Source of the DNA: an archaeon
GTDB lineage: Archaea; Nanobdellota; Nanobdellia; Pacearchaeales; GW2011-AR1
Assembly: GCA_027343665.1 (NCBI GenBank)
Contig: DAHWKL010000001.1
Coordinates: 386,278-450,277 of the forward strand
Direction: 5' to 3'
Length of the DNA stretch: 64,000 nucleotides
In this document: positions 1 to 64,000 of the stretch, one piece after another
Position numbering within the stretch: position 1 is the stretch's first letter
Layout of the letters: every line of letters starts with the position of its first letter
Program-made: the position numbers and the translations under genes
The notes under the pieces: model-generated
Database searches by the model: none
Seen by the model: only the letters and a program-made list of their open reading frames with translations
Told to the model about the DNA's origin: nothing

Positions 1-40
1 AATTGTAGTCCTGTTTTGCGTCCTTTTCTCATTTCCTTTC

Positions 41-721
41 ATGTATTATATAATAAAGCAAGAGGAGAGAGAAGATGAATACATCGGCGGAGGGATAAAA
101 AGGATATGGAGCGTGCACAAAGATGTGGTTTTCTCGCTCATCTGGTTGTTTTTGGGTTTTGTCGTCGCATTTTCATTTTGGTTCCTTGTCCTGCATGATT
201 CGAATTTGCTAAATGCGCAAATTCAAACTTATTGCTCCATAAACTCTCCCGGACAGGTTTCACAATGCGTAACACAATATTCAACTGGAAAATTTGTGAG
301 TCCGGCAACAGGTGATGTGACAGGACTTGCACAGTTTTCCTCGATTCTGCAGAACAATTTTTATGTAATGATTTTCACTCTTCTGTTTTCCCTTATATTT
401 GGGGCAGGTGCAATATTTATCCTTGCCTGGAATGCGACGGTCATTGCCGGCGCAGTCGGAATATTCACAAACTTCCAAATCATAGACATTCCCTTGGGTC
501 TTCTGAGATACATGATTCATGGCATTCCTGAAATAACTGCATATTTCCTCGCAGCGCTTGCTGGAGGAATACTCGGAACAGGATTGATAAGGAATGGCGT
601 CAATAACCAAAGGTTCCTTCATGTTATAGAAAATGTGATAATATTGATGTCAGCTGCAGTCGCCATATTGATAATAGCTGCATTCATGGAAGTCTATCTC
701 ACACCTCTTCTTTTCGCGTGA
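41..721 (+). CDS. SpoIIM/DUF95-like integral membrane protein
   Basis: 226 aa ORF with an ATG start and multiple TM segments. The motif HGIPEITAYFLAALAGG is typical of the stage II sporulation protein M family. Confidence 0.5.
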   Translation: MYYIIKQEEREDEYIGGGIKRIWSVHKDVVFSLIWLFLGFVVAFSFWFLVLHDSNLLNAQIQTYCSINSPGQVSQCVTQYSTGKFVSPATGDVTGLAQFSSILQNNFYVMIFTLLFSLIFGAGAIFILAWNATVIAGAVGIFTNFQIIDIPLGLLRYMIHGIPEITAYFLAALAGGILGTGLIRNGVNNQRFLHVIENVIILMSAAVAILIIAAFMEVYLTPLLFA

Positions 722-742
722 TTTCATTAGATTTAAAAATAA

Positions 743-1762
743 ATGAAGGTTAGGTTTTTCATGGATGGGTTGACATTTTTAGGGATCCTCTTTATCCCAA
801 TAGTTCTTCTTTCGTTTCTAATAACACTTCTTGTGACTCCTGTTTGGATAAGAAGGGCAAAAAAAGAAAAGTTGACGGGAAAGGATATACATAAAACCAA
901 GAAGATAATGATACCTGAATCCGGCGGAATAGCAGTCCTTGTCGGATTCATAATAGGGGTATTTCTGTACATTGCAATAAAAACTTTCTTCTTCGGCACA
1001 GAAGTGAACCTGATAAATATACTCGGACTACTCTGTGTTTTGTTCTTTGCGGCGATAGTCGGCCTCTTCGATGATCTTCTTGGGTGGAAAAGGGGTCTTA
1101 AAAATTCAACCAGGCTCGCTCTTTTGCTCTTCGCTGCAATTCCTTTGATGGCACTCAATTCTGGTACATCAAATGTTCTTGGAATCAATTTAGGGTTATT
1201 TTATCCTATTTTACTTGTCCCCATAGCGATAATAGGAACAACAGCAACTTTCAATTTCGTCGCGGGTTATAACGGACTTGAATCCAGTCAGGGGATATTA
1301 ATTCTGGGCGCACTTTCGGTTGTAACATTCATAACTGGAAGCTTGTGGCTCACTGTAATCTCCGCCTGCATGGTCGCTTCTCTTGTCGCTTTTTATCTTT
1401 TCAATAAATATCCTGCAAAGGTTTTCCCGGGGGACATAATGACTTACACAGTCGGAGCTTTGATAGGTGCAATGGCAATAATGGGTAACATGGAGAAGAT
1501 AGCACTTTTCTTTTTCATCCCATATATAATCGAAGTTTTCCTGAAGTTAAGAGGCAGACTTCAGAAACAGAGTTTCGGGAAAGTTCAAAAAGACGGAAGC
1601 ATAGAACTGATGTATCCAAAAGTATACAGTCTGACACATGTAGCAATAATAATCCTGAAAAAAATAAAACCTTCACACAAGGCTTATGAATGGGAGATTC
1701 CGCTTGTGATAAATATCTTCCAGATAATTGTAATACTGGTCGGATTCATACTTTTTTTATAA
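743..1762 (+). CDS. Glycosyltransferase family 4 (MraY/WecA/AglH-like) UDP-GlcNAc:dolichyl-phosphate GlcNAc-1-phosphate transferase
   Basis: 339 aa polytopic membrane protein. Motifs FNFVAGYNGLESSQG and FPGDIMTYTVGA are characteristic of polyprenyl-phosphate hexose-1-P transferases. It opens the glycosylation cluster. Confidence 0.75.
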   Translation: MKVRFFMDGLTFLGILFIPIVLLSFLITLLVTPVWIRRAKKEKLTGKDIHKTKKIMIPESGGIAVLVGFIIGVFLYIAIKTFFFGTEVNLINILGLLCVLFFAAIVGLFDDLLGWKRGLKNSTRLALLLFAAIPLMALNSGTSNVLGINLGLFYPILLVPIAIIGTTATFNFVAGYNGLESSQGILILGALSVVTFITGSLWLTVISACMVASLVAFYLFNKYPAKVFPGDIMTYTVGALIGAMAIMGNMEKIALFFFIPYIIEVFLKLRGRLQKQSFGKVQKDGSIELMYPKVYSLTHVAIIILKKIKPSHKAYEWEIPLVINIFQIIVILVGFILFL

Positions 1763-1798
1763 ATCAAGTTTTTTAAATAGAATATCTCTTAATAGATA

Positions 1799-3190
1799 AT
1801 GGCAGATAATTTCTTAAAAAGTGAAGGAAAAGATATAAAGAATGTCCTCTCAAGATTCAAAAAAAGAAATTTCACAGGAGATACAGGACAAGCTATAAAA
1901 AATTCAAGCTATCAGGTAGCTCAGAATATCCTGATGAAAGTTGGGTCCCTGATATTCACAATAATTGTTGCCAGAATATTGCTTCCAGATCTTTTCGGAC
2001 TCTATAGTCTTGCACTTTCGACTATTGTCTTGTTTTCATCTTTCTCTGATTTGGGCATAGGCGGAGCAATGATGACTTTCATACCTAAAATGCTTTCAAG
2101 AAAAAATCCCGAGAAAGCAAAGGGCTATCTGAAAAAATTAATGGTGTGGAAAGTATGGCTCATGGTCTTTTGTTCTCTTGCACTTGTCGGTTTTGCATAT
2201 TTCATATCAAATGACTATTATAATAAACCTATATTCTACGCACTTATTACAGGAGCAGCATATATCCCCCTTGTAGGACTTGAATCATTTTTTGAAAATT
2301 TGTTTAAATTGAATAATGATTTCAAGACACCCACAAAAAAAGAAGGAATATTTCAAGCTGCAAGATTAATACTTGTTCCTTTAGCCGCACTTCTTGTTGT
2401 GACGATCGGGACAACCCCAGACCAGTCTACAGGAATAGTAATATTCTCGCTAAACTTAGCATATTTAATTGATGTCTTGTATATGGCCCTTGTCTCCAAA
2501 AAAAGAATTCCATTCCTGAATTCAAAATCAAGGAATCTGAATGCAAGGGAAACAAAAGGACTGAAAAAATTCTTGACTCCACTGGTGACAATGTCTCTTT
2601 CAGGAGTTTTTTTTGGATATATTGATACTATAATGCTTGGTCATTATGTCAATGCAGAGTATATCTCATATTACAGCGCTGCATTTAACCTTGTAGGCAG
2701 CGCGGCTGCAGTGATAGGATTTGCAGCAACAGCTCTTTTCCCGATCTTCTCAAGAGTAAACGGAAAACGCCTTGAAGAGATTTTCAAAAAATCAATGGGA
2801 TTCACTTTTCTGATCTCTTTTGTAGCCGGCTTAATTTCTTATTTCTTTGCGGAGCTCATAATAGAAATCTCTTATGGTTCTGAATATATAACTTCTACTC
2901 CCATACTTAGATGGTTCAGTATACTCATAATTGTGGTCCCAATGCTAGGACTATATACTAGCTACTTCATATCAAAAAAAAGGACCGGAATAATCGCATG
3001 GCTTCTTATAATGACTACTCTCCTGAACATAATCCTGAATTTCTTCTTCATAACTTATGGATTGCAGTTCAGCCAGCTGGATGCGGTCCTCGGCGCATGC
3101 TTCGCGACAATAATTTCAAGAATGATTTACTTTATTGGGCTATGGATTGCAAAAAAAATTGAACCTATGAAAAAGAAGAAAGGAAATTAA
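1799..3190 (+). CDS. Wzx-like oligosaccharide/polysaccharide flippase (MOP superfamily)
   Basis: 463 aa with about 12-14 TM helices in the usual polysaccharide-biosynthesis-protein layout. It sits in a glycosylation context. Confidence 0.65.
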   Translation: MADNFLKSEGKDIKNVLSRFKKRNFTGDTGQAIKNSSYQVAQNILMKVGSLIFTIIVARILLPDLFGLYSLALSTIVLFSSFSDLGIGGAMMTFIPKMLSRKNPEKAKGYLKKLMVWKVWLMVFCSLALVGFAYFISNDYYNKPIFYALITGAAYIPLVGLESFFENLFKLNNDFKTPTKKEGIFQAARLILVPLAALLVVTIGTTPDQSTGIVIFSLNLAYLIDVLYMALVSKKRIPFLNSKSRNLNARETKGLKKFLTPLVTMSLSGVFFGYIDTIMLGHYVNAEYISYYSAAFNLVGSAAAVIGFAATALFPIFSRVNGKRLEEIFKKSMGFTFLISFVAGLISYFFAELIIEISYGSEYITSTPILRWFSILIIVVPMLGLYTSYFISKKRTGIIAWLLIMTTLLNIILNFFFITYGLQFSQLDAVLGACFATIISRMIYFIGLWIAKKIEPMKKKKGN

Positions 3191-3217
3191 TAAAAAGATA
3201 AGAAAATCATTAAAAGA

Positions 3218-3994
3218 ATGAAAGACAACAAATTGTGGATATTTATACACGCACCAAGAACAGGCGGAACAAGCTTGATAACCTATATTAAACAATCAGT
3301 TCCAAAAGAGGAAGTAATAATCCCCTCTAATATCCGATATGGATTTGAGAGTTCAGATTTTGACAAAAAAAAAGCAAGATTCATTCTTGGTCACGCAACA
3401 TATTATGGGATACATCAAGAATTTCCCGGGAAAAAACCAATGTATTTCACCTTCTTAAGAGATCCTGCAGAAAGAATTGTTTCTTTTTATAATGAAAAAT
3501 TCAAAAATTACCCCCAATCTGAGATTGTACCATTCGAAAAATGGTATAAATCACAACCAAAAAATGAGTTGGTCCGGTTTTACAATTTAAAATTGCAAGG
3601 CTCTGAGTCCTCTCATATAAAAATTCCAAGGATTTTAGCATTTTTTTTGAAATTTATCAGAATTGGATACAAAATGTCTAATTTTTTACAAAGTTCAATC
3701 AGAAAAATTCATCCTTATTCTCAGACAGATAAAGATTTAGAAAATGCAAAGAGGTTTCTAAAAAAATGCCATTTTGTTGCTATAATTGAAAATAGCAAAG
3801 AAGATTCTAAGTTCCTTTTTAAGTTGATGGGAATAAAAGGAATAAAATGGGAGAGATCTTCAACCTACAGTAAAAAAATAATTGAGATCAACAAAAAAAT
3901 AAGGGAAATGGTTTATAGAGATAATCCATTAGATTATAAACTTTATAAGTACGCTTTAGAACTAAACAATATCATTAAAAAAAGGCATAAATAA
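3218..3994 (+). CDS. Sulfotransferase family protein
   Basis: 258 aa. The N-terminal IHAPRTGGTS matches the 5'-PSB loop (h-PKTGGTS) of carbohydrate sulfotransferases, and a later RDPxxR motif (FLRDPAERIVS) is present. Confidence 0.55.
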   Translation: MKDNKLWIFIHAPRTGGTSLITYIKQSVPKEEVIIPSNIRYGFESSDFDKKKARFILGHATYYGIHQEFPGKKPMYFTFLRDPAERIVSFYNEKFKNYPQSEIVPFEKWYKSQPKNELVRFYNLKLQGSESSHIKIPRILAFFLKFIRIGYKMSNFLQSSIRKIHPYSQTDKDLENAKRFLKKCHFVAIIENSKEDSKFLFKLMGIKGIKWERSSTYSKKIIEINKKIREMVYRDNPLDYKLYKYALELNNIIKKRHK

Positions 3995-4000
3995 AAAATT

Positions 4001-4747
4001 TTAAAGATAGATAGTTCTTACGTTTGCTTTAGAAATTTCTTGAATTTTTCCTTTTAGGTTAAATTGTGATTCCACTTCTGAAACTTTTGATTCAAAAAGG
4101 TTTAAATAATTTTTATTGAAATCATTCCTATTTTTTATTATATTATAAACAAAACTTTTTACTTTGAGCAATTTTGCTCTGAGTCTTAAGCTCCTCTCCT
4201 TTTCAGGAAGTTCCAATATGTATTCCAAATCCATTAAATCTGAAAATCTATCCAAGATCTCAGTATTTATAACTTCTTTTCCCGCACCAATAATCCTGCT
4301 TATATGCTCGGTATATCTTTGAGGGAGGTTGATTCCGTCTGGTTCTCTTGAGAGGCTTTTATCTTCTTTTAAAATTTTTAAGCCAGATATTAAATATTTT
4401 TTACCTTTCATGAAAGCTTTCTGTTTAAGTGATTCTTCAGATACATCAGTATCTTCTAGAATATCATGGAGAGAAGCAATAAGCAGGCTATCAAGATCAT
4501 TTTCACTGAATAGATTCATAAGTCTCACCATATAGATAGAATGAAAAACAAGAGGGGTCACCTTATCATTCCTTAGCTTGCCTTTAAAAGAATGAATCAG
4601 AAAGCTGAAAACAGACTTTATAGTTTTACCATATATTGGAATTTGATCGGCTATCCTGTAAGCTTCAAGCAGATTATCTTTCTTTTGAAAACTACTTTTT
4701 ACATTTTGATAATCCTTCTCGATCTCATTTAAACTTGGGAAGGTCAT
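4001..4747 (-). CDS. HD-domain phosphohydrolase, RelA/SpoT (ppGpp-hydrolase / small alarmone hydrolase)-like
   Basis: 248 aa. Motifs are H..(FHSIYMV), ASLHDILEDTDVS (the LHDxxEDT motif of RSH hydrolase domains) and a downstream DRFSDLMDL resembling ADRLHNMR. Its ATG overlaps the stop of the upstream gene (ATGA). Confidence 0.6.
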   Translation of the reverse strand: MTFPSLNEIEKDYQNVKSSFQKKDNLLEAYRIADQIPIYGKTIKSVFSFLIHSFKGKLRNDKVTPLVFHSIYMVRLMNLFSENDLDSLLIASLHDILEDTDVSEESLKQKAFMKGKKYLISGLKILKEDKSLSREPDGINLPQRYTEHISRIIGAGKEVINTEILDRFSDLMDLEYILELPEKERSLRLRAKLLKVKSFVYNIIKNRNDFNKNYLNLFESKVSEVESQFNLKGKIQEISKANVRTIYL

Positions 4748-5289
4748 TTTAAAAGAGATATCAGTTTACTCGATAGATAATGCATTCTTTCCGGTTTAAT
4801 TATAATTTTTTCCACGGGCTCCATCTTTATAAAAGATTTCCCATCTTTGTCAGCATATCTTACGCTATGTTCAAAAGTAGAGTCCACCGTATAGGGTTGT
4901 CCGATCTTGCCCGCCCATGGAAAAATCTTTATATGAAAATGCTCTTCTGGATGTTTAGATTTTCCATAAGTTCCAACACGAATTACCCCTTCATCATTTT
5001 CATAACCACGACTTTCTAAACTCATAATTTCTGTCACGGCTTTACTTATCTTCGAAAAAGCAATTCCATAACTTTTGGCAAGATTTAAACTTTTAGAAAT
5101 TTCAGAGATATGATTTAAGTGATTCACAGGCATTAATTGGACAGTGAAATCTTTCTCAGGATTGCCGCCAGTCTTAGGAGAAAGTGTAGCAAACCAGCCG
5201 TTTTTTTTATAAACTATCACTGCCCCATAAGGCGTTTTTTCACCCAAACCAAGTTTGGACTCAGAACATAAATCACATAATTTCTTCAT
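4744..5289 (-). CDS. HIT-superfamily-like protein (degenerate histidine triad HxHxK)
   Basis: 181 aa. It has an N-terminal CDLC, LMPVNHLNH, and EEHFHIKIFPW in the position of the HxHxHxx triad. There is a 1-nt gap to the upstream gene and a 4-nt overlap with the downstream HD gene. Confidence 0.45.
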   Translation of the reverse strand: MKKLCDLCSESKLGLGEKTPYGAVIVYKKNGWFATLSPKTGGNPEKDFTVQLMPVNHLNHISEISKSLNLAKSYGIAFSKISKAVTEIMSLESRGYENDEGVIRVGTYGKSKHPEEHFHIKIFPWAGKIGQPYTVDSTFEHSVRYADKDGKSFIKMEPVEKIIIKPERMHYLSSKLISLLK

Positions 5290-5290
5290 C

Positions 5291-6379
5291 TTATTTTTTT
5301 ACGACTCTTATATACTCATCGTCTCTTTTTCCGTTGATATGAGAAACAAAATAACCCACAACAATCCGATAATATTTTTCACCGGATTTTCCCGAGACTT
5401 CTTCCACAACCCCTTTAAACTCAATTACTTCTCCGGGGAATGCCAACATACAATAATCTCTTGAGTAAAAAACGACTTTTTCGATGTTTAAATCCCTGCA
5501 GGAGTTATCCCCTTCAATAAATATACATTTTTCAACTTCATAACAGCCGGGCCTTACAACAGAGTTTATATTACCCTTGACAAGAGCTTTAAATTTAGCA
5601 TCCCCTATCTTTTTGTACCTTTCTTCTCCCCACTTGCACCAAGTTTCATCCGGGTTTTCTATCCCAAAAATAACAAATAAGGTATTTCTGAAAAAACCCT
5701 CAGACTTCTTATTATTCATTCTCTCAAGATAATCCTTTTTATCCTGAAGGATATACCTATTTCTTTTTTTATAGAAAGTTTCCCATTCATTGTAAGTTTT
5801 CCATCTCAAATCTTTATGTCTATGCTTTTTTAAAAATTCCATAAGCGCCCAGAAATTTTTCTTTCCATAAACGACTACATTGATATCTGACATGTTTTGA
5901 GAGTAATATCCCATAATTGTTGAGTAAGTCACACCGAAACTATCAAGATTTATTCCACTTTTAAGGAAGAAATTAACAAGGTCTACCACTTTTTTCAAAT
6001 GTTCATCGAGATCTTTATAAGGAAGGGTCATGAGCTCCTTTAAACCTTCCTTTGGCGAATAAATCTTGTCAATGTATTCTTTAGGGATGCTGAAAAAGTG
6101 TAAATCTGGACTATGCACATCACTTTTAAAAATGTAATGGGGATAAGCTCTCGCAAAGTCTTGGAAGTACTTTCGTAAGTTTATCTTATCAATCCAAAGG
6201 TCCAATCGGTTAACTTTCCTTCCAAGGATAAACCTATATGGAAGAGCATCACTCGAAATTTTATCTGTTGGGATGTACTTGGGTTTCACAATTAACCTAC
6301 CTTTTGGATGCTCATTACTGTATACAAGGCATTGCAGTCCATCTTTTGTAGTGATAATTGATGATTCTGGAAAGTACAT
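5291..6379 (-). CDS. Pol-beta-superfamily nucleotidyltransferase with possible C-terminal OB-fold region, paralog 2
   Basis: 362 aa. GVTYSTIMGYYSQNMSDINVVVYG fits the minimal NTase motif. The C-terminal 100 aa are beta-rich and might be an OB fold. It aligns along its whole length with the adjacent 365 aa ORF. Confidence 0.5.
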   Translation of the reverse strand: MYFPESSIITTKDGLQCLVYSNEHPKGRLIVKPKYIPTDKISSDALPYRFILGRKVNRLDLWIDKINLRKYFQDFARAYPHYIFKSDVHSPDLHFFSIPKEYIDKIYSPKEGLKELMTLPYKDLDEHLKKVVDLVNFFLKSGINLDSFGVTYSTIMGYYSQNMSDINVVVYGKKNFWALMEFLKKHRHKDLRWKTYNEWETFYKKRNRYILQDKKDYLERMNNKKSEGFFRNTLFVIFGIENPDETWCKWGEERYKKIGDAKFKALVKGNINSVVRPGCYEVEKCIFIEGDNSCRDLNIEKVVFYSRDYCMLAFPGEVIEFKGVVEEVSGKSGEKYYRIVVGYFVSHINGKRDDEYIRVVKK

Positions 6380-6380
6380 T

Positions 6381-7478
6381 TTAAATCAACGCTTTTATAA
6401 ATTCTTTTTCCCTCCTTTCGTTAAGGTAAGCATCAAAATAACCAACAACAACCCTATAATATTTCTTTCCAATCTTGGGGGTTACAAGCTCAAGAAGACC
6501 ACATGCACTTATCTCTTCTCCCTTGATGGCTTGCTGAACAAAAGGTATCGAGAAAGTGACTATCTTTTTTATTTCAAGTGATGGGTCGAAAGAGTTTATT
6601 CCTTCCATTTTTAGTATTTCCGCATCTTTTATACCATAAAAACCCGGTCTCACATGACTATTATAATGATCTGTTACTTTGCCTTTTACTGTAACAATCC
6701 CGAGAGGCTCATATTTTTCCTCTCCCCATTTGAACCAAGTTTCTCCTGGATCTTCTACAGTGAAAAGGGTGAATACATTGCCCCCAAACATCCCCTCATA
6801 CCTCTTTCTTTTCATATGTTTGATATATTCATCTTCAGTAAAGTGCAAGGACTCAGAAGTTTTATGATCTTTATAATATTCTGACCACTCCTGATCAGTT
6901 TTCCAGTGAAGTTTTTGATGCTCAGCTGTCTTCAGATAGTCCAGGATTTTCCATCCATTATCTTTTCCATAAACAATTACATCTATATCTGACTTCCCAG
7001 GAGTATAATTTCCAAGTAAAGTTGAATGCGTTATACCCATAGATTCTGTCTTCACCCCACTTTTTACCAGGAATTTTATCAGTTCCACGACATTACTCAA
7101 ATAAGAATCCAAATCTTTTCCCGGAACCTTCATCAGTTCCTGAAGACCTTTTCTCGGATCATGAACTTCTTTTATCTTGCTTTTAGGAACAACAAAAAAC
7201 CAATTCCCTGAAGATTTATCCTCATAGATGTAATCAGGAAAATTCTTCTTAAATTGATCGACATAATTTTTAAGTTTGTCTTTTTGAGCGAACAGATTGA
7301 ACCTGATTAGGCACTTCTCAAACAGGAAACGATATTTCAGACCTTCCCCTTTTAGTGCACCTGAAGGGATATACTTAGGTTTTACGATGATGTACCCTTT
7401 AGGATGCTCATTTGAATAAGATTTACATTGAAAACCATCAACAGTATCTATAAGAACAGATTCATAAAAATGTGCCAT
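6381..7478 (-). CDS. Pol-beta-superfamily nucleotidyltransferase with possible C-terminal OB-fold region, paralog 1
   Basis: 365 aa. GITHSTLLGNYTPGKSDIDVIVYG fits hG[GS]x9-13DxD. It is the first gene of a 4-gene minus-strand operon. A TATA-like ATTTTTAT lies about 27-34 nt upstream of the ATG. Confidence 0.5.
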   Translation of the reverse strand: MAHFYESVLIDTVDGFQCKSYSNEHPKGYIIVKPKYIPSGALKGEGLKYRFLFEKCLIRFNLFAQKDKLKNYVDQFKKNFPDYIYEDKSSGNWFFVVPKSKIKEVHDPRKGLQELMKVPGKDLDSYLSNVVELIKFLVKSGVKTESMGITHSTLLGNYTPGKSDIDVIVYGKDNGWKILDYLKTAEHQKLHWKTDQEWSEYYKDHKTSESLHFTEDEYIKHMKRKRYEGMFGGNVFTLFTVEDPGETWFKWGEEKYEPLGIVTVKGKVTDHYNSHVRPGFYGIKDAEILKMEGINSFDPSLEIKKIVTFSIPFVQQAIKGEEISACGLLELVTPKIGKKYYRVVVGYFDAYLNERREKEFIKALI

Positions 7479-7535
7479 TTTTGTATCCCCGGATAAAAAT
7501 AGAACTGAAGATTTCTTTTTAAAGATTATGCCTTT

Positions 7536-8363
7536 TCATTTATTAATACCTTTCACAGCGAGATAATTCTCATCAGAGATCTTGCTGATTTTATATCCAA
7601 TGGGTTCCAAAACTTTTCTTGATTTATCAAGATATTCTCCATTCCAAGCTTCAAAGATTATTTTAGGGTGGAACTTTCTTAGAGTTTTCTTGGCTCCCCT
7701 AAAAACTTCCGATTCGGCACCTTCAACATCTACTTTGATTAAATCGACCCTTTTTAAGTTTAAAATTTTAATAATATTATCTAATCTGTCTGTTTTTACT
7801 CTAATTTCACCCCTTTTTTTTATTGGAGTGTCTTTTATTAGAGAGTGCCCACCATCTCCCGATTTATCCAAATAAAATGTGCATTCTCCCTTGGAATCTG
7901 AACAAGCTAAATTAAGAGGGATAACATTCTTTAATTTATTCAGAAGGATATTCTTTCTTAAAACAGAAAAATTCTTTGGCTCTGGCTCTATGGCAATAAC
8001 TTTTCCATCACCTCTTAATGCTCTTGCTAAAGGTATTGTATGCATACCTCCATTTGCCCCAATATCAATCACAATACCTTCTTTTATCCAAGGTCTTCCC
8101 CTAATATTTGACTCACTAAGAGAACTAAATCCAAACAAGGTGTATTTATTATTCCCACAAAAAAATAGACCATATTTGTTCTTGATTGTAACATTTGATC
8201 TTAGAAGTGGGGAAGAAGTTATATTCCTTAGATGATTAATCAAAAAGAGATCAATCCTCATATAATAGCTTAGTATTGTGAATTTGTCCTTTAATGTATA
8301 AGCCTCACTTATCAAAGTTACCACAAATCTCATTCTCTTAATTAAACGCGACAGCACTTGCAT
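7536..8363 (-). CDS. FkbM-family SAM-dependent methyltransferase
   Basis: 275 aa with IDIGANGGMHT (SAM motif I) and LIKVDVEGAESEVFRGA, typical of the FkbM family. Confidence 0.7.
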   Translation of the reverse strand: MQVLSRLIKRMRFVVTLISEAYTLKDKFTILSYYMRIDLFLINHLRNITSSPLLRSNVTIKNKYGLFFCGNNKYTLFGFSSLSESNIRGRPWIKEGIVIDIGANGGMHTIPLARALRGDGKVIAIEPEPKNFSVLRKNILLNKLKNVIPLNLACSDSKGECTFYLDKSGDGGHSLIKDTPIKKRGEIRVKTDRLDNIIKILNLKRVDLIKVDVEGAESEVFRGAKKTLRKFHPKIIFEAWNGEYLDKSRKVLEPIGYKISKISDENYLAVKGINK

Positions 8364-8407
8364 AGAAAGAAAACCTTAGTTCACTTTATAAATATAATTT
8401 CACTAGA

Positions 8408-9538
8408 ATGCTTATGAAAGTTGCTATGCTTGCTCCAGATGAGAGCTATGAAAAGGGGATTTCGACGTACGCAATAAAATTAATAGAAGCCATAAAAGAA
8501 GAAGGAATTTCTATTGAATCAGTAAAGTACAAAAACAGGAAGCTGTTTTCGCTTTTAAGAGTGATTCCAAATCTTAAGGGATATGACGTAATTCACATAC
8601 ATCATGAGAACAGACTTTTTGGAATCATAGATGGTATCTGGTTTATGCCGTTTATAACCTTATTAAGAATTTTCAGCAGAGCGAAAATAATTATGACCTT
8701 TCACACCGTACATACAAGAGACGAGCAGTTATTTTCTTTACATCCTTTTCTGAATTTTTTAAAGAGAAATTTTACACATCCACTAAATTATATTTTTGCA
8801 AATCTCTTTGCAGATAAATTCATAGTTATGGCACCTTTCTTAAAAGAAAAGTTATCTCAAGCTTCGCCTATAAAAAAAGAAAAGATAGTTTTTATTCCTC
8901 CAGGTATAAATTTTAATACTCCTAAATTTGATAAAAGTAAATCAAAAGAAGAGCTTAATCTAAAAGGATTTGTATATCTAATTATTGGTACCTTAGGACA
9001 GAATAAAGGAGTTGATTTAATTTTAACACAAGCAAAAAAGATTGGAAAGACTATCCTGATTGCAGGAAATTTGGGGGGCTCAAAACAAGGTTATGCTGAA
9101 GAATTGCAGGATTATGTGAAAAAAAATGGACTAAATAAAATTGTGAGGCTTGATCTTATGAATGAAATTCCTTCAAAATCCCCTCCACTTTGGTGGAAAT
9201 ATTTTTCGGCTGCAGATTTGATTCTTTTACCTTATCGTGTAACAACTACAAGCGGAATTTTTATTGACGCGATGAGCTCTGAAAGACCAGTAGTGAGCTC
9301 AAACCTTGATTATTTCCGAGAGATTTCAAAAAATTATGGGTGCATCAAAATTGCAAAAAAAGTTGAAGATTATCCTAAAGTGATAAAAGAAGCATTAAAA
9401 CAGCACAAATTCATGGAAAAAGAAGCCAGGAGATTTAAAAGATTAAATGATATCTCTTTGGTTGGGATGAAGCATAAAGAGTTATATAAAGAAGTAATAA
9501 ATCAAGATAAATCATTACTTAAGAAGAGATTAACATGA
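8408..9538 (+). CDS. Glycosyltransferase family 1 (GT4-type)
   Basis: 376 aa with a GT-B layout; the N-terminus reads MKVAMLAP...GISTY. The stop overlaps the next ATG (ATGA). Confidence 0.6.
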   Translation: MLMKVAMLAPDESYEKGISTYAIKLIEAIKEEGISIESVKYKNRKLFSLLRVIPNLKGYDVIHIHHENRLFGIIDGIWFMPFITLLRIFSRAKIIMTFHTVHTRDEQLFSLHPFLNFLKRNFTHPLNYIFANLFADKFIVMAPFLKEKLSQASPIKKEKIVFIPPGINFNTPKFDKSKSKEELNLKGFVYLIIGTLGQNKGVDLILTQAKKIGKTILIAGNLGGSKQGYAEELQDYVKKNGLNKIVRLDLMNEIPSKSPPLWWKYFSAADLILLPYRVTTTSGIFIDAMSSERPVVSSNLDYFREISKNYGCIKIAKKVEDYPKVIKEALKQHKFMEKEARRFKRLNDISLVGMKHKELYKEVINQDKSLLKKRLT

Positions 9539-10299
9539 AACAAACTTCGGGAAAATTTACAAAGATTATAAAATTAATAATGGAGGGTCAGAAACTAAAT
9601 GATAAGATTAAGTTAATTTATATTCTTCTCAGAAGATATTTTGGATTAAAAGGGCAAAAAGAATTAATGCTCCAAAATTCCGATGGAACATTTAAGGTGA
9701 GAGCAAATGATAGTGATTTGTGGATATTAACCTCTCTTGGTGATAAAGAGATGAGACCTTATTTTAATGTTGATGAGGGTACCTTTATTGATATAGGAGC
9801 AAATGTAGGAAAATACTCAATAATCTTGGCAAAAAATCCAAATATCAAAGTGATTGCTTTTGAGCCAGACCCTTATAATCTTGAAGCTCTCAAGTTCAAT
9901 ATTGTTCTTAATAATTCTCCTGTCGTTATAAAAGATATTGCACTCTCTAATAAAAAAGGAACAGCAAGTTTTTTTCTCAATCCCGACAATCAGGGAAACT
10001 CTTCATTACTTAATTCGGGGCAGAAAGGAGAGGAGATATTTGTTAAAACAGACACTTTAGACAATGTTCTTAAAGACAACAAAGAGAGGATTTCATTAAT
10101 AAAGATTGATGTCGAGGGTTTTGAAGCTGAAGTTTTACAAGGAGCCAGAGAGACAATAAGAAAGTTCCACCCTAAAATAATCTTTGAAGCTTGGAATGGA
10201 GAATATTTAGACAGATGCATGGAGGTTTTGAATCCATTGGGATACTCAACTAAGAAGATAAATGGAGGAAATTACCTGGCAAAGTATATTAAAAATTAA
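9535..10299 (+). CDS. FkbM-family SAM-dependent methyltransferase (paralog of 7536-8363)
   Basis: 254 aa with IDIGANVGKYS and LIKIDVEGFEAEVLQGA. Its C-terminal RKFHPKIIFEAWNGEYLD is identical to the paralog. Confidence 0.7.
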   Translation: MKQTSGKFTKIIKLIMEGQKLNDKIKLIYILLRRYFGLKGQKELMLQNSDGTFKVRANDSDLWILTSLGDKEMRPYFNVDEGTFIDIGANVGKYSIILAKNPNIKVIAFEPDPYNLEALKFNIVLNNSPVVIKDIALSNKKGTASFFLNPDNQGNSSLLNSGQKGEEIFVKTDTLDNVLKDNKERISLIKIDVEGFEAEVLQGARETIRKFHPKIIFEAWNGEYLDRCMEVLNPLGYSTKKINGGNYLAKYIKN

Positions 10300-10403
10300 A
10301 CATTACGCGCAAATTATTTTATTAAAGGGGAATTTACTTAACTTAAAAAACAAAGAAATTAAAAAAGGCATAATTCTTTAAAGAATATAATTTTCTTCCC
10401 TAG

Positions 10404-11597
10404 ATGAGAATCTTGGTAAACCACAGGGAAGTGGGATATTTCTATGGTGGGACAGAAAATCACATCCGGGAGTTGTCAAAGTTGCTTATGAAAAAAGGAA
10501 ATGAGATAATTTTTTTGACTGAAAAAGGTGAGAAGGATCCATTAAGATTTATAAGATCAAATAGATTATGCAAAATCAAATATTTATTTTCTCTCAAGGC
10601 AAATAGATCGGATAAGTTCAAACAAATTTCTGGCGGAGTTTCAAAAAAGATGACTAATCACTTAGTTTTAACAAGGATCTTGAGAATTTTTAGTAATCTT
10701 GAATGGATGATTAAGTCAAGTTTATGGATTATCTTTAATCATAATAAATTTGATGTTGTCTGGACAAGCAAATATACGGACACCTTGTCTATGAGATTTT
10801 TGAATAAATTCATAAGAATTCCATATGTGGAATCTTTAGAGGGATACGACTACATAGAAGCAGAAGGTGCAAAGAAAGTAAGATTTGTTTTTGCAATATC
10901 TGAATTCATAAAAGGAAAATGCAAAAAAGTCCATAAGTTTGATCCAGAACTTATTACAATCGGTGTGGACCAACATAAATTTCAAAGCCCGGACAAAAAG
11001 AAGGTAATAGAGATAAAGAAAAGATATGGTATCAAAAATAGGATTATTTTGAATGTCGCAAGATTAGTCAAATCAAAGGATCTTTTTAGTTTCATAAAAG
11101 CATCAAAAAAAGTTTCTGAAAAATTCAAAGATGCGATATTTCTCATATGTGGTGATGGTGAAGAAAAAGAAAGGCTAGAGAAATTAATAAAGCAACTCAA
11201 ATTAGAGAGAAAGGTCTTTATCTTAAGTGTTTTTGGAGATGATTTGGTGGAATATTACAAAGCCGCAGATATCTTTGTTCATACACCCATTTTCGGAAAT
11301 CATTTTGGGATTGTTTACCTTGAAGCAATGGCTGCAGGATTACCTCTTGTAGCCTCAAATAAGGATGCATCTCCTGATACTGTAGGGAATTGTGCACTAC
11401 TAGCAACCCCCGGAAATGTAAAGGAAATTTCAGAAAAAATATGCCAGCTATTAAAAGATAAAAAATTAAGAAAAAGGTTATCAGATAACTCCCTGCAAAG
11501 ATCAAGAGAGTTATTTAATTGGAATAAGATATCTAAAGAAGCAGAACTATTTTTTAGAAGAGCGATATACAAGGGGGGAGATTATTCAATCAATTAA
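10404..11597 (+). CDS. Glycosyltransferase family 1
   Basis: 397 aa with the C-terminal GT1 motif FGIVYLEAMAAGLPLVASN. Confidence 0.7.
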   Translation: MRILVNHREVGYFYGGTENHIRELSKLLMKKGNEIIFLTEKGEKDPLRFIRSNRLCKIKYLFSLKANRSDKFKQISGGVSKKMTNHLVLTRILRIFSNLEWMIKSSLWIIFNHNKFDVVWTSKYTDTLSMRFLNKFIRIPYVESLEGYDYIEAEGAKKVRFVFAISEFIKGKCKKVHKFDPELITIGVDQHKFQSPDKKKVIEIKKRYGIKNRIILNVARLVKSKDLFSFIKASKKVSEKFKDAIFLICGDGEEKERLEKLIKQLKLERKVFILSVFGDDLVEYYKAADIFVHTPIFGNHFGIVYLEAMAAGLPLVASNKDASPDTVGNCALLATPGNVKEISEKICQLLKDKKLRKRLSDNSLQRSRELFNWNKISKEAELFFRRAIYKGGDYSIN

Positions 11598-12296
11598 AAA
11601 CTCATTCTCCCGCATAATTTTTTCCGCTTGACTCAACTGCTTTTTATCATTAACTGTAAACCACATACCATCATAGTAAAAACTTGAAATTTTTTTCCCG
11701 TTTACAAGTTTCCTGAAAGCATTTTCTTCAATGTTCCCCGAAGAAAGATAATCCTTTATTCCACGATTAAAAACATAAATTCCAGAGTTCATGAGAACGC
11801 CTGGAACTTCATGTTTTTCCTGAAATTCGACTATTTTGCCATTATTATCAACTCGCACTATTCCATAATTTGTCTTTAATTTTATTGAAACTATCGTTGC
11901 TAAGGAATCCCTTTGCAAATGATAATTAGTCAGGCCTTCAAGATGCAAGTCCGTTATTTGATCACCATTCATAGCATAAAAATTTTCATCATTTATCCCA
12001 GATTTATCGATTGCAGTTTTGAAAGCATCTTCAGTTCCGCCATTTTCATCATGTTCAGTATAAATAATCTTTAGTCCAAGCTTAGATCCGTCACCGAAAT
12101 AATTCTTTACCATCTCCTTTTTATAAGCAACCCCTATTACAACCTTTTCAACGCCATTTTTCTTGAGCCACCTGAGAATCCTTTCCAATAAAGGAACACC
12201 ATAAACGGGAATGAGTGGCTTTGGAATCTCCAAAGATTTCTCTTCTAATCTTGTGCCTTTCCCCCCCGCAATAATTACTGCAGTTTTTAGGATCAT
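11586..12296 (-). CDS. Sugar-1-phosphate nucleotidylyltransferase
   Basis: 236 aa. The N-terminal AVIIAGGKGTRL signature and PKPLIPV are present. Confidence 0.75.
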   Translation of the reverse strand: MILKTAVIIAGGKGTRLEEKSLEIPKPLIPVYGVPLLERILRWLKKNGVEKVVIGVAYKKEMVKNYFGDGSKLGLKIIYTEHDENGGTEDAFKTAIDKSGINDENFYAMNGDQITDLHLEGLTNYHLQRDSLATIVSIKLKTNYGIVRVDNNGKIVEFQEKHEVPGVLMNSGIYVFNRGIKDYLSSGNIEENAFRKLVNGKKISSFYYDGMWFTVNDKKQLSQAEKIMRENEFLID

Positions 12297-12346
12297 ACTT
12301 TTTTCAAAGGCGACATATTTATAAATATTATCCCTTTTTGGAAGAT

Positions 12347-13315
12347 ATGAAAGTATTGGTAACCGGGATAACAGGATTCATAGGTTCAGAATTGGCTCAT
12401 AAACTGCTCAATGAGGGCCATGAAGTTTATGGCCTTGTAAGACATGTAATCGGGAGAGATTTTGAATCAATAAAAGATATAAAAGATAAAATAAAAATTG
12501 TTACATGCGATTTTAAGGACTACATTTCTGTGAGGAATTCCCTAAAAAAGATAAATCCTCATGTTGTGATGCATCTTGGAGCACTTTCACCTGTAAGGCT
12601 AAGCTTTGAACACCCAATGGAATTCCAATTTTCAAATTATTTGGCAACGGTGAATATTGCAGAATCTATCCTGGAGTTATACGGACCCGATAAGGTGAGA
12701 CTTATTGTTGCTTCAACAGCAGAGGTTTATGGAATACAAGATGAAAATCCTTTCAAAGAAGACTTAAAATTAGAACCTTCGAGCCCATATGCAGTTGCTA
12801 AAGCGGCTATGGATCTTTATATGAGGATGCTTTTCAGAGTTTATAATTTTAATGGGGTTGTATTAAGAAATTCAAACACTTTCGGAAGAAAATATGACTC
12901 AGGTTTTTTTACAGAATACTTAATCACTCAAATGCTCAAAGGAAATGAAATTTATGTGGGCGCACCTGATTCTATAAGGGATTACATGTATGTAGATGAT
13001 CATGTTAATTCTTATCTTCTTGCAATGAAAACAAAAAATGCCCAAGGAAAAGTCTTTAACATTGCTGGTGGAAAAGGCTATTCAAATAAAGATTGGGCAC
13101 TCAAAATTGCAAAAATGCTTGACTTTCCTGACAAGAAAATTCATTTTGGTAAATACCCTCCAGAATATCCTTACAGACCAATCTCTTCCGATCAACCTTA
13201 TCTTGTTCTTGATCCGTCAAAAGCAGAAAAAGTTTTGGGGTGGAAACAGACCATTCAGGTGGATGAAGGATTAAAAAGAACCATTCAATATTGGAAAGAA
13301 CACCAAAAAAAATGA
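12347..13315 (+). CDS. NAD-dependent NDP-sugar epimerase/dehydratase (extended SDR)
   Basis: VLVTGITGFIGSEL Rossmann motif and SSPYAVAKAA (YxxxK). The track start at 12338 is TTG, so the start was moved to the ATG at 12347. Confidence 0.7.
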   Translation: MKVLVTGITGFIGSELAHKLLNEGHEVYGLVRHVIGRDFESIKDIKDKIKIVTCDFKDYISVRNSLKKINPHVVMHLGALSPVRLSFEHPMEFQFSNYLATVNIAESILELYGPDKVRLIVASTAEVYGIQDENPFKEDLKLEPSSPYAVAKAAMDLYMRMLFRVYNFNGVVLRNSNTFGRKYDSGFFTEYLITQMLKGNEIYVGAPDSIRDYMYVDDHVNSYLLAMKTKNAQGKVFNIAGGKGYSNKDWALKIAKMLDFPDKKIHFGKYPPEYPYRPISSDQPYLVLDPSKAEKVLGWKQTIQVDEGLKRTIQYWKEHQKK

Positions 13316-14157
13316 AAATAGCAATTTTTGGAGTTTCTGGATTTCTTGGTACAAAATTAAAAGAGGAGTTTGAAAAAGAAGATCACAGGATTTGCGGAGG
13401 TGATCTAAACAAAGATTTAAAATTTAAAGTAGATGCTACCAATTCTAAAAAAGTTTCCCGGTTTTTAAATAAAGAGAAACCAGACTTCATAATAGACACC
13501 ATCGGCCTTACTAGCTCACTTGAATGCGAAAAAGATCCCAAGAGGGCTTTATTGCTTAATTATAAGACTGCAAAAAATATTGCATTATGGGCAAACAAAA
13601 TGAATATCCCCTTAGTGTTCATGTCTTCATCCTATGTTTTTGACGGATTGGGGGGAGATTACTCAGAAGAAGATTCACCAAAACCATTAAATGAATATGG
13701 AAAGACAAAAGTTATGGCAGAGAAAGAAGTTCTCAAATTAAAGAAGGGGATTGTCATAAGGGTGGACATTATGTATGGATTTAATGGGTTTGACAAACCA
13801 AACGGGGTATTTCAAAAAATTTTAAAAAATGAGGAGATTGAGATTAATCACCCTGAACAGATCAGACAACCTGTTTTTGTTGATGATCTTCCAAAGATCA
13901 TTCTAAATTTGGTGAAAAATGAAAGAGGAATATTTAATATAGCCGGACCAGATAAAGTTTCAATGATAAATTTCATGAGACTTTTGGAAGGGGCTGTCCG
14001 GGATAAAACTTTAATTAGAGAGACAAGCAAAAAGGATTTAGTTGAGATTCCAAAAAATTCAACTTTAAGTATATCTAAGATTAATTTACTTGGTCTAAAG
14101 ACTACCTCCCTTAGACAAGCTATAAATTCGATAAAAAATCAGATTAATTCTGAATAA
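13312..14157 (+). CDS. RmlD-like NDP-4-keto-sugar reductase (SDR)
   Basis: MKIAIFGVSGFLGTKL Rossmann motif and a YGKTK catalytic YxxxK. The ATG at 13312 overlaps the upstream TGA (ATGA). Confidence 0.6.
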   Translation: MKIAIFGVSGFLGTKLKEEFEKEDHRICGGDLNKDLKFKVDATNSKKVSRFLNKEKPDFIIDTIGLTSSLECEKDPKRALLLNYKTAKNIALWANKMNIPLVFMSSSYVFDGLGGDYSEEDSPKPLNEYGKTKVMAEKEVLKLKKGIVIRVDIMYGFNGFDKPNGVFQKILKNEEIEINHPEQIRQPVFVDDLPKIILNLVKNERGIFNIAGPDKVSMINFMRLLEGAVRDKTLIRETSKKDLVEIPKNSTLSISKINLLGLKTTSLRQAINSIKNQINSE

Positions 14158-15409
14158 CTTTAAACTCCGGGAGAGGCACTATAAATTTTCCGCCTTTTTC
14201 AAAATAGGTTTTCTCCTGATCTTTAATTTCATCAAAGAAGTGCCAAACCATCACAAGGATATAATCCGGATTCACTTTTCTCATCTTTTCAGGAGAGATT
14301 ATTGGGATTAAACTTCCAACAGTCCTTTTACCCCATTTATCGGGGTTTTTATCTGCAATGTAAGAGATCAATTTATCATTCAAATTAAAATACTGTAAAA
14401 TAACATTACCTCTTGTTGAGGCGCCATATGCACAAATCTCTTTTCCACTCTTTTTTTCTCGGGTTATAAACTCTAAAAGGTCTTCTTTTATTTTTCCAAT
14501 CCTCGATGCAAAATCAAAATATGGTTTAAGAGTATCAAGGCCCATCTCTTTTTCTTTCCTTTCAATTTCAATTATCCTTTCTGCACTTCCAGGAAATCCT
14601 TTCATTTCATTATTGTCCTTGAATTTTATATAAGTTCTTATACTTCCACCATTAATCCCATTCTGTTTCACATCAAAAACTTCAAGTCCAAATTTATCCA
14701 GAAGTTTCTTAAATGAGAGAAGGGAATAATATTCTCTATGTTCATGGCAAACATTGTCAAATGCATTATTAGTCAACATGGTCAAGAGATAATTTTGTTG
14801 TATTACCAAAAGTCCTTTCTTGTCTAAGCAGGAGACAATATCTCTCATGAAACTATTCGGATCTTCAAGATCATAAAACATGGAAATTGCGGTGATAATC
14901 TTTGCTTTTTTATCTGAGAATTCTTTCTTGTAATCATTATAATTGAAAAAATTATTTATAACCTTCAGCCCTTTGGCTGTCGCATCTCTTGCCACGTTTT
15001 TTGACGGCTCAAAACCAACAGTCTCAAAATCTCCCTTACCATAAAAACTAAGAAGAGTCCCGTCATTACACCCAATGTCAACTACCACATCTCCTTTTTG
15101 TGGAGGCAGAATTTTCCTGGAGGCCTCAACAATATCTTTGAGATCTTCACGTATTGTCGAGCTTATGCCCGATTTATACCAATATTGCTCATCCCACATC
15201 GATTCTGGTGGTGCATTGTGTTTAAGCTGTACAAGTTTGCAATTCTTACATATCACCAAATCTAACGGACATTTTATCTGCTCTGAATTATCTTTATCAA
15301 CAAAATTTGTAACATATTGGTTCCCAAAGCTGATTATTTGAATTAACTGCCCAGAGCCGCAGCCCCTACATTCTCTAATCTCTTTTATCTCATCCATTAA
15401 CTTATTCAT
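14144..15409 (-). CDS. NDP-hexose C-methyltransferase-like (Zn-ribbon + class I SAM MTase + C-terminal domain)
   Basis: 421 aa. It has N-terminal CRGCGS...CKNC cysteines followed by VVDIGCNDG (SAM motif I). The architecture resembles TylCIII/NovU-type sugar C-methyltransferases. Confidence 0.6.
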   Translation of the reverse strand: MNKLMDEIKEIRECRGCGSGQLIQIISFGNQYVTNFVDKDNSEQIKCPLDLVICKNCKLVQLKHNAPPESMWDEQYWYKSGISSTIREDLKDIVEASRKILPPQKGDVVVDIGCNDGTLLSFYGKGDFETVGFEPSKNVARDATAKGLKVINNFFNYNDYKKEFSDKKAKIITAISMFYDLEDPNSFMRDIVSCLDKKGLLVIQQNYLLTMLTNNAFDNVCHEHREYYSLLSFKKLLDKFGLEVFDVKQNGINGGSIRTYIKFKDNNEMKGFPGSAERIIEIERKEKEMGLDTLKPYFDFASRIGKIKEDLLEFITREKKSGKEICAYGASTRGNVILQYFNLNDKLISYIADKNPDKWGKRTVGSLIPIISPEKMRKVNPDYILVMVWHFFDEIKDQEKTYFEKGGKFIVPLPEFKVIQN

Positions 15410-15429
15410 AAAAACCGGTTTATAAATTT

Positions 15430-16293
15430 TTATCTATTAATTTTTGCAGACAATATCCCCGTAGAGTAAGAAAATATTTTTGTTAAATCCATTAAAAAAA
15501 TTGTTCCAAATGAAAAAACAGATTTAAGCTTATAGGAATTCTTGAAGGAGATCATTAAAGCGTGAAATAAAGACAATGGAAAAATGATTGTAATGACAAG
15601 GTTCAACTTAGATTTGAGGGGGAGACCTTTTATTCCAAAGGCATTTCTATCTCCCATGCCATATCTATAAAATTGGGAAGAAATTTCCTTTAAGTTTCTT
15701 CTCGGTTTCCAAAACACTACTGCTTTACTACACATCACTAATTGATACCCTCTATTTTTTGCTCTTATTACAAAATCCGTATCTTCTGCAGTTTTTAATT
15801 TTTCATTAAACCCTTTTACGCTTTTCCAAATATCTTTTTTAAAGAAGAGTGCATGTCCTTTGGGTAAATAGTTTTTTGTTAACTTCCGCTCAATTAATAA
15901 GGAATAGCAATGCTCAAAAGTGTTTTTATATGGAATTCTTGTAATAGCACCAAATAGGTTTTTATCTGGATTTTTTTTGAAACAAGAGATTAAATTTTTT
16001 ATATAATCTTTTCCAACATAACACCCCCCATCTATAGAGATAATCCAATCTCCTTTAGAGTTTTTTATCCCGATATTCCTATTGCGGGAGATACTTGATG
16101 TCTCAACATCAAGTATCTTTAAATTTTTTAATTTTTTTTTGTATTTCAGGATTTTAATCCTAGTATCATCTTTTGAAGAGTCATTTATAAAAAGAAACTC
16201 GTATGGATGAACAGACTGATTTGAAAGGGATTTCAAAAGTTTGGTGATAGTTTTTCCCTCATTTTTTACAGTTGAGATGACTGAAATTTTCAT
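15430..16293 (-). CDS. Glycosyltransferase family 2
   Basis: MKISVISTVKNEG..., a D-x-D-like region and GT-A layout. The start was trimmed to the ATG at 16293, which overlaps the upstream stop (ATGA). Confidence 0.65.
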   Translation of the reverse strand: MKISVISTVKNEGKTITKLLKSLSNQSVHPYEFLFINDSSKDDTRIKILKYKKKLKNLKILDVETSSISRNRNIGIKNSKGDWIISIDGGCYVGKDYIKNLISCFKKNPDKNLFGAITRIPYKNTFEHCYSLLIERKLTKNYLPKGHALFFKKDIWKSVKGFNEKLKTAEDTDFVIRAKNRGYQLVMCSKAVVFWKPRRNLKEISSQFYRYGMGDRNAFGIKGLPLKSKLNLVITIIFPLSLFHALMISFKNSYKLKSVFSFGTIFLMDLTKIFSYSTGILSAKINR

Positions 16294-17375
16294 TTTATCG
16301 CCTCGTAATATATTTTCTTCAGCTTTTTGTTTCTCACTTTTATTGAGAACTTTCCATTTTCTATTTCCTTCAGACAATTTTTGGACATCTTTTTTCTAAG
16401 CTTTTCGTCCGCAATTATTATTTCTACTTTGTTTACGATCAAATTAGTTATCCCTCTTGAGTCCACTTTTATAAATTTTTCAAAATCCTTAATCTCAGGT
16501 CCTTTTATTATAAACCCTGTCTTCCCATCTTCGATAAGCTCTCGGCGCGCATATCCGTCGACAGTCACGACAGGTATTCCAAAACTCATCGCTTCAAGAT
16601 AAGCAAAACCAAAACTATCAGAATACCCAGGATAAACCAGTATATCAGATTGCGAGTAAAGATTGAATAATTTTTCTTGGGGCATAAGGGAGTAAAATCG
16701 GATTTTTTTATTATCTGAATATTTTTCCATTATTTCGGAAGGTACTTCAGAGTTTATTATCCCATAAACATTATTGTATTTTTTTGTGAGCTCATTAATA
16801 GCTTCAAGGGCATGAAGCCCTCCTTTGCGAAAGAAATATCTCCCAGAAAAGATAAGATTAATTTCTTTTTTCTTTTTTTTATTAAATTTTTTCTCTGGTA
16901 TCGCAGGATACAAAACTTCCATCTTGTCTTTTAAATTTGGGAAATCTTCCAAAAGTTCATCCATAGTCGCTTTTGTCCAGGGTAATATCATTTTGCAATT
17001 TTTGCGATAAAGTATTTCTTCAACTTTCATTTTAGCGGAATCTGTCTTATCTCCCACATAAAGCTGCCACGGACTTTCTATATCAGCAATCCAAGATTCA
17101 TTCACATTTTTTGAAAGGCAATGAGCACAATGGATTAGGTCATAATCCTCTAAGGGAGTGAGATGAGCATTGGGAATGGTAAATCTGAACGTGTTTGTAA
17201 ATCTTCTTATGTTTCTTTTCAAAAAATTGGAAATCCAGAAAAATTTTTTATTGGTTATTACTCCTTTTTGATTGGAGGTATTTTCAAATTCAACATTACT
17301 CGGAGGATTTTCTATCAATGATTTATAATAAGGTGAATCAGGAAACTTCCAGGGGTATTGAAGATAAACTTTCAT
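16290..17375 (-). CDS. Glycosyltransferase family 1
   Basis: FGFAYLEAMSFGIPVVTVD GT1 motif. The ATG at 17375 overlaps the upstream TGA; an alternative ATG lies at 17387. Confidence 0.65.
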   Translation of the reverse strand: MKVYLQYPWKFPDSPYYKSLIENPPSNVEFENTSNQKGVITNKKFFWISNFLKRNIRRFTNTFRFTIPNAHLTPLEDYDLIHCAHCLSKNVNESWIADIESPWQLYVGDKTDSAKMKVEEILYRKNCKMILPWTKATMDELLEDFPNLKDKMEVLYPAIPEKKFNKKKKKEINLIFSGRYFFRKGGLHALEAINELTKKYNNVYGIINSEVPSEIMEKYSDNKKIRFYSLMPQEKLFNLYSQSDILVYPGYSDSFGFAYLEAMSFGIPVVTVDGYARRELIEDGKTGFIIKGPEIKDFEKFIKVDSRGITNLIVNKVEIIIADEKLRKKMSKNCLKEIENGKFSIKVRNKKLKKIYYEAIK

Positions 17376-18007
17376 CTTTTTTTCCATATTCCGTAGATTA
17401 GATAATAGGATGGGATCTTTATCTGGAAATTCAAAAAATTTCTCTTTACAGGTTCAACCCAAGATTTGATAAGGCGAAAATCCTTTTTGAAAAGATCCAA
17501 AAATTCCTGTGGATTTTTATACTCTCTCTCATGCGTTGGATCCAAAACAAATTTTCCATTGTTTCGGAATTTGTAAATCATGGGAAAAGATTTCATAACT
17601 GAACTTACAAAAAGAACTCCTTGATCTGAAAGTAACCTTCGCATTTCTTTTATCATAAGATGGTCATCTTCTACATGTTCAATTACCTGAGAGGAATGCA
17701 CAAAATCAAATTTCTGATTTAGAGGAATATTGCAGACATCCGCACAATAAAATTTTTCTTTTGGGAATTTAATCCTTAATCCATTAATCCTTCTTGGAGA
17801 GATATCAACACCAGTAACTTTTAGCTGCGGAAATTCTCTTTTAATAGATCCTATAATTAATCCATCCCCACAACCCAGATCAATAAAATTTTTCATATGA
17901 TTTTCCGCAATTATTTTTTTTATTTCAATTGGGACTGATAATTGTCCAACGCGTTGAACAAAGTTATCTGAATATTTCCTATTTTTCTCCAAGACTTGGC
18001 CTTTCAT
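17372..18007 (-). CDS. Class I SAM-dependent methyltransferase
   Basis: 211 aa with FIDLGCGDGL (motif I) and FDFVHSSQVIEHV. Confidence 0.65.
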   Translation of the reverse strand: MKGQVLEKNRKYSDNFVQRVGQLSVPIEIKKIIAENHMKNFIDLGCGDGLIIGSIKREFPQLKVTGVDISPRRINGLRIKFPKEKFYCADVCNIPLNQKFDFVHSSQVIEHVEDDHLMIKEMRRLLSDQGVLFVSSVMKSFPMIYKFRNNGKFVLDPTHEREYKNPQEFLDLFKKDFRLIKSWVEPVKRNFLNFQIKIPSYYLIYGIWKKR

Positions 18008-18031
18008 TTCAACAATTTCTCCAACATTTTC

Positions 18032-19177
18032 TTATCTTCCCCTTTCAAGAGTTAGAAGCTCATCAACTATCTTTTCAGAAACCCCCTTTTCCCCATAAGG
18101 GTTCCTAAAGCTCTTTATCTTGAATCTAGGCGAGAGATATTCTTTTATCTTCTCTTTTGTGACATTTACCTCAAGCTTGCTCAGAAATTGGAAATTTGTT
18201 CTAAGCCCTTCCTGCCTTTCGGTTTTCATTCTCAGAACAACACATGGTTTTTTGAAAATCAGGCTCTCCTCCTGCATCGAGCCTCCGTCACATACAACCA
18301 AAGAACATTTTTCCATCTGAGCGATGAAAGAAGGATAATCCATCGATGGCATAATCTTTAGATTTTTATTTTCTATAAGCTTTTTGTACAATCCAAACTC
18401 CTTTAATTTGCTTTCAGTATTGTCATGCATGGCAAAATAGGAGGTTATTGGGATTGAAGAAATGATTTCAATGATCTTTTCCATCCTCTCTTTTGATTTA
18501 AGATTTTCGTGCCTGTGAATGGTTATGAGCGCAAAAGGCTTTTTTGATAAGATTTTCACTTTATCTTTTTTTGCAATCTTCAAAGCAATGGACGCGGAAT
18601 CCAAAATTGTATTCCCAACATGGATTACTTTCGCTCTTTTTTTTCTAAGATTCGATTTTGCAAGATCTGAGACTGCAAATAGTACGTCAGAAACTTTTCC
18701 TGCAATTCTCCTTGAAATCTCTTCTGGAAAAGGCTCAGAATTGTCAAAACTCCTAAGTCCTGCTTCCAAATGAACATTTTTATATTTTTTGAATGGATTA
18801 AGTATTCTCGAAGTTGCAATTGAAGCGGTGGCAGTAGTCATAGTATCTCCATGATACAAAACAAAATCGAGATTCCCCATGCGTTTAAGCTCTTTTCTTA
18901 TTCTAAAAAGCAGATCAATATTCCACTTTATTGCTTTGAGCTGGTTTGAATTGAACTTAGAAGATTTATTGGACTCTTTGGTCAAGATCGCATCGGGTCT
19001 TTTCACTTTGAACATTTCACATAAATTTTGAAGATTATGCTGCCCTGTATGTATAAAATAATAAGGAATATTCCTTTTCTGAAGTTCAAGCATGACAGGA
19101 AAGGTCTTTATCAACTCTGCTCTTGTTCCCAAGATGATAGCGATTCTTGGGGCACTGTCAAATTCGCTTTTTCTCAT
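18032..19177 (-). CDS. wecB: UDP-N-acetylglucosamine 2-epimerase (non-hydrolysing)
   Basis: 381 aa with IAIILGTRAELIKTFPV, HTGQH and HRHEN motifs. Confidence 0.8.
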   Translation of the reverse strand: MRKSEFDSAPRIAIILGTRAELIKTFPVMLELQKRNIPYYFIHTGQHNLQNLCEMFKVKRPDAILTKESNKSSKFNSNQLKAIKWNIDLLFRIRKELKRMGNLDFVLYHGDTMTTATASIATSRILNPFKKYKNVHLEAGLRSFDNSEPFPEEISRRIAGKVSDVLFAVSDLAKSNLRKKRAKVIHVGNTILDSASIALKIAKKDKVKILSKKPFALITIHRHENLKSKERMEKIIEIISSIPITSYFAMHDNTESKLKEFGLYKKLIENKNLKIMPSMDYPSFIAQMEKCSLVVCDGGSMQEESLIFKKPCVVLRMKTERQEGLRTNFQFLSKLEVNVTKEKIKEYLSPRFKIKSFRNPYGEKGVSEKIVDELLTLERGR

Positions 19178-19222
19178 ATATTCAGGGGGGATTTTAGGTT
19201 TAAAAGAATTGTTAATGGGTAA

Positions 19223-22201
19223 TTATGCACCTTGATTTACAAGAGAAGAATTAAAATAAGGAATCATGGGAGCATTAGACTTGTTTAAGCTAACTTGGGG
19301 GTTTTTTGTAAAAGCCAGATTATCATCAGCACCATAAATCCCTGAGGAAGCCATGAAAGCGGGCTGCGAGATGATCCCTGCTTGGGTAATTGCAGTTTCA
19401 TTAACATACCAAATGTCAAGTGGTCCCTGAAATCCGCCATAATAAAAATTGAAAGGATAAGCTCCCTGACTCTGAACGAGCTTTAATTCAGGATATTCAT
19501 GTCTTGGATCATTCATGAGATAAATCTCCGCAACAAGACTATTTTGAGTCCTTTGAGAAAGATACATTGCAGCCCCATGTTGGTCAAACTGATTATTGTA
19601 AAAATTAGGATAAACATAAACTGTTGCATTCACACCTGAATGGAAATCCAAAAGCTTTCCGTCAATGTACATATATTCTATAGGCTCTTCATATTGCTGC
19701 CCATTGTAAACATAAATCCCCTGAGGTTGGTAATAAGAACTGTTGGATTCATGTATTAATATTGCCCCCAAACCTGCGCTTCCTGCAGGCAGAAGAATTG
19801 GACCGGTACTGGCATTTATTATCAGATCATCATCAAGGGGGAAACCTCCCTGGTAGATTCGCGTTGTTCCGTTATTTGTCTCTTGAGTTTGAGAGGGATC
19901 TGAAACAAAAGTCTGAAGATAAGATTCTCTATCTGAAATGTTCTCTGAATTTCCAATCGAAGAATATGCAGGATATTTTCCAATATCTGTTGGGTCTATA
20001 AGAAGATAAGAAACATTATGGGTCTTCATGAAACTCAATGCCGTATCCGGTTTTGGTGTTGTCAAAACATACCTTCCCATCATATAATCCCAGTAAGCAT
20101 TGAAGTTCCCCCCATCAAGAACGGTGGTTCTAAGACCTGCTGTCTGGATGAGATAACCATAATCCCACCAGCTGAGGAATATACTGCCAGGAGCGGTATT
20201 ATTTCTGACCCATGACATTGCATTTTGCCAATAGTTGTCCATCAATGGGCCGGTATTCGCCGCCTGAACATTCGACATATAATAAGCGCCTGGAGAATTT
20301 GCTGAAAAAGGGTTCCCAAACATGTAAGCAAAAGAAAGAACTATGGCAAGAGCAAGAACAATTCCATAAACATATTTCATCCCCTCTTTTTTAGAATTCT
20401 TTATTCCCTGCAATGACCTTAGAATCAAATAAGCACCTATAATAGCTATAAAAGGAGCGACAAGGAATATTGTCCTTTGAGCAGCTCTTATGGTCACAAG
20501 CATTACGATCATCCAAGAATAAAGAAAGAGCAGATTGGTGTCAATTTTTTCCTTACTTCTGAGGTAGATAAATATCAAGCTGCCTAAAAGCCCGATAAAA
20601 CCAAGGAAGTAAACAAACTGGCTCAAGAAATTCACACCATCAAAAATACTTGTGGATGAATATCTGCTGAAAAGAACAGCAATCATGGAAGCTATCCCAA
20701 TGATAGAGAGATAAAATCTTTCTTTTTGTGATTTGATATTTCTTGTAAATTCAATCAAAATTAGAGCACTTCCCAAAATGAAGAGCCAGAAAAAAGAAAG
20801 CATTATCTGAGACTGGAAATCCGTAAGGTAAGGTTGGGCATAATAAGCGACAGTTAAACCAACTCTGTTTGTTCCAAGAGGATGAATTAGCTTTAGATAG
20901 ATATCTAAAAATACCTTGAAGCCTTCCCCCCTCGAAATGAACAACACGATTATGCCAATCATCAAAGTTTCAATCGCAGAGATAATAATTTTGAACTTTG
21001 ATTTTCTTACTTTTTCAAAAATCCCCCTTTTGAAATAATCAAAAGAGTAATCAACAAGCGCAAAAAGGAAAACTCCGGGTACTAGTATTCCTCCTGAAGT
21101 CAAGAAAAAAGAGTAAAGGTAACGGGGGGTATAATGCACAAATGATATTGTGATTAACGAAACAGCTACAAAAAGTATATAATATAGTATGAAGTTTTCT
21201 TTCTTTTTTGGTTCATTCCGAAGATTAAAAACATAATACAAAAATAATGCAATAGGAAGTATAAGGAACATGAAGTTTGCAGTTCCGTTCCATGAAGCAT
21301 AAGTTAAAGTTATAAAAATACCTGTGACAACCCCCCATATTGAGGCTTTAATTTTATCTTTTCCGAGTTCTTTGAGGCTGATTATAAATACAAGGAAAAC
21401 TGCAAAAAGGAACATTGTACCAAGAGCTTCATGGCCCGAAACACCCGCTATTGTCCTGAATAAAAAAGCAGGGGAGTAAGCCAGGAAAACACTTCCAATT
21501 ATAGAAGCTGTTTTTGATTTTGTAAGGTAATATATCAAGAAAAAGAAGATGGCAAGAGCTATAAGAAAAGCATAAGCAGGGTAGATTGTATCAATGAATT
21601 GGTAAGTTATCGCACTATTGAAAGAATGAAGAAGATTATAAGCTCCGACGACTGCATAAACAACTAAATCATGGGCAAAAGTAACATTCAACCCCGGATT
21701 TCTCATTGTGTCTATTCCGGAAATATTCCCCCCGGTCACAAGACGCCCTTCAAGCCTAAGCCAGTACATTGCATCAGGGTCAGCTAAGGTATAATTCCCG
21801 GTGGTATGATCAATCAATAATGGGAGATTAGATAGCCTCATACCCACAGATAAAATCGCAAGAATCGCAAAAATGACAACAACAAGTCCCCACTGGAATT
21901 TTTTGTTTTTCAAAAAGCTCCAGTTAAAATTGAAATTGATTGTGTCATCCTCTTTATTTCTATCTTTCTCTTCAGAGTTATGCCCCTCTTTATGCTCCTT
22001 ATGATGCCCCTTCTTTAGATGGATTTCATGAATTTCCTTATTAGGTGTTTCCTCTTTCTTTTCACTTACAGCTGCATCAGAAGATTTTTCTTCAGACAGA
22101 CTCTTCTCTCCCAAAGACAATGGTCTGATTTCAGAATCGGATTTAGCGCCGTTTATAGAATTATCAATGGGCTCTTCTTTTTTTCCTTCTTCTGAATCCA
22201 T
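19223..22201 (-). CDS. aglB: Archaeal oligosaccharyltransferase AglB (STT3 family) with about 95 aa charged N-terminal extension
   Basis: About 990 aa with 13+ TM helices and the WWDYGY motif (SWWDYGYLIQ). The track start at 22204 is TTG; the ATG is at 22201. Confidence 0.85.
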   Translation of the reverse strand: MDSEEGKKEEPIDNSINGAKSDSEIRPLSLGEKSLSEEKSSDAAVSEKKEETPNKEIHEIHLKKGHHKEHKEGHNSEEKDRNKEDDTINFNFNWSFLKNKKFQWGLVVVIFAILAILSVGMRLSNLPLLIDHTTGNYTLADPDAMYWLRLEGRLVTGGNISGIDTMRNPGLNVTFAHDLVVYAVVGAYNLLHSFNSAITYQFIDTIYPAYAFLIALAIFFFLIYYLTKSKTASIIGSVFLAYSPAFLFRTIAGVSGHEALGTMFLFAVFLVFIISLKELGKDKIKASIWGVVTGIFITLTYASWNGTANFMFLILPIALFLYYVFNLRNEPKKKENFILYYILFVAVSLITISFVHYTPRYLYSFFLTSGGILVPGVFLFALVDYSFDYFKRGIFEKVRKSKFKIIISAIETLMIGIIVLFISRGEGFKVFLDIYLKLIHPLGTNRVGLTVAYYAQPYLTDFQSQIMLSFFWLFILGSALILIEFTRNIKSQKERFYLSIIGIASMIAVLFSRYSSTSIFDGVNFLSQFVYFLGFIGLLGSLIFIYLRSKEKIDTNLLFLYSWMIVMLVTIRAAQRTIFLVAPFIAIIGAYLILRSLQGIKNSKKEGMKYVYGIVLALAIVLSFAYMFGNPFSANSPGAYYMSNVQAANTGPLMDNYWQNAMSWVRNNTAPGSIFLSWWDYGYLIQTAGLRTTVLDGGNFNAYWDYMMGRYVLTTPKPDTALSFMKTHNVSYLLIDPTDIGKYPAYSSIGNSENISDRESYLQTFVSDPSQTQETNNGTTRIYQGGFPLDDDLIINASTGPILLPAGSAGLGAILIHESNSSYYQPQGIYVYNGQQYEEPIEYMYIDGKLLDFHSGVNATVYVYPNFYNNQFDQHGAAMYLSQRTQNSLVAEIYLMNDPRHEYPELKLVQSQGAYPFNFYYGGFQGPLDIWYVNETAITQAGIISQPAFMASSGIYGADDNLAFTKNPQVSLNKSNAPMIPYFNSSLVNQGA

Positions 22202-22279
22202 CAACCTATCAAGAATAAACCGTTTTTAAAGTTTGTTTATCCTGAATCTTAATCTTTAGTTTTAGAAGCTTAATAAAAC

Positions 22280-23803
22280 TTAGTTGCTCTCTGACTTTTC
22301 TCTAAACATCCTTAATGCATCAGCAAATGCAGGTCTTGTTATGAAAACACCGACGGAAATACCAATTATCGTCGTGATTGCAAACCCTTTCAAGAGACCT
22401 GCTCCTGCCCACATAAGAGGAAGAAGAGAAACAAAAACTGTGAAATAAGATCCCATAATTATAGAAAAAGCCCTTTTTATCCTCTGTTTTATGTTCAGCA
22501 TGACATTGGAACCTGTCTCATCCATAATAACAATAAGATCATCTATACCCGTCCCTATTGTCGCGAGAATCCCTGCTATGGAAGGCAAATCAAGATTCCA
22601 TTGGATAAAAGCAGCGACTCCAAGGATGACAATAACTTCAGAGATCGTAGAAGCAATCAAAGCTAAAGAAGATCTCCACCTTTTGTATCTTACGAACATA
22701 ATTATTGAGACACAAAGTATCGCGACAAGACCCGCAAGGATTATGAAACCTATGAACTGCTGACCCAAAAGGGGGGAAATTGTATCAAGCTGGACTATCT
22801 GAAGTTTGTAAGGAAGACTTCCTGTCATGAGTATTGTTTGAAGTTTCTTCATTTGGTCCTGCGCATCAGCCAAAGCAGCGTCTTGCGTCGCACCTGTTCC
22901 TGAACCTGAAATCTGGATTTGGGTCGTCACTCTTCCCCTTAATCCTTCACTTATCTGGAGACTGTCTACAAGTTGATTATCAAGGTAGAGATCCATCTTT
23001 TGCGTGAGGTATCCCCCCTGAACCGGAATACTTGCGGTTATGTTTGCCTGTCTTTCAGCTGCCGCCGGACTCAAAACAATATTAAAGTAAAACGTGCACA
23101 CATATCCGCTTCCCCCAGATGTACATCCCTGAATAACTGCATCCTGCGCGCTTCTCCCGACTGAAGCAATATCCTGGCTACCTCCTTCAAAAACAGTGGT
23201 ATTTCCTATCTTGGCTTCAAACTTCCCCTGTTGAGAGATCAAAGATTGCAAATCACTTGGAGTTGCACCTGCAATCTCGATGAGCATATAATTATTTCCT
23301 GAAAGGTCACTTACCGGAGAAACTTGCATGTCTGTGAGACCGAAAGTATTGAGCCTGTTTTGGGTTATCTGAACAAGATCACTCACTTGACTTTGATTAA
23401 GAGAAATATTCTCCGCCTTCACAAGCGCTCTTGCCCCTCCGGCAAGATCAAGCCCTAATTTTATATTTGTCTTGGGAATTGAAGTAACTTCAAGAGAAGA
23501 AACATTATTACCATAGAATGTGTATTCCCCCGAACTTGAATCTATAACCATCTTTTCATTATGTCCAGATGAAAAGAGATTTCCAACAATCTGAGAGTAA
23601 TCATTTATGTTAGAGACTTGCTGCCCATTTATAGCAGTGATTATGTCTCCCTGCTTAAGTCCCTGGTTTGCTAAAGTTGAGTTGGTTCCTACACTTGTAA
23701 CAACAACTCCTGACTCCAGAATTTTTGGAGGGATCCCGAATATAAAGATGATAGAAAGGATAACACTTATTATCAAAATCCAGATTTTAAAGGTCAGTTT
23801 CAT
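22280..23803 (-). CDS. secD: Protein-export membrane protein SecD
   Basis: 507 aa: an N-terminal TM helix, a large extracytoplasmic domain and a C-terminal 5-TM bundle. It overlaps secF by ATGA. A PDZ-like stretch LKQGDIITAINGQQVSNINDY lies near the N-terminus. Confidence 0.75.
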   Translation of the reverse strand: MKLTFKIWILIISVILSIIFIFGIPPKILESGVVVTSVGTNSTLANQGLKQGDIITAINGQQVSNINDYSQIVGNLFSSGHNEKMVIDSSSGEYTFYGNNVSSLEVTSIPKTNIKLGLDLAGGARALVKAENISLNQSQVSDLVQITQNRLNTFGLTDMQVSPVSDLSGNNYMLIEIAGATPSDLQSLISQQGKFEAKIGNTTVFEGGSQDIASVGRSAQDAVIQGCTSGGSGYVCTFYFNIVLSPAAAERQANITASIPVQGGYLTQKMDLYLDNQLVDSLQISEGLRGRVTTQIQISGSGTGATQDAALADAQDQMKKLQTILMTGSLPYKLQIVQLDTISPLLGQQFIGFIILAGLVAILCVSIIMFVRYKRWRSSLALIASTISEVIVILGVAAFIQWNLDLPSIAGILATIGTGIDDLIVIMDETGSNVMLNIKQRIKRAFSIIMGSYFTVFVSLLPLMWAGAGLLKGFAITTIIGISVGVFITRPAFADALRMFREKSESN

Positions 23804-24957
23804 CTTGCTACCTCTCCTTTTTTAGCCTTGTGCTCGACATAAAGTTTCAAGATAGCAACATTTGTTATCCATGTGTTCAAAAGGTCAAAGAAAAGGCCTA
23901 TTACAATTATCTCAAAAATTTGAGCAAGAACTGTTGAAAAAGATTCAACAATTATAAGTGCAAAACCTATTGAAAAAATAGAGGTCAAGGTCATTGTCAT
24001 CCCCGTCTTGAAAGCGCTAAATAGCCTCTGATCTAATGTTCCTTCTGTTCTTCTAAGCATTCTTGTCGTAAGGAGTATGTCCGTATCGACAGAGTAACCG
24101 ATGAGCATAAGGAAAGCGACAATTCCTGCCGTGGAAACTTTTATTCCAAATATATCGACAGTAACGAGAGCCATAAAAATGTCTGCAAAGGCGGAAAGTA
24201 TTACTGCCATTGAAGGCACAAAAGTCCTGAACAGTATAAAGATAACAATAGACATAAAGACGAATGCGATTAGAATAGCAATCAGAATTTGATTATAAAA
24301 ACTATTTCCAAGGGTCGAACCCGTGAATTCAACATCTACATTTTTCCCTTCTGTCAAGTTGTAACCCAAATAATCCTGAAGCTCTTTTTGGGCAGTGCTC
24401 CAATTTCCAGTTGTGTCCAGAACGACAGCTTTTTGCATGTTAGTTCCAAAATCATAAATACTTGTCACGTCAAGATTTGGAAGTTTCCCTGAAAGAGCAT
24501 TCGCAAGAGTGGCAGAAGAAACATTGTTTTCATACAAAGTAATAGAAGTACCTCCGGTCAAAGTGATATCTTTTCTCATCAGATCTCCTGTATTATGATA
24601 GAAGATGACTATGTAAATAGAACAAAAGACTAATAGAAAGATAGGTATCAAGAACAAAAGTTTATAATGCTTATCATGCCAGCTCTCTATTCTTTCAACA
24701 TTGTGAGGAACTTTCTTTGATTTTTCATCTTTATCTTTTGACTTTTTGAAAAATGATCTTTTTGGGGCCTCAGCAGATTTCGCAGTATCTTCTTTTTTTA
24801 AATTGCTATCCTTGGAATTTCCTTTTATTTCTTTAGTTTTGGTAGGCTCTGGAGAAATTTTTTGCGGGTTTTCTTCAGAAAAATCTCTGGAAGGTTCAAT
24901 AGGGTTAGACTTGTTTAATTGATCCTCACTCGATGCCTCTTTGCTGTCTTCTTTCAT
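23800..24957 (-). CDS. secF: Protein-export membrane protein SecF with Lys/Glu/Ser-rich N-terminal extension
   Basis: 385 aa. The C-terminal 6-TM SecF-type region contains SVDTDILLTTR. It lies immediately upstream of secD. Confidence 0.75.
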   Translation of the reverse strand: MKEDSKEASSEDQLNKSNPIEPSRDFSEENPQKISPEPTKTKEIKGNSKDSNLKKEDTAKSAEAPKRSFFKKSKDKDEKSKKVPHNVERIESWHDKHYKLLFLIPIFLLVFCSIYIVIFYHNTGDLMRKDITLTGGTSITLYENNVSSATLANALSGKLPNLDVTSIYDFGTNMQKAVVLDTTGNWSTAQKELQDYLGYNLTEGKNVDVEFTGSTLGNSFYNQILIAILIAFVFMSIVIFILFRTFVPSMAVILSAFADIFMALVTVDIFGIKVSTAGIVAFLMLIGYSVDTDILLTTRMLRRTEGTLDQRLFSAFKTGMTMTLTSIFSIGFALIIVESFSTVLAQIFEIIVIGLFFDLLNTWITNVAILKLYVEHKAKKGEVAR

Positions 24958-25025
24958 TCAATCCTGAAAATTTTTCGATATATAAAGGTTGTTAAAATGA
25001 AAGAGATAAATCAAAAGAAAAAATG

Positions 25026-25139
25026 AAAGACGACTTAATGGTTTCGCATCTTGTCGGACACTAAAGCCAGTAACGTAGGAAGCTTAACTTCTGTGTTCGG
25101 AAAGGGAACAGGTGTTTCCAACCTACTATGGCCGTCTTC
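25026..25139 (-). rRNA. 5S rRNA (not linked to 16S/23S in this window)
   Basis: The reverse complement reads GAAGACGGCCATAGTAGG...CCTGTTCCCTTTCCGAACACAGAAGTTAAGC...AAGTCGTCTT. This gives a conserved loop C/helix III core and a closing helix I (25131-25138 pairs with 25027-25034). Confidence 0.8.
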
Positions 25140-25271
25140 AGAATTTTGAGAAAGAAGTGGTTTATAAAACTTTTTATACCCTCATCTTATAGGAATAATA
25201 TCAATTTCCACAATATGTGGGTGTGCCGGAAAGTTCAAGATTGAAGATGAACTCACCGTCACATAATTCAT

Positions 25272-25354
25272 GTGGGTGTGCCGGAGTGGTCAAACGGGCA
25301 AGATTAAGGCTCTTGTGGTTTATCCTTACCTAGGTTCGAATCCTAGCACCCACA
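25272..25354 (+). tRNA. tRNA-Leu (class II, long variable arm); anticodon loop TTAAGGC reads as AAG
   Basis: Hand fold: acceptor GTGGGTG/CACCCAC, D-arm CCG-GAGTGGTCAAA-CGG, anticodon stem CAAGA/TCTTG, variable arm TGGTTTATCCTTACC and T-arm CTAGG-TTCGAAT-CCTAG. Confidence 0.75.
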
Positions 25355-25367
25355 TATCTTCCAACAT

Positions 25368-25444
25368 GCCTGGGTAACTCAGCTTGGATTTAGAGTGCCA
25401 CCCTCCTAAGGTGGAAGTCGCAGGTTCAAATCCTGCCCCGGGCG
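25368..25444 (+). tRNA. tRNA-Arg (anticodon CCT)
   Basis: Hand fold: acceptor GCCTGGG/CCCGGGC, anticodon stem CCACC/GGTGG with loop CTCCTAA, and T-arm GCAGG-TTCAAAT-CCTGC. Confidence 0.75.
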
Positions 25445-25502
25445 TTTTTTAAAAATCATAAGAGTATACAAGAACTTTAAATTTGAAACCCTTGATGCGT
25501 TT

Positions 25503-25637
25503 ATGCCTTTTAAAGACCCTGAAAAAAGGAGAGAATATCAAAGGAGATAGTTTCGAGGGTTATTCAATAAAAAGAATAAAGAGGGGATCAGTAAATGCCA
25601 GATATTATGTGCAAATTGCCACAGAAAGATTCATTGA
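25503..25637 (+). pseudogene. Remnant of a small HNH endonuclease gene with an in-frame TAG
   Basis: It translates as MPFKDPEKRREYQRR*FRGLFNKKNKEGISKCQILCANCHRKIH*. The LCANCHRKIH end is a typical HNH C-terminal motif. The central part of the domain is missing, and an in-frame TAG lies at 25548-25550. Confidence 0.4.
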
Positions 25638-25681
25638 AAAAAGAATAAATTTTAAAAGGTAATTATATGAGATTATTAGAG

Positions 25682-25753
25682 GCGTGGATAGTATAGCGGT
25701 TAGTATAACTGGCTTCCAACCAGTTGACCCGGGTCCGAATCCCGGTCCGCGCA
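25682..25753 (+). tRNA. tRNA-Gly (anticodon TCC)
   Basis: Hand fold: acceptor GCGTGGA/TCCGCGC, anticodon stem ACTGG/CCAGT with loop CTTCCAA, and T-arm CCGGG-TCCGAAT-CCCGG. The T-loop has C where U55 is expected. Confidence 0.7.
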
Positions 25754-25759
25754 TTTTCA

Positions 25760-26017
25760 ATGAAAAAAATTTCTAGAAGCGAAGCAAAAGAAAGGATTGA
25801 AAAATTTTTTGATTATATCAAGAACAAAAACTCAGACGAAATCAAAAAGGTAAAAAATTTCGCAGCAAACCAAAAACTGCCGCTCGGCAAACACAAAGAA
25901 TCATTTTGCAAAAAATGCTTCATGCCTTTTCAGAGCAATGAAAAGATAAGGATAAAAAGAGGGTTTAAAACAATTGAATGCAAAAATTGCGGAGAAATAA
26001 AGAGAATAAAATTATAA
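25760..26017 (+). CDS. RNase P protein component 4 (Rpp21/Rpr2-like zinc ribbon)
   Basis: 85 aa from the ATG at 25760. It has an N-terminal helical region and CKKC...CKNCG zinc-ribbon cysteines. The upstream part of the track ORF overlaps tRNA-Gly and was trimmed. Confidence 0.55.
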   Translation: MKKISRSEAKERIEKFFDYIKNKNSDEIKKVKNFAANQKLPLGKHKESFCKKCFMPFQSNEKIRIKRGFKTIECKNCGEIKRIKL

Positions 26018-26215
26018 TCAACTCTTCTTGAATTTTCCGACAAGCTCGAGATTGTCTGCCTGACCGAGGAAAACTGACCTGCAGCAGAATCTCTCAAGTC
26101 CTAGGTCATCAAGGACTTTTTTTGAGTTTTCTCCCTGAGCAACTCTCTTCTTGTACTCTTCCCACAAGTGCCCTATAGGCTTTCCGCATGAGAAACATCT
26201 TACTGGAATTATCAT
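26018..26215 (-). CDS. rpoN: DNA-directed RNA polymerase subunit N (Rpo10/Rpb10)
   Basis: MIIPVRCFSCGKPIGHLWEEY...LGLERFCCR is the canonical Rpb10 signature. Confidence 0.85.
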   Translation of the reverse strand: MIIPVRCFSCGKPIGHLWEEYKKRVAQGENSKKVLDDLGLERFCCRSVFLGQADNLELVGKFKKS

Positions 26216-26331
26216 AATAATCTTCACGAATGTTAGTTTTTAAAACTTACTGTCAAGAAGAGCCATATAGTTTTCATGAACATAAATCTTTAAAAATAAA
26301 ATTTTCTAATTAATCCAAAAGAGGAAATTTT

Positions 26332-26484
26332 ATGACAAAAAAATGCCTTTATTGCCAAAGAGAGATCTCTGAGGAAAGCGTTATAGACTTTTGTGAATCC
26401 TGCGGAAGAAGAGTCTGGGGAGACAAAATGTTCGATACAATTCTCGAGAAGATGGAATCTTCGAGGGAAACCGGAGATATCTAA
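26332..26484 (+). CDS. Small zinc-ribbon protein (50 aa), unannotated in the ORF track
   Basis: MTKKCLYCQREISEESVIDFCESCGRRVWGDKMF... has CxxC-x13-CxxC. A GAGGA Shine-Dalgarno lies 6 nt upstream of the ATG. Confidence 0.4.
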   Translation: MTKKCLYCQREISEESVIDFCESCGRRVWGDKMFDTILEKMESSRETGDI

Positions 26485-26540
26485 TCAGTTCATTTTTCCA
26501 AAGAGATAGGTTTTTAAATGAAGCACTTTTCTCAATAGTT

Positions 26541-26807
26541 ATGGCAGGAAGGAAAGATCTAAGACATAGAGGTAAAATTCGATTCAGTGAATACTTTCAA
26601 AACCTCAACAAAGATGACAAAGTGGCTGTGAAAAAAGAAGTTTCAGTCGCTTCAAGTTTCCCTGAAAGACTTCAAGGAAGAACAGGTACCGTCGCCGGAA
26701 GGAGAGGAAGAAGCTATATTGTGAAAATAAAAGACCAGACAATGGAAAAAGAATTCATAATTGCGCCGGTGCATTTGAAAAAGATAGAAACAGGAGAGCA
26801 AAAATGA
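26541..26807 (+). CDS. rpl21e: 50S ribosomal protein L21e
   Basis: 88 aa. GRTGTVAGRRGRSYIVKIKD matches the L21e core. Confidence 0.8.
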   Translation: MAGRKDLRHRGKIRFSEYFQNLNKDDKVAVKKEVSVASSFPERLQGRTGTVAGRRGRSYIVKIKDQTMEKEFIIAPVHLKKIETGEQK

Positions 26808-27094
26808 TAAAAAATATGACTCCACTAAGCATGGCTGAATCATTAAAGTATATGAAAGATCAGGAAGCAAAAGCTTTCATAAAAAAATTCGCAAAGATAA
26901 GCGAAAAAGACGCCGAAAACCTAAGGAAAAAACTCGGAGAGCTAAATTTAATTAAATTAAATGAGAAGCACATATCAAAAATAATTGATTTTGTGCCTGA
27001 AGAAAAGGAAGAAGTTCAGACGATACTTCCGGATTCAAACCTGGATGATCAGGAGAAAGATGCAATACTTACAGCAATTAAAGAAAACCAATAA
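26804..27094 (+). CDS. rpoF: DNA-directed RNA polymerase subunit F (Rpo4/Rpb4-like)
   Basis: 96 aa helical protein in the conserved archaeal L21e-RpoF-DUF655 gene order, with an ATGA overlap with L21e. Confidence 0.55.
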   Translation: MIKNMTPLSMAESLKYMKDQEAKAFIKKFAKISEKDAENLRKKLGELNLIKLNEKHISKIIDFVPEEKEEVQTILPDSNLDDQEKDAILTAIKENQ

Positions 27095-27099
27095 AGAAG

Positions 27100-27633
27100 A
27101 TGAGAGAAGATTACGCGACAGTATTAGATTACTTACCAAACGGCTATCCTTTGGAAGGGAAGATGATGCCCATAGTTCAGGCTATAGGCAAAGAGAATTT
27201 CACACTCCTTGAGCTCGCTCCACGACGCGGGGTAAGTATAGAGATTGGAGAAGACCTTTACATTGGCGAAGGCAAAAGGGATAAAGTTTACTATATCCTT
27301 GGAAGGCTCAAAAGGGAAAAGCTTACAGAAACCGCAAAGAGAGAACTTCAGGAGGCAATCTCCAAAAGAATAAAAGAAAACGAAACGAAAATAGTTAAGT
27401 TTTTTAATGAAGCTCCCGCAATAAACAAAAGACTCCATCAGATTGAGCTTTTACCGGGAATGGGGAAAAAGCATATGATGGAAATCTTGAAGCAAAGGGA
27501 AGAGAAACCTTTTGAATCATTCAAGGAAATGAAAGAAAGGATCCCAAACCTTCCTGACCCTGAAAAATCCGTCGAGAAAAGAATATTTCAGGAATTGACA
27601 GAGATAGAAAAATACAATCTCTTCACACAATAA
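27100..27633 (+). CDS. DUF655-family protein (putative RNA/nucleic-acid-binding, HhH)
   Basis: 177 aa. The N-terminal YATVLDYLPNGYP is typical of DUF655, and the position after rpoF is conserved. Confidence 0.65.
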   Translation: MREDYATVLDYLPNGYPLEGKMMPIVQAIGKENFTLLELAPRRGVSIEIGEDLYIGEGKRDKVYYILGRLKREKLTETAKRELQEAISKRIKENETKIVKFFNEAPAINKRLHQIELLPGMGKKHMMEILKQREEKPFESFKEMKERIPNLPDPEKSVEKRIFQELTEIEKYNLFTQ

Positions 27634-27634
27634 G

Positions 27635-28135
27635 ATGGCAGAAAAACAAATGATGCAAAAACCAGCAGCAAAGAATGAGGAAAGGATAGTGAGAATACTA
27701 TCAAAGGATATAGAAGGCGGAATGAAGGTCTATCCTGGACTCACAAAGATAAAAGGTGTTTCATGGGCAATTTCAAATGCAACATGCCAGATTTTGGGGA
27801 TTCCAAAGACAAAAAAAATAGGAGAACTCACTGATGTTGATATAAAAAAGATAAGCGAGTTCATAAAAAACCCAAAAGTTCCGAATTTCATATTAAACAG
27901 AAGAAAAGATCTCGAAACCGGAGAAGACAAACATCTAATTGGAGTTGATCTTGAACTGAAAAACGAATTTGATATAAAGAGATTGAAAAAAATAAAAAGT
28001 TATAGGGGACTTAGGCATACGCTTGGGCTTCCTATGAGAGGACAAAGAACAAGATCACATTTCAGGAAGAACAGGAGAAGAGGTTCGGGCATACAGAAGA
28101 AAACTGTAAAAACCGAGATGAAGAAGGAGAAGTAA
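27635..28135 (+). CDS. rps13: 30S ribosomal protein S13 (uS13)
   Basis: RILSKDIEGGMKVYPGLTKIKGV...GLRHTLGLPMRGQRTRS. Confidence 0.85.
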   Translation: MAEKQMMQKPAAKNEERIVRILSKDIEGGMKVYPGLTKIKGVSWAISNATCQILGIPKTKKIGELTDVDIKKISEFIKNPKVPNFILNRRKDLETGEDKHLIGVDLELKNEFDIKRLKKIKSYRGLRHTLGLPMRGQRTRSHFRKNRRRGSGIQKKTVKTEMKKEK

Positions 28136-28136
28136 G

Positions 28137-28601
28137 ATGAAGAGAAAGCATAAGAAATATTCAAGACCAAAGAGACCTTTTGACAAGACAAGAATAGAGG
28201 AAGAGGCAGTGATAAAGAAAAAGTATGGTCTCAAAAATAAAAGAGAAATCTGGAAAGCAGATGCTAAAGTCACAGTTATGAGACAAAAAGCCAAAAAATT
28301 AATTAAAGCACCGCAGGAAGAGAAAAAAGTTTTATTCTCAAGGCTTCAAAAGATAGGACTTAAAGTATCATCGATATCGGATGTTCTTGGATTGAATAAG
28401 ACAGATTATCTTGAAAGGAGACTCCAGACCGTCGTTTTAAGGAAAGGACTTGCTCCGACGATAAAAACATCAAGACAGATGATAACACACAAGAAGATAT
28501 CCGTAAACGGGGCAGTGGTGGATAGCCCATCTTATATTGTTCCCGTGGATTATGAGGATAAGATAATGAAAAAAGAAAAAACAAAGAAGGTAACAAATTA
28601 A
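28137..28601 (+). CDS. rps4: 30S ribosomal protein S4 (uS4)
   Basis: KKYSRPKRPFDKTRIEEE...KYGLKNKREIWK plus a C-terminal S4 domain. Confidence 0.85.
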   Translation: MKRKHKKYSRPKRPFDKTRIEEEAVIKKKYGLKNKREIWKADAKVTVMRQKAKKLIKAPQEEKKVLFSRLQKIGLKVSSISDVLGLNKTDYLERRLQTVVLRKGLAPTIKTSRQMITHKKISVNGAVVDSPSYIVPVDYEDKIMKKEKTKKVTN

Positions 28602-28602
28602 A

Positions 28603-29142
28603 ATGGCAAAGAAAAAAGCCGAAGAGAAGGAAATGAAAGAAAATGACGGAGAATTGAATTTAACTGAGACCGACAATCAGAAAAGCGGAGAACAGCCTGA
28701 AGAAGTTGAAGTTTCGGATGAAGAAAGATTAACCGAGGAAGATCACTCCGCAAAAGCGACTGTCAGTAAAGAATCGGAAGCTGTAATAAATATTTACACT
28801 TCTTTTAATAATACAATTGTCCATGTGACAGACATGTCTGGAAAAACTATTTCAAAAATTACCGGTGGCATGATTACCAAACATGACAGACTTAAAGCGA
28901 ACCCGACAATAGCAATGTTCATCGCAAAAAGGATAACCGAAGAGGTAAAAGATTTGGGCATAAAATCTTTTTATGTCAGAATAAGAGCAAAGACAAGAAA
29001 TCCTGCACCTGGACCAGGAGCCCACAGCATAATAAAAAGCCTTACAAGAGATGGGTTCAAGATAATAAATATCTTGGATACAACAAGAATGCCAAGAGGC
29101 GGACCAAAACAGAAAGGGGGAAGAAGAGGAAGAAGACCGTAA
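28603..29142 (+). CDS. rps11: 30S ribosomal protein S11 (uS11) with about 55 aa acidic N-terminal extension
   Basis: The core reads INIYTSFNNTIVHVTD...PGPGAHSIIKSLTRDGFKIINILDTTRMPRGGP. Confidence 0.85.
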   Translation: MAKKKAEEKEMKENDGELNLTETDNQKSGEQPEEVEVSDEERLTEEDHSAKATVSKESEAVINIYTSFNNTIVHVTDMSGKTISKITGGMITKHDRLKANPTIAMFIAKRITEEVKDLGIKSFYVRIRAKTRNPAPGPGAHSIIKSLTRDGFKIINILDTTRMPRGGPKQKGGRRGRRP

Positions 29143-29173
29143 GTCTTAAATAACTTCTTTACAAAAAAATAAA

Positions 29174-29881
29174 ATGGAAAAAAATGCTGATATGAAAATA
29201 TCTTTCAAAATCAAAACAAATGAGAGCCTTGCAAATGCAATAAGAAGGGGTACAGGCCTTGTTCCAACTATGGCAATAGATGAAGTGGAAATTTCAAGAA
29301 ATGATTCAGCACTTTACGATGAAACTCTCGCCCACAGGATAGGGCTCATTCCAATAAAGATGGATAAATCCTGGAAAGAGGATACTGTCTTAAAATTTAA
29401 ACTTGATTCAAAAAAAGAGAATGTTTATTCAGGAGAGATTAAAGGAGATTTTGAACCCGTCTATGAAAAAATTCCCCTCACACTCCTTAGCCCAAACCAA
29501 GAACTTAAGATAAAAGGAAAGACAAAGATGGGAACGGGAAGAGAACATGCAAAATTTTCACCCGGAATAATTTTGTACCGAGACATCACCGAAATATCCC
29601 TTGACAAAGAGTTTGAAAAAGAGATAAAGAATATTTTTCCGGGAATAGAAATAAAAGATAAAGGAAATAAAATCATACTAAAAGATGACAATGAAAAAAC
29701 CGTCCTTGATTTCTGCGAGGGTCTTGCACAAAGGAAGAAAAAGAAAATAGAAGTGACAGAAACTGGAGAATTCCTTTTCACAGTTGAATCTTTTGGCCAA
29801 ATGAAAGCAGAAGAAATTTTCAAGAAATCCATCGAGATTCTTGAGAAAGAATTGAAAGGCATATCAAAAAAAATAAAATAA
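29174..29881 (+). CDS. rpoD: DNA-directed RNA polymerase subunit D (Rpo3)
   Basis: 235 aa with the SLANAIRR motif. It holds the conserved position after S11. Confidence 0.8.
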   Translation: MEKNADMKISFKIKTNESLANAIRRGTGLVPTMAIDEVEISRNDSALYDETLAHRIGLIPIKMDKSWKEDTVLKFKLDSKKENVYSGEIKGDFEPVYEKIPLTLLSPNQELKIKGKTKMGTGREHAKFSPGIILYRDITEISLDKEFEKEIKNIFPGIEIKDKGNKIILKDDNEKTVLDFCEGLAQRKKKKIEVTETGEFLFTVESFGQMKAEEIFKKSIEILEKELKGISKKIK

Positions 29882-30048
29882 TTTACAAGATTTACTTCAT
29901 GATTCAAGCGCCGTAGGCTCGGCGCGAAGCCAATAGTCCGTTTATAATAAGGATTTTTGCAAAAAAATAATTTTTATAAGGAAAAGTTAGTTTTTTAACA
30001 GGAAATTTTGCAAAAAAAATATGGTTTTTTATTGGAGAGTTGAAAAAT

Positions 30049-30093
30049 AGAAAAAGCCGCCCACAAAATGAGGAAGGAAAAAGGGCGGCTTTT
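30049..30093 (-). terminator. Hairpin + U-run intrinsic-type terminator after the 112 aa membrane-protein gene
   Basis: AAGCCGCCC (30054-30062) pairs with GGGCGGCTT (30083-30091). On the minus strand the stem is followed by TTTTT. Confidence 0.5.
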
Positions 30094-30106
30094 CCAAAGA
30101 ATATGA

Positions 30107-30445
30107 TTACAAGACTTGTTTGCTTCTCATAGAGAATGATAAATTTACACAAAGAAGAAAGATTGCAACTGACTCCAAAGCTGTGAAGACAAACACCAGC
30201 TCAAGAGCAGAGCTGAATGAGAGTTTTACAGAATACTCTGAAATCATGTAGGCAAGAATCCCTACGACTATGAGAATTAGCAAAGCTATTTTTTTATTTG
30301 CTCTTTTCCATTCCTTTCGGAAAATAAAAAGAACAAGAGCTGATGAATACATGTAGATTATCCACACGGACAACTGAGAATCATTCATAGTTATAAAGAA
30401 TATCCCTGCCACAGATAGGAAAATGAAAAAGAATTGCACCTTCAT
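30107..30445 (-). CDS. Small membrane protein (about 3-4 TM), unknown function
   Basis: 112 aa, hydrophobic. AGGAGGTGGAA Shine-Dalgarno upstream of the ATG; a terminator hairpin follows downstream. Confidence 0.5.
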   Translation of the reverse strand: MKVQFFFIFLSVAGIFFITMNDSQLSVWIIYMYSSALVLFIFRKEWKRANKKIALLILIVVGILAYMISEYSVKLSFSSALELVFVFTALESVAIFLLCVNLSFSMRSKQVL

Positions 30446-30464
30446 GATTCCACCTCCTCTTTAT

Positions 30465-30508
30465 TTTTTGAAAAAAAAGCCGCCTCGAAGAGATACAGAA
30501 GCGGCTTT
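30465..30508 (-). terminator. Hairpin + U-run intrinsic-type terminator after the 116 aa membrane-protein gene
   Basis: AAAGCCGC (30476-30483) pairs with GCGGCTTT (30501-30508). On the minus strand the stem is followed by a run of 8 T. Confidence 0.5.
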
Positions 30509-30516
30509 CTGAATAA

Positions 30517-30867
30517 TTATTCTTCCCTTGAAGAGAATCTTCCAAGGGATTTTTTCATATTCACCCACGCAAGAAAAACGCAAGATGAAATGAAATAAAG
30601 GAACGCAGGCCAGAAGTAACTCGAAGTGTTGCTTATTTCTGGCGAGATGAAGATGTTTACGATCCACAGAACAGCAAACATCATTGCCCCCCTCCTCAAG
30701 TTTATGCTGCTCCGGAAAAGAGATAGTATCACTGCAAAGGTCGCCAGGAAATACAACTGGGATCTTAAGAAGGGGGAACAACTCTTTCCGAAGTGAAGAT
30801 TGAGGATGACTAAAGAAGCTGCTGCAAAGACTAACAGGAGTGCTCTGAAACAAGTTGACTTTTTCAT
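30517..30867 (-). CDS. Small membrane protein (about 4 TM), unknown function
   Basis: 116 aa with an ATG start, hydrophobic. It was preferred over the overlapping 30461-30853 frame. Confidence 0.45.
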   Translation of the reverse strand: MKKSTCFRALLLVFAAASLVILNLHFGKSCSPFLRSQLYFLATFAVILSLFRSSINLRRGAMMFAVLWIVNIFISPEISNTSSYFWPAFLYFISSCVFLAWVNMKKSLGRFSSREE

Positions 30868-30878
30868 TGTTTTCTCCT

Positions 30879-31223
30879 TTATTTTAAGAATGATTTAGAT
30901 TCTTCCTGGTGAATTTTTTCTTTTTCTTCTTCAAGTGATTTGATGAACTCAAAAGAAAGATTAACCAGGTCCAGTCGATTGCTTTCCTCACAATCTGAGG
31001 GTATCCAAAGCACACCTTTAGAGATAAGAAACTCGAGACGCTCTTTCAGATCAGCGTGAGGAATTCCTGTCTCATCTTCAAGGGCTTTGAAACCTGAAGC
31101 ACGACTTTTATGCACAAGGCGTATGATCATAAGAGATTCATATTTAATCTTGTCGACCTGCTCGCATATGAATCCCTCCATCGCCCTGACAAAAGCCATT
31201 GTCGGAATTTCACTTATTCCCAT
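30879..31223 (-). CDS. Small helical protein, putative winged-helix DNA-binding
   Basis: About 114 aa from the ATG at 31223, which has a GGTGA SD. The track start at 31256 is TTG. FKALEDETGIPHADLKERLEFLISKGVL reads as a possible HTH pattern; there is no family-specific motif. Confidence 0.45.
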   Translation of the reverse strand: MGISEIPTMAFVRAMEGFICEQVDKIKYESLMIIRLVHKSRASGFKALEDETGIPHADLKERLEFLISKGVLWIPSDCEESNRLDLVNLSFEFIKSLEEEKEKIHQEESKSFLK

Positions 31224-31227
31224 ATTC

Positions 31228-31521
31228 TCACCTTCTTTCATCTTTGATGTTTGCAAAATATTTTCTTTTCCACTTCTCTTTCTTTTTTCCCCAGGTGGAA
31301 GAATTCCTGTGGATAAGACCTTCTTTCACCATTGATTTAAGGTGCTTACTGACAGTCCTGCTGCAAAGCTTTGTCGCTTTACAGATTTCTTTTGGAGATG
31401 CACCATTTCCTTTTCTTTTTATGAAGAGAAAAATATTCTCTTTGGATGTGCTATTCTTAACTTCATTCATTTCTTTCTCCTCTTTCTTTGATTTGAATGG
31501 TTTTGTGCAATTTACGCTCAT
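31228..31521 (-). CDS. Small putative winged-helix DNA-binding protein (MarR/ArsR-like)
   Basis: GASPKEICKATKLCSRTVSKHLKSMVKEGLI reads as a possible HTH pattern. An internal ATG at 31470 has a stronger GAGGAG SD and may be the true start. Confidence 0.5.
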   Translation of the reverse strand: MSVNCTKPFKSKKEEKEMNEVKNSTSKENIFLFIKRKGNGASPKEICKATKLCSRTVSKHLKSMVKEGLIHRNSSTWGKKKEKWKRKYFANIKDERR

Positions 31522-31560
31522 TACGGACTTCTTGATCTTGCTTCCATTCCATTTTCCTCC

Positions 31561-31851
31561 TTAAATTATCTCTCTTGGACAAACCAAAATGTAATGATTT
31601 CCTCCGCCATTTGAGGAACGGAGCTTAATCTGGTTATTCTGCTCGAGCGTGTGGCATATCCTTCTTGCTCTATCCTTGCATATACCCAGCTGAGACGCCA
31701 GGAAATTTAGGGTAAAAGTTTTGTGAACTTTTGCCACAGCCATTGTTCCACGAAGTTCATCAAGGGTAACATGACGACTTCTTTGGGCAATCTCTGCTAG
31801 TTCCTCCATCTTTTCGCTTCCCAGAATGTCCTGAACAAGTTGCGAGTACAT
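31561..31851 (-). CDS. Small putative winged-helix DNA-binding protein
   Basis: 96 aa with a GGAGG SD. FLASQLGICKDRARRICHTLEQNNQI reads as a possible HTH pattern. Confidence 0.5.
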   Translation of the reverse strand: MYSQLVQDILGSEKMEELAEIAQRSRHVTLDELRGTMAVAKVHKTFTLNFLASQLGICKDRARRICHTLEQNNQIKLRSSNGGGNHYILVCPREII

Positions 31852-31866
31852 TACTTTCCTCCTTTT

Positions 31867-32127
31867 TTATGCCAGTTCATTTTGAAGAAGAGGGTGATAA
31901 TACACCTCTCCCTGGAATTCGTCGCGCCAGATTTCATTCGGGCTGCAAAGAATGAACAGGATTTTTTCGACAATGATTTCGTCTATTCCAGTCTCTCCTG
32001 AAATTGATTTGGGAGTGCAGGAATGGCGCCTTTCCAAGCACAGATAAACCTTCTCAGAATGGACCGGGTCCAATTTTTCCTCTCTTGCAACCTTCTTAAG
32101 CTTTGCAAGATTTTCTTTGCTCAACAT
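31867..32127 (-). CDS. Small putative winged-helix DNA-binding protein
   Basis: 86 aa with an AAGGAG SD. TPKSISGETGIDEIIVEKILFIL reads as a possible HTH pattern. Confidence 0.45.
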   Translation of the reverse strand: MLSKENLAKLKKVAREEKLDPVHSEKVYLCLERRHSCTPKSISGETGIDEIIVEKILFILCSPNEIWRDEFQGEVYYHPLLQNELA

Positions 32128-32185
32128 GTCTTTCTCCTTTTTTAAGGTTCACGATGGAATTTTGTCTTTGAGGAACTTTTTGGGA

Positions 32186-32968
32186 TTAAAATCTTAATTT
32201 AACCCTTTTCCTCGTCCTGATTAATTCACTCGCGATTCTGTAAAGGTCAATCTCTCCGTCATAGAAAGATCCTCTTGGAATTTCTCTCCGTCTTGAGAAG
32301 AAAAACTTCAAAAAGTTCGAAGGAATGACTCTTAACTTAACCTCTTCAAGAGCTAGGGAAAGGTTATCGATGATCTCTCGAGATGAGGCTTCATCTTCGG
32401 GAAAATAATCGAAATTGTCTTCTGCTGCTTTAATGATTCCCCTTGCAGTATCCTCAAGAAGTGAAATGGAAATATGTGCTTCCCAATCGACAAGGTTAGA
32501 AAATTCCTTGAGTACTGCTACAAGAGCTTTCGCATCGGCATGGCCGATTTCTTCATTCATTCTGTTTGTGAGAGACTCAATCATCTGCATCTTCTGATTG
32601 AATTCCTCCTTTTCTGTCTTGATTCTTGAGAAAACCTCACTTTCCATATCTTCGATCTTGTCGAGATGCTCTTTTTTGAAAGACCGCACTTCCCTTCCGG
32701 ACAATGGAAGTCGATCAACTATCATTGAACTTTCCAGTTTTTTGTGAAATCCGAAAGATGAATCTTCATAGAGGGATACCCTCGGATTAAAGATGGGTTT
32801 CAGATGAAAAGCACTTCTTCTTTTCCACTCAGAAAATCCCTGGAAAGCTCCGGAGGAATATTCCTCATGAGCAGTTGTGTTCAAAGAGAGTATTACAAAT
32901 GAGGAGAAGATTGCCTCAAGCAGATTCTCAACTTGCTCTTGGGAAATGGAATTAAAATAGTAAGTCAT
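32186..32968 (-). CDS. Hypothetical protein (260 aa, helical/acidic), no recognisable domain
   Basis: Long ATG-initiated ORF, co-oriented with the island genes. Confidence 0.45.
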   Translation of the reverse strand: MTYYFNSISQEQVENLLEAIFSSFVILSLNTTAHEEYSSGAFQGFSEWKRRSAFHLKPIFNPRVSLYEDSSFGFHKKLESSMIVDRLPLSGREVRSFKKEHLDKIEDMESEVFSRIKTEKEEFNQKMQMIESLTNRMNEEIGHADAKALVAVLKEFSNLVDWEAHISISLLEDTARGIIKAAEDNFDYFPEDEASSREIIDNLSLALEEVKLRVIPSNFLKFFFSRRREIPRGSFYDGEIDLYRIASELIRTRKRVKLRF

Positions 32969-33024
32969 TTTAAATGTCCTTTTAGTTTAGAATTTAGGAT
33001 AATTTGACAAAAGTCAAACATTTT

Positions 33025-33048
33025 TCAGGGTGCTCTTATCATATCCAT
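33025..33048 (-). promoter_or_regulatory. 7-codon mini-ORF MDMIRAP* (candidate leader/arrest peptide)
   Basis: ATGGATATGATAAGAGCACCCTGA with an AAGGAG SD 7 nt upstream, in the intergenic region upstream of the 260 aa gene. It is followed by the TTTGAC-N4-GTCAAA hairpin (33003-33018). Confidence 0.35.
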
Positions 33049-33081
33049 GACTTTGCTCCTTTCTTTTGAACGTGTTTATGA

Positions 33082-33636
33082 TCAGTTTAACGAAAAGATA
33101 AAACCGATTTCTACTCCAGGACCTTCGAAATCAGAATCGAAAGTTATAGCGTTGTATTTCAGACTTATGTAAAGATAGCCCGAACTGGAAGTGTAACCCC
33201 CAAAACCTATTTTTGGAGCTACACCGAAACCATCTGTTGAAGACGAATAATGCTTGCCGTTATAGTCTTCGCTTGAAGAAATTGAAGCATAGAAAAATTC
33301 CCCACCAAAGAATACATTTCTTTCAGAGGAAAAGTAGTACAGATATTCTCCACCTATAGAGACCAAAGAATAATCGACTTTCTGCCCTGCAAATTCGCTT
33401 CCATTATCAAACGTTTGGGTCGCTATTTTCCATTCAGCGAAGACACCCCACGTCTGAGTCGTTGAAAGATTTTTCTCGTAAGCTCCTTTCAACCCATAAA
33501 AGTTACAGTTATCAACATTATGGGGCTTCATGAAAGTTCCAGAGAAATCTATCCCTGACTCAGGAATCAAAGAATTCTGAGCTTTCACAGGAGCGAATGA
33601 GAACAGAAATGCAATGATTAATGCTGCGGATTTCAT
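33082..33636 (-). CDS. Secreted beta-barrel (bacterial OMP_b-brl/porin-family-like) protein
   Basis: Signal peptide MKSAALIIAFLFSFAPVKAQ, then alternating aromatic/Gly-rich beta-strand pattern. The ATG at 33636 has a GAGGA SD; the track start at 33648 is GTG. Confidence 0.5.
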   Translation of the reverse strand: MKSAALIIAFLFSFAPVKAQNSLIPESGIDFSGTFMKPHNVDNCNFYGLKGAYEKNLSTTQTWGVFAEWKIATQTFDNGSEFAGQKVDYSLVSIGGEYLYYFSSERNVFFGGEFFYASISSSEDYNGKHYSSSTDGFGVAPKIGFGGYTSSSGYLYISLKYNAITFDSDFEGPGVEIGFIFSLN

Positions 33637-33688
33637 TTTCATCCTCACTTTTTTGAAGTTTAAAATTAGTTAATTACAAGATAATTTT

Positions 33689-33712
33689 TTAAGGCGCTCT
33701 TATTGTGTTCAT
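33689..33712 (-). promoter_or_regulatory. 7-codon mini-ORF MNTIRAP* (candidate leader/arrest peptide)
   Basis: ATGAACACAATAAGAGCGCCTTAA with a GGAAGGA SD 7 nt upstream, in the intergenic region upstream of the 33636 beta-barrel gene. Confidence 0.35.
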
Positions 33713-33734
33713 TATTTTTTCCTTCCATTATTTA

Positions 33735-35735
33735 TTATTGCTGGTAGATTATTACAAGCATCGGCCTCTTTGAGGTATCCGGGTTATTGCTGCTGCAAAA
33801 GTCCACCTCACAGGTGTTCTGAGAAGTGGATAAAGAGAATCCGTAATTCGGACTTCCGTTCACCCAATCCTGAACAGTTCCAGTTACATCCATTTCATAC
33901 CATGAAGAAGTCATTTTCTGAGTAACTTCCTCGGAGAGTACGACTGATGATGAAGGCCGGCTGAGCCATTCGACAGTCTGTGCATTCCATGAACTTCCCA
34001 CTTTTCCAAGGAAGAATGTCGGCACTTCATTAATGTAATTCACAGATCCGAGGCCATACATTTTAAGTGTGGCGGATAATATTTTTGCACCTGAAGGAAT
34101 TCCCGAAAGGTCGAATTTTATAAAAGATTCTGATTCTTCAAGCCAACTGGGATTATCAAAGAGTGCCTGGAGAGTATCACTGTCAGGATAATTATAGTAA
34201 GTATCAGGAGAACTTGGCCAAGTCAAATGCCTCACCCAAGTGTCCTGACCATCAGACGGACCTGGCTGCAAAGTGAGAGTTTTTTGTGCCCCGCTTGAAG
34301 AAGAAGTGGTGAACTGCCATGTCGGACCTGCGGCAGAATCTCCATGAGTATCAAATGCTACAACTTGCCATACCACAGAAGTTCCAGGGGGTAAGTCTCC
34401 AAGCCCCATGTACGGAGCGTATAAATCATGTGCCCATCCAGGGATATTGGAGCCTATCTGATAAGTGATTGAATAATAAACAGAGTCACCATCAGGATCA
34501 GAGTCATCCCAAGTGAGCATTACCGGATTCTGGACTTCTGAAGAGTAGTTTGCAGGACTCGGATTTGAAGGAACATTGGGAGGATGATTCTGCTGCGCTT
34601 GAGCTTGAGATATAATACTTTCAGTCTGAAAAACAGGAAAAGAATATTCTCCGAGGAAAGAAGCTATCCACCTGGAATTCACTCCGAGACTGCCCTCTGC
34701 CCCCGCTGAAAGTTTCCACCAAGGGGACTGAGAAGCATTCACATCAAGCCTGGCATAAGGACCAATTGTTATCTGAGGTCCGACGAGGTCATAAACATAA
34801 ACAGTAAAATTGAATAGGAGTTCACCTTTGAGTTCTCCGTTAAGATTCACTTCAACAGGCTTAGCAGTGAAAACATTGCTGAAAGTCTTACCGGCACTCC
34901 AACTTCCGCTGTAAGAAGCAGACAAACCAATATTCATGTCATCAGTTATCCCTGCTGCTGCTTTTCCTTGAAGAGAAATAGAAGGAATAAAAACAATAGA
35001 GACAGAAGGCGTGAAAGCAATCCCAGAAAGGATCACTGGATATCCATCTGCTGTGAACAGGGTCTTCTGCGTGGTGTAATCCAGTGAACCGGTCGCAATA
35101 AGATTCAAGTCAAGGCTACCATTCAGATTGAAAGATGCATTTGCAGAAATGGAAGGGGAAAGAATTACATTACCCGTTATTGAACCCCCGAGTGAGATTG
35201 ATCCTTCAATCTTCACCTGATCACCTGTCGTGTTTGGATTGCCGTCAGCATCATAGACAAGATAGTCCAGATCATAAGTCACTTCCGTCTTTGAAACTTT
35301 CTTGACTTTGACACCTTCCGTGCCACTCTGAACCTTCTGAAGAGAAGAAGCCAAAAGCGAAAAGCTAACATTCCCATCGCTGAAAGCATCCGTGAGAGAA
35401 GCATTAACAGTGGTTAGCACATTTCCGCTTATAGAAGTCACTTTTCTCAAAAACCCTCTTGGTGCCCCCGAGGACACGCCGTCAGAAAATACCACACTTC
35501 CGACTGAAATGTCCGATGGGACTGAAGAGAAAGTAATTGAATTCAAAGAAATGCTCTGAATATTACTCATCTGAGAAGAAGTAACCTGAACTGCACCTGG
35601 CTGGAGAGTCAACCCGTTTACAACTGTGGGGGGAGTCGGCGGGTTTGGCTCGGGTTCCTGATTTACCGGATTTGATTTTTTCGAACATGATGCAAAGAGC
35701 ACCACAAAGATCACAAAGATGATTAAGCGTTTCAT
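33735..35735 (-). CDS. Secreted lipoprotein with FN3-like and C-terminal DNRLRE-like domains
   Basis: MKRLIIFVIFVVLFASCSKK is a signal peptide plus lipobox Cys, followed by a Pro-rich linker. The C-terminal block QPGPSDGQDTWV...IKFDLSGIPSGAKILSATLKMYG...WNAQTVEWLSRP resembles the DNRLRE domain. AAGGAG SD 7 nt upstream of the ATG at 35735. Confidence 0.6.
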   Translation of the reverse strand: MKRLIIFVIFVVLFASCSKKSNPVNQEPEPNPPTPPTVVNGLTLQPGAVQVTSSQMSNIQSISLNSITFSSVPSDISVGSVVFSDGVSSGAPRGFLRKVTSISGNVLTTVNASLTDAFSDGNVSFSLLASSLQKVQSGTEGVKVKKVSKTEVTYDLDYLVYDADGNPNTTGDQVKIEGSISLGGSITGNVILSPSISANASFNLNGSLDLNLIATGSLDYTTQKTLFTADGYPVILSGIAFTPSVSIVFIPSISLQGKAAAGITDDMNIGLSASYSGSWSAGKTFSNVFTAKPVEVNLNGELKGELLFNFTVYVYDLVGPQITIGPYARLDVNASQSPWWKLSAGAEGSLGVNSRWIASFLGEYSFPVFQTESIISQAQAQQNHPPNVPSNPSPANYSSEVQNPVMLTWDDSDPDGDSVYYSITYQIGSNIPGWAHDLYAPYMGLGDLPPGTSVVWQVVAFDTHGDSAAGPTWQFTTSSSSGAQKTLTLQPGPSDGQDTWVRHLTWPSSPDTYYNYPDSDTLQALFDNPSWLEESESFIKFDLSGIPSGAKILSATLKMYGLGSVNYINEVPTFFLGKVGSSWNAQTVEWLSRPSSSVVLSEEVTQKMTSSWYEMDVTGTVQDWVNGSPNYGFSLSTSQNTCEVDFCSSNNPDTSKRPMLVIIYQQ

Positions 35736-35816
35736 TTTGATTCTCCTTTCACCCAAAATTTAATGAAAGGCTGCCTGTCCCGTAAACAGTCCCAAAAACA
35801 GACAGCCCAGATGAAA

Positions 35817-36407
35817 TTAGAAGTTGTATTTTATTCCTGAAGACCACAAGAACTCTTTTGCCTGCTTCATATATCCGACTCCACCATAAGCAGAGAGATG
35901 TCCTGTCAGTCTGAAAGATTTGTTCATACCAAAGATATTTTCAGGCAGGAACTTTTGGTAACCAAGCAATGCGTAATAGAATTCATAAGAATTCACAATT
36001 ATCGTTGCTTGCTCATAGTTGAAACAGAAACGGATTTTAGGAGAAGTATTTCCGAGTTCTGGGTCCCCAAAGCTCCATCCGACCCAAATGAGCAGGCTCA
36101 AGTGGCCACTGAATAAATTCGCTGAAGTGACAGGAGCTATCCAAGCAACATTTTTGAAAAAACCAACCGTGGGACCCAAAGAAATGTTTCCGGTTATAGG
36201 ATGAAAGAAGAGCATCTCTCCTTGGACAGGATTGAAATCGAGAAACATTGAATTTCCCGAGCTATCCGAAACGGTTGCTGAGATATCAATGCCGTCCGAA
36301 AGAGGAGTTTTTCCAGTCTGAGCAGAAATTGTGTTAAGCCTCCAGTTTTGTGCATTTGCCATGGAGGTAAGAAGAATTGTTAGGACAAAATAAATGAGCG
36401 TTTTCAT
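35817..36407 (-). CDS. Secreted beta-barrel (bacterial outer-membrane-protein-like) protein
   Basis: Signal peptide MKTLIYFVLTILLTSMANAQ, amphipathic beta-strand pattern, and a C-terminal ...SSGIKYNF ending in Phe (OMP beta-signal-like). AAGGAG SD upstream. Confidence 0.5.
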   Translation of the reverse strand: MKTLIYFVLTILLTSMANAQNWRLNTISAQTGKTPLSDGIDISATVSDSSGNSMFLDFNPVQGEMLFFHPITGNISLGPTVGFFKNVAWIAPVTSANLFSGHLSLLIWVGWSFGDPELGNTSPKIRFCFNYEQATIIVNSYEFYYALLGYQKFLPENIFGMNKSFRLTGHLSAYGGVGYMKQAKEFLWSSGIKYNF

Positions 36408-36454
36408 TTTGTTTCTCCTTTTGTTTAAGAGTTCTTTAGTTAAGGGGTTAAAAA

Positions 36455-36649
36455 GGGTTTTCCAGTTTCTCCTCCAAAGAATCTGGGTATTTCATCTGGT
36501 TTATTTTTGTCAAAGAATAATTTTTGGGTATTTCAAGGGTATTTCAGAGTGTGTTTTAGCAACGACTCAAGAAGTCTTTCTCCCGAAACGGCTGTTTCAG
36601 GGTTTTTCATTTGTCTTTCAAGCCTTTTTCGGCCCAAAAGGTTTTTTCA
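36455..36649. repeat. Iteron-like array: six same-orientation copies of GGGTWTTYCA
   Basis: Copies start at 36455 (GGGTTTTCCA), 36485, 36526 and 36537 (all three GGGTATTTCA; the last two are tandem with 11-bp spacing), 36600 (GGGTTTTTCA) and 36640 (GGTTTTTTCA). Confidence 0.55.
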
Positions 36650-36738
36650 GACAAGATAGAAAATCTTAAAATCAAAACTTTTTTAGAATTTTAATTTTTG
36701 TCAATTTTCTAGTTGCTTTGTTTTTTGTTTTTTTGGTG

Positions 36739-38703
36739 TTAAGGTTGTGAATATGAATCTGAAATTTTAAGGAGCTTTCTCCATCCTTTGCTGCTCCTCT
36801 CTTCTTTCTGGACAATTATACCTTTTTCTACAAGTTTGTCTTTTATAACATTTCCCTTTCTTGAAGATAAACCTACAGCTTTGTACAATTCAACTGTCGA
36901 TAAATTATGAGTGGGATTCTCCACGAGGAAATTTATGAGGGTGGTCTCTTCGGGAGAAAATGAACTGTTGGGAACGGATATTGTATCTATAGGAATGTCG
37001 GACTTATCTGATTTGAAACTCTTGATATCCATATTTTCAGCTAATATTTTATTCATGACTATAAGAACATCTTTTTTTGTATAATATCCTGAAGATACTC
37101 CTGAATCAAGAAGTTTTTCAACTTCCAAAAGGTTCAGTCTCTCTTTTGATTTTTTAGATGCAAAATCATAGAGAATCTTCTGAGTTTTTGAAAGCAAGCT
37201 TCCTATAACTACTTCTTCCTTCCTGGACTTTTCGGCTTTAATAATGGGTTTTCCAGGAGTTTCATTCTCAACTTCCCTGCCATTAAAAACTATTTTCTCT
37301 TTGAATTTTGGATCACTTTTTTCTGTTTCAGCAACTTCAGCCACAAATTCCATCTTGCTTTTTATTTTCTCTGAAGTAAGCGAGAGATTTCTCAGTTCGT
37401 CGAAAGGAACTTCGATCAGGAAAGGAGAGGTATATCTCTCTGAAAGTTTTACAATAGCAGATCCGACCTTTAACTCATTGAATATATCCATTTTATCCTT
37501 TAACCTCATCAGAGAGCTGACTTCTTCAACATCTGACGGAAGTTGCTGCTGGAAAGCGATATGACAAGCACTGTTTCCCACAACAGTATCTGAGAGTTTC
37601 GAGATATGTTGATCCAAACAGATTAAGCTTGTCCCGTATTCACGCATCTCTCTATAGACCATATCCGTAACAGACTCGGACATGAAATTTGTATCTTTTT
37701 TAAGAAAGATGTTATGAGCTTCGTCCACAAGGATCGCATTTTTGAATTCTCCGTTTGATTTAATCTCTCCTGCTTTCTTCAGCTTAAAGGTATAAGTCAG
37801 AAGATATTCACAGAAAAATTTCTTCTCAATATTTGAAAGGGAATTCAACTCAAAAATTACCTGTTTATTAAAAAGCTCTTCTATTGAGATGCTTTTTTTT
37901 CCGTCGTAGTTCACAACTTTTCCGAAATCGCCAAAGGTCAATACGGTCGCAATCCTAAGAGCACTCTCATACCAACCGGTCTCTCTTCCTTTTGAATCTC
38001 TTGCTTTGATTTCAAGCATTTTCTTCACATGCTCCCAATTAGGGTATAAATCTGAACCTTGGTAAACCCCCCACCCTTCAAAAGTTTCATCAAGTGTCTC
38101 AAGAAGAATTTTATGAACTCCAAAGGAAACATTAAAGGTTTCGGTGAGCAAGTCACAAAGAACATTTATCCATTCTTTAGGACTTACCCCATTCGGGGGC
38201 CGGTTTATATTAGTCTTAAAAAAGTTGCTTATCTGATTGTTTCCTACTGTGAAACACATGACTGACGGATTCACCTCAAGAAGTGGCCTGAAGCTTTTTT
38301 TCCAGTCAAAGACCATGAATGGCTTCTCTTTTCTCAGGAAATTTTTAAGAATATTCAAGGCAAGGGTCGTCTTCCCGCTCCCACTCATTCCCGTTATGCA
38401 AATATGCCTTGGCCAATCTTTCTCCCTTAAAGAAAAGTCAAATAATTTTTTTCCCGCATAACTAACTTTAGCTAAAGGGTATTCCCCGTCAAACGAGCCT
38501 TCTGAAGGCGGTTCTAAGGAAAAATCCTTATCAAGGAGTTTTGAAAGATGCCTCTGATAAAGAGAAGACAATATCTGAAAGATTTCATTTTTCTCTTCAT
38601 TATCTTCACTGTTCATGTACCTGAAATAAATTTCATCAATTTTGCTCCCAAGTATAGGCTTTAATTTTCTTGCCAGATCTTCGACGGAAATTCGTGTTTG
38701 CAT
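36739..38703 (-). CDS. FtsK/HerA-superfamily P-loop ATPase (DUF87/T4CP-like) with possible C-terminal winged-helix region
   Basis: 654 aa with Walker A ITGMSGSGKTT, FDWKKSF, and Walker B AILVDEAHNIF. The C-terminal LSTVELYKAVGLSSRKGNVIKDKLVEKGII reads as a possible HTH pattern. There is a 1-nt gap to the upstream gene. Confidence 0.65.
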   Translation of the reverse strand: MQTRISVEDLARKLKPILGSKIDEIYFRYMNSEDNEEKNEIFQILSSLYQRHLSKLLDKDFSLEPPSEGSFDGEYPLAKVSYAGKKLFDFSLREKDWPRHICITGMSGSGKTTLALNILKNFLRKEKPFMVFDWKKSFRPLLEVNPSVMCFTVGNNQISNFFKTNINRPPNGVSPKEWINVLCDLLTETFNVSFGVHKILLETLDETFEGWGVYQGSDLYPNWEHVKKMLEIKARDSKGRETGWYESALRIATVLTFGDFGKVVNYDGKKSISIEELFNKQVIFELNSLSNIEKKFFCEYLLTYTFKLKKAGEIKSNGEFKNAILVDEAHNIFLKKDTNFMSESVTDMVYREMREYGTSLICLDQHISKLSDTVVGNSACHIAFQQQLPSDVEEVSSLMRLKDKMDIFNELKVGSAIVKLSERYTSPFLIEVPFDELRNLSLTSEKIKSKMEFVAEVAETEKSDPKFKEKIVFNGREVENETPGKPIIKAEKSRKEEVVIGSLLSKTQKILYDFASKKSKERLNLLEVEKLLDSGVSSGYYTKKDVLIVMNKILAENMDIKSFKSDKSDIPIDTISVPNSSFSPEETTLINFLVENPTHNLSTVELYKAVGLSSRKGNVIKDKLVEKGIIVQKEERSSKGWRKLLKISDSYSQP

Positions 38704-38704
38704 T

Positions 38705-39202
38705 TTATGCTGTGACCTCCCTTAAAATTTTCTGAAGCTTAGAAGGGATATAAAATTTAACATTATAACTCCCAAGTCCATAACGCGCATTAACTTTCTT
38801 AAAAGACTGCCTGGGCTTGAATGATCCTCCATCACCATTCCTAGACGCGAGAAGCAACGGATTTTGCCTTACGACAACTGCAGCGTGATACACCTCCCCC
38901 AGGGTCTCCCATGCTACAAGATAACCCCGCCTTGGAGAATCTGCCTCAGGGAGATAATCAAAAAACCCATGCTTCGGACCATCATAAACAAAACCATCTT
39001 TATCTACTTCACCTACAAGATAAAGTGCAGTCCCTATGCAATTTCTCTTTCCTTTGGTCTTTACAGCTTTCTTCCTTCTCTGATCAAGTTCAGAATAAAA
39101 ATATTCTATATCCTCGTTTGTATGAATATAACCATTCCCTTCCCAAATTGATATTAAAGGAAAGCGATTTTTTATTTGACTGTAAATATCTCTTATTTTC
39201 AT
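38705..39202 (-). CDS. Hypothetical protein with Cys/His pair (possible papain-fold/NlpC-P60-like hydrolase)
   Basis: About 165 aa from the ATG at 39202 (the track start is TTG). It contains NCIGTALYLVG ... EVYHAAVVV. Assignment of the fold is speculative. Confidence 0.35.
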   Translation of the reverse strand: MKIRDIYSQIKNRFPLISIWEGNGYIHTNEDIEYFYSELDQRRKKAVKTKGKRNCIGTALYLVGEVDKDGFVYDGPKHGFFDYLPEADSPRRGYLVAWETLGEVYHAAVVVRQNPLLLASRNGDGGSFKPRQSFKKVNARYGLGSYNVKFYIPSKLQKILREVTA

Positions 39203-39203
39203 T

Positions 39204-39770
39204 TTATTCTTTATGCCCCCCAATTTTCACAAAATCATACATACTTTCTGGAAAAAGTGAAACATCAAAACCCTTACTTTCTAAATCTTTTCTCACGGAT
39301 TTATAAGAATCATTTGCCTTTTCAAGATCATTTATCTTCATAATCTTATTCATCGCTCTTGAATCAGATACATAATCTGGTTTAATATCACCCACAAACA
39401 TCCCTGAAAAATGGTTAGCGCTCTTTGCTAATTCTCCATTAGGAATGAGATTAACTTTTGCATTTGCGCATTCAAAAGAATCTGTCAAGTCAAAAGATAG
39501 CCTCTCCAGATCTGAAGGAAGAAGGGACAAACCAATAGGAAACCCATCAAATAACATCCCCCTATTCCTAAGGATCTCAAAAGTATTCCTATATTCTGAA
39601 AAAAAATTATTCTTAAACAACCTTAATTGATCCCCTCTTAATTCAGATTTACCAGAACAAGCTTCTGAGATCATTTTTGAAAAACTGATTAAACTGCCTT
39701 CAAGAAAATCCTGAGCAATTGCCCGCAACCTTTTAGAATTATAACCTAAATCAGACTGTTCAGACTCCAT
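39204..39770 (-). CDS. Hypothetical protein (188 aa), no recognisable domain
   Basis: The ATG at 39770 (MESEQSD...) overlaps the upstream gene by 11 nt and has a GGTGGTGA SD-like sequence. A longer alternative start lies at 39836. Confidence 0.4.
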   Translation of the reverse strand: MESEQSDLGYNSKRLRAIAQDFLEGSLISFSKMISEACSGKSELRGDQLRLFKNNFFSEYRNTFEILRNRGMLFDGFPIGLSLLPSDLERLSFDLTDSFECANAKVNLIPNGELAKSANHFSGMFVGDIKPDYVSDSRAMNKIMKINDLEKANDSYKSVRKDLESKGFDVSLFPESMYDFVKIGGHKE

Positions 39771-40224
39771 CTTCACCACCCAATATCCTTTCAAAAACTT
39801 TTGCCCTTTCTTCTTTCTCGTTGAGCTCTCTCTCATACTCCCTTAGTTCTTTCTTCAAAAGTGCGATATCTTTCCAGCAGCTTATCTTTTCATTCATCTG
39901 AAGTTCCGATATTTCTATCCTCTTATATCTCAGACTGTCTTTCTCTTTTACCACATCCTGAGAAGCTATCTGCATCCTTTCATTTTCGGCAAGATACACA
40001 TTTATTTCAGACTTAAGGGATTCTCCTTCTTCGTGAATCTTCCTACTTAATTTCTCTCTTCCTTTTATCATCTCATGAATTTCTTCAATTAGAGTTTTCA
40101 AAGCTTCGATCTTTGAGTTGCCTAATTCTCCAACAATTGCCTTCTCCGAAGGTATTTCATGGTTTTTCCAGTCTTGCAACTCTGAAAAATCCTGTTTTAG
40201 GGTGTTTTTCACATCAAATTCCAT
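39760..40224 (-). CDS. Coiled-coil protein (about 154 aa), first gene of the ATPase operon
   Basis: Heptad-rich sequence (EALKTLIEEIHEMIKGREKLSRKIHEEGESLKSEI...). ATG at 40224; the track start at 40236 is GTG. Confidence 0.45.
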   Translation of the reverse strand: MEFDVKNTLKQDFSELQDWKNHEIPSEKAIVGELGNSKIEALKTLIEEIHEMIKGREKLSRKIHEEGESLKSEINVYLAENERMQIASQDVVKEKDSLRYKRIEISELQMNEKISCWKDIALLKKELREYERELNEKEERAKVFERILGGEDGV

Positions 40225-40247
40225 AATCTTTACCACTTAGCAGTTAC

Positions 40248-40254
40248 TTATAAA
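40248..40254 (-). promoter_or_regulatory. Candidate archaeal TATA box for the 40224-36739 operon
   Basis: The minus strand reads TTTATAA 24-30 nt upstream of the ATG, consistent with a leaderless or short-leader archaeal promoter. Confidence 0.3.
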
Positions 40255-40309
40255 CTTTTCTACTTTGTTATAACTGACAAAAGGTGAAATTTCTGAAAAA
40301 GAAAACGAA

Positions 40310-40392
40310 TGTGGGTGCTAGGATTCGAACCTAGGTAAGGATGAACCAACAGATTTTGAGTCTGTCCCGTTTGACCACTCCGGCACACCCAC
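40310..40392 (-). tRNA. tRNA-Leu (anticodon CAA)
   Basis: The reverse complement reads GTGGGTGTGCCGGAGTGGTCAAACGGG-ACAGA-CTCAAAA-TCTGT-TGGTTCATCCTTACC-TAGGTTCGAATCCTAGCACCCACA. Outside the anticodon arm it is identical to the tRNA-Leu at 25272 except for 1 nt. Confidence 0.8.
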
Positions 40393-40549
40393 ATTATCTG
40401 TGTGACTGTGAGCTCATAACTCCTGAACTCCAGGCACACTTTATTACGGAATTTTTATAACACAAACATTTATAAAATAAACTAATTTTGGAATTTCACC
40501 TGCGAGTAAAAAGCGCATAGCGGGAAAAACTTTTTCTCGTTAAGCTACA

Positions 40550-40912
40550 ATGAAATCAAAGACTAAAATAGAAGTACAGTTAAGGAAAAAGACCAATCCA
40601 GAATTAGTCGAGACTATAATCCTTGCAAAAAAAAGGCCTGAATGGAAAGAAGTTGCCAGCATACTTGCAGGATCGCGTAAGAAAAGAAAAGATATGAATT
40701 TAGCTTCCATAAATGAACTGGGAGTAGACTCCGTCGTTATATGCGGAAAAGTGCTCGGGGATGGAGAGATTACAAAAAAAGTTAAAATTGCCGCACTTGG
40801 ATTTTCACAAAAAGCCAAAGAAAAGCTCAAAATAGCAGGCTGTGAAATGAAAACAATCCTTGAAGAGATTAATTCAAACAAAAATGCTAAGGGGGTCACA
40901 ATAATAAAATGA
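40550..40912 (+). CDS. rpl18e: 50S ribosomal protein L18e
   Basis: 120 aa. RKKTNPELVETIILAKK...KVLGDGEITKKVKIAALGFSQKAKEKL matches L18e. Confidence 0.8.
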   Translation: MKSKTKIEVQLRKKTNPELVETIILAKKRPEWKEVASILAGSRKKRKDMNLASINELGVDSVVICGKVLGDGEITKKVKIAALGFSQKAKEKLKIAGCEMKTILEEINSNKNAKGVTIIK

Positions 40913-41301
40913 AGGTAGTAGAAGGGAAAGGGGCTGCTTTAGGAAGACTTGCAAGCTTTGCCGCAAAAGAAGCGCTGAAAGGCGAGGAAATCCTGATTGT
41001 CAACTGTGATGAAGTTATAATTACAGGAAATTTCAAAGCGACAAGAAAGAACTTCGATGAAAAAAGGAGCAGAATAGGAAGCAGTCAAAAAGGTCCGAAA
41101 CATCCTGCAACATCAGAAAAGATAGTAAAAAGAGCTATAAGAGGGATGATTCCGGATACAAGAATGGGAAGAGGAAAAGAAGCATTTAAGAGGATAAAAT
41201 GCTACAATAAAATTCCAAAAGAGCTTGAGAATTCAAAATTCTTAGAGATTCACAATGAGAAAAAGATTAAGTATTCAATGGTAAAGGAGTTTACAAAGTA
41301 A
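40909..41301 (+). CDS. rpl13: 50S ribosomal protein L13 (uL13)
   Basis: GAALGRLASFAAKEALKGEEILIVNCDEVIITG; ATGA overlap with L18e. Confidence 0.8.
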   Translation: MKVVEGKGAALGRLASFAAKEALKGEEILIVNCDEVIITGNFKATRKNFDEKRSRIGSSQKGPKHPATSEKIVKRAIRGMIPDTRMGRGKEAFKRIKCYNKIPKELENSKFLEIHNEKKIKYSMVKEFTK

Positions 41302-41302
41302 A

Positions 41303-41707
41303 ATGAACGGGAAAATTTATGCATCAGGAAAAAGAAAAGAAGCTGTCGCAAAAGCGGAAATTTCGGCGGGAAAAGGAAAGATCACTTTCAATGGGAGAGA
41401 TTACAAAAACCTCGAACTTTTTGACAGACTAAAGATAGAAGAGCCGATAAGGATCGCGCAGAATGTTCTGGGAAAAGCAGATTTTGACATAGAGATTCTT
41501 GTTCAGGGTGGCGGCTCAAAAGGCCAGATCGATGCTGCAAGACTTGCAGCTGCAAAGGCGATTGTACAGATAACGAAGTCTGAAGAACTCAAGCAAGCTT
41601 ACTTGGACTATGACAGAAATCTTCTCGTTGCTGATGTAAGAAGGAAAGAAACCAGAAAACCAGGTGATTCAAAGGCGAGAGCAAAGAGACAAACTTCTTA
41701 CAGATAA
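41303..41707 (+). CDS. rps9: 30S ribosomal protein S9 (uS9)
   Basis: GKRKEAVAKA...QGGGSKGQIDAARLAAAKA...RRKETRKPG...KRQTSYR. Confidence 0.85.
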   Translation: MNGKIYASGKRKEAVAKAEISAGKGKITFNGRDYKNLELFDRLKIEEPIRIAQNVLGKADFDIEILVQGGGSKGQIDAARLAAAKAIVQITKSEELKQAYLDYDRNLLVADVRRKETRKPGDSKARAKRQTSYR

Positions 41708-41755
41708 CTTCTCGACTTGGATTAAGTTTAAATAATCTCATTTTCAGAGAGTAAG

Positions 41756-42109
41756 ATGGGAAGATATTTTGACGATGAATTTAATGATGTGAAATTTTCT
41801 GTAAGATACAAAGAGAAAAATTCATGGCTCCCAAGAAGAGATCAATTACTAGATGGGAAGACACTGGGAGAGATTAGAAGATATTTTGAGACAATAGGGA
41901 GGGAAGACCTTTTCGGAGAGTCTGAAAGATATGAAAGAGTGTCCAAAGTGGAAGAAAGTATGTTCGGCATAGATTACACTGTCCTTAGTTATCCTGCCTT
42001 AGGTAGTGATAAAGCAAATTCTCCAAATCAATTTGAGAGACACAAGCCAAGAGAAACGAGGTATTTTGTCACACCAAGAAGATTTCCATGGAAAATTTCC
42101 GGCAATTAA
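41756..42109 (+). CDS. Hypothetical protein (117 aa)
   Basis: ATG-initiated ORF with no recognisable motif. Confidence 0.35.
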   Translation: MGRYFDDEFNDVKFSVRYKEKNSWLPRRDQLLDGKTLGEIRRYFETIGREDLFGESERYERVSKVEESMFGIDYTVLSYPALGSDKANSPNQFERHKPRETRYFVTPRRFPWKISGN

Positions 42110-42532
42110 TTATTTTTTTATACCATTTCTTTCCAGTTTGTCCTGCACATGGTTGAAGAGCGTTGACGAAACTAATGGATCATGATTACCATCATGCACC
42201 ACGCCATCAAATTTTATTTTTCCAAGATAAGTGAAATTCCTTAATACTTTTTTTATCCCGTTAACAGAAAATCCATACTTTTTTGCGAGCTTGTTCAGAC
42301 TGATATTAGTATCCTGAAAATCCAAAAAAATATTTTCAACAATCGGAGAACTTTCAGATTTTTCAAGGAGTCCTTCAACAATTTTGTATCCAAAAGGAGC
42401 TCGGGAAACCGCATGGCCACTTTTTGCCCTTGACTCCATACCTTTTTTCAATTTTTCTTTTTCAAATCTTAAGAGTTCGATCTCCCTTTTAAGTTTCTCA
42501 TTCTCTTTTTTCAGCTCTTCATTCTCGTTCAT
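42110..42532 (-). CDS. Coiled-coil + serine-recombinase 'Recombinase' domain protein lacking the catalytic resolvase domain
   Basis: 140 aa. The N-terminal 30 aa are heptad-rich (EELKKENEKLKREIELLRFEKEKLKK). This is followed by APFGYKIVEG..., IVENIFLDF, SLNKLAKKYG and VLRNFTYLGKIKF, which match the Recombinase DNA-binding domain. It overlaps xerA by 14 nt. Confidence 0.55.
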   Translation of the reverse strand: MNENEELKKENEKLKREIELLRFEKEKLKKGMESRAKSGHAVSRAPFGYKIVEGLLEKSESSPIVENIFLDFQDTNISLNKLAKKYGFSVNGIKKVLRNFTYLGKIKFDGVVHDGNHDPLVSSTLFNHVQDKLERNGIKK

Positions 42533-43364
42533 TTTCTAAAGTGTCTATCGGACTTTTTATTTTTTTCAAAGACTCCGGCGAAACATGTGTATAAAGCTCC
42601 GTTGTGGAAATTGAACTGTGACCCAAAAGTTGCTGGATGAATCTGATATCAGTTCCATCCTCCAGTAAATGGGTTGCAAAAGAATGCCTTAATGTATGGC
42701 AGTGAACATCTTTTTTTATACCGGCCTTTCTTGCTGCCAGTTTGACAATTTTCTGAAGATTTCTCGAGGACATCCTCCTTCCTCCTCTGCCGGGAAAAAG
42801 ATATTTTTCACCAACTGCTTGCTGCTTTTCAGAATGCTTCTTTAACCGGACAAAAAGAAACTTTGGAATATTAAAAGCCCTATCTTTTTTTCCTTTTGCC
42901 TGTTTAATCATACCAGTCTTTTCCTCAAAATTAATATCTGCAATCTTCAGAGAGGCAACTTCAGAAACCCTCATTCCGGCAGCATACATCAAAGAGATCA
43001 TAAGCCTCGATTTCCTTGTATTAAGAGCGTCAAAAAGGTCAAGAACTTCTTTTTTTGTCAAAACAACAGGAATTCTTTTCTCTCTTTTCGGACGTCTAAT
43101 ATTTGCTGTCAAATCTTTTTTTAGAATGTTAGATGTTGAAAATTTCAGAGCTGCGAGGAACATGATTATAGAAATTGCTGATTTCTCAGAAAGATTTTCT
43201 GCTATATAATTTTTGATATCATCTTCCGTAACTTCATCCGGCTCCTTTTTTACAAAGTTCAGAAACAATTCGTTGAAATTAAGATAATTCTTCAAAGTAT
43301 ATTCTGAATTTTTTGATATTTTAAGCTCTACTTCAAGCTTTTTCAAAAATTCTTCTTTTTTCAT
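42519..43364 (-). CDS. xerA: Tyrosine recombinase, XerA/XerC/D-like
   Basis: 281 aa with ...MRVSEVASLK..., HTLRHSFATHLLEDGTDIRFIQQLLGHSSISTTELYTHV (the R..HxxR..Y catalytic set). Confidence 0.8.
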   Translation of the reverse strand: MKKEEFLKKLEVELKISKNSEYTLKNYLNFNELFLNFVKKEPDEVTEDDIKNYIAENLSEKSAISIIMFLAALKFSTSNILKKDLTANIRRPKREKRIPVVLTKKEVLDLFDALNTRKSRLMISLMYAAGMRVSEVASLKIADINFEEKTGMIKQAKGKKDRAFNIPKFLFVRLKKHSEKQQAVGEKYLFPGRGGRRMSSRNLQKIVKLAARKAGIKKDVHCHTLRHSFATHLLEDGTDIRFIQQLLGHSSISTTELYTHVSPESLKKIKSPIDTLENERE

Positions 43365-43491
43365 AAACCCCTTTAACCCAATAGGATTATACGAACTTTG
43401 TTTAAATAATTTTTCAATTGATAGATTTAAATAAGATAAAAACCTTTATAGTTAATCGAGGGTTCTCGAGAATTAAAGCACGGGAGGTAAA

Positions 43492-43761
43492 ATGAGTAAG
43501 AAAGTTTACGTTGGAAACTTACCTTTTAAGTACAAAGGAAAAGAATTAAGAGAACTTTTTTCCAAGTTTGGAGAAGTGGAATTTGCAACGGTTATCCTTG
43601 ACAAATTCAATAGAAATAGATCCAAGGGCTTCGGATTCGTGACATTCATCAACGACGCTGATGCTGATAAAGCAATAGCAGAGATGAATGGTAAAGAAAC
43701 TGAAGGAAGACCTTTGACTGTAAGTGAAGCAAAGCCTAGAGAAAACGAAGATAGAGAATAG
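43492..43761 (+). CDS. RRM-domain RNA-binding protein
   Basis: 89 aa with RNP2 KVYVGNL and RNP1 KGFGFVTF. A GGGAGGT SD lies upstream. Confidence 0.8.
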   Translation: MSKKVYVGNLPFKYKGKELRELFSKFGEVEFATVILDKFNRNRSKGFGFVTFINDADADKAIAEMNGKETEGRPLTVSEAKPRENEDRE

Positions 43762-43780
43762 AGGTCTTTCTCAGATAATT

Positions 43781-43915
43781 TTATTTTTTCGTTAAAATTT
43801 TTTGGTTGAACAGCATAAGAATTACTGAACCGACCAAAAAAAGCCAGTTTACGGTAAAAGCTAATGCGATGAAACCAAGTGCAAAAATTGAATTTAAAAC
43901 TACAAGTTTTTTCAT
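43781..43915 (-). CDS. Possible 44 aa two-TM micro-protein (not in the ORF track)
   Basis: MKKLVVLNSIFALGFIALAFTVNWLFLVGSVILMLFNQKILTKK, with a GAAGGA SD directly upstream. Confidence 0.25.
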   Translation of the reverse strand: MKKLVVLNSIFALGFIALAFTVNWLFLVGSVILMLFNQKILTKK

Positions 43916-43925
43916 CCTTCTTTAG

Positions 43926-44324
43926 ATGAAAGTAAATTCTTATATTTTACTAACCCTAAAAGGTTATAAATACAAAAGGTTTTTTCAAGAAATGGAAAAG
44001 AAAAAGCAAATAGAATTTCTAATTGCAGGGATGGCTGTGATCCTTTTGCTCACCCTTATAATTTTATTACTTTACTCGTCTTCGGAAACACCTCAAAGTT
44101 CTAATAACTTAAAATTTTATGAAAAAACTTCAGATTACATAGTTAGAGATGGATTTTCATACAAACAGGAAACTTCAAGAGATATCTCGATTCAGGATGG
44201 ATCTTATTCAGAAACCATTTCAAAGGTGGATTCTATCACAACACCTTATGGTGTTTATTTACAAAACCAGTTTTATCTCCAAAAAAACTTAGTCAGCTCG
44301 AATTTAAAAGTTATAATAAATTAA
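43926..44324 (+). CDS. Hypothetical membrane-anchored protein
   Basis: 132 aa with a single TM helix (IEFLIAGMAVILLLTLIILLLY). An alternative start lies at 43992 (MEKKKQ). Confidence 0.4.
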   Translation: MKVNSYILLTLKGYKYKRFFQEMEKKKQIEFLIAGMAVILLLTLIILLLYSSSETPQSSNNLKFYEKTSDYIVRDGFSYKQETSRDISIQDGSYSETISKVDSITTPYGVYLQNQFYLQKNLVSSNLKVIIN

Positions 44325-44325
44325 A

Positions 44326-44937
44326 ATGTTCTGGTGGGTTTTAATTGCGGGTTTAATTGTTGGTCTCACATCTGCATTGCCTCTTGGTCCTGCAGGAGCA
44401 TTATGCATAAAGAGAAGTCTCTCTGACAGAAGATATGGGGGATATTACACAGGATTAGGATCTTCTGTGGCTGACGGGGTATTTGCACTTGTTGCAAGTT
44501 TTGGAATAATTGCAATTTCTAATTTCTTAATCGGAAACGAGGCTCTTATAGAAAGCATAGGCGGAATATTCCTTATGGGGGTTGGATTGAAAGAATTTGC
44601 GACAAGGATAGAGATACATAACGGGAACGGCAGTAACAAAAAAGAATTCTTCTCTGGACTAACAGTCGCTTTCGCAAGCCCTTTTGTTATTTTTTCTTTT
44701 CTCGCATTATACGCTCTTCTTGGGATGGGGCAAATCTCAGGAAACTACCTGCTTTCATTCCTGCTTGCAATTTTCACTTTTTTGGGATCACTTGTAGGAG
44801 TCGCTTTTCTGAATTGGATTGTGATGATAAACAGGATGACAATAAAACAAAGCACGATAGACAGAATAAACAGGATAATAGGAGGATTTATATTCCTGAC
44901 AGGTTCATATCTCCTAATAAGAGGGTTATTATTTTAA
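44326..44937 (+). CDS. LysE/RhtB-family amino-acid exporter
   Basis: 203 aa with 6 TM helices and an N-terminal GLTSALPLGPAG motif typical of the LysE family. Confidence 0.6.
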   Translation: MFWWVLIAGLIVGLTSALPLGPAGALCIKRSLSDRRYGGYYTGLGSSVADGVFALVASFGIIAISNFLIGNEALIESIGGIFLMGVGLKEFATRIEIHNGNGSNKKEFFSGLTVAFASPFVIFSFLALYALLGMGQISGNYLLSFLLAIFTFLGSLVGVAFLNWIVMINRMTIKQSTIDRINRIIGGFIFLTGSYLLIRGLLF

Positions 44938-44969
44938 ATGAAAACGCAATAAGCTATGCTCTGTTCGTG

Positions 44970-45158
44970 ATGTTCGGATTTCTTCTCGTTGCCGGAACTT
45001 TGCTGAAACTTATTGGAGTAATAAGCATAGATTCTGACTGGTTCTGGTTCCTCACAGGGATTGCATTGACAATTGAGGGATTCATAAACATGCTTAAGCA
45101 GTGGCAGTTTGACCGAAAATATAAAATTATTCTGAGAGATGATCTAAAGGAAAATTAA
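44970..45158 (+). CDS. Possible small 2-TM membrane protein
   Basis: Only the C-terminal 62 aa of track ORF 44814-45158 is hydrophobic and does not overlap the LysE gene. The start is uncertain. Confidence 0.25.
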   Translation: MFGFLLVAGTLLKLIGVISIDSDWFWFLTGIALTIEGFINMLKQWQFDRKYKIILRDDLKEN

Positions 45159-47104
45159 TTTTTCTTTTCAATTCTTTCCTGGAGGTTTTTTATTCTGTTT
45201 CTTAATCTTATCGCATTTTCAAAATCAAGTTTTTCAGCAGCTATTTTCATCTCTTTGTCAAGTTCAATTATTAAATTCGGGATATCTTTCTTGGGAATAT
45301 GTTTTGTATCCGTGACCTCTACTTCTTTTTCTTTTATTGGCTTTATAATCGTCTTGGGGGTAATGTTGTTCTCCCTGTTAAACTTCATCTGCAAATCCCT
45401 CCTCCTTCTTGTCTCGTCAACTGCAATCTGTATTGATTCAGTTATTTCGTCAGCATACAGAATCACTTTGGACTCTGAATTCCTCGCTGCACGTCCGATT
45501 GTCTGGATGAGGGATTTATCATTTCTCAAAAATCCTTCTTTATCTGCATCAAGAATTCCAACAAAACCCACTTCAGGAATATCCAGACCTTCTCTCAAAA
45601 GATTTATTCCCACAAGAACATCAAATTCCCCTAAACGAAGTTCACGGATTATTTCTGTCCTTTCGAGTGTATCTATCTCTGAATGCAGATATCTCGCTTT
45701 TATCCCCTGCTCCGCTAAATAGTTAGTAAGCTCCTCTGCAAGTTTTTTTGTCAGAGTCGTTACAAGAGCTCTATTTCCTTTTTTTACAACTTTTTGAATT
45801 TCGTTTGTAACATCTTTCACTTGAGTTTTTCCTTCTCTTATCTCCACTTCTGGGTCCAAAAGTCCAGTTGGCCTGATTATCTGTTCTACAATTTTTGAGG
45901 AATGCTCCTTCTCATAAAAGGCGGGTGTTGCGGAAACAAAGATGGTCTTATTTTCTCTGAAGTATCCCTCAAACTCTTCAAATTTTAAGGGGCGATTATC
46001 ATAAGCACTTTCTAATCTAAATCCATAATCAATAAGATTTTTCTTTCTTGAAAGGTCTCCCTTATACATTCCATGAAGCTGGGGTATTGTCTGATGGCTC
46101 TCATCTATTACAATAAGAAATTCTCCTCTGAAGTAATCAAGAAGACAATATGGCTTCTCACCCGGAGATCTGTGATCAAAATGCCGTGAATAATTCTCTA
46201 TACCTTTGCAATATCCGGTTTCTTTCATCATCTCAATATCATACATAGTCCTCTGTTTCAATCTGTGAGCCTCAAGCTGTCCTAGTTTTGGGAGATTTTT
46301 GCCAAGCTCTTCAAGTATTGATTTCTCGACATCCTCAAATTCGTCATCAGGAACAACAAAATGTCTTGCCGGATAAACAGTAAAATGCTCCCAATTCTGA
46401 ACCCTCACGCCAGACATCCTGTCAAGCTCGATAATCCTTTCTATTGTTCCGTCGAGAATCTCAATTCTTATAATATTATCAAAATCCGCAGGAATCAAAT
46501 CTATGGTGTCTCCTTTCACTCTGAAACGTCCCCATTCAAGCTCAAGATCATTCCTCTCATACTGAGAATCAAGAAGCTTCTTTAAAAGTTCCTTCCTCTC
46601 AATCTTCTCACCTTTTTCCACGGAAAATCTGAAACCAAGATAATTTTCTGGATTTCCGAGTCCGTAGATACATGAGACCGATGCGACGACAATTGTGTCG
46701 CTTCTCGCAAGAATTGAAGAGGTCGCAGCAAGCCTCATCTGATCAAGACGCGAATTTATCGCGGCATCTTTCTCTATATACTGATCTGTAGTCGGAATAT
46801 AAGACTCTGGCTGATAATAATCATAATAAGAGACAAAATATTCGACTTTGTTTTTTGGGAAAAGCATTTTCAGCTCTTCATAAAGCTGTGCAGCAAGAGT
46901 CTTGTTGTGAGCAATCACCAATGTTGGCATCTGAACTTTCTCAATCACATTTGCTATCGTAAAAGTCTTTCCTGAACCTGTCACTCCCAGAAGAGTCTGC
47001 ATCTTTGCTCCGTGCTTTATCCCTTCCGACAATTCTTTTATCGCCTCAGGCTGTGAGCCTGCCGGCTTGTTCCCAGATACAATTTCGAATTTTCTTATTT
47101 CCAT
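45155..47104 (-). CDS. uvrB: Excinuclease ABC subunit B
   Basis: 649 aa with GVTGSGKTFT Walker A, the helicase motifs and a C-terminal UVR coiled coil. Confidence 0.9.
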   Translation of the reverse strand: MEIRKFEIVSGNKPAGSQPEAIKELSEGIKHGAKMQTLLGVTGSGKTFTIANVIEKVQMPTLVIAHNKTLAAQLYEELKMLFPKNKVEYFVSYYDYYQPESYIPTTDQYIEKDAAINSRLDQMRLAATSSILARSDTIVVASVSCIYGLGNPENYLGFRFSVEKGEKIERKELLKKLLDSQYERNDLELEWGRFRVKGDTIDLIPADFDNIIRIEILDGTIERIIELDRMSGVRVQNWEHFTVYPARHFVVPDDEFEDVEKSILEELGKNLPKLGQLEAHRLKQRTMYDIEMMKETGYCKGIENYSRHFDHRSPGEKPYCLLDYFRGEFLIVIDESHQTIPQLHGMYKGDLSRKKNLIDYGFRLESAYDNRPLKFEEFEGYFRENKTIFVSATPAFYEKEHSSKIVEQIIRPTGLLDPEVEIREGKTQVKDVTNEIQKVVKKGNRALVTTLTKKLAEELTNYLAEQGIKARYLHSEIDTLERTEIIRELRLGEFDVLVGINLLREGLDIPEVGFVGILDADKEGFLRNDKSLIQTIGRAARNSESKVILYADEITESIQIAVDETRRRRDLQMKFNRENNITPKTIIKPIKEKEVEVTDTKHIPKKDIPNLIIELDKEMKIAAEKLDFENAIRLRNRIKNLQERIEKKN

Positions 47105-47145
47105 GAAAAATCTAAAAGAGAAGGGATTAAAAGATTTATGGGCAT

Positions 47146-48723
47146 TTAATCTTTCTCAAAAAACTTTTTGCTTCTTCTCAGCCTTTGAAAAGTTATCACA
47201 AACCTATGAGCTTCATCACGAATCTCACGAAGAAATAAAAGTCCCTTATTCTTATCATCAAATCTCAAAGGAGCAGAATTTCCCGGCAGATAGACTTCTT
47301 CAAGCTTTTTAGCCAAAGAGATTATTGGAATTTTAACTCCAATCTCTTCAAGAGCCTTTATAGAAGAATTCAGTTGCCCAATGCCCCCGTCAATAACAAC
47401 CAAATCCGGCATAGGTTCACTTTGTATTTTCAGACGGTAATATCTCCTCTTCACAACTTCATTCATGGCTCTGAAATCATCATTGCCTGAAAAGGACCTA
47501 ATCTTGAATTTTCGATAATTTGACTTATCGGGCTTACCATTCCTGAACTGGACCATAGAAGCAACAACTTCGGTTCCGGATAGATGTGAGATATCAAAAC
47601 ATTCGATGACATAAGGGAGGGACGGAAGAGAGAGGATTTTTTGAAGAGCTTCGACTTTGTTAAGGTTCCCAAAAAATTGTATTTCAACATTTTTTTTAAC
47701 TAGTTCGAGAAGTGAACGAAGCTCACCTTTTCGAGGGATAATAAATTCAACCAAGGAACCCTTCTTTGATGAAAGAAATTCAGCAAGTGAACCTGAAACT
47801 TTTTCTGGTATTATGATCTTTTTTGGGATTGGATTTTCGTCATAATATCTTGGAATGAACTCCTCCAAAAAATCTTTCTTATAATCGAACTCAAAAGATT
47901 GTTTATTTTCTAATATACCATGATGAACATTGAAAAGAATTAAATATACCTTGCCTGACCGAACCATAAAATTAAGGATATCCTCGTCATATTTCTTGCT
48001 CCTTTCCACTGTCTGTTTTTCTTCAAGAGATTCAAGAGAGGAAATTTCCTCACGTAACTGAAGCGCTTTCTCATAATCTTCTTTCTCTGAATATCTTTCC
48101 ATTAATTCCCTGAGTTTCGGGAGAAGCTCTGAAGTTTTCCCCCTCAGGACCATACGCACTTTTTTCACATTTTCTTCATAATCCTCTTTTGAAATTTTTC
48201 CTATACACGGTGCTGAACAAAGACCTAAATCATAACGAATACATTTTTTCTTAGGAAGTTTTCTGCATGTTCTTAGTTTGAAAGACCTGTTCAATGTTGA
48301 CAAAAGATAATCTCTTGTTTTTCCGGAAGTGAAAGGACCGAAGGTCTCGTGTTCATTTTTCTCTGCTTTGATCCTCTCACTCCGAGAAGAGATAATACGT
48401 GGAAAAGGCTCGCTTGTCAATTCAATTATTGAATAGGATTTGGAATCTTTTAGATTAATGTTGTATTTAGGGAAATATTTTTTGATCAAATTATTCTCAA
48501 GAAGAAAAGCTTCCACTTCAGAGTTTGTGATTATAAAATCTATATCATGAATGTTTCTCACAAGAGCTGCGGTCTTGGGATCATGATCTTTCTTCATGAA
48601 ATAAGATGAAACTCTTTTTTTGAGGCTTTTCGCTTTACCTATATAAATTACTTTTCCGCTCCGGTCTTTGTAAAGATAACATCCTGGACTTATTGGCAGG
48701 CTTGAAATTTCTGAAGGATCCAT
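47146..48723 (-). CDS. uvrC: Excinuclease ABC subunit C
   Basis: 525 aa with the N-terminal GIY-YIG (GCYLYKDRSGKVIYIGKA), a UVR domain and the C-terminal endonuclease region. Confidence 0.85.
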   Translation of the reverse strand: MDPSEISSLPISPGCYLYKDRSGKVIYIGKAKSLKKRVSSYFMKKDHDPKTAALVRNIHDIDFIITNSEVEAFLLENNLIKKYFPKYNINLKDSKSYSIIELTSEPFPRIISSRSERIKAEKNEHETFGPFTSGKTRDYLLSTLNRSFKLRTCRKLPKKKCIRYDLGLCSAPCIGKISKEDYEENVKKVRMVLRGKTSELLPKLRELMERYSEKEDYEKALQLREEISSLESLEEKQTVERSKKYDEDILNFMVRSGKVYLILFNVHHGILENKQSFEFDYKKDFLEEFIPRYYDENPIPKKIIIPEKVSGSLAEFLSSKKGSLVEFIIPRKGELRSLLELVKKNVEIQFFGNLNKVEALQKILSLPSLPYVIECFDISHLSGTEVVASMVQFRNGKPDKSNYRKFKIRSFSGNDDFRAMNEVVKRRYYRLKIQSEPMPDLVVIDGGIGQLNSSIKALEEIGVKIPIISLAKKLEEVYLPGNSAPLRFDDKNKGLLFLREIRDEAHRFVITFQRLRRSKKFFEKD

Positions 48724-48753
48724 AAGGATGCAAAAGGGAATTAAATTATAAAT

Positions 48754-51564
48754 TTAGTGATTTCCCTTATTCAAAACTTCTTTCAAATATTTCCCTGTCC
48801 AGGATTTTTCATATTTCGAGATTTCCTCCGGTGTCCCTGTGACAACTACTCTGCCACCATCATCTCCACCTTCAGGACCCAAATCTATTATATGATCTGC
48901 ACATTTTATCACATCCAGATTATGTTCAATGATCACCATAGTGTTTCCTTTGTCAACAAGCTCCTGAATGACCTCTATTAATTTTTTTACATCATGAAAA
49001 TGTAGCCCTGTTGTTGGTTCATCAAGAATATAAAGAGTTTTTCCTGACGTTCTTTTTCCAAGCTCTTTTGTTAGTTTTATTCTCTGACTTTCACCGCCAG
49101 AAAGAGTGACTGAACTTTGGCCGAGTTTTATATATCCCAACCCCACTTTTACAAGAGTCTCAAGTTTTCTTCTTATGGAAGGAAGAAATTGAAAAAGCTC
49201 AAGTCCTTCTTCGGCAGACATGTCAAGCACATCTGCAATTGATTTATCTTTATACTTGACCTCAAGGGTTTCTCGATTGTACCTTTTTCCATGACATTCC
49301 TCACATTCAATGTAAACATCCGGGAGAAAGTTCATCTCTATCTTTATGGTTCCATCCCCTTTACATTTTTCACATCTTCCGCCCCTGACATTAAAAGAGA
49401 ATCTTCCTATCTTATAACCCCTCAATTTTGCCTCCTTTGTCTGAGCGAAAATTTCTCTTATCTCATCAAAAACCTTTATGTAAGTTGCAGGATTGCTCCT
49501 TGGAGTTTTTCCTATTGGAGACTGATCTATTATCAAAACTTTATCTAAAAAAGCATCCAGATAGATTCCTTTATGTTTTCCGGGAACATCTTTTGACGAG
49601 TCAAAAATCTTAGATAATCCCTTGTAAAGAATTTCATTTACTAATGTAGACTTTCCAGAACCCGAAACTCCTGTAATAAGATTCAAACACTGTGTTGGAA
49701 TATCAACATCTATGTTTTTTAGGTTATGCTCCTGAGCTCCTTTTATCTTTATCAATGGGCCAGGGGATCTCCTTGTTTTAGGAACAGGGATCTCCTCTTT
49801 TCCAGACAGATATTGGCCTGTTAATGAGTTTTTGTTTAATTCCACTTCTTTAGGAGAACCCTGAGCAATAATTTTTCCACCATGAACTCCTGCCCCGGGT
49901 CCAATATCAACGACGTAATCTGCCCCCTTTATAGTATCTTCGTCATGCTCAACGACAACAAGAGTATTTCCTAAATCTCTCAACTTGTATAAAGTCTCGA
50001 TCAGTTTATGGTTATCCCTCTGATGAAGCCCAATTGAAGGTTCATCCAAAACATAAAGAACCCCCGTTAAGTTCGAACCGATCTGGGTTGCAAGCCTTAT
50101 CCTTTGTGCTTCTCCTCCCGAGAGGGTTCCTGCACTTCTTGATAAAGTAAGATAACTTAAACCAACATTCTCAAGAAAATCAAGCCTTGACCTTATCTCT
50201 TTTAATATTTGCCTTGCAATAAACTCTTTTTTCTCTGAAAGAGCTAAATGATTGAAAAAAATAATTGCATCTTTAATCGAAAGGTCAGTAACATCAATAA
50301 TCGATTTTCCTCCGATTTTAACAGATAAAACTTTCTCTTTGAGCCTTTTTCCATGACAACTCGGGCAAATAGATGAACTCATGAATTTTTCAAGCTCTTT
50401 TTTCCTATATTCTGATTGCGTTTCCTTAAACAGCCTCTCGGACTGAGGAATTAATCCTTCCCAACCATTTTCAAAGTGCATATCTGCACCTCCTTCCCAC
50501 TTGCCTTTTATCTTTTTAGCAGATCCATAAAGTAAGGTATCAAGCTGTTTTTTTGTGAAATCTTTTATTGGAGTGAACAAATCAAAGCCAAAGTTTTTTC
50601 CGACAACTGCAATTTGCTGCTGCCTCCATGAACTCTCCATCCTTCCATAAACTTTTATAGCCCCGTCAATTATTGATTTTGATTTATCCGGAATTATCAA
50701 ATTTGAATCGAATTCTATTTTGACACCTAAACCATGACATTCTTCACAAGCTCCAAAAGGGGAATTAAATGAAAACATCCTTGGCTGAAGTTCCTCAAAA
50801 GAAAGTCCGCATTTTGGACATGCAAGATTACTTGAAAAGGTTTTTTCAGATTTATTTCCATTGTCAACAATGACAAGTCCGCCAGAAGTCTCAAGTGCAC
50901 TTTCGACAGCTTCATTAAGGCGGGAAAAATCTTCAACAGGGACCTTACCTATGAAAAGATCTATATCATGCATCTTGTATCTTTCAAGGTTCACTTTATC
51001 GTCTGTTCTTATAATATTCCCATCGACACGAATTTTAGAGTATCCTTCCTTATTATAATCTGAGATCAGTTTTTCATAGGTTCCTTTTTTTTGTCTTACA
51101 ATTGGAGAAAAAATTACAACTTCTCCTTTAAACTCAGTTTTTATTCTTTTTGAGATTTCTTCAGGAGTTTGAGATATAATTGGTTCATTATGAGTCGGAC
51201 AATATGGGACTCCGATTCTTGCGTATAAAAGCCTCAAATAGTCATAGATTTCAGTCACAGTTCCAACAGTCGAGCGGGGATTTTTAGAAGTTGTTTTCTG
51301 CTCTATTGAAATTGCGGGGCTTAAACCTTCGATGGAATCTACATCAGGCTTATCCATAACCCCAAGAAATTGCCTTGCATAAGAAGAAAGAGATTCAACA
51401 TACCTTCTTTGCCCTTCTGCATAAAGGGTATCAAAAGCAAGAGTCGATTTTCCAGATCCTGAAAGACCCGTGAAAACTATCAGTTTATCCTTGGGAATTG
51501 TCAGATTCAAATTTTTTAGGTTATGCTCCCTCGCACCTTTTATTATTATTTCTTTCATCTTCAT
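48754..51564 (-). CDS. uvrA: Excinuclease ABC subunit A
   Basis: MKMKEIIIKGAREHNLKN start (trimmed from the upstream ATG at 51627), two ABC ATPase modules (GLSGSGKST, GVSGSGKST) and zinc-finger cysteines. Confidence 0.9.
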   Translation of the reverse strand: MKMKEIIIKGAREHNLKNLNLTIPKDKLIVFTGLSGSGKSTLAFDTLYAEGQRRYVESLSSYARQFLGVMDKPDVDSIEGLSPAISIEQKTTSKNPRSTVGTVTEIYDYLRLLYARIGVPYCPTHNEPIISQTPEEISKRIKTEFKGEVVIFSPIVRQKKGTYEKLISDYNKEGYSKIRVDGNIIRTDDKVNLERYKMHDIDLFIGKVPVEDFSRLNEAVESALETSGGLVIVDNGNKSEKTFSSNLACPKCGLSFEELQPRMFSFNSPFGACEECHGLGVKIEFDSNLIIPDKSKSIIDGAIKVYGRMESSWRQQQIAVVGKNFGFDLFTPIKDFTKKQLDTLLYGSAKKIKGKWEGGADMHFENGWEGLIPQSERLFKETQSEYRKKELEKFMSSSICPSCHGKRLKEKVLSVKIGGKSIIDVTDLSIKDAIIFFNHLALSEKKEFIARQILKEIRSRLDFLENVGLSYLTLSRSAGTLSGGEAQRIRLATQIGSNLTGVLYVLDEPSIGLHQRDNHKLIETLYKLRDLGNTLVVVEHDEDTIKGADYVVDIGPGAGVHGGKIIAQGSPKEVELNKNSLTGQYLSGKEEIPVPKTRRSPGPLIKIKGAQEHNLKNIDVDIPTQCLNLITGVSGSGKSTLVNEILYKGLSKIFDSSKDVPGKHKGIYLDAFLDKVLIIDQSPIGKTPRSNPATYIKVFDEIREIFAQTKEAKLRGYKIGRFSFNVRGGRCEKCKGDGTIKIEMNFLPDVYIECEECHGKRYNRETLEVKYKDKSIADVLDMSAEEGLELFQFLPSIRRKLETLVKVGLGYIKLGQSSVTLSGGESQRIKLTKELGKRTSGKTLYILDEPTTGLHFHDVKKLIEVIQELVDKGNTMVIIEHNLDVIKCADHIIDLGPEGGDDGGRVVVTGTPEEISKYEKSWTGKYLKEVLNKGNH

Positions 51565-52140
51565 CCAAAACAGACTCAAGATTTTATAAAGGTCATGGAT
51601 AAAATATTGGATTTTAAAAAAGATCATTTAAGCGAAAGAATGAAATTTTTTCTGAAGTTATTCGGTGTGGAGAATATAATCCTTTTGAGAGAGTAAAAGA
51701 AAATTTTCTAGATTTTTTTCACTAAGGTTCCTTAAATAAAGAAAAATTTCAAAATATAACTCTCACTTTTGTCTTTTTTACCTTGAAATTTTCAACTTTC
51801 AAAAAGTTATACAAAAGAGTTTTGAGTTGGCAAGATAAGTACAATATAACCGATTGAAGGGCGGTTTTCCCTAGTTCGCATAATATATCTTGTACGAACT
51901 ATTGCGAATGAAGCCCTTTTTTAACTGATTTTTGGGGATATTTCACAATTTTTTGGATGAAAAAGCATTATCATTTAAGAAAAAACCACCTTGATCTTCT
52001 TTTGAAAAAACTCTTAAGATTAAGAAAAGAATCTTGCATTTAGGCTCCTTAATTAAATATTGGATTATAAGAACTTTTTGTTTATAAGATTAGAGAGTTT
52101 TAAAAATAATGAAAATTAAAGTCCAAAGAAAAGGGTCTTT

Positions 52141-52313
52141 TTTAGATTATGCGAATTAATCTAAAGTAAAATATTGAAAATTAAGATCCAAACAAAATAA
52201 TCTAACTTCAAAGGTTAGATTATGCGAATTATTTTAGAATTATTTTATTTATTCTCCAAATAAAATATTTAAGATATCTAAGAGAAACTTTCTTTTTTAG
52301 ATTATACGAATTA
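52141..52313. repeat. Three copies of TTTAGATTAT(G/A)CGAATTA with associated TAATCTA(AC) inverted arms
   Basis: 52141-52165 reads TTTAGATTA-TGCGAAT-TAATCTAAA (9-bp arms). 52198-52231 reads TAATCTAAC-TTCAAAG-GTTAGATTA-TGCGAATTA. 52296-52313 reads TTTAGATTATACGAATTA. Confidence 0.6.
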
Positions 52314-52528
52314 TTTGCAAAGAAGATTAGAATTAAATTCTTTGCATCACTTCTCTTTTCATAAACTTCTTTTTCAGATAAAAGATTTTCACTAAGGATA
52401 CCTAAGTAAAAGTTAACATTTTGGTGGAGAAAGATCATCAAAGAAGAGCGGGAAAATCAAAAATAAGGGCTTCTTAAGGGGATTTCAGCAAGGAGAATAT
52501 TAAAAAAAGAGATAAATTCATTCTATCT

Positions 52529-52568
52529 GTTTAAAGGTGTTTAAAGGTGTTTAAGTGTGTTTTAAACG
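52529..52568. repeat. Four tandem 10-bp units GTTTAAAGGT/GTTTAAAGGT/GTTTAAGTGT/GTTTTAAACG
   Basis: Read directly from the sequence, about 145 nt upstream of the 52711 ATG. The period is one helical turn. Confidence 0.6.
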
Positions 52569-52710
52569 GCTGTTCTTACAAAATTTTGGTATTTAGATAT
52601 AATTAAGTAAAGGTTATATCTTGAAAAGAGAGAAAGACAAAAGGCAAAAAATAGCAGATTTTTTCGACGAAAAAGAAAAAGTTTTTAAAGAAAAATGATT
52701 TCAAATCTCC

Positions 52711-53349
52711 ATGTTTTGGAATTTTGGTTCAAAAAAAGGCATTGAAGAGGTGAGAAAAGAAACGAAAACAAGTTTTGAATCAGTAAAAAAAGATATTTTA
52801 TCTGTTGGGGAATGGATCAAACATCTTGACTCCGAAAAAAAAGTCCATAAACAAGATATAGAAACTTTAAAAGAAGATTTGTCGTCGTTAAAAGATGATG
52901 TTGAGGAGCTTAAAGAGATTATTTCTTCATTATCTGTTTTAAATATAAACAACCGTTTAAACAGGCCGTTTAAAACAAACAACCAAGTGTTGAATAAACA
53001 AACAACTGTTTTACCTGTTCAAACAGATGTTCAAACAGATGTTCAAACACCAAATTTAAATAACTTTTCAATTACAGAAAGGGCAATTCTGTTTGTACTT
53101 CTAAATACTGACATGAAATTGAGTTATGAAGATCTTGCAGCAATGTTAAATAAAGAAAAATCAACAATAAGGGGGCAAATAAACACGATAAAATCAAAAA
53201 GTGAGAGTTTAATTGAAGAAATTGTAGAAAAAAATGGAAAGAAAAGAGTATATATTCCGGAGGAAATTAAAGAAAAATTACTAAAAAAACAAAAAGTGAG
53301 AGTAAAAGAAACAAAAAAAAAGGAGGAAAAGCAAAAAAAAGAGAATTAA
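52711..53349 (+). CDS. Coiled-coil / VQTDVQTDVQT linker / putative C-terminal winged-helix protein with Lys-rich tail
   Basis: 212 aa. The N-terminus is heptad-rich (IETLKEDLSSLKDDVEELKEIISSL). The linker is encoded by 3 x 12-nt tandem repeats at 53017-53050. ITERAILFVLLNTDMKLSYEDLAAMLNKEKSTIRGQI reads as a possible HTH pattern. Confidence 0.5.
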   Translation: MFWNFGSKKGIEEVRKETKTSFESVKKDILSVGEWIKHLDSEKKVHKQDIETLKEDLSSLKDDVEELKEIISSLSVLNINNRLNRPFKTNNQVLNKQTTVLPVQTDVQTDVQTPNLNNFSITERAILFVLLNTDMKLSYEDLAAMLNKEKSTIRGQINTIKSKSESLIEEIVEKNGKKRVYIPEEIKEKLLKKQKVRVKETKKKEEKQKKEN

Positions 53350-53441
53350 AAAGAAAAATTTGAGAGTAAAAAGAAGAAGTGAGATTTGAAAAAAGATATT
53401 TGGTATACCGAATAACTCTTTAAAAGCAAGGCTTAAAAGAG

Positions 53442-54137
53442 TTAAAGATCAATAAGTTTGAGAATAGTACTTAAAGGGGCTAGTTTCTTCAAATTTGGAG
53501 ATATAAAAAGATGAACTTCCTTATTATTCACTTTAGATTTATCAAGAGGGATTCCTTTTAAAAGAAGCCTACGAACATAATCCCTTATCGAACTTTCAGA
53601 GATATTTAATTTTGCTGAAAGAGTCCTGTAATCACAAAAACCTTTTTCCTCTTCCAATTGATATATCGTCGAAAAAACAACAACTTCTTGATCAGTTAAT
53701 CGTTTAAATTTTAACCTGATCTCTTTTTTTATACTATCTAAAGAATCTATTAATTCTGAGGCGGTTTTAAAAGAATCAGCAGGGGTTTTTTCTCCTTTAA
53801 ACAAAGTGTTTTCTCCTTGTTGGTCTGTTTGTCTGTCTGTCTGTCTGTTTGTCTGAACCCCTTCATTTCCTTTGGAAATACCCATATTTTGGTCTTTTTG
53901 AGGCTTAAAAAGATTATTTTCCGTCTGAAAAAGTACTTTTTCCGCTTCGATTTTTTGCATTTCTGTCTTAGTCATGCTCAAAAAAGCTATTTTGTTATTA
54001 ATAGAAATCACTGCCCTTCCCAGGTTAATAAAGCTCTCTTGCAAAAGATTAAACTCTTCTCTTAAGGAGAGCATTTCTTCGTTTAGAGAAGAAAGCTCTT
54101 CTCTTATATGATCAAAAGCCTCTTTTATTTCATCCAT
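53442..54137 (-). CDS. Coiled-coil / QTNRQTDRQTDQQ linker / putative C-terminal winged-helix protein (paralog of 52711-53349)
   Basis: 231 aa with the same three-part architecture. The linker is encoded by the (GTCT)n-rich stretch at 53821-53859. LTDQEVVVFSTIYQLEEEKGFCDYRTLSAKLNISESSIRDYVRRLLLKGI reads as a possible HTH pattern. Confidence 0.5.
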   Translation of the reverse strand: MDEIKEAFDHIREELSSLNEEMLSLREEFNLLQESFINLGRAVISINNKIAFLSMTKTEMQKIEAEKVLFQTENNLFKPQKDQNMGISKGNEGVQTNRQTDRQTDQQGENTLFKGEKTPADSFKTASELIDSLDSIKKEIRLKFKRLTDQEVVVFSTIYQLEEEKGFCDYRTLSAKLNISESSIRDYVRRLLLKGIPLDKSKVNNKEVHLFISPNLKKLAPLSTILKLIDL

Positions 54138-54190
54138 AGATATTAAGAACCTAATGAGTTTAAAAAAATTAAGATATTGGAGAAGAGATA

Positions 54191-54460
54191 TTAGTTTTGA
54201 ATTTTCCTGTAAAAGTCATAAGTTCCAGAAGAAAGTTTCCATCTTGACCGTCGAGAATAGGCCACCCCTAAAGGATTTTTCTTTATTTCCACAATCAACC
54301 CTTTTTCTTTCAGACCTTCAAGGATTTCTTTTACAAATTCCTCGTCTCTCGCGACTTCTTTAGCTATATAGGAAGTAAACTGCGCTAGAGGATTTTTTTG
54401 GTAAAGAAAAGCTAATATCTGTTCCGCAATCTTGTCTTTCTTTTCTTTTGAAATAATCAT
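54191..54460 (-). CDS. Small putative winged-helix DNA-binding protein
   Basis: 89 aa. ILAFLYQKNPLAQFTSYIAKEVARDEEFVKEILEGLKEKGLIVE reads as a possible HTH pattern. Confidence 0.5.
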   Translation of the reverse strand: MIISKEKKDKIAEQILAFLYQKNPLAQFTSYIAKEVARDEEFVKEILEGLKEKGLIVEIKKNPLGVAYSRRSRWKLSSGTYDFYRKIQN

Positions 54461-54512
54461 TTAAATAAAAAAACAAGAAGATTTAATAAATTATTGAAGA
54501 ATATTTAAAAGA

Positions 54513-54917
54513 TCATTCTTTTTTTGGAATTTCAAGGGAGGGCATTTGAAAGTGAGTAGGTAACCCCAATTCATCTTCAATTTGAATGGCTTTTATATTT
54601 GCTTTAAGCATAATTCCATTGAAGATACCTACCTTAAAGGGGTCTTTTAGGTTCCGTTTCCCCCAAGATTTTAGGATTTCTTCTGCCGATTTCTCATCCG
54701 TAGAGATAATAATATTTCCTTCTAGCTCAATTCTGGCAATCTTCTTTGAATAATCTATAATATAAGAAAAAGCAACATTGAGGAATTTCTCCTCCCCTTC
54801 AAAAGAGTTTTCTTCGATAGATTTAATGTTAATGGAAGTTTCTATTTTGAGATCAGACAAATTTGCAGGGAACCTTTCTGCATGGATTTTTGTCAAATTA
54901 AAACCAATAAGTTTCAT
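54513..54917 (-). CDS. Hypothetical protein (134 aa)
   Basis: ATG-initiated ORF with no recognisable motif. Confidence 0.35.
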   Translation of the reverse strand: MKLIGFNLTKIHAERFPANLSDLKIETSINIKSIEENSFEGEEKFLNVAFSYIIDYSKKIARIELEGNIIISTDEKSAEEILKSWGKRNLKDPFKVGIFNGIMLKANIKAIQIEDELGLPTHFQMPSLEIPKKE

Positions 54918-54970
54918 ATTCCCTCTAAAAACAAGTTCTTTTTAAAGATTTGCATAAAAAATTAATCAAA

Positions 54971-55231
54971 TTACATTAAATCTTCTTCAGAAACAACAAC
55001 AAAATCACCTATTGCAATAATAGAAGAATAAGGGATAAGAAATTCATTAGATTCAGATACCTCAAGATTAAGGTTCTTAACATAAACAGTAGAGTCTTTT
55101 ACCACGAGATTAATCAGTTCGCCCGATCTTGTTTCAAAAGTAACATCTTTTACAAAACCTAATCTTTTTCCCTCTTTTGTCACAATCATTTTCCCCAAAA
55201 TCGAATTAAAAATGATTTTTTCCGTTTGCAT
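54971..55231 (-). CDS. PRC-barrel domain protein
   Basis: 86 aa. GKMIVTKEGKRLGFVKDVTFETRSGELINLVV is a typical PRC-barrel pattern. Confidence 0.55.
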   Translation of the reverse strand: MQTEKIIFNSILGKMIVTKEGKRLGFVKDVTFETRSGELINLVVKDSTVYVKNLNLEVSESNEFLIPYSSIIAIGDFVVVSEEDLM

Positions 55232-55438
55232 ATCTTTTTTAGAGATAATTTATTTATAAAGTTATCTAAACTAAAAAATAACCTTCTTTGCAGATTAAGC
55301 TGAAAAATTTTAAAAAGAAGATTAGGGATAAAATTATTTTGTTAAGAAGGATGTTACTTTTAAATTAAATAAAAAATATATAAAGAATATTCATTTAAGA
55401 ATGAAATAGAATAAAGTGAGAGGCAGAAAAAGAGGCCT

Positions 55439-55797
55439 GACACCTTTATTTCCTTTGGAAACTTCTTTTATTTAACTTTTGAATTTTTGTCTTTTGTTAT
55501 TTATTTAAAAAATTTTATATTATCTAATATATAATAATATAATATATAATATCTTTCAATTTATAATATATCTTAATCCATTTTATCTATTTCAATATTT
55601 ATATATAAATTTTATATAAAATATTTAAGAAATAATTTATTTTGATTTTATTCTCTTTTTTAGCTAAAATTTTCATTTCCATTAGAAATGGAGGTGTTTT
55701 TCTTTTTTAGTAGTCATAATCTTTTATATAATGTTTCCTTTTCCCCCCGTTGAGGATTAGCTTTACGGGAAAGAGTTCCATGGGAAATAAACGTGTC
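55439..55797. other. Predicted chromosomal replication origin (oriC): inverted ORB boxes flanking an AT-rich unwinding element
   Basis: ORB1 (minus, 55439-55462) reads GTTTCCAAAGGAAATAAAGGTGTC. ORB2 (plus, 55677-55697) reads TTCCATTAGAAATGGAGGTGT. ORB3 (plus, 55776-55797) reads TTCCATGGGAAATAAACGTGTC. About 210 bp of almost pure A/T lie between ORB1 and ORB2. The locus is directly upstream of orc1/cdc6. Confidence 0.7.
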
Positions 55798-55842
55798 CCT
55801 TTTTGGCTTTCTCGAGAGTAAAAGCAAGGAGGAAAATGAAAT

Positions 55843-57060
55843 ATGTTAGGAGAACTAGATGAGATTTTTGATTCTTTTGATGAGAATAATGTCTTTAAGG
55901 ATAAATCTCTCCTGCAATCAAATTATATGCCTGAAGAGATTCCCCATCGTGAGAAAGAAATGAAACAAATTGCTTCAATTCTTGCTCCTCTGTTAAGAGG
56001 TGAAAAAACCAGCAATCTTTTCCTTTATGGAAATACCGGAACCGGAAAAACACTTTCAATTCTTAAAGTACAGGAAGCGCTGGAGAAAAGAATGCAAAAA
56101 AATACAGATTCAGGTTTTGAACTAAAAATACAATATTTGAATTGCAAACTAAAGCAAGTCGCAGATACAGAATATAGAATTCTTGCAGAAATAATTAAAC
56201 AACTGGGAGGGGAGGTTCCCGCAACGGGCTTGCCAACACAGGCGGTATATAGTAAATTTATCGAATTGATAGAAAAGAAAAAACAGATAATTGTTTTAGT
56301 CCTTGATGAAATAGACCAGCTTGTAAAAAAAATTTCGAATAATTTTTTATATAATCTGACAAGACTAAATTTTGAGCTTTCGAAATCTCAAATCTCTCTC
56401 GTGGGGATTTCGAATGACCTTACTTTTCTAGAAAATATTGATCCCAGAGTAAAGAGCTCACTTTCGGAGGAGGAAATTGTTTTTTCTCCTTATAATGCAG
56501 TTCAAATACAGGATATACTTTCAAAGAGGGTTCAAGGAGCTTTCAAAGAGAGTGTCCTTGGTAATGGGGTGATCGCAAAATGTGCCGCTTATGCTGCAAG
56601 AGAATCTGGAGATGCCAGGAGAGCACTGGATCTTTTGAGAGTTGCAGGGGAACTTGCAGAAAGAGAAGGTGAGAAAAAAGTAACTTTAAAGCACATTGAT
56701 GAAGCGAAAAATAAGATAGAGAGAGATAAAATCCTGGATGTAATTACAAATCATCCAAAACAATTTCAAATGGTGTTAAATTCAATTATAATCCTTTCAG
56801 AAGAAAAGAAAGACACACCTCTCTTTACAGGGGATGTTTATTCTCACTATCAAAAGTTTTGTAATTTATATAAGGTTGAACCTCTGACTCAAAGAAGAGT
56901 TGGTGATATAATACAGGAGTTTGACATGTTGGGAATCATCAATGTAAGGGTTATCTCCAAAGGCAGAGGGGGGAGAATGAGAGAGATAAAACTTATCCTA
57001 TCCGGTCCTGTTTTAAATAAATCTAAAGAGATTTTACAAGGTAGCCTTATCTATTCCTAA
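55843..57060 (+). CDS. cdc6: Orc1/Cdc6 replication initiator
   Basis: 405 aa with an AAA+ Walker A (LYGNTGTGKT), Walker B (VLVLDEID) and a C-terminal winged helix. AGGAGG SD upstream. Confidence 0.9.
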   Translation: MLGELDEIFDSFDENNVFKDKSLLQSNYMPEEIPHREKEMKQIASILAPLLRGEKTSNLFLYGNTGTGKTLSILKVQEALEKRMQKNTDSGFELKIQYLNCKLKQVADTEYRILAEIIKQLGGEVPATGLPTQAVYSKFIELIEKKKQIIVLVLDEIDQLVKKISNNFLYNLTRLNFELSKSQISLVGISNDLTFLENIDPRVKSSLSEEEIVFSPYNAVQIQDILSKRVQGAFKESVLGNGVIAKCAAYAARESGDARRALDLLRVAGELAEREGEKKVTLKHIDEAKNKIERDKILDVITNHPKQFQMVLNSIIILSEEKKDTPLFTGDVYSHYQKFCNLYKVEPLTQRRVGDIIQEFDMLGIINVRVISKGRGGRMREIKLILSGPVLNKSKEILQGSLIYS

Positions 57061-57076
57061 ACTTTACTAAAATAAG

Positions 57077-58696
57077 ATGAATCAGGAAGAAATTCAAAGA
57101 ATCTGCATAGAAAAAGACATACTCTTAGATGCAGCCCTTTTGAATCTTTTTTCTTCTTTTCAGAATGTCTCTCTTCTTGAAAGTTTTCTCGAAAAACTAA
57201 AGATCTCACTTGGAAAGAAATTCATAACCCTTTCTTTGATGAAAAAAAATTTAGATAAAGTTAATAAGTTTACCCAAGAAATTTTTCCGGAAGAGGACCC
57301 GGAAAGGGAGAAGATATGCTCGGAATTTGATCTTAAATCAAATTCTATTGCAAAGCCCTCACCCCAAAAGGAATCAATTCAGAGGAAAGTTAGAGTTCTC
57401 TATTCTTTTTATAAATCAGACAAAAAGCCAGAGATCAAGGACTTTGTGAACTATTTTCGGGGGAGATACGAGCTATTGAAAAATATCCTTGAAACAAACT
57501 CTGAGCTTGAAAACTTAGTTTCCATAAATAAAATTTCAGGAGAAAAACAGAAGTTCTCTGTTATAGGGATAGTTTCGAATAAACAAGTTACGAAGAATAA
57601 AAATCTCATATTTGAAATAGAAGACTTGACAGGAAAAATGAAGATACTCATAAGTGCGAGTAAAGAAGATCTTTTAAAAGAAGCGGAAGAAATAACTCTT
57701 GATTCGGTGCTTGGTTTTCAGGGTACGGGCAGTAAAGAAATGCTTTTTGTAAATAAAATAATCTTTCCCGAAGCGGTTCTTCCAGAGAGAAAAAAATCTG
57801 ATGTAGAAGAATATGCTCTCTTTACAGGAGATCTTCATTATGGAAGTAAGAAATTCCTTGAAAAGGATTTCCTTAAATTCATCGATTATATTAATGGGAA
57901 AGTGGAAGGAACCCCCGAAGCAAAAAAGATAAAATATCTCTTTATTGTAGGAGATTTAGTAACTGGAGTGGGAAATTATCCAAATCAAGAGCCTGATCTT
58001 AAGGTTGTTGACCTGGAGGCACAATTTCAGGGTGTTGCAAACCTCCTTTCAACAATAAGAAAAGACATCACTATCATAATTTCTCCTGGAAATCATGATG
58101 GAGTTCGTATAGCAGAGCCGCAGCCCCCTCTTGATGAGAGATATGCTTGGCCCCTTTATGAAATGGAGAATGTTATCTTAACGGGAAATCCTGCAATAGT
58201 TAGCCTCGGGAAGAGCGAGTCTTTTGATGGGTTTAATGTTCTTCTATATCATGGCTTTCCTTTTCCATTCTATGCGAATGTGATCCCTTCTTTGATTGCT
58301 GAAAAAGCGATGAATCAGCCGGAAAAGATTATGAAATACCTTTTAAAGAATCGGCACCTTTCCCCGACGCATTCTTCCGGACAGTATATTCCTCTTGAAA
58401 ATGATCCTCTTGTTATAAGAGAAGCGCCGGATATGTTCCTCTCAGGTCACACTCACAAAAGTGGAGTTACATATTTTAATAATATCCTTATTGTTTCATC
58501 TTCAAGCTGGGAGGGATTTACACCATATCAGGAAAAGTTTGGAAATACCCCTGATCACTGCAAAGTTCCAATGATGAATTTAAAGACCAGGCAAATAAAA
58601 ATTCTTGATTTTGAAACAGGGGAAGATGAAGTGAGATTATATCATGATGAAGAAGTTCCTAAAGAAGGCAATGAAGCAGGAAAAACAAAAATTTGA
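57077..58696 (+). CDS. DNA polymerase D small subunit (DP1, 3'-5' exonuclease)
   Basis: 539 aa with an OB region and calcineurin-like phosphoesterase motifs (GDLHYGS, GDLVTG, PGNHD, GHTH). Confidence 0.85.
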   Translation: MNQEEIQRICIEKDILLDAALLNLFSSFQNVSLLESFLEKLKISLGKKFITLSLMKKNLDKVNKFTQEIFPEEDPEREKICSEFDLKSNSIAKPSPQKESIQRKVRVLYSFYKSDKKPEIKDFVNYFRGRYELLKNILETNSELENLVSINKISGEKQKFSVIGIVSNKQVTKNKNLIFEIEDLTGKMKILISASKEDLLKEAEEITLDSVLGFQGTGSKEMLFVNKIIFPEAVLPERKKSDVEEYALFTGDLHYGSKKFLEKDFLKFIDYINGKVEGTPEAKKIKYLFIVGDLVTGVGNYPNQEPDLKVVDLEAQFQGVANLLSTIRKDITIIISPGNHDGVRIAEPQPPLDERYAWPLYEMENVILTGNPAIVSLGKSESFDGFNVLLYHGFPFPFYANVIPSLIAEKAMNQPEKIMKYLLKNRHLSPTHSSGQYIPLENDPLVIREAPDMFLSGHTHKSGVTYFNNILIVSSSSWEGFTPYQEKFGNTPDHCKVPMMNLKTRQIKILDFETGEDEVRLYHDEEVPKEGNEAGKTKI

Positions 58697-59525
58697 AATA
58701 GGTTATGGAACGAGTGGAAATCCACCAAATTTTTTCAAATCAAAGTTTGGAAAAAAAAGGATAAATGCAGTAGAATGGATAAATTCAATAGGGCTTAATT
58801 CTTATGAATATCTCATGACTTACGGAGCAAGGACCCGACCGGAAGCCGCGAGAGAAATTGGGGAAAAGGCAAGAATCTTTGGAGTCTCACTTTCGGTTCA
58901 TGCTCCATATTATATTGTTTTCACTTCGGACAAAAAAGGGGTTTTTGAAAATTCTGTAAAAGAGATGGTAAAAACCCTAAGGCTTGCAGAGATTATGGGT
59001 GCAAAAAAAATAATTTTTCACCCCGGATTTAATAATTCCCCCAACCCAGTAGATAAAATTGTAAAAGGGATAAAAGAGGTAAAAAAGAAATATCACGGGC
59101 CTGTGAAAATTCTTCCTGAAACTATGGGTAAGTTTTCCCAAGTCGGAAGTGTTGATGAAATCCTTGAAATCTGTGAGAGGACAGGATGTGAACCCTGTCT
59201 TGACTTTGGCCACATACATGCTCGCGGGGGTTCTTTAAAATCTCCTGAAGATTTCAGAAAACTTATAGTAAAGATTAAAAATAAGATTGGGGTAAAAAAA
59301 TTGCGCGAAGTCCACTGTCACTTTTATCCTGTAGAATTTGATGATAAAGGTGAAAAAAGGCACAGGGCTTATTTTGAAGAGGATTATTTCCCTAAATTTG
59401 AGCATTTTCTTCCTGTGATTAAAGAATTCAATTTGACTCCCACTCTTATATCCGAATCAAGAGATAGTCAAGATGGCGGTGCCCTCTACATGAAAAGGAT
59501 GGTAAATAAATTAAATGAAAACTGA
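58644..59525 (+). CDS. nfo: AP endonuclease family 2 / endonuclease IV-like TIM-barrel protein
   Basis: Motifs SVHAPYYI, IFHPG, LPETMGK and CLDFGHIHARG. The start is uncertain (ATGs at 58644/58647/58671, all overlapping the DP1 3' end). Confidence 0.6.
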   Translation: MMKKFLKKAMKQEKQKFEIGYGTSGNPPNFFKSKFGKKRINAVEWINSIGLNSYEYLMTYGARTRPEAAREIGEKARIFGVSLSVHAPYYIVFTSDKKGVFENSVKEMVKTLRLAEIMGAKKIIFHPGFNNSPNPVDKIVKGIKEVKKKYHGPVKILPETMGKFSQVGSVDEILEICERTGCEPCLDFGHIHARGGSLKSPEDFRKLIVKIKNKIGVKKLREVHCHFYPVEFDDKGEKRHRAYFEEDYFPKFEHFLPVIKEFNLTPTLISESRDSQDGGALYMKRMVNKLNEN

Positions 59526-62500
59526 AAATTATTTCAAAACTCTGAAAAGTAAGATTGATAATATCTATTCAGTTGCAACTCTTGCACGTACAAAGGGCTT
59601 TGATCCGGTGGATAGTGTCGAGATACCTCTCGCGACAAGCATGGCTGAAAAAGTTGTGGGATTAATCTCTACAATTTATCCTCAAATGCAAGGTTCCGGG
59701 ATTTCAGAGAGAATACTTAATCTCGAGAAAGAATTTGGAAAACTTGACCCGACCGTAATCTTTAAAATTGCTGAAGAGGTCTCAGACCAAAAATTCTGCA
59801 AATTTCCTACGGTCTTAGAAGCAATGGATGCAGGGATAAGAGTGGGCCTTGCATATATCACATTAGGGGTTGTGTCGAGTCCTATTGAAGGATATACAGG
59901 TCTTGAATTGGGGAAGACACGTGATGGAAAAGATTATATCATTGCAAATTTCTCTGGCCCTATTCGTTCTGCCGGAACTACTGCTTCTTGTATTGCTCTC
60001 ATGCTTATAGATTTTATGCGAGAAAAATTCGGGTTTGCAAAATATGACCCTACTGAAAAAGAAGTCAAGAGGGTTTGGACTGAATTATCAGACTTTCATG
60101 AAAGGATTACAAATCTTCAATATATGCCGACTGAAGAGGAAGCACTTTTTCTTGCTAAAAATATGCCTTTTCAAGTTGCGGGTGAACCTTCAGAACGACT
60201 TGAAGTCTCAAATTACAAGAATCTTGAAAGAGTCAATACTAATTTTTTGAGGAGCGGTTTTTGTCTTGTTATGGCAGAAGGTCTCGCACAAAAAGCATCG
60301 AAAGGACTTCGACTCCTGAATCAAGCAAAGAAGAATGGCATAAAATCGACGGGATTTGACTGGCTTAAAGAATATAATGAAATTCATGAGAAAAGAACGC
60401 TCGGAAAAGACGAAAGCCACAATTCTCCTACGTATATAAAAGACCTTGTTGCAGGGAGACCTGTATTCGGGCATCCTTCCCGTTCAGGGGGTTTCAGATT
60501 CAGATATGGTAGGGGACGTTCTTCAGGATTCAGTGCAGTTTCGGTTCATCCTGCCACAATGGCAATAACAGATGATTTTATTGCTATAGGGACGCAACTC
60601 AAGATAGAAAAACCTACAAAAGGCTGTGCAGTAACCACTTGTGATGAAATTGAAGGGCCCATCGTGAAGCTGAAAAATGGAAGTGTGCTTCAAATTAAGG
60701 ATAAAGATGAAGCAAGAAAAATTTATCCAGAGGTAGAAGAAATCATTTATCTGGGAGATATCTTATTTCCTTTCTCAGATCTCCTAAACAGAAATGCTCA
60801 ACTAATAAAGCCAGGTTATGTAGAGGAATGGTGGTTCAAAGATTTAAAAGAAAAAGGGTTTGAAGGGTCTCTTGATTATTATAAAGTTTCTATTGACGAT
60901 GCAATAAAACTAAGCGAGAAATATCATATTCCCCTTCACCCAAAGTATATCTTTTATTGGAAAGAAATATCCCCCGAGGAGTTTTTTGGGCTCATCTCTT
61001 GGCTTAAATCTTCCTGGTTGGACTCTGAATTAGTTCTTCCCTGGTCAAAAAGTGACAGAGAAAAATTTGCATTAGGTAAAAGGGCGCTTGAGCTTTTGGG
61101 TGTTCCTCATAGAGTAAATATAGAAACCATTGTTTTAGATAAATCTATCACTCGGGCTTTTCTTCTTAACTTGGGCCTTATTGATAAGGTTCCGGAAGGG
61201 AAACTTTTCCTTAAAGATTCAGTTTCAGATAAATTCGATTCTCAGAAAACTATTTTGGAGATTGTTAACTCTTTGTCCCATTTAATTATAAAAGATAAAT
61301 CGGGAGAGTTCATTGGTACAAGGATGGGAAGGCCGGAAAAAGCGAAAGTAAGAAAGCTTACGGGAAGTCCAAATGTGCTTTTTCCGGTAGGAGAAGAAGG
61401 CGGAAGATTAAGAAGTGTTGAAGCTGCATGCAAACTGGGCTATGTTAATGGTTCTTTCCCTCTTTATTATTGTGACAAATGTGCAAGTGAAACAATCTAC
61501 AAAGTGTGTGAAAATTGTGGAGAAAGAACAAGAAAGAAATATTACTTCTATGATATAAAAGAAAAATCTTTCGAAAGCAAAATTGAATATTCACAAAAAG
61601 AAGGGCTTCCATATTGTAATCAAAAATTAGATATTGAACATTATTTTAACCGAGCCAAAGAAAAACTTGGTTGGATAAAAGACAATCTTCCGCCGCTCAT
61701 AAAAGGTGTGAGGGGACTTAGTTCTGAATCTAAGATCCCAGAGAATCTTGTAAAAGGAATCTTACGTGCGAAGCATAATCTCCAAGTAAATAAAGATGGG
61801 ACTATAAGAATGGATGCGACCGAATTGCCTCTTGTTTCTTTTAAACCAAAAGAGATCGGGGCGAGTGTTGAAAAACTCAATGAAATGGGATATGATGAGG
61901 ACATTCACGGGAACCCCCTCATAGATGAAGATCAAATTGTTGAGCTGATGCCTCATGATGTGTTAATTCCCAGCTCTTCCGAGACCCCTGATGAGAAAGG
62001 AGAGGATGTATTCATAAAGATATGCAAATTTACTGATGATCTTCTTGTTAATCTATACGGGCTTCCTCCTTATTATAATGTTAAGAAACGTGAAGATCTC
62101 ATAGGAACTCTTGGTGTTTGTATGGCCCCCCACAATTGTGCGGGAGTGGTGTGTAGATTCATTGGTTTTTCGAATACCCTGGGACTCTTTGCCAGTCCTT
62201 ACATGCATGCAGCGATAAGAAGAGATTGTGATGGTGATGAAGCTGCAATAATGCTTTTAGGAGATGTTCTTCTTAATTTCTCAAGGAAATTTCTTCCAAG
62301 CCATAGGGGTGGGAATCAAGATGCACCTCTAGTTTTGAATTCAAAAATTGATGCGGGAGAGGTTGATGATCAAATTCTGGACTTCGAAGCGGTAAGTGAA
62401 TATCCTCTTGAACTTTATCATCTTGCCGAAGAAAAAGTCCACTCTTCAAAAGCAAGTGTTCTTACTATAAGGAAAATTTTAAAGGAAGGGGGTGATCCTT

Positions 62501-62976
62501 TTAGAGGATTAGGGTTCACTCATAATACTCAAAATATAAATGAAGGGGTTGTTTGTTCTTCCTATAAACTTCTCGAAAGCATGACTGATAAAGTAAATCA
62601 TCAGATGGCACTTGTAGAAAAAATTCGTGCAGTTGATACTGCTGATACTGCTAGACTAATAATAAACAGACATTTTATAAGAGATTTAAGAGGTAACCTT
62701 AGAAGTTTCTCTATGCAGGACTTTAGATGCGTACAGTGTAATGAAATTATGAGAAGGCCCCCTCTTGATGGAAAATGTCCTGCTTGCGGCGGGAAGATTA
62801 TCTTCACCATAAATGAAGGGGGGATAAAAAAATATCTTGAGCCCGCCCTTTCTCTCGCAAAAAGATATAATCTTAGCCCATACTTACAGCAAAATCTCCT
62901 CTTGATAAAAGGTTATATTGACAGTATTTTCGGCAAGGAAATTGAGAAGCAAGCAGGACTTGCGGAGTTCATTTAA
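59515..62976 (+). CDS. DNA polymerase D large subunit (DP2, catalytic)
   Basis: 1153 aa. It has conserved DP2 blocks (GRPVFGHPSRSGGFRFRYGR, MGRPEKA, DCDGDEAA) and C-terminal Zn-finger cysteines (CVQC...CPACGG). Confidence 0.9.
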   Translation: MKTENYFKTLKSKIDNIYSVATLARTKGFDPVDSVEIPLATSMAEKVVGLISTIYPQMQGSGISERILNLEKEFGKLDPTVIFKIAEEVSDQKFCKFPTVLEAMDAGIRVGLAYITLGVVSSPIEGYTGLELGKTRDGKDYIIANFSGPIRSAGTTASCIALMLIDFMREKFGFAKYDPTEKEVKRVWTELSDFHERITNLQYMPTEEEALFLAKNMPFQVAGEPSERLEVSNYKNLERVNTNFLRSGFCLVMAEGLAQKASKGLRLLNQAKKNGIKSTGFDWLKEYNEIHEKRTLGKDESHNSPTYIKDLVAGRPVFGHPSRSGGFRFRYGRGRSSGFSAVSVHPATMAITDDFIAIGTQLKIEKPTKGCAVTTCDEIEGPIVKLKNGSVLQIKDKDEARKIYPEVEEIIYLGDILFPFSDLLNRNAQLIKPGYVEEWWFKDLKEKGFEGSLDYYKVSIDDAIKLSEKYHIPLHPKYIFYWKEISPEEFFGLISWLKSSWLDSELVLPWSKSDREKFALGKRALELLGVPHRVNIETIVLDKSITRAFLLNLGLIDKVPEGKLFLKDSVSDKFDSQKTILEIVNSLSHLIIKDKSGEFIGTRMGRPEKAKVRKLTGSPNVLFPVGEEGGRLRSVEAACKLGYVNGSFPLYYCDKCASETIYKVCENCGERTRKKYYFYDIKEKSFESKIEYSQKEGLPYCNQKLDIEHYFNRAKEKLGWIKDNLPPLIKGVRGLSSESKIPENLVKGILRAKHNLQVNKDGTIRMDATELPLVSFKPKEIGASVEKLNEMGYDEDIHGNPLIDEDQIVELMPHDVLIPSSSETPDEKGEDVFIKICKFTDDLLVNLYGLPPYYNVKKREDLIGTLGVCMAPHNCAGVVCRFIGFSNTLGLFASPYMHAAIRRDCDGDEAAIMLLGDVLLNFSRKFLPSHRGGNQDAPLVLNSKIDAGEVDDQILDFEAVSEYPLELYHLAEEKVHSSKASVLTIRKILKEGGDPFRGLGFTHNTQNINEGVVCSSYKLLESMTDKVNHQMALVEKIRAVDTADTARLIINRHFIRDLRGNLRSFSMQDFRCVQCNEIMRRPPLDGKCPACGGKIIFTINEGGIKKYLEPALSLAKRYNLSPYLQQNLLLIKGYIDSIFGKEIEKQAGLAEFI

Positions 62977-63995
62977 ACAATTCCAAAATAAAAAAGGATA
63001 GTCGGAATTATCAAACTACCCATCATATTTGTTCTCTTCACACCCAATTTTATGCAATAAATTCCTGTTAATGTGGAAATTATAAGGATTAAAATTCCGA
63101 CGATTCCAGACACGAGCAAAACAATTATCACTAAAATTACAAGAGTGGAGTAAGATAATAATCTATAATTCAGCCTTTTGAATCTAACTGCGAAAAATTT
63201 TGCAAGAGTTTCAGACCATTGGAATGCAACAAATCCCGTCAGAATGGTTATTATAAGGATTAATACCAAATAATTCAAGTTCATACTTCCTACAAGCTGT
63301 TTCAATGCATCAGCTGTGCCTGTCCTGGTTTTTCCTAAAGCGTAAAGTGAAATAAAGGAAAATCCCATGACTAAAGTATTAACTATTCCAAGAAGAACAA
63401 GAAATTGTCTTTGATCATTTTTAATAAAAGTGTTTCCTATAACTGCCGCCTGGCCTGATCCGACTCCAGGAAGAAAACTGCAGAAAGGGGCGGATATTGC
63501 TGCTCCCACTATCGGTCTTTTCAATTCAACTTTAGTTTTAGTTATTTCCTGAGGAGGAATTTCTGTTTTAGACTTTATTGAGATGATAATATTCGAAGCT
63601 CCAAAAAGGCCAGTTAATAAAGGGAGAAGCGGCTGATTAAACTGGAAAGCCGAGAGGGCATAACCCAAAAAACCGGTAAGCAAAAATGCAAACAATGCTT
63701 TTAACTTATTTTTTTCCGTGAAGATTATAATGAATGAGACAACAATCAAAAGGTAGGGTATCAATCCGGTTATGACTGAATTGAAATTTTTCATCAGAAA
63801 AATTGCCGGTATAAATATCACAAGTAAAATTACTATCGCCAAAATACTTCCTATATTTGACAAATGGACCGCTTCGTATCCTCTTTTGTCTTTCAAAAAA
63901 CTATGTCCCGGGAGGATTGACAATTCTGTGTCCGTGTCCGGGCAACCTAAGAAAACGGATGGAATAAAGTCCAAAAAAGTGTGTGTTATTGACAT
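62973..63995 (-). CDS. DUF112/TctA-family membrane protein
   Basis: 340 aa, polytopic. FLPGVGSGQAAVIG is typical of the TctA/DUF112 family. Confidence 0.5.
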   Translation of the reverse strand: MSITHTFLDFIPSVFLGCPDTDTELSILPGHSFLKDKRGYEAVHLSNIGSILAIVILLVIFIPAIFLMKNFNSVITGLIPYLLIVVSFIIIFTEKNKLKALFAFLLTGFLGYALSAFQFNQPLLPLLTGLFGASNIIISIKSKTEIPPQEITKTKVELKRPIVGAAISAPFCSFLPGVGSGQAAVIGNTFIKNDQRQFLVLLGIVNTLVMGFSFISLYALGKTRTGTADALKQLVGSMNLNYLVLILIITILTGFVAFQWSETLAKFFAVRFKRLNYRLLSYSTLVILVIIVLLVSGIVGILILIISTLTGIYCIKLGVKRTNMMGSLIIPTILFYFGIV

Positions 63996-64000
63996 CGCGA

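Follow-up and report, generated by a model that had tools for sequence, protein, structure and literature searches.

The four minus-strand genes at positions 4001–7478 of the window (the whole 64-kb stretch of DNA that was analysed) are most likely the local version of a conserved, uncharacterised DPANN operon that serves glycan sulfation. We hypothesize, with about even confidence, that the first three of these genes (the triad NT_A, NT_B and HIT) supply the missing step of the PAPS pathway that forms adenosine 5'-phosphosulfate (APS), and that the fourth, an HD hydrolase, takes the 3'-phosphate off the by-product pAp. If this is correct, a non-canonical enzyme set possibly replaces the usual ATP sulfurylase in a small DPANN archaeon. 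The features concerned are as follows:

6381..7478, minus strand: NT_A, pol-beta-type nucleotidyltransferase (NTase) of 365 aa (ORF, catalytic motif intact)
5291..6379, minus strand: NT_B, degenerate NT_A paralog of 362 aa (ORF, 42% identity to NT_A)
4744..5289, minus strand: HIT-fold protein of 181 aa, outside Pfam families (AF2 model and Foldseek)
4001..4747, minus strand: HD hydrolase of the RelA/SpoT-Mesh1 (HD_4) type, 248 aa (weak spoT_relA and HD_4 matches)
3218..3994, plus strand: sulfotransferase (Sulfotransfer_2) of 258 aa (Pfam PF03567, E 8e-10)
1799..3190, plus strand: Wzx/MurJ-type polysaccharide flippase of 463 aa (Pfam Polysacc_synt/MurJ, on homologs)
7479..7535, minus strand: 57-nt intergenic spacer 5' of NT_A (sequence read)

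The operon lies in a glycan/N-glycosylation cluster (flippase, glycosyltransferases, methyltransferases, epimerases, AglB/STT3), and its genes are spaced by 1 nt, 1 nt and then a 4-nt overlap; the ORFs match exactly the coupling described in the original prediction. The flippase is the commonest non-core neighbour of the module, with its homologous cluster present in 17 loci. The sulfotransferase gene is convergent with the HD gene, their stop codons only 6 nt apart; its translation contains a 5'-PSB-like motif (PRTGGTS) and a 3'-PB-like motif (RDPAERIVS), and we presume that the enzyme is a PAPS consumer.

NT_A and NT_B are paralogs over their full length (E 3e-102) that carry the motifs H-S-x10-S-D-I-D-V-I-V-Y-G and Y-S-x10-S-D-I-N-V-V-V-Y-G, respectively. 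The Pfam family NTP_transf_2 matches NT_A just below threshold (19.5 bits, cutoff 21) and gives no match to NT_B; at 29.8 and 39.2 bits, distant full-length relatives exceed that cutoff. In its AF2 model (pLDDT 93.7), NT_A has an N-terminal β domain, an NTase core that contains S152, D164, D166 and, as candidate third carboxylate, E242, and at the C-terminus an OB-like barrel, the only part of the model to find PDB neighbours. This barrel weakly resembles OB folds such as SSB and the LysRS N-domain (E 0.1–0.2, probability up to 0.87); such a domain could point to a nucleic-acid substrate. The earlier reading of both proteins as pol-beta NTase paralogs with a C-terminus that might be an OB fold was right. 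The S-D-x-D motif (D164, D166) and H151 are invariant in 27/27 NT_A orthologs, as is E242. Judged by this conservation, NT_A is a catalytically intact nucleotidyltransferase, and its transferase-type active site suggests a role in synthesis. In 25 of 29 NT_B orthologs the second catalytic Asp is replaced by Asn (D-x-N), and in 25 of 29 Tyr replaces H151; NT_B is probably a non-catalytic or regulatory heteromeric partner of NT_A. All 302 NT_A homologs come from DPANN archaea (50–87% identity), and the protein is ~70% identical across fetched genome-collection loci labelled Woesearchaeota, Nanoarchaeota, Aenigmatarchaeota and Iainarchaeum.

Outside this clade, the closest comparison is with the MJ1086-like archaeal NTases (annotated ‘predicted nucleotidyltransferase’ and uncharacterised), which share full-length homology with NT_A and NT_B (E 1e-30 to 1e-46), the three-domain layout and the G-S...S-D-I-D-h-h-h-Y-G motif, and which can also form tandem paralog pairs (L039). 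In contrast to the DPANN genes, however, those of the MJ1086 type sit in tetrahydromethanopterin/methanofuran/C1 clusters with no HIT partner, and their tandem copies both retain D-x-D, whereas DPANN NT_B is degenerate; the DPANN subfamily is a distinct and much more conserved clade. The location of these relatives indicates that the NTase family is not intrinsically a sulfate enzyme.

The 181-aa protein has no sequence match in Pfam, NCBIfam or the PDB. Its AF2 model (pLDDT 92.7), when compared with the PDB by Foldseek, retrieves HIT proteins and GalT with probabilities of 0.92–1.0 (3p0t, E 3e-4, probability 1.0; also 3i4s, 6k5z and 5in3), which bears out the HIT fold that had been read from the sequence. 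The HFHIK motif is present as E116-H117-x-H119-x-K121 (HxHxK), in which His119 holds the nucleophile position. Residues C5 and C8 (an N-terminal CxxC), H57, H117, H119 and K121 are invariant among 56 homologs, and we take the CxxC...H...H pattern to resemble the GalT zinc site. These features make the protein a putative nucleotidyl transferase or phosphorylase of the GalT branch (GalT, Ap4A phosphorylase Apa1/2, APS:phosphate adenylyltransferase), with which it shares the HIT fold (the 6k5z and 5in3 matches) and a nucleophile-position His followed by a non-His residue (HxHxK here, HxHxQ there). It differs from that branch in that Lys takes the place of Gln or His as the third motif residue, that it is a single small domain where GalT has two, and that no Pfam or NCBIfam HIT/GalT model matches its sequence.

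The HD protein yields weak but consistent matches to Rel/SpoT, Mesh1 and (p)ppApp hydrolase domains (E 1e-4 to 1e-2); by sequence, its top hits in the PDB are to Mesh1 (3nqw), Lmo0812, Rel/SpoT hydrolase domains and the (p)ppApp hydrolase 7smg. It falls below Pfam gathering scores, and PF13328 (HD_4) matches 24 of its 41 homologs. Residues H69, H94-D95, E98-D99 and D166 are invariant: the full catalytic set expected of the RSH-type hydrolase that was originally proposed is present. The H...HD...ED...D set and single-domain size are those of small alarmone hydrolases, Mesh1 and the (p)ppApp hydrolase Aph1. No RSH synthetase lies near the gene.

We then compared 29 independent DPANN loci, with gene-order counts restricted to loci that extend far enough. 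NT_B directly follows NT_A in 25/25 loci and HIT follows NT_B in 22/22; the invariant core is therefore NT_A, NT_B and HIT, in that order, in all 22 loci with enough sequence, and in every locus it is embedded in a glycan cluster. The original prediction had suggested such a neighbourhood survey across archaea: triad order is conserved, the HIT link is universal within the subfamily, and the NTases belong to an uncharacterised family, not to a characterised housekeeping family unlinked to HIT or HD genes. Fusions bind the parts together: NT_B-HIT (L023), NT_B-HIT-unknown (L024), PF01663-NT_A (L016 and L024) and PF01663-HD-NT_A (L018 and L025); one fusion protein, P0242, is 1087 aa long.

Each of 23 informative loci carries exactly one type of phosphoesterase (PHP in 14, CysQ in 2, HD in 7); HD, which is missing from 16/23, never shares one of these loci with PHP or CysQ. 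A single phosphoesterase per locus is what non-orthologous displacement would lead one to expect. The usual occupant of the slot after HIT is a PHP-family 3',5'-nucleotide bisphosphate phosphatase (Cv1693/YciV type), which has a different fold from the window HD protein and no gene in the window. This PHP protein matches the NCBIfam 3',5'-nucleoside bisphosphate phosphatase model (NF041577) with E 1.5e-39, its 135.8 bits falling short of the 400-bit equivalog cutoff, and fits RNase RNM equally well (E 3e-42). Thirteen loci encode an APS kinase (PF01583, E 3e-43), in many cases as a fusion with the phosphatase: CysQ (Inositol_P)-APS kinase in L008 and L023, and PHP-APS kinase in L004/L029. In five-gene operons such as that of L019 (NT_A, NT_B, HIT, PHP, APS kinase) the start and stop codons overlap; in L002, PHP and APS kinase are likewise translationally coupled to the triad. 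Nine loci contain sulfotransferases, which belong to three families: homologs of the window enzyme adjoin the module in L001, L021 and L023, and members of other families adjoin HD in L040 and L041.

Bearing in mind that the partners of the triad belong to the PAPS cycle, that fusions hold the module together, and that ATP sulfurylase is the function otherwise missing from the sequence covered (the 483 kb made up of the window and loci contain no Sat RNP-loop, GRDHAG or CysD motif), we propose the following scheme. The triad would carry out adenylyl transfer, in which ATP (or ADP) and sulfate yield APS, and so substitute for the canonical ATP sulfurylase (Sat or CysDN); APS kinase, operon-encoded in most relatives and missing from the window, would convert APS to PAPS, which the adjoining sulfotransferase would spend on the glycan; and the RSH/Mesh1-type HD enzyme would strip the 3'-phosphoryl group from pAp, a task that may fall elsewhere to the PHP-type pAp phosphatase or CysQ. 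From the gene structures, folds, conserved catalytic residues, gene order, fusions and partner genes observed directly, we infer sulfate as the substrate, how the NTase pair and HIT share the work, and the HD substrate. The interchangeability of HD with PHP- and CysQ-type pAp phosphatases, which sets it apart from alarmone hydrolases, suggests that its substrate is a 3'-phospho-adenosine nucleotide and not an alarmone; HD would thus be an accessory 3'-phosphoesterase, analogous to pAp phosphatase. Known chemistry favours the scheme. Mesh1, itself an HD_4 enzyme, acts as an NADPH 2'-phosphatase. Apa1/2 has ADP-sulfurylase activity, and an APS:phosphate adenylyltransferase is also known. A further HIT enzyme reported to act on APS is the Fhit APS-ammonia adenylyltransferase (PMC4613722).

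This arrangement recalls the bacterial cysD-cysN-cysC(-cysQ) and Sat-CysC sulfate-activation operons and the eukaryotic PAPS synthase fusions: a putative adenylyl-transfer unit stands beside an APS kinase and a pAp 3'-phosphatase and feeds sulfotransferases, and the DPANN loci likewise contain kinase-phosphatase and enzyme-enzyme fusions. It departs from them in that a heteropair of pol-beta NTases together with a HIT-fold enzyme forms the candidate activating unit, which is not homologous to Sat (PF01747) or CysD/CysN and lacks the Sat signature motifs, and in that the window has an RSH-type HD protein as phosphatase and no nearby APS kinase. The searches found no known sulfate-activating enzyme that resembles the module proteins by sequence or structure. 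The original prediction's alternative, that the genes encode enzymes of nucleotide-sugar salvage or activation for the glycan pathway around them, was closer to the evidence than its signalling proposal; the activated group, though, appears to be sulfate (APS/PAPS) and not a sugar, since the recurrent partners are APS kinase, pAp phosphatases and sulfotransferases.

The functional case for the PAPS assignment is built from genomic context throughout, and some observations count against it, among them the C1-cluster location of the MJ1086-like relatives and the OB-like domain of the NTases. APS kinase is found within 6–10 kb of the module in 0/7 HD-type loci (window included) versus 11/16 of the PHP/CysQ type (p ~0.003, by hand); it is absent from the whole 64-kb window and from the 10 kb that follow in a relative with 87% identity. 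The NTase pair and HIT, often accompanied by PF01663, are redundant candidates for one step. RSH-type hydrolases are classically 3'-pyrophosphohydrolases, not monoesterases, which tells against the role proposed for HD.

The strongest competitor, which we consider unlikely but worth real weight, is that the triad activates or transfers another group for glycan decoration, for example a phosphodiester-linked substituent from an NTP-like donor; the PAPS genes would then share the location only because the two pathways have one glycan as their target. Distant full-length relatives (E 1e-30 to 1e-40; e.g., MJ1086 and Vulcanisaeta WP_054850186) in H4MPT/methanofuran clusters neighbour CitG-like, ATP-grasp, MCH, FTR, Fae and DHPS-like genes, and one is fused to HPPK; there is a parallel with a CitX-like step beside CitG-like enzymes in methanopterin biosynthesis. 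The PF01663 phosphodiesterase/pyrophosphatase domain fused to NT_A, the CDP-alcohol phosphatidyltransferase and radical-SAM genes that are frequent module neighbours, and the HD-type loci without APS kinase all fit such a role. It is opposed by the overlapping stop and start codons that couple PHP and APS kinase to the triad, by the pAp-type phosphoesterase in every informative locus and the physical fusion of HD to NT_A, and by the lack of any alternative acceptor pathway conserved across loci.

Less probable again is that the triad performs PAPS/APS homeostasis or salvage rather than synthesis, with APS supplied by a canonical enzyme whose gene lies outside the cluster: HIT would serve as an APS phosphorylase or as a sulfohydrolase, APS, PAPS or pAp would be broken down by PF01663 and HD, and recycling of AMP or ADP species would fall to the NTase pair. 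Among HIT enzymes, Apa1/2 and APAT act on APS in the degradative direction. Action of this kind is also described in PMC4613722, and several hydrolases (HD, PHP, CysQ, PF01663, NUDIX, Metallophos) are attached to the module. However, three strongly conserved proteins are a costly investment in salvage for very small genomes, the intact NT_A active site favours synthesis, and no Sat motif lies beside any of the 29 loci that otherwise gather the pathway.

The original prediction had favoured a nucleotide-signalling, nucleotidylation or toxSAS-like module; we now consider a second-messenger, AMPylation, toxin-antitoxin or defence system, with the NTases as writers and HIT and HD as erasers, very improbable. 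Such systems do contain pol-beta NTases, HIT proteins and SAH-type HD hydrolases, the HD protein is akin to small alarmone and (p)ppApp hydrolases, and pairs of active and degenerate NTases are known in some signalling enzymes. Yet PADLOC returned zero matches, the sole NTase match in Pfam is to NTP_transf_2 (sub-threshold) and none is to a RelA/SpoT synthetase family, and HD is dispensable, metabolic pAp phosphatases taking its place in most loci; the operon is chromosomal, vertically conserved and stable in glycan clusters of many DPANN lineages, shows no association with mobile elements and keeps company with APS kinase and sulfotransferases. It is similarly far-fetched that the NTase pair serves as a housekeeping enzyme of RNA/tRNA modification or RNA tailing, which would bind RNA through its OB fold and sit among the glycan genes by chance: the likeness to SSB and aaRS-type OB folds and the very high conservation of NT_A would suit it, but the OB matches are weak (E above 0.06), translational or RNA genes are never neighbours in the 29 DPANN loci or the distant relatives, and obligate linkage as well as fusions tie the family to HIT, PF01663 and HD.

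Finally, the spacer upstream of NT_A contains a TATA-like TTTAAAAA (7523–7516) and a G-rich GGGGAT (7490–7485) ahead of the ATG; by comparison with the archaeal promoter consensus, 7479..7535 could serve as promoter of the operon and as its ribosome-binding site.

The four genes of the operon were all recovered as open reading frames on the minus strand, with the tight coupling that the original prediction had described: 1 nt separates NT_A from NT_B and NT_B from HIT, and HIT and HD overlap by 4 nt. A sulfotransferase gene converges on the operon from the other strand.

6381-7478, minus strand: NT_A, nucleotidyltransferase (NTase) paralog, 365-aa open reading frame
5291-6379, minus strand: NT_B, second NTase paralog, 362-aa open reading frame
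4744-5289, minus strand: HIT-like protein, 181-aa open reading frame
4001-4747, minus strand: HD hydrolase, 248-aa open reading frame
3218-3994, plus strand: sulfotransferase (Sulfotransfer_2), with 6 nt between its stop codon and that of HD

The spacer upstream of NT_A is 57 nt long; by reading the sequence we noted a TATA-like TTTAAAAA and a G-rich stretch ahead of the ATG, which we regard as putative operon signals.

We compared this arrangement with related loci from other genomes; a scan of species-representative genomes (26 loci), supplemented by contig lookups, left 29 independent loci once duplicates were removed. Mapping by tblastn placed NT_B after NT_A in 25/25 loci, and HIT after NT_B in 22/22. 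Downstream of HIT comes a phosphoesterase gene of one of three unrelated types, which do not co-occur in a locus: a PHP protein in 14 loci, a CysQ-type Inositol_P protein in two, and HD in seven (the window, L001, L018, L021, L025, L040 and L041). Thus, the proposed NTase-HIT-HD neighbourhood is conserved as far as the NT_A-NT_B-HIT triad is concerned, but its HD component is confined to these seven loci and gives way elsewhere to PHP or CysQ. The PHP protein matches the NCBIfam models for 3',5'-nucleoside bisphosphate phosphatase (E 1.5e-39) and RNase RNM (E 3e-42). An APS kinase (PF01583) is encoded in the same cluster in 13 of the 29 loci and is often translationally coupled; in L019, for example, the operon runs NT_A, NT_B, HIT, PHP, APS kinase, and its stop and start codons overlap. 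Fusions of APS kinase to PHP (L004/L029) and to CysQ (L008, L023) are also found, and sulfotransferases of three families are present in nine loci. The members of the triad are themselves subject to fusion, in some cases with PF01663, an alkaline-phosphatase-superfamily domain:

L023:7064-8794: NT_B-HIT fusion, 576 aa
L024:7061-9499: NT_B-HIT fusion with an additional unknown domain, 812 aa
L016:4612-7074 and L024:4621-7059: PF01663-NT_A fusions, about 815 aa
L018:3808-7071 and L025:3808-7071: PF01663-HD-NT_A fusions, 1087 aa (P0242 of the profile search)

Other neighbours of the triad are less regular. A protein or domain of about 271 aa lies between HIT and PHP in three loci (L016:8712-9533, L017:8788-9603, and the C-terminal part of L024:7061-9499); it has no Pfam match, and was rejected as an HD homolog because it has no similarity to HD. 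In two loci (L017:4633-6000, L022:1445-2824), the gene directly upstream of NT_A encodes a pyruvate-kinase-like protein that has a winged-helix domain at its N-terminus; it might serve in ATP regeneration or in regulation. Extra neighbours in the HD-type loci include NUDIX and Metallophos proteins and a second HIT paralog. The latter is divergent, sharing 26-32% identity with the first; five loci carry it, while the window has a single HIT copy:

L018:8157-8792, L021:7949-8554, L025:8166-8780 and L040:9668-10267: second HIT-like paralogs, all in HD-type loci
L024:3962-4576: second HIT-like paralog in a PHP-carrying locus

The recurrent partners of the triad, namely APS kinase, pAp phosphatase and sulfotransferase, cover the PAPS cycle except for one of its four functions. 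Bearing in mind that the function missing from this set is sulfate adenylylation, and that the triad consists of three invariant proteins of unknown function with nucleotidyl-transfer folds, we propose that the triad as a whole would form APS; where a PF01663 domain is present, it may assist by hydrolysing pyrophosphate or some nucleotide by-product. At the level of the pathway, genomic context gives an about even chance that the module serves sulfate activation and PAPS cycling, for which it would be built from non-homologous parts. The specific assignment, that NT_A/NT_B and the HxHxK HIT protein constitute an unrecognised sulfate adenylyltransferase, non-homologous to Sat or CysDN and confined to DPANN archaea, is put forward tentatively, as possible rather than probable. 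Apa1/2 and APAT, which are HIT enzymes, act on APS. Activity of HIT enzymes on APS has also been documented (PMC4613722).

Searches of Pfam and NCBIfam yielded no match to Sat, CysD or CysN among the operon proteins, and neither the Sat motifs (the Q-x-R-N-P-x-H RNP loop and GRDHAG) nor the SGGKDS motif of CysD turned up in any reading frame across the window and 39 loci (483 kb). We therefore claim only that the triad may work like a sulfurylase, not that it belongs to either family. The known enzyme solutions for sulfate activation number just two: Sat, and CysDN together with its GTPase. A pol-beta NTase heteropair acting with a HIT-fold enzyme would, if the proposal is correct, represent a third, and a new non-orthologous displacement in central sulfur metabolism; three sizeable orphan families, whose members run into the hundreds and which neither Pfam nor NCBIfam covers, would also gain functions. 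Reduced DPANN genomes would also acquire a supply of PAPS for sulfated surface glycans, in which many of these archaea would then be investing; DPANN surfaces mediate host attachment. Should the assignment to sulfate be wrong, a strictly conserved triad with fusions is still a well-defined, testable unknown. The module appears to be undescribed so far, and our literature searches on DPANN sulfation and on new ATP sulfurylase families found nothing relevant.

Evidence that bears on the individual proteins was derived from orthologs and from AlphaFold2 (AF2) models. NT_A and NT_B are 42% identical along their full length. The signature G148-x-x-H-S152-x10-S-D164-I-D166 of NT_A fits the hG[GS]-x9-13-Dh[DE]h pattern of the pol-beta superfamily, and its AF2 model (pLDDT 93.7, pTM 0.91) has an alpha/beta NTase core between a beta domain at the N-terminus and a beta barrel at the C-terminus, with helix 125-138, strand 147-149, helix 151-155 and strand 164-170 around the signature. 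In an alignment of 27 NT_A and 29 NT_B orthologs out of the related loci, H151, S152, S163-D164-x-D166 and E242 are invariant in 27/27 NT_A proteins, whereas NT_B keeps S152, D164 and E242 and replaces D166 by Asn and H151 by Tyr, each in 25/29. Judged by these residues, the pair therefore appears to consist of a catalytic subunit and a degenerate one. Glu242, at the end of AF2 strand 234-241 and invariant in both paralogs, is a candidate for the third carboxylate. With Pfam NTP_transf_2, NT_A falls short of the 21-bit cutoff at 19.5 bits, and no match is seen for NT_B; the distant relatives P0271 (39.2 bits) and P0265 (29.8 bits), which HMMER links to NT_A at E ~1e-37 to 1e-40, are above the cutoff. 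The earlier identification of the two proteins as pol-beta NTases holds.

A sequence search of the PDB with NT_A, as a single sequence and as a profile, gave only noise. Foldseek, run against the PDB and viral structures, did not find a full-length structural analogue; it returned only weak OB-fold matches, and TiaS, CCA-adding enzymes and cGAS-like enzymes are all absent from the 50 matches listed. The OB-like C-terminus that had been suggested for NT_A is seen as a beta barrel in the model, but the OB-fold matches themselves are weak. A search with NT_A returned 302 homologs at E <= 1e-3. For the 120 that were listed, identities are 51-87% and every organism named is of a DPANN lineage (Woesearchaeota, Aenigmarchaeota/Aenigmatarchaeota, Nanoarchaeota/Nanoarchaeia); the genome records that we fetched add Iainarchaeum.

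The HIT fold and the degenerate triad, both of which had been predicted, are borne out, the fold by structure and the triad by sequence. Foldseek matched the AF2 model (pLDDT 92.7) to HIT proteins and GalT in the PDB with probabilities of 0.92-1.0, the top matches being 3p0t (E 3.2e-4, probability 1.0) and 3i4s (probability 1.0, TMt 0.69); the GalT entries are 6k5z and 5in3. No curated HIT, GalT or DcpS sequence model in Pfam or NCBIfam matches the window protein, no HIT-family Pfam match arises among its 56 homologs at E up to 1 (random families only), and PDB sequence searches, single-sequence and profile, gave nothing beyond noise. Residues C5, C8, H57, E116, H117, H119 and K121 are invariant in the 56 homologs. 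Accordingly, the motif H117-F-H119-I-K121-I-F departs from the canonical H-phi-H-phi-H-phi-phi in that its third His is an invariant Lys; the first two motif histidines, including the nucleophile position, are invariant. The HxHxK form is reminiscent of HxHxQ in the transferase (GalT) branch, and we take the CxxC...H...H pattern to recall the zinc site of GalT.

HD is a divergent HD_4 member, with weak matches to spoT_relA and to Rel/SpoT, Mesh1, Lmo0812 and (p)ppApp hydrolase chains. The window protein reaches 14.9 bits against a Pfam HD_4 cutoff of 27.2, and HD_4 (PF13328) is matched by 24 of 41 homologs at E <= 0.01 (best 7e-9). Its metal ligands (H...HD...D) and catalytic ED dyad align to the corresponding residues of Rel and Mesh1, and H69, H94-D95, E98-D99 and D166 are invariant in all 41 homologs, so that on proper alignment HD does possess the catalytic residues claimed for it. 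Another member of HD_4, Mesh1, is known to act as an NADPH 2'-phosphatase. HD occupies the slot that PHP or CysQ pAp phosphatases take in other loci, and this context points to pAp or PAPS, instead of (p)ppGpp/(p)ppApp, as its substrate: HD would be the local analogue of PHP/CysQ and would dephosphorylate pAp. If so, the roles of the RSH/Mesh1 family would be widened beyond alarmones.

Within the window, a sulfotransferase and a putative nucleotide 3'-phosphoesterase (HD) lie next to the triad, as would suit a PAPS-pathway operon, but an APS kinase was not found. Homologs of APS kinase, PHP, PF01663 and Sulfotransfer_1 were all absent from the 64 kb by tblastn, regular expressions for Sat, CysD and APS-kinase motifs matched only the P-loop of UvrA, and the 10 kb beyond the left edge, as seen in an 87%-identical relative, contains no APS kinase. 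The same is true of HD-type loci generally: APS kinase lies within 6-10 kb in 0/7 of them versus 11/16 loci of other types (hypergeometric 792/245157, ~0.003, calculated by hand). Either these genomes encode APS kinase elsewhere, or the HD variant works differently. The version in the window may work without APS kinase; the HD variant might perform a different 3' chemistry on an adenosine nucleotide, the SpoT-like hydrolase recycling the by-product. Despite the lack of an APS kinase nearby, the window sulfotransferase (3218-3994) keeps motifs resembling the PAPS-binding 5'-PSB and 3'-PB loops. The idea that HD replaces both PHP and APS kinase was dropped, since a hydrolase cannot phosphorylate.

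One alternative offered in the original prediction, that these are activation enzymes for the surrounding glycan pathway, survives in part: activation is retained, but the partners (APS kinase, pAp phosphatase, sulfotransferase) suggest that the activated group would be sulfate, not a sugar. Its leading suggestion, a nucleotide-signalling or toxSAS-like toxin-antitoxin module, is not supported, as Pfam finds no RelA/SpoT synthetase family in NT_A or NT_B (sub-threshold NTP_transf_2 only) and PADLOC defence models match none of the four operon proteins, a result that also leads us to reject a known defence system.

We also searched for the wider NTase family, by profile, among 1.8 billion representative proteins, which gave 914 clusters. 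Outside the DPANN clade there are full-length relatives at E 1e-30 to 1e-40, among them proteins from M. jannaschii, Vulcanisaeta and Helarchaeota, all annotated as hypothetical:

L036:6001-7023: distant NTase relative, M. jannaschii MJ1086
L037:6001-7089: distant NTase relative
L039:4986-7077: distant NTase relative
L038:5626-7143: distant NTase relative

These proteins have canonical G-S...S-D-I-D motifs and at times form tandem pairs; one is fused to HPPK. They reside in tetrahydromethanopterin (H4MPT)/methanofuran/C1 gene clusters, beside MCH, FTR, MTD, Fae, CitG-like, ATP-grasp, 4HFCP synthase and DHPS-like proteins, and never beside a HIT partner in the loci examined. The triad of DPANN archaea thus represents a specialised offshoot within an archaeal NTase family that is so far uncharacterised. 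From this comparison, the MJ1086-like proteins emerge as candidates for a step still missing from methanopterin biosynthesis: they may be a missing H4MPT enzyme, for instance a CitX-like transferase that acts together with the CitG-like protein. No literature on MJ1086, MJ1085 or COG1665 was found.

The proposed sulfate-activation operon lies in a glycan cluster that encodes a flippase, an NDP-sugar enzyme, epimerases, glycosyltransferases, FkbM and other methyltransferases, and AglB/STT3. The presence of the latter indicates that this is probably an N-glycosylation (agl) cluster. Archaeal chromosome markers in the window include both subunits of PolD (DP1 and DP2), RNA polymerase subunit D, ribosomal protein S11, 5S rRNA and tRNAs. 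A tyrosine recombinase, a tRNA-Leu gene some 2 kb from it, and a HerA/DUF87-type ATPase may together mark an integrated element.

19223-22204, minus strand: AglB/STT3 oligosaccharyltransferase, 993 aa
42519-43364, minus strand: tyrosine recombinase (Phage_integrase, E 4e-47)
40309-40393, minus strand: tRNA-Leu (CAA)
36739-38703: HerA/DUF87-type ATPase

Two FkbM-type methyltransferase paralogs, at 7536-8363 (minus strand) and 9535-10299 (plus strand), flank a glycosyltransferase gene in divergent orientation, and share a near-identical C-terminal stretch (…FHPKIIFEAWNGEYLD…). At 25025-25753, a minus-strand 5S rRNA gene adjoins three plus-strand tRNA genes (Leu-AAG, Arg-CCT and Gly-TCC). The lowest G+C of the window, 0.28-0.29 as compared with ~0.36 elsewhere in it, is at 52001-56000. 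At 45155-51627 (minus strand), this DPANN archaeon carries all of a bacterial-type UvrB-UvrC-UvrA operon for nucleotide-excision repair.

Follow-up and report, generated by a model that had tools for sequence, protein, structure and literature searches.

A probable lineage-wide module of a conserved ATPase, a repeat-bearing element and a variable surface-gene array at the RpoD-L18e junction of DPANN archaea

Genes and features between RpoD and L18e

Within the window (the whole 64,000-nucleotide stretch analyzed here), RpoD ends at 29881 and L18e starts at 40550, and the gap between them holds 14 minus-strand ORFs (30107-40236) together with tRNA-Leu(CAA) (Table 1). A first-pass annotation had described a ribosomal-operon junction split by about 15 non-translational minus-strand genes, and both points stood: in 12 DPANN genomes that are more distantly related, RpoD, tRNA-Leu and L18e lie side by side, so the split is a derived state, and profile searches of the 14 ORFs found no translational gene. 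A separately made assembly, annotated with a different gene caller, yielded the same genes. The conserved left flank, rpoD, is the final gene of an L21e-Rpb4-DUF655-S13-S4-S11-RpoD block (RpoD identity 59-83% in relatives), and the conserved right flank, L18e-L13-S9 (40550..41707), is transcribed divergently from i158 and the ATPase gene. The spacer past rpoD carries a GC-rich hairpin directly 3' of the gene, two copies of the palindrome TTTTGCAAAA and, at about 30050-30095, a hairpin and T-run terminator that closes the array. The rpoN gene is indeed displaced, as first annotated, but this arrangement is lineage-wide.

Table 1. Features of the RpoD-L18e gap and its surroundings (positions in the window).
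Feature	Position	Strand	Basis
rpoN	26018-26227	-	Pfam
rpoD (RNA polymerase subunit D)	29174..29881	+	Pfam RNA_pol_L and RNA_pol_A_bac
Convergent rpoD/array spacer	29882..30106	.	Direct sequence reading
i112, small 4-TM membrane protein, last array gene	30107..30445	-	Hydropathy
i116, small membrane protein, AGGAG upstream	30517..30867	-	ORF list, sequence
i125, small cytoplasmic protein	30879..31256	-	ORF
i97, small MarR-type winged-helix protein	31228..31521	-	Pfam MarR_2, 1.9e-6
i96, small protein with strong SD site	31561-31851	-	ORF; SD scan
i86, small protein with strong SD site	31867-32127	-	ORF; SD scan
i260	32186..32968	-	ORF; positional counterpart in nearest relative 37% identical
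i188, secreted beta-rich protein, N-terminal signal peptide	33082..33648	-	Sequence
i673, large secreted or lipoprotein-like surface protein	33735..35756	-	Pfam CBM96, 2e-21
i196, secreted beta-rich protein, first cassette position 3' of conserved element	35817..36407	-	Sequence
Conserved non-coding element between ATPase and array	36408..36738	-	Repeat counts; covarying hairpins
i654, FtsK-HerA superfamily (HerA/VirB4-like) P-loop ATPase	36739..38703	-	Pfam DUF87
i172, accessory gene between i158 and ATPase	38705-39223	-	ORF; family in 7 loci
i210, accessory gene between i158 and ATPase	39204-39836	-	ORF; weak match in L002/L067 only
i158, ~150-aa coiled-coil protein, invariant C-W-x-D motif	39760..40236	-	Family alignment
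tRNA-Leu(CAA), junction tRNA	40309..40393	-	Sequence; synteny in relatives
L18e	40550-40912	+	Pfam; synteny
L13	40909-41301	+	Pfam; synteny
S9	41303-41707	+	Pfam; synteny
XerA, housekeeping tyrosine recombinase	42519..43364	-	NCBIfam recomb_XerA_Arch, 229.6 bits (cut-off 220)

The ATPase i654 comprises a highly conserved N-terminal 440 aa, a variable linker, a C-terminal helical module and a MarR-like winged helix, the last of which is canonical in the structural model (pLDDT 80; MarR/PadR structural matches). Foldseek searches with the model returned the VirB4 C-terminal domain as the best structural match, along with HerA and DndH-C, and HerA-type folds predominate among the matches. The top NCBIfam match is CedD (3.3e-18), at 66 bits against a 600-bit cut-off, and the protein scores far under all curated Ced, VirB4 and HerA family cut-offs. 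Full-length homologues are numerous (n = 775, identity 52-77%), relatives occur in 215 species genomes, and the family alignment has many invariant columns; i654 is a DPANN core gene. The i158 gene, for which no Pfam or PDB match was found, directly precedes the ATPase gene in 72 of 78 loci (identity 38-72%) and is its obligate upstream partner, the two forming a DPANN-wide core gene pair that heads the block. By comparison across genomes, i172 and i210 occur in just a few relatives, and profile and structure database searches gave no family or PDB match for either.

The array genes proper occupy the left block (30.1-36.4 kb). Its GC and tetranucleotide peak is i673, whose C-terminal DNRLRE/CBM96 domain scores over the NCBIfam cut-off (DNRLRE_dom, 1.7e-28), which has array homologues in 18 loci, and whose nearest database relatives are clade members only (50, 48 and 43%). 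Counterparts of other array genes are scattered: a 28% identical homologue of i188 lies within the L003/L073 array and a 49% identical homologue of i97 in the same position in L002/L067, i116 is confined to the window's lineage in the comparison across species loci, and no homologue of i112 was found among 80 species loci. Profile searches gave no family match for i125. At i116, an automatic caller favored an overlapping frame (30461-30853, 130 aa).

Composition, synteny and history of the locus

Gene GC3 is 0.405 in the left block vs. 0.314 elsewhere in the window (Mann-Whitney p = 1.3e-5), with the block's top values in i96 (0.42) and i86 (0.48), and tetranucleotide distance is maximal at 33-36 kb (0.325; window mean 0.203, sd 0.041). 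The right block (36.7-40.3 kb) is host-like (GC3 0.343, p = 0.21; 1-kb GC 0.34-0.40). These profiles bear out the deviant left half of the composite composition first described, but the 25% GC 60-mer then quoted is unrepresentative of the right half. Likewise, Shine-Dalgarno (SD) motifs of the GGAG/GAGG type lie ahead of 6 of the 9 genes in the left block (1 of 4 in the right block, 11 of 53 other genes) and hairpin plus U-run terminators lie 3' of i196, i116 and i112, as the first-pass annotation held, but a generic scan found no terminator excess (10 found vs. 16 expected).

Left-half signal peptides, SD sites and intrinsic terminators look bacterial, which would suit a chimeric assembly of bacterial and archaeal DNA at 29.9, 36.7 or 40.3 kb. 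We set this explanation aside as vanishingly improbable, since the junctions are spanned in independent assemblies from two sequencing runs and homologous genes stand in the same order in relatives. The Logan assembly of SRR13221984 covers L21e to i210 with proteins 100% identical, and a second strain, from SRR22746138, is collinear with the window.

Broadly speaking, tRNA-targeting integrative elements and genomic islands adjoin the 3' end of a tRNA gene and are deviant in composition. The block resembles them in its contact with the tRNA 3' end in the window and in its partly deviant composition, and the first-pass annotation had suggested a decayed or novel element, or two successive acquisitions. 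An integrative element at the tRNA-Leu(CAA) 3' end, whether recent, decayed or novel (or a pair of such elements), would also agree with the SD-rich left half and with an ATPase whose superfamily is frequent in plasmids and viruses. The comparison with relatives, however, makes this very unlikely. The i158 and ATPase genes adjoin tRNA-Leu(CAA)/L18e in 40 species-level genomes, and in 18 of these 40 loci RpoD-S11-S4-S13 converges 4-12 kb downstream. At least 40 species thus share the architecture, and the ATPase co-diverges with housekeeping genes (identity to the window, ATPase vs. RpoD rho 0.84, XerA 0.60, S9 0.59). Of 38 relatives, 28 have the tRNA in the same orientation as L18e, with the block touching its 5' side, so that the 3'-end contact, though present in the window, stems from a later local inversion; it was in the window's subclade that tRNA-Leu(CAA) was turned around compared with most relatives.

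Searches of the block ORFs for integrase, capsid, phage and defense families gave only weak P-loop matches of the ATPase, in line with the first-pass annotation, and no relative of i654 was found in a viral contig scan. The sole integrase-family gene nearby, XerA, is outside the block and kept beside S9 in nearly all relatives. No att repeat was found either, as originally noted: the sequence of the tRNA 3' end recurs just once, in tRNA-Leu(AAG) (25329-25352). Together with the host-like right half and an absent relaxase, the clade-wide synteny, the co-divergence and the lack of integrase, att and viral genes led us to reject a recent or decayed element, and the shared architecture largely goes against reading the block as a mobile island.

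A second housekeeping context holds the ATPase pair and a variable array (L35Ae-L10e-methyltransferase-i158-ATPase...PPDK); the order ATPase, element, array is the same in both chromosomal contexts, with the array 3' of the ATPase. Overall, the block is a module of the chromosome that a large Pacearchaeota/Woesearchaeota/Nanoarchaeota clade has inherited vertically and not a recent insertion, and an ancient rearrangement in one large clade put it into the RpoD-tRNA-Leu-L18e junction. The block is composite, as first annotated, and its left half still turns over between strains; a more fitting description than two successive acquisitions is a core passed on vertically together with a continuously remodeled array.

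The variable array and the conserved element

Across species, 56 of 57 loci have a higher GC3 in the array than outside it (mean +0.093, p = 6e-11), a rise that persists for ORFs of at least 150 aa and leaves GC1 unchanged, and which could in part mirror low expression and not foreign origin. With ORFs called mechanically in relatives, 81% of array ORFs share the strand of the ATPase gene, a TM-like segment occurs in 69% (19% of other genes) and an SD-like motif lies upstream of 38% (vs. 21%), while 73% lack a homologue in other loci, the last figure being from the 25 loci whose array is bounded by a conserved gene. A Pfam census of the arrays found envelope-type domains only and no mobility genes (relaxase, Rep and integrase being absent). 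As a control, where RpoD-L18e gaps lack the ATPase, GC3 is host-like and TM proteins are few. Judged from these predictions, the array consists mostly of co-directional, lineage-specific genes, mostly for putative membrane or secreted proteins.

Strain L147, despite 95% identity, shows cassette-sized replacements. Three membrane-protein genes (228, 101 and 207 aa) take the place of i196, with leader, SD site and first codons retained while the first cassette differs, and the i112 site holds a 44%-identical allele and one additional gene. Such replacements between near-identical strains keep the array diverse. In our judgment it is about as likely as not that this diversity arises when the conserved flanks and leader recombine homologously, with hosts or viruses exerting the selection.

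The element between ATPase and array contains two units of GAAAWAYC plus hairpin (36605-36648 and 36565-36608) and, in the window, GAAATACC copies at 36538-36545 and 36527-36534 (11-bp spacing) and at 36486-36493, ~80 nt upstream of the i196 start. Within 0-500 bp past the ATPase stop, GAAATACC occurs 131 times forward and 20 times in reverse (77 loci), when most other 500-bp bins have 0-2. An element bearing it follows the ATPase in 60 of 75 species loci, with tandem copies at 11-bp spacing and inverted copies across loci; its distance to the first array gene is short and fairly constant, and that from the ATPase stop variable. No genome-wide or polar distribution of GAAATACC was found. The hairpins show compensatory changes in 11 of 16 pairs, every stem position has 3-6 different pair types, and the element has no Rfam match. 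The G-U pairs that these hairpins contain on the sense strand speak more for an RNA element (leader or 3' UTR) than for a site bound purely as DNA, and terminator-like hairpins between ATPase and array suggest that the two are probably not one operon.

Possible roles and known systems

We lean, with modest confidence, toward an ancient lineage-wide module of conserved ATPase, repeat-bearing element and fast-changing surface-gene array, with the role proposed below. More tentatively, the ATPase, putatively hexameric with i158, may bind the GAAATACC repeats and control or power a fast-evolving envelope apparatus of a TraB/Spd-, Ced- or T4SS-like kind. It is tempting to speculate that this ATPase would bind the repeats at the array head through its winged helix, and would then gate expression of the first cassette or power an envelope machine made of fast-evolving array proteins. 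The parts of this machine would be the adhesin-like DNRLRE protein, secreted beta-rich proteins and small multi-TM proteins, and it would serve host-cell contact or transfer in the manner of VirB4/Ced or TraB-Spd systems. Several observations go against this proposal. The ATPase is as conserved as ribosomal proteins, so that a housekeeping DNA-repair or segregation role would fit too; it has no TM segment and no VirB4 N-terminal domain; and the window's array has no channel candidate with at least 5 TM segments, one being present in a sister strain.

The components could also be coincidental neighbors, with ATPase and i158 serving some housekeeping process on DNA, such as repair or segregation, the element a 3' UTR/terminator of the ATPase genes or a separate small RNA, and the array an ordinary replacement-type flexible envelope-gene island at a permissive downstream spot. 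This conservation of the ATPase amid housekeeping genes in both contexts, its mostly HerA-type structural matches and the hairpins past its stop agree with this, as does the fact that flexible envelope-gene islands at fixed positions are well known, e.g., the Haloquadratum cell-wall island (PMC4535781). We nonetheless regard it as rather unlikely, given that the array kept its place 3' of the ATPase when the module moved to another chromosomal context, that gaps without the ATPase show no array properties, that the element keeps its distance to the array and not to the ATPase stop, and that leader, SD site and first codons survived the swap of the first cassette.

A domesticated conjugation-like module, in which a TraB/FtsK- or Ced/VirB4-like DNA pump is loaded at clt-like GAAATACC repeats with the small membrane proteins as Spd- or VirB-like partners, seems improbable. 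DNA beside the loading site would be exchanged most often, which would make the array hypervariable and foreign-looking in composition; the layout here, with a VirB4/HerA-like fold, winged helix, 8-mer repeats and variable membrane-protein array, matches that of Streptomyces TraB (PMC4447253), and the Ced and Ted systems offer an archaeal precedent for chromosomal domestication (PMC9905601). Set against this are the unanchored ATPase and its scores far below the curated families, the local distribution of the repeats, the missing relaxase, Rep and integrase, hairpin covariation that indicates RNA, and the lack of a polytopic channel candidate in the window's strain.

For the module that we favor, with ATPase, element and array linked, we found no prior description in the literature, and known systems share parts of it. 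The cell-wall island of Haloquadratum walsbyi (PMC4535781) likewise has a fixed position between conserved core genes, strain-level content variation, secreted or membrane-protein cargo, composition unlike the host's and no mobility genes. Here, in contrast, the array is tied to one conserved ATPase gene and a conserved repeat-bearing leader over ~75 species and two chromosomal contexts, and its genes are mostly co-directional. In the VARTIG modules of Thermococcales (PMC8416519), a conserved lead gene precedes unique sets of small, mostly transmembrane-protein genes, recombination-driven variability is inferred and a self/non-self or cell-surface role presumed; the lead gene there is a secreted Ig-domain protein and here a cytoplasmic ATPase, the text of that paper mentions no ATPase, the passages drawn on here describe no repeat element, and the lineages differ, with no sequence similarity.

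Streptomyces TraB-clt-Spd (PMC4447253) is built along similar lines: an FtsK-HerA superfamily ATPase recognizes DNA through its C-terminal domain, direct 8-bp repeats adjoin its gene, and 3-7 accompanying genes encode small membrane proteins so diverse that they cannot be matched from one plasmid to another. TraB, however, is FtsK-like, membrane-anchored and found on plasmids or AICEs with Rep or Int functions, whereas the DPANN ATPase is HerA/VirB4-like, soluble, chromosomal and vertically inherited, and the repeats here lie within a structured, probably RNA, element. Ced/Ted DNA import (PMC9905601, PMC11868833), like VirB4 T4SS, offers a chromosomal "domesticated" VirB4/HerA-like ATPase, with small membrane-bound partner proteins, but no CedA/VirB6-like channel or VirB2-like pilin was found in the window, and the Ced ATPases, in the portions of those published descriptions that we draw on, have no C-terminal winged helix, which i654 has. 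A further parallel is found in the SPEARE proteins of Nanohaloarchaeota (PMC10266531), where DPANN symbionts also couple a VirB4-like ATPase genomically to surface/adhesion proteins and a host-interaction role is proposed; there, the VirB4/TraG-like ATPase is fused or adjacent to one giant Ig-repeat protein, whereas in the present module the ATPase with its winged helix is a free-standing protein, and numerous small variable genes come after it.

Content and composition of the block

Between RpoD and tRNA-Leu(CAA), re-annotation recovered 14 ORFs, all on the minus strand, and the positions that the first-pass annotation had assigned to RpoD, L18e, tRNA-Leu(CAA) and rpoN all held (see the table; block ORFs are named by their length in amino acids). 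The host is a low-GC DPANN archaeon, whose best RpoD match (83% identical) is from Nanoarchaeota MAG FK5.bin88, other relatives carrying Pacearchaeota or Woesearchaeota labels. An independent gene caller applied to an independent Logan assembly recovered the same genes (100% identical, L21e to i210), which makes a chimeric assembly a very unlikely origin of the block.

Coordinates of features in and around the block (positions of the whole stretch)
Feature	Position	Strand
5S rRNA	25025-25139	-
5S rRNA and tRNA cluster	25025-25753	
tRNA-Leu(AAG), 24-nt 3' segment	25329-25352	
rpoN	26018-26227	-
RpoD	29174-29881	+
Palindrome TTTTGCAAAA, two copies	29953-30026	
i112 region	30096-30419	
35-nt repeat, two copies	33020-33054 and 33684-33718	
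i196	35808-36392 (segment replaced in the second strain)	-
Repeat-bearing element	36408-36738	
8-mers of the element	36538-36545, 36527-36534, 36486-36493	
Hairpin units of the element	36605-36648 and 36565-36608	
i654 (ATPase)	36739-38703	-
8-mer within i158	40151-40158	
tRNA-Leu(CAA)	40309-40393	-
tRNA-Leu(CAA), 24-nt 3' segment	40312-40335	
L18e, L13, S9	40550-41707	+
140-aa ORF	42110-42532	
XerA	42519-43364	
UvrB, UvrC, UvrA	45155-51627	-
AT-rich stretch	51600-57060 (to the end of Orc1/Cdc6)	
Orc1/Cdc6	55843-57060	+
PolD small subunit	57077-58696	+

Only four of the 14 ORFs gave any match in family searches: i654 (hereafter the ATPase), i97 (a MarR-type winged-helix protein), i673 (a DNRLRE/CBM96 domain at the C-terminus and a signal or lipoprotein-like N-terminus) and i112, for which the match was sub-threshold. 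Family and PDB searches gave no informative match for i158, i172, i210, i260, i86, i96 or i125.

The ATPase is a DUF87/HerA-type P-loop protein (Pfam DUF87, 31.7 bits vs. a cut-off of 23.2), with 775 homologues in the database, the best 120 of which are all full-length and 52-77% identical, and relatives in 215 species genomes. Residues 1-440 are extremely conserved and are followed by a variable linker and a conserved C-terminal domain, and the Walker motifs GMSGSGKT and VDEAHN are invariant in our alignment. The AlphaFold model (pLDDT 68.8) matched the VirB4 C-terminal domain (4ag5, TM 0.68-0.73 when normalised by target length) and HerA (4d2i, E ~4e-10) in Foldseek, with further structural matches to DndH-C, TdpA, defence-type HerA and TrwB. 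Walker A and B motifs combined with a predicted RecA-like fold place the protein in the HerA/VirB4 clade of the FtsK-HerA superfamily. Among curated NCBIfam families, CedD scored best (65.6 bits vs. a cut-off of 600), VirB4_CagE reaching 20.4 vs. 643 and HerA_Thermprot 22 vs. 800 bits. Modelled separately (pLDDT 80), the last 155 residues form a helical module and then a canonical MarR/PadR-like winged helix. Four relatives (L104, L112, L117 and L119) give a broken tblastn match to the ATPase, in two or three pieces with additional sequence within the C-terminal portion; an insertion, an intein or a frameshift could explain this.

Directly upstream of the ATPase in 72 of 78 loci lies i158, a coiled-coil protein of ~150 residues with an invariant C-W-x-D motif, for which family and PDB searches detected no relatives of known function; between these two genes, i172 and i210 occur as sporadic insertions. 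This isolates a near-universal, very conserved DPANN gene pair, a winged-helix HerA/VirB4-like ATPase with a coiled-coil partner.

Two compositional halves do exist, although not in the form originally described: the left (30.1-36.4 kb) is deviant, and the right (36.7-40.3 kb) is indistinguishable from the host (GC3 0.343, p = 0.21). GC3 of the genes at 30.1-36.4 kb is 0.405 vs. 0.314 in the 53 genes outside the block (p = 1.3e-5), the strongest tetranucleotide deviation of the window falls there, GGAG/GAGG Shine-Dalgarno motifs precede six of nine genes vs. 11 of 53 outside the block, and hairpin and U-run terminators follow three genes. The flexible, compositionally distinct region is the distal two-thirds of the block only. 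This part also holds a 35-nt repeat (74% identical) in two consecutive spacers, and two copies of the palindrome TTTTGCAAAA, 51 bp apart, lie in the spacer between RpoD and the array.

Gene order, age of the module and the mobile-element reading

Synteny was assessed by tblastn of the window proteins against loci anchored on RpoD, S9 and the ATPase. In 40 species-level genomes i158 and the ATPase are divergent from the adjoining L18e-L13-S9-(m140)-XerA, and RpoD-S11-S4-S13 converges 4-12 kb past the ATPase in all 18 contigs that are long enough. Identity of the ATPase to that of the window (mean 61%) is comparable to that of L13, L18e, RpoD and XerA, and correlates with RpoD (rho 0.84), XerA (0.60) and S9 (0.59). 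A second context, also of housekeeping genes, was found in ~35 genomes (ATPase 49-55% identical), with the order L35Ae-L10e-methyltransferase-i158-ATPase...PPDK. RpoD, tRNA-Leu and L18e are contiguous in 12 more distant DPANN genomes, so that the split between RpoD and L18e is derived, but it goes back to the ancestor shared by a large clade. The block is an old, vertically inherited module, which a rearrangement placed inside the RpoD-tRNA-Leu-L18e junction.

The first-pass annotation had taken the block, which ends at the 3' end of tRNA-Leu(CAA), for a decayed or novel element or for two successive acquisitions, and had called rpoN displaced. Its failure to see an integrase, capsid gene or att repeat by eye was borne out: family searches of the 14 block ORFs found no integrase, capsid, terminase, relaxase or defence family, no integrase family occurred among 148 array proteins of relatives, and a repeat search of 29.5-40.7 kb found no direct repeat of the tRNA 3' end on the opposite side of the block. 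With three mismatches allowed, the only other match to the 24-nt pattern of the tRNA 3' end was in tRNA-Leu(AAG). A viral or defence origin was rejected, since PHROGs and PADLOC searches returned nothing beyond weak P-loop matches of the ATPase, and a scan of viral contigs with the ATPase, which needs exact 8-residue words, found no relative. XerA (229.6 bits vs. an NCBIfam cut-off of 220) lies outside the block and beside S9 almost everywhere among relatives; it is a housekeeping gene and no island integrase. Overlapping the end of the XerA gene is a 140-aa ORF that most relatives keep next to S9 and XerA and that weakly resembles the central part of serine recombinases (XisF/CcrA, E ~7e-6).

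The tRNA argument fared no better. Of the 39 loci scanned for tRNAs, 38 have tRNA-Leu(CAA) between i158 and L18e. The tRNA shares the strand of L18e in 28 of 38 relatives, and that of the ATPase in the window and nine relatives, all from the window's subclade apart from two other genomes; the contact with the tRNA 3' end in the window therefore reflects a later local inversion. Nor is presence patchy: i158 and the ATPase occupy the site in all 40 clade loci that reach both sides, and an empty RpoD-tRNA-Leu-L18e junction is confined to distant lineages with the ATPase module elsewhere, as in one MAG that carries the second context on one contig (L138) and the contiguous junction on another (L024). 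Finally, rpoN keeps the same upstream, opposite-strand position across the clade. By the contrary case that the first-pass annotation had itself named, relatives with the same genes at the same place and no compositional deviation, the mobile-element interpretation is largely refuted. Even a gene block that interrupts a textbook ribosomal operon junction beside a tRNA can be old and inherited vertically, and calling such a block an island first requires a look at synteny among relatives.

Several features of the surroundings were recorded alongside. The 5S rRNA adjoins a cluster of tRNA-Leu(AAG), tRNA-Arg(CCT) and tRNA-Gly(TCC), which is kept in relatives together with the neighbouring opposite-strand rpoN, sometimes in inverted orientation. 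Both tRNA-Leu genes carry the same 24-nt 3' segment, the two copies being inverted relative to each other; this repeat flanks the whole S13-RpoD block and the module and could serve as a substrate for inversions in other lineages, where the S13-RpoD block is inverted relative to L18e in seven loci (L026, L029, L034, L041, L044, L051 and L055). In two more distant relatives a LAGLIDADG homing-endonuclease-like ORF abuts tRNA-Leu(CAA), between L18e and i158 (L063, 6137-6892; L064, 6075-6836).

The repeat-bearing element and the variable array

The 331-bp spacer that follows the ATPase is unusually long for a compact genome. Within 500 bp 3' of the ATPase stop, the 8-mer GAAATACC occurs 131 times forward and 20 times reverse across 77 loci, other 500-bp bins mostly holding 0-2 copies, with the sole other peaks inside the i158 and ATPase genes or immediately before them; at least one copy is present in 60 of 75 loci. 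Typically, the element starts with a AAGATTTT(T)A box (a putative promoter), followed by one to three units that each combine GAAAWAYC with a 7-10-bp hairpin, and then by a tandem GAAATACC pair with 11-bp spacing, often with an inverted copy 8-10 bp further, the first array gene beginning 30-100 nt beyond. Among 11 close relatives, compensatory changes affect 11 of 16 predicted hairpin pairs, and 38 hairpins show three to six pair types at each stem position, with G-U making up 12% of pairs on the sense strand. These pair types come from per-sequence folding, which replaced RNAalifold on motif-anchored single units, where no consensus emerged because MAFFT left the stems out of register. Covariation and sense-strand G-U pairs favour a structured RNA (leader or 3' UTR), even though the 8-mers, in their tandem and inverted arrangement, resemble DNA sites bound by proteins. 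The ATPase winged helix, as the sole conserved nucleic-acid-binding domain of the neighbourhood, is the predicted partner of the GAAATACC repeats. Rfam 15 gave no match at E <= 0.1 across 24-44 kb except tRNAs and 5S rRNA, so that a conserved structured repeat element without an Rfam family is now isolated.

A further copy of the 8-mer has a fixed position within the 5' portion of i158, where the window reads codons H-E-I-P, and 16 loci carry one in the 3' third of their ATPase gene; in these places the conserved feature could be a peptide or a DNA motif. Counted over the whole window, there are 13 copies vs. 2.2 expected, and their strand appears to switch close to the probable origin. A KOPS-like, chromosome-wide polar motif read by the ATPase was nonetheless rejected, since GAAATACC counts in 0.9 Mb of relatives' flanks match expectation and show no skew (upstream, 11 forward and 15 reverse; downstream, 4 and 2). 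The origin is probably the AT-rich stretch (GC 0.26-0.30) ~12-15 kb from the block, which has a deviant tetranucleotide content, contains the cumulative GC-skew minimum at ~51-52 kb, and lies directly upstream of Orc1/Cdc6 and the PolD small subunit. Elsewhere in the window, consecutive minus-strand genes encode the bacterial-type nucleotide excision repair proteins UvrB, UvrC and UvrA.

In both chromosomal contexts, an array of variable genes extends for 0.4 to >10 kb 3' of the ATPase and element, with 81% of genes on the ATPase strand. In the 25 loci where a conserved gene bounds the array, 73% of array genes have no homologue in other loci. Iterative profile searches extended no families but those of i673 (18 loci) and i196 (11 loci). 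In 56 of 57 loci the array has a higher GC3 than the remainder of the locus (mean +0.093, p = 6e-11); for array ORFs of at least 150 aa the difference is +0.089 at GC3, +0.039 at GC2 and 0 at GC1, which excludes an artefact of mis-called frames. SD-like motifs are about twice as frequent before array genes. A TM-like segment was predicted in 69% of 636 array proteins vs. 19% of 1082 others, and an N-terminal one in 60 vs. 15%. Pfam matches among the 148 array proteins of at least 150 aa were few and mostly envelope-type (including Band 7, CBM96, PKD, OMP beta-barrel, OmpA, LysM, VWA, RHS, LemA and TPM), with a few single enzyme matches and no mobility function. The OMP beta-barrel, OmpA and LysM domains of relatives' array proteins are bacterial-type envelope domains; as small secreted beta-rich proteins, i188 and i196 seem to belong with them, i196 being a suspected OMP-like beta-barrel. 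Neither an outer membrane nor murein is known from these archaea.

Turnover of the array continues at strain level. A second strain, from a different sequencing run, aligns collinearly with the window at nucleotide identities of ~95-97% (ATPase 99%, i673 98%) and departs from it in two places. In the first, i196 is replaced by three membrane-protein genes (1.73 kb), with the left breakpoint a few codons into the first ORF, so that leader, SD site and start are retained; in the second, the i112 region is replaced by a 44%-identical allele and one extra gene. The 207-aa polytopic (multi-TM) protein of this strain is found again in six other species, where its gene holds first or second place in the array. 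In the nearest species, array positional homologues are 27-80% identical vs. 77-96% for housekeeping genes. A recent bacterial donor for the GC-rich genes was rejected: the closest database relatives of i673 and i196 all fall within the clade, with no sign of such a donor among them.

As a control, gaps between RpoD and L18e without the ATPase have host-like GC3 and few TM proteins, so that the array properties travel with the ATPase, not with the ribosomal junction. The junction was likewise dismissed as a generic insertion hot spot, as these gaps hold ordinary host-like genes. The main rival in our ranking grants this adjacency no functional meaning: a housekeeping ATPase would sit beside an ordinary envelope island, and the element would be the 3' UTR of the ATPase. 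Set against an array that follows the ATPase into both contexts, this reading is possible but less likely than not. In dozens of species, the ATPase pair and the element head the most variable, envelope-directed part of the locus.

Possible functions and comparison with known systems

We tentatively infer that the ATPase and i158 are functionally coupled to the element and array. The ATPase might be a winged-helix-targeted regulator, the locus acting as an expression site for variable envelope proteins, or it might be the motor of an envelope apparatus assembled from array proteins. It is tempting to speculate further, with odds that we consider long, that i158, the winged-helix ATPase, the GAAATACC element and the array form one near-universal envelope translocation apparatus, a domesticated conjugation relative of TraB-clt-Spd or Ced type moving DNA or proteins to and from hosts, with the element as loading or control site and its activity generating the adjacent hypervariable DNA. 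If so, an undescribed translocation apparatus would be common to Pacearchaeota, Woesearchaeota and Nanoarchaeota, and genome-reduced symbionts would exchange DNA or proteins with host cells through it. DPANN symbionts are host-attached and have few recognisable contact, uptake or exchange systems, so that a conserved motor with diversifying surface proteins is a testable candidate for a host interface. Our incomplete coverage of the literature yielded no description of an ATPase-element-array module in DPANN, and the arrangement is clade-wide, undescribed and directly testable.

In the Streptomyces TraB-clt-Spd system, a translocase with a C-terminal DNA-recognition domain is accompanied by adjacent 8-bp repeats and diverse small membrane proteins (PMC4447253), much as the winged-helix model, the adjacent GAAATACC 8-bp repeats and the variable TM-rich array are combined here. 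However, TraB has an FtsK-type motor and an N-terminal membrane anchor, whereas the DPANN ATPase has no TM segment and folds closest to HerA/VirB4, and the TraB module resides on plasmids or AICEs with Rep/Int, whereas the DPANN module is chromosomal, vertically inherited and without Rep/Int. Archaeal Ced and Ted are domesticated conjugation machinery (PMC9905601, PMC11868833). A Ced, Ted or type IV secretion-like system would encode a VirB6/CedA-like polytopic channel and a VirB2/CedA1-like pilin with its ATPase. The window array holds 3-4-TM small proteins only; a recurrent ~200-aa polytopic protein occupies the first or second array position in the sister strain and six species, and no sequence similarity of array proteins to known components was detected. 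Another near mechanistic analogy comes from Nanohaloarchaeota, where giant surface proteins have VirB4-like ATPases coupled to them (PMC10266531). On the features compared, membership in any ATPase-based system appears to fail, because scores are below the cut-offs, the ATPase has no membrane anchor or VirB4 N-terminal domain, and the window has no identified channel or pilin and no Rep, Int or relaxase.

For the variable part, an integron-like platform was rejected: no recombinase lies beside the element in either context and the window spacers, with their terminator hairpins and SD sites, share no attC-like repeat, the co-oriented, cassette-like array being the only common trait. Resemblance is found in VARTIG modules (PMC8416519) and in the envelope flexible island of Haloquadratum (PMC4535781). 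With replacement flexible genomic islands of the envelope type, the locus shares a fixed position among core genes, strain-level replacement, envelope cargo and deviant composition.

Follow-up and report, generated by a model that had tools for sequence, protein, structure and literature searches.

The minus-strand gene cluster analyzed here, part of a 64,000-nt stretch of DNA (the window), is built around a putative core motor rather than being a mobile four-gene defence cassette, and its conserved unit consists only of gene 1, which encodes a coiled-coil protein, and gene 4, which encodes an ATPase. As judged from sequence comparison, this pair is vertically inherited and strongly constrained in many tiny Woese-/Pacearchaeota-type DPANN archaea (Nanoarchaeota in GTDB). 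We are highly confident of this description of its architecture and evolution, i.e. a conserved, vertically transmitted pair with a conserved promoter and a variable slot between its two genes. The overall explanation, a core motor pair with optional slot genes, is somewhat better supported than not, and a role of the pair as a DNA motor in chromosome maintenance is proposed tentatively.

The four open reading frames are present where the initial annotation had placed them, and all are real genes (Table 1). Conserved homologs were found for genes 1, 3 and 4; those of gene 2 were found only in the closest relative, locus L001. The sequence also confirmed the 11-nt overlap of genes 1 and 2, the 1-nt gaps that separate genes 2 and 3 and genes 3 and 4 (two TAAaATG junctions), and the TTTATAA box at 40254-40248, 24-30 nt before the gene 1 ATG (40224). 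The proposal of one transcript was upheld by the conserved BRE/TATA element, whose spacing from the gene 1 ATG is constant, by the coupled junctions and by a GGAGGT before the ATPase gene, and genes 1-4 thus likely form one transcription unit. Ribosomes could initiate internally on the polycistronic mRNA at the GGAGGT. Throughout this compact genome, same-strand neighbours often overlap or lie 1 nt apart, so that the tight spacing says little about a physical complex.

Table 1. Features of the locus, in coordinates of the window
Feature	Position	Strand	Description
Gene 1	40224-39760	minus	154-aa coiled-coil protein
Gene 2	39770-39204	minus	188 aa, orphan slot gene
Gene 3	39202-38705	minus	165-aa slot gene, small family
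Gene 4	38703-36739	minus	654-aa HerA/VirB4-clade P-loop ATPase
BRE/TATA promoter element GAAAAGTTTATAA	40248..40260	minus	From sequence and conservation across loci
Near-palindrome GTAACTGCTAAGTGGTAA	40230..40247	minus	Between the TATA box and the gene 1 ATG
tRNA-Leu(CAA)	40309..40393	minus	Conserved syntenic neighbour
GGAGGT, Shine-Dalgarno-like	38715..38720	minus	11 nt 5' of the ATPase ATG, read from sequence
Walker A GMSGSGKTT, residues 105-113 (G105-T113)	38365..38391	minus	Invariant in 16 homologs
Walker B / DEAH-type AILVDEAHN, residues 323-331	37711..37737	minus	I324-N331 invariant in 16 homologs
Winged helix-turn-helix (predicted), residues 584-647	36763..36954	minus	AlphaFold topology

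The locus was compared with its relatives in different DPANN species, 80 loci in all, of which 75 contain both gene 1 and the ATPase gene. None of the 80 contains all four genes, and the idea that these travel together as a cassette was thereby refuted. Locus L001, whose ATPase is 77% identical, lacks gene 3 and has six different genes in the slot. Gene 1 is found upstream of the ATPase gene in 75 of the 80 loci; in four of the remaining five, only 0-566 nt of upstream sequence are present. Among the 75 loci, 31 (about 40%) have an empty slot, with a gap no longer than 60 nt, and the other 44 have one to six ORFs in it. By this comparison, genes 2 and 3 are lineage-specific inserts in a hypervariable slot, whose gene content turns over rapidly even between close relatives.

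The surroundings of the pair are conserved as well. In a first synteny group, comprising about 35-40 loci and as many species, the pair is accompanied by tRNA-Leu, by the L18e-L13-S9 genes and by a Xer recombinase gene; in about 35 loci, the tRNA-Leu(CAA) gene separates L18e from gene 1, and in about 37 the Xer gene is 2.3 kb from the pair. In a second group, the pair is found with L35Ae, L10e and an RNA methyltransferase gene on the same strand. The position at a tRNA next to foreign DNA, which had been read as a sign of a defence or mobilisation module, did not stand, since the tRNA, the ribosomal-protein genes and Xer are conserved synteny. Furthermore, the downstream genes that had appeared foreign recur in L001 with 80% and 50% identity. 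An integration scar at tRNA-Leu was considered and ruled out, the synteny being conserved in about 35 loci and no att-like repeat bounding the region in the window. The downstream genes have a somewhat higher GC content.

The divergence of the ATPase also resembles that of housekeeping proteins: its mean identity is 60%, versus 57% for L18e, 62% for L13 and 68% for S9, and it correlates with ribosomal-protein divergence (Spearman 0.52, p=0.002). When 2.9 M viral contigs were scanned with motif seeds, 132 candidate stretches were obtained, none of which was a copy of the core branch. The initial reading, in which a mobile or defence cassette inserted at a tRNA encodes a dedicated complex of four proteins, could draw on the coupling of four genes behind a single promoter, on the adjacent tRNA gene and on the GC content of the downstream genes. 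Yet we consider it most improbable, because no related locus has all four genes and L001 lacks gene 3, the tRNA and flanks are syntenic, the spacing is the style of the whole genome, and the downstream genes recur in L001.

The promoter is shared by nearly all loci. Of 75 related loci, 74 have a TTTAWA box whose first base is at -28 to -30 relative to the start of gene 1, and the block of highest information upstream is AGAAAg.TTTATAA; the operon transcript is likely leaderless, starting at about the gene 1 ATG. The near-palindrome GTAACTGCTAAGTGGTAA is a candidate operator or binding site. Using the strict pattern TAACTN4AGT, 37 of the 68 matches in 1.13 Mb of loci fall within 110 nt 5' of gene 1, corresponding to an enrichment of about 160-fold. 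A looser pattern was found in 50 of 75 loci, at about -58 or about -21, and the other 25 promoters had no match to it, the site being absent or too diverged to detect. Within the window alone, the enrichment was not significant.

The product of gene 4 is, according to family matches and a structure model, a soluble ATPase of the HerA/VirB4 clade that bears a predicted winged helix at its C-terminus. The earlier assignment to the HerA/FtsK superfamily was supported by a match to Pfam DUF87 (31.7 bits for a cutoff of 23.2) and by Foldseek matches to HerA, VirB4, DndH-C and TdpA (E 1e-12 to 1e-10). Besides the Walker motifs, DWKKSFR (D133-R139) is invariant across 16 homologs, and the Walker B/DEAH motif aligns with the EEAH motif of HerA. 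The modelled layout comprises an N-terminal three-helix bundle, a core (about 100-440), a disordered linker, a three-helix module (506-557) and the winged helix. The latter had been suspected from the sequence and was borne out as an AlphaFold-predicted H-H-H-beta-beta topology at residues 584-647 (pLDDT about 74-87 over 581-650); it matches no Pfam family, FtsK_gamma included, and its predicted recognition helix contains the invariant residues S613, R615, G617, N618 and K621. Homologs across DPANN align over their full length with 55-77% identity, and column identity averages 63%, with very many invariant columns.

Gene 1 is the constant partner of this ATPase. Its 94 homologs are all about 150 aa long and contain no Pfam domain. 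In their alignment, a variable loop separates two helical stretches, each conserved and about 50 residues long, and the motif NEK..CWKD..LLKKELR is invariant. Homologs of gene 1 also precede the ATPase gene in four of six distant loci, where the ATPase is 31-37% identical (gene 1 HMM E 4e-8 to 4e-12). No transmembrane segment was seen by inspection in either protein.

We compared the ATPase with the closest characterized systems. It resembles HerA, known from the HerA-NurA end-resection helicase and from anti-phage HerA with Sir2 or DUF4297, in its P-loop core with Walker A and an hhhhDEAH-type Walker B, in its match to DUF87 (the HerA central domain), in its best PDB sequence matches (HerA 8xau and 4d2i; Foldseek E about 1e-12) and in the small partner gene directly 5' of its own. 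However, the identity is only 12-16% and the similarity is limited to the C-terminal half of the core, and NCBIfam HerA models score 15-22 bits for an 800-bit cutoff. Unlike HerA, the ATPase starts with a predicted three-helix bundle and hairpin instead of a HAS barrel, and its core is followed by a long linker and, at the C-terminus, a predicted winged helix; its partner is a coiled-coil protein and not NurA, Sir2 or DUF4297, and Mre11/Rad50 genes are absent near the locus.

The core superposes on the C-terminal domain of VirB4 (4ag5, target-normalised TM 0.74). The best NCBIfam match is CedD (E 3e-18, ATPase domain only), a HerA-clade ATPase needed for DNA import whose N-terminal domain is VirB4-like and which also contains a transmembrane domain (PMC11868833). 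Both domains are missing here, and the CedA, CedB, VirB6 and pilin genes of CedB-CedD/VirB4 systems are found in none of the 80 loci. FtsK/SpoIIIE/SftA and Streptomyces TraB also combine a ring-type ATPase, a linker and a C-terminal winged helix, a likeness that is an architectural analogy only. In FtsK and TraB, the C-terminal winged-helix domain reads specific DNA motifs. The Xer gene near the module in about 37 loci is a further likeness to FtsK, but a ribosomal-protein operon stands between Xer and the pair, and the proximity is absent in the second synteny group. Moreover, the ATPase has no Pfam FtsK_SpoIIIE or FtsK_gamma match and no transmembrane domain, and its core belongs to the HerA/VirB4 clade and not to the FtsK clade; nor is there any sign of skewed target motifs on the chromosome.

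The slot proteins, 76 in number, fall into 53 BLAST clusters, mostly orphans, with only sporadic isochorismatase, FHA and kinase-like domains in Pfam. The claim that the small partners match no recognised family was confirmed by family, profile and PDB searches. Gene 2 matches no protein family or PDB entry, and its sole tblastn match among the related loci is in L001 (30% identity). Its halves align with two L001 genes, LPSDLERL closing the first unit, as though two units of about 100 aa, each a gene of its own in L001, had been fused in gene 2. Genes 1 and 4 have a GC3 of 0.36-0.38, gene 2 one of 0.27. Of the 80 loci, 5-7 contain gene 3; only nine homologs of it were found among 5.8 billion proteins, and the seven members of its cluster are all in the slot. 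Its product has the conserved elements SNCIGTALYLVGE, His106 and a C-terminal tail, YIPSKLQKIL. All 14 family members have the His and 12 have the Cys, the other two having Ser and Ala, respectively. The product may be a Cys-His hydrolase, for which a papain fold had been suggested; the profile search against the PDB gave no significant match, the best being a CHAP hydrolase (E=0.5), and the structure model failed (pLDDT 42). A tail of the form hydrophobic-P-x-x-L-E-x-L, a pattern set post hoc, ends 13 of 69 slot proteins, versus 1 of 1383 other ORFs. Synonymous variation in the tail points to selection at the protein level, and a leave-out HMM linked gene 2 weakly (E=0.15).

One alternative is a defence hub, in which the ATPase and coiled-coil protein would be the constant sensor or motor and the slot genes would encode interchangeable effectors, by analogy with Sir2-HerA or DUF4297-HerA. 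The diverse slot enzymes (the possible Cys-His hydrolase, isochorismatase, kinase-like and FHA proteins) with their fast turnover, and the common tail, which suggests docking, are in line with this, as are Foldseek neighbours among the Sir2/HerA, DUF4297-HerA and TdpAB defence complexes, weak PADLOC matches to the mad8 and HerA models, and distant relatives adjoining DISARM-like genes or AbiE. Still, we judge it unlikely, since the effector would be missing in the 31 loci with an empty slot, conservation at the level of ribosomal proteins in a fixed housekeeping synteny is atypical for defence systems, and slot proteins have no convincing match to a known effector. The defence module initially suggested found no support either: PADLOC gave no system-level match on the four window proteins, and no defence-effector signatures were found among the proteins searched.

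Distant copies of the module (31-37% identity) have mobile-element-like or defence-like surroundings. One (L081) is found with an integrase, a Cdc6-like initiator and AbiE, another (L083) with SSB, an AEP primase, RadC, DUF2958 and a second DUF87 ATPase; one adjoins DISARM-like genes (PLD, MZB/DUF1998, helicase), and in one the ATPase appears, from motif inspection, to be fused to a PD-(D/E)xK nuclease-like domain. Given these contexts, a conflict-related role may exist. The module could also be a domesticated mobile-element remnant, still active in symbiont-host DNA transfer or uptake, or a partition-like cassette (NTPase, DNA-binding domain, cis site upstream), whose logic the upstream palindrome fits. 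It is flanked by the RpoD block of genes and the L18e block, with a tRNA alongside. These blocks form one canonical archaeal operon, which the module thus appears to split.

Such an origin is also suggested by the contexts of L081 and L083, by the best NCBIfam match being the ATPase domain of a Sulfolobales DNA-import ATPase (PMC11868833), and by the arCOG00280-type HerA-like helicases, of the same broad DUF87 class, which are among the commonest genes of archaeal dark-matter islands and associated with mobile elements (PMC4158269); like them, the distant relatives occur with integrases, AbiE, Cdc6-like, primase and SSB genes. In contrast, the branch in the window is chromosomal, syntenic with ribosomal genes, conserved at their level and not found on the viral contigs scanned. 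The CedD score (65.6 bits) is far under the 600-bit cutoff, neither protein has a transmembrane segment by inspection, no pilin, channel, relaxase or CedA/CedB-like genes are nearby in any of the 80 loci, and there is no att repeat in the window. We therefore hold this explanation to be as improbable as the defence hub; integration, if any, would be ancient and would not specify the present function.

We also considered a substrate other than DNA, the ring ATPase and a coiled-coil stalk acting on protein or RNA, for instance in ribosome- or RNA-associated remodelling, with slot proteins as clients or adaptors through their tails. Both synteny groups have ribosomal-protein, tRNA or RNA-methyltransferase neighbours, the gene 1 protein, about 150 aa long, has in the alignment the look of a helical hairpin, which we take to resemble stalk proteins of ring ATPases (e.g. 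FliJ with FliI, SctO with SctN), and the conserved tail that unrelated slot proteins share is reminiscent of degrons or docking peptides. Yet a ribosomal neighbourhood is frequent for many unrelated archaeal housekeeping genes, the top structural matches include several DNA-bound HerA-family complexes, and the predicted winged helix and the PD-(D/E)xK-like fusion favour DNA; to our knowledge, most characterised HerA/VirB4/FtsK-clade members have DNA as their substrate or work within DNA-transfer machines. This makes a non-DNA substrate less probable still than a defence hub.

For the core motor pair, we propose that the ATPase would form a hexameric ring that translocates or remodels dsDNA, by analogy with HerA, VirB4 and DndH/TdpA. 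The winged helix may target it to DNA, possibly to the palindrome in its own promoter, for autoregulation or as a loading site, and the coiled-coil hairpin of gene 1 would be indispensable to the ring as its adaptor or regulator. Slot proteins would be optional accessories, several of which may dock onto the pair through the shared C-terminal tail. The housekeeping context and the ribosomal-protein-like conservation suggest that the pair would serve chromosome maintenance, i.e. segregation, resolution or repair, rather than defence.

The four consecutive open reading frames of the minus-strand operon, the 11-nt overlap between genes 1 and 2, the 1-nt gaps at the other two junctions (both TAAaATG) and the TTTATAA box reported in the initial annotation were all confirmed in the window sequence, where a GGAGGT is also found 11 nt upstream of the ATG of the ATPase gene (gene 4). 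What had been drawn from this coupling stood in part. Gene 1, encoding the coiled-coil protein, and the ATPase gene are a conserved co-transcribed pair, in keeping with the single transcript that had been proposed. As to a complex of the products, same-strand neighbours with overlaps or 1-nt gaps occur throughout the window, and the tight spacing is therefore a compact-genome style, typical of this genome, that provides weak evidence for such a complex.

Positions of the operon, its neighbours and the predicted parts of the ATPase (window coordinates unless residues are indicated)
Feature	Position	Strand	Basis or product
Gene 1	40224-39760	minus	ORF, 154 aa
Gene 2	39770-39204	minus	ORF, 188 aa
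Gene 3	39202-38705	minus	ORF, 165 aa
Gene 4 (ATPase)	38703-36739	minus	ORF, 654 aa
TTTATAA box	40254-40248	minus	read in sequence
tRNA-Leu(CAA)	40309-40393	minus, as genes 1-4	
L18e-L13-S9 operon	start 40550	plus, opposite to genes 1-4	
N-terminal three-helix bundle	ATPase residues 7-58		AlphaFold model
Beta hairpin	ATPase residues 75-92		AlphaFold model
P-loop core	ATPase residues ~100-440		AlphaFold model
Disordered linker	ATPase, between core and three-helix module		AlphaFold model
Three-helix module	ATPase residues 506-557		AlphaFold model
Winged helix (helix-helix-helix-strand-strand)	ATPase residues 584-647, C-terminal		AlphaFold model

The ATPase has hundreds of full-length homologues, with 55-77% identity, in genomes labelled Pacearchaeota, Woesearchaeota, Nanoarchaeota and Diapherotrites; in an alignment of 16 sequences, identity per column averaged 63% and long stretches were invariant. 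Scanning one genome per GTDB species, we found a relative encoded in 173 genomes, and 80 loci were fetched and compared by tblastn with all window proteins. Gene 1 was located immediately 5' of the ATPase gene in 75 of the 80 loci, and four of the five loci without it have just 0-566 nt of upstream sequence. Gene 3 was detected in five loci (seven family members by BLAST clustering, the window's own included), and gene 2 only in L001, the locus of the closest relative, with 30% identity. None of the 80 loci held all four genes in these tblastn comparisons. The four-gene cassette initially proposed, for which a lack of co-occurrence elsewhere had been named as the contrary evidence, is thus not real as a unit. 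For genes 1-3, no significant match was obtained in Pfam, NCBIfam, PADLOC or PHROGs.

The interval between gene 1 and the ATPase gene, here called the slot, does not exceed 60 nt in 31 of the 75 loci; it spans 60-400 nt in 19 and is longer than 400 nt in another 25, and occupied slots contain 1-6 co-oriented ORFs. The 76 slot proteins formed 53 BLAST clusters, mostly singletons, in which Pfam recognized two isochorismatases, one FHA domain, one kinase-like protein and nothing more. The slot contents also differed among L002-L009, which are mutually close relatives. It follows that genes 2 and 3 are lineage-specific and occupy a slot that is hypervariable. In L001 (5731-7999), the slot comprises six genes as compared with two in the window, among them two gene-2-like units, two tandem isochorismatase-family genes and one kinase-like gene, and gene 3 is missing despite an ATPase that is 77% identical, which shows how very fast the slot turns over. 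Gene 2 itself looks like a fusion of two ~100-aa units, which are separate genes in L001. In another of the loci, L034 (7241-7999), a 252-aa slot protein is a fusion of a gene-3-like domain, in which Ala stands in place of the Cys, with the C-terminal module of another slot family, so that two otherwise unrelated slot families are joined in one polypeptide.

The gene 3 family, with only nine members in 5.8 billion proteins, retains SNCIGTALYLVGE, an invariant His and the C-terminal tail YIPSKLQKIL. His106 was present in 14 of 14 sequences and Cys55 in 12 of 14, being replaced by Ser in L037 and by Ala in L034. The papain-fold hydrolase initially proposed is one possible product of gene 3. No match to gene 3 was obtained in Pfam, NCBIfam or PADLOC; the best PDB profile match among papain-like folds, the CHAP domain of PcsB, was not significant (E=0.51), and the AF2 model had a pLDDT of 41.7, too low for a fold search.

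Unrelated slot proteins have in common a motif near their C-terminus, [LIVFYT]-P-x-x-[LM]-[EQN]-x-[ILM]. This pattern, which was defined post hoc, occurred in 13 of 69 slot proteins versus 1 of 1383 other ORFs of the same loci. A codon comparison showed that its codons vary synonymously, which indicates selection at the protein level. An HMM of the C-terminal module joined gene 2 to other slot families, but its seed-based result is circular, and in a leave-out test gene 2 was linked weakly (E=0.15). We regard the tail motif and this putative link of gene 2 to other slot families as leads.

We considered the possibility that the pair formed by gene 1 and the ATPase gene is a defence hub with swappable effectors, the latter being encoded in the slot; this seems unlikely to us. 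With PADLOC, the ATPase gave partial HerA and mad8 matches (E from 2e-11 to 1e-4), the best match for the small proteins of the operon had E=0.0056, and nothing convincing emerged for 68 slot proteins (best E=8.5e-4). An anti-phage HerA system (Sir2-HerA, DUF4297-HerA) or another PADLOC system was rejected because no cognate effector is adjacent and the HerA matches are partial only.

The genomic context bears on how the pair has been inherited. In a first synteny group of ~35-40 loci, the order is that of the window, namely Xer recombinase, small Recombinase-like protein, S9-L13-L18e, tRNA-Leu(CAA), gene 1, slot and ATPase; in a second group, the genes upstream of the pair, co-oriented with it, are those of L35Ae, L10e and an RNA methyltransferase. 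Mean identity to the window copy in 33 loci was 60% for the ATPase, 57% for L18e, 62% for L13 and 68% for S9, and the divergence of the ATPase tracked that of the ribosomal proteins (Spearman 0.52, p=0.002). No att-like repeat of tRNA-Leu bounding the region was found in the window, and a hallmark-motif scan of 2.9 million IMG/VR contigs revealed no relatives on viral contigs. L001 also has the downstream genes that had been deemed foreign, with identities of 80% and 50% (tblastn). The argument that a position at a tRNA next to foreign DNA indicates a mobile or defence module finds no support, in view of the conserved synteny, the lack of an att repeat and the presence of the downstream genes in L001. 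In such compact genomes, tRNA adjacency and tight spacing are no marker of a mobile defence island. Integron-like cassettes in the slot were likewise discarded for this locus, because the 1-nt gaps and overlaps here leave no space for recombination sites and because, where loci of the second synteny group carry slot genes, the 8 kb of flank inspected contain no Xer gene.

The canonical archaeal gene order is S13-S4-S11-RpoD-L18e-L13-S9, normally in one operon. In the window, DUF655-S13-S4-S11-RpoD (27100-29881) and L18e-L13-S9 (40550-41707) are ~10.6 kb apart, and the genes in between, among them tRNA-Leu and those of the ATPase operon, are on the opposite strand. Since the canonical order joins RpoD to L18e, the module made up of gene 1 and the ATPase gene would sit, with tRNA-Leu, within a split of this ribosomal operon. 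The occurrence of RpoD at a similar distance downstream of the ATPase gene in ~11 related loci indicates that the split is old. RpoN usually occupies the position after S9 in archaea; here a 117-aa ORF (41756-42109) without Pfam match is found downstream of S9, with tblastn matches only in L001 and L010.

Several other features of the region were recorded. Two genes with a 14-nt overlap occupy 42110-43364 (minus strand): one encodes a 281-aa Xer-type tyrosine recombinase, the other a 140-aa protein that begins with a coiled coil at its N-terminus and matches 'Recombinase' (PF07508) weakly. The two proteins recur with 44-82% identity in 37 related loci, a conservation that suggests that the 140-aa protein is a dedicated small partner of archaeal Xer. 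Two small proteins of 196 and 188 aa, with signal peptides and no Pfam match, are encoded at 35817-36407 and 33082-33648 (minus strand), and between them lies the gene of a 673-aa CBM96/fn3 surface protein of raised GC (0.44). The 196-aa protein, whose family recurs downstream of the ATPase gene in 8-10 loci, has an aromatic residue at its C-terminus (..KYNF), a feature that recalls the outer-membrane beta-barrels of bacteria and is odd for an archaeon. Finally, 16 nt identical to the 5' end of tRNA-Leu are present at 25215-25230, ~40 nt upstream of tRNA-Leu(AAG) (25271-25355) and adjoining tRNA-Arg and tRNA-Gly; this copy could be either a piece of a tRNA or the scar of an old recombination event.

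The promoter of gene 1 is also conserved. In 74 of 75 loci, a TTTAWA box preceded by AGAAA begins 28-30 nt ahead of the ATG, a distance that, for an archaeal promoter, fits a leaderless transcript. It is accompanied by a near-palindrome with the consensus (G/C)TAACT-N4-AGTRRYAA, also written GTAACT-N4-AGTGGTAA, located either at ~-58 or, as in the window, at ~-21 in the TATA-to-ATG interval. With a strict pattern, 37 of the 68 occurrences in 1.13 Mb of loci were at most 110 nt upstream of gene 1, and a looser pattern was found in 50 of 75 loci. Taken by itself, the window contains the pattern no more often than chance would give; the support for this putative element is that its position is conserved from species to species. 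A regulator may bind there, possibly the ATPase's own winged helix.

The attribution of gene 4 to the HerA/FtsK superfamily, with a possible winged helix, was upheld by its motifs, a DUF87 match, Foldseek and the predicted topology. Walker A (GMSGSGKTT) and Walker B (ILVDEAHN) are invariant in 16 homologues and alignable to the EEAH motif of HerA, and Pfam DUF87 (PF01935, the HerA central domain) matched residues 98-301 (E 2e-7, 31.7 bits for a cutoff of 23.2). With the 16-homologue profile, the sole sequence matches in the PDB were HerA 8xau and 4d2i, over the C-terminal half of the core. The AlphaFold model (pLDDT 74) predicts a winged helix that carries an invariant recognition helix. With Foldseek, its core matched HerA, VirB4, DndH-C, TdpA and Sir2-/DUF4297-associated HerAs (E 8.5e-13 to 1e-10, 12-16% identity), and the target-normalized TM obtained with this model of pLDDT 74 was 0.70-0.74 with DndH-C and VirB4 as targets and 0.4-0.55 with full HerA chains. 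A fold search against viral structures returned generic HerA, VirB4 and packaging ATPases only. Gene 4 thus belongs to the HerA/VirB4 clade of the FtsK-HerA superfamily. That the motor works on protein or RNA is very unlikely in our view.

Gene 4 is outside every characterized subfamily. Canonical HerA-NurA is marked by an operon or neighbourhood with NurA, Mre11 and Rad50, whereas the conserved neighbours here comprise gene 1, tRNA-Leu, ribosomal proteins, Xer and the RNA methyltransferase. Canonical HerA also has an N-terminal HAS barrel; for gene 4, helices and a hairpin, and no barrel, are predicted, which may set it apart. The NCBIfam scores were 22 bits for HerA_Thermprot and 15 bits for HerA_antiphage, with cutoffs of 800 bits. 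CedD scored 65.6 bits versus a 600-bit cutoff, covering the ATPase domain alone. CedD has a transmembrane domain, a VirB4-like N-terminal domain and CedA/CedB partners (PMC11868833). Inspection of the gene 4 sequence disclosed no hydrophobic segment, and no Ced-like genes were found among the neighbours of related loci; because of the low score and these two observations, an identity with CedD was rejected. Membership of FtsK/SpoIIIE was dismissed because neither FtsK_SpoIIIE nor FtsK_gamma (Pfam) matched the full protein or ten C-terminal regions; typing of the winged helix by Pfam on these ten regions gave no consistent family. A conjugative coupling protein (VirD4/TraG/TrwB) was excluded since TrwB_AAD_bind was sub-threshold (15.3 bits, cutoff 20.5) and no relaxase or T4SS genes occurred among the conserved neighbours of related loci. 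The related idea that the pair is a domesticated DNA-transfer or partition module appears improbable.

An exhaustive profile search for the ATPase yielded 390 cluster representatives at E<=1e-30. Among six second-tier members located on contigs (31-37% identity), four have a gene 1 homologue immediately 5' of the ATPase gene (E 4e-8 to 4e-12), and these homologues carry a common W-K/R-D...KEL motif. The second-tier contexts are unlike the window's: integrase, AbiEi/AbiEii, a Cdc6-like protein and a second DUF87 ATPase in L081; PLD, MZB/DUF1998 and a large helicase in L082; SSB, AEP primase, RadC, DUF2958 and a second DUF87 ATPase in L083; HNH and transposase in L086. From the gene 1 homologues beside distant ATPases and these contrasting contexts, we conclude that the two-gene module is ancient, with one mobile-element- or island-like branch and one chromosomal, highly constrained DPANN branch. 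The second DUF87 ATPases (~680-690 aa; L081 1-905, L083 8698-10776), on mobile-element-like contigs, hint at a two-ATPase machine in the former branch. The extra C-terminal domain of the L081 ATPase looks, by inspection, like a PD-(D/E)xK nuclease. HerA-like ATPases (arCOG00280) are common in archaeal dark-matter islands (PMC4158269).

We infer that the ATPase would act as a ring motor on DNA, directed there by its predicted winged helix, with the helical-hairpin-like gene 1 protein as an obligate adaptor or regulator. The role of the pair would then be chromosome maintenance rather than defence, and the slot proteins may be optional accessories, docking perhaps through their tails. A broader model, to which we attach a low probability, makes the pair the core of a modular DPANN (Woese-/Pacearchaeota-type) machine, possibly domesticated from a mobile element, in which interchangeable slot proteins set specificity by docking through a C-terminal 'hydrophobic-P-x-x-L-E-x-L' tail, perhaps for use in genome maintenance or in dealings with host or virus. 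If true, the modular slot would represent a previously undescribed adaptor/client system on a HerA-class motor.

The ATPase class is already known. In the literature searched, we found nothing specific on this subfamily in DPANN, and no description of the coiled-coil partner, the domain layout, the ribosomal-level conservation in DPANN, the promoter palindrome or the hypervariable slot. Motors of this class drive DNA repair, secretion, packaging and immunity, and a hypervariable slot in a conserved operon, with a common tail on unrelated proteins, is a testable lead to a modular adaptor system. DPANN archaea have tiny genomes with few conserved genes of unknown function. The pair is likely important to their biology, because it is constrained like ribosomal proteins, occurs in many species and is preceded by a conserved promoter and an operator-like site of its own; the two-gene module is thus a good target for DPANN biology.
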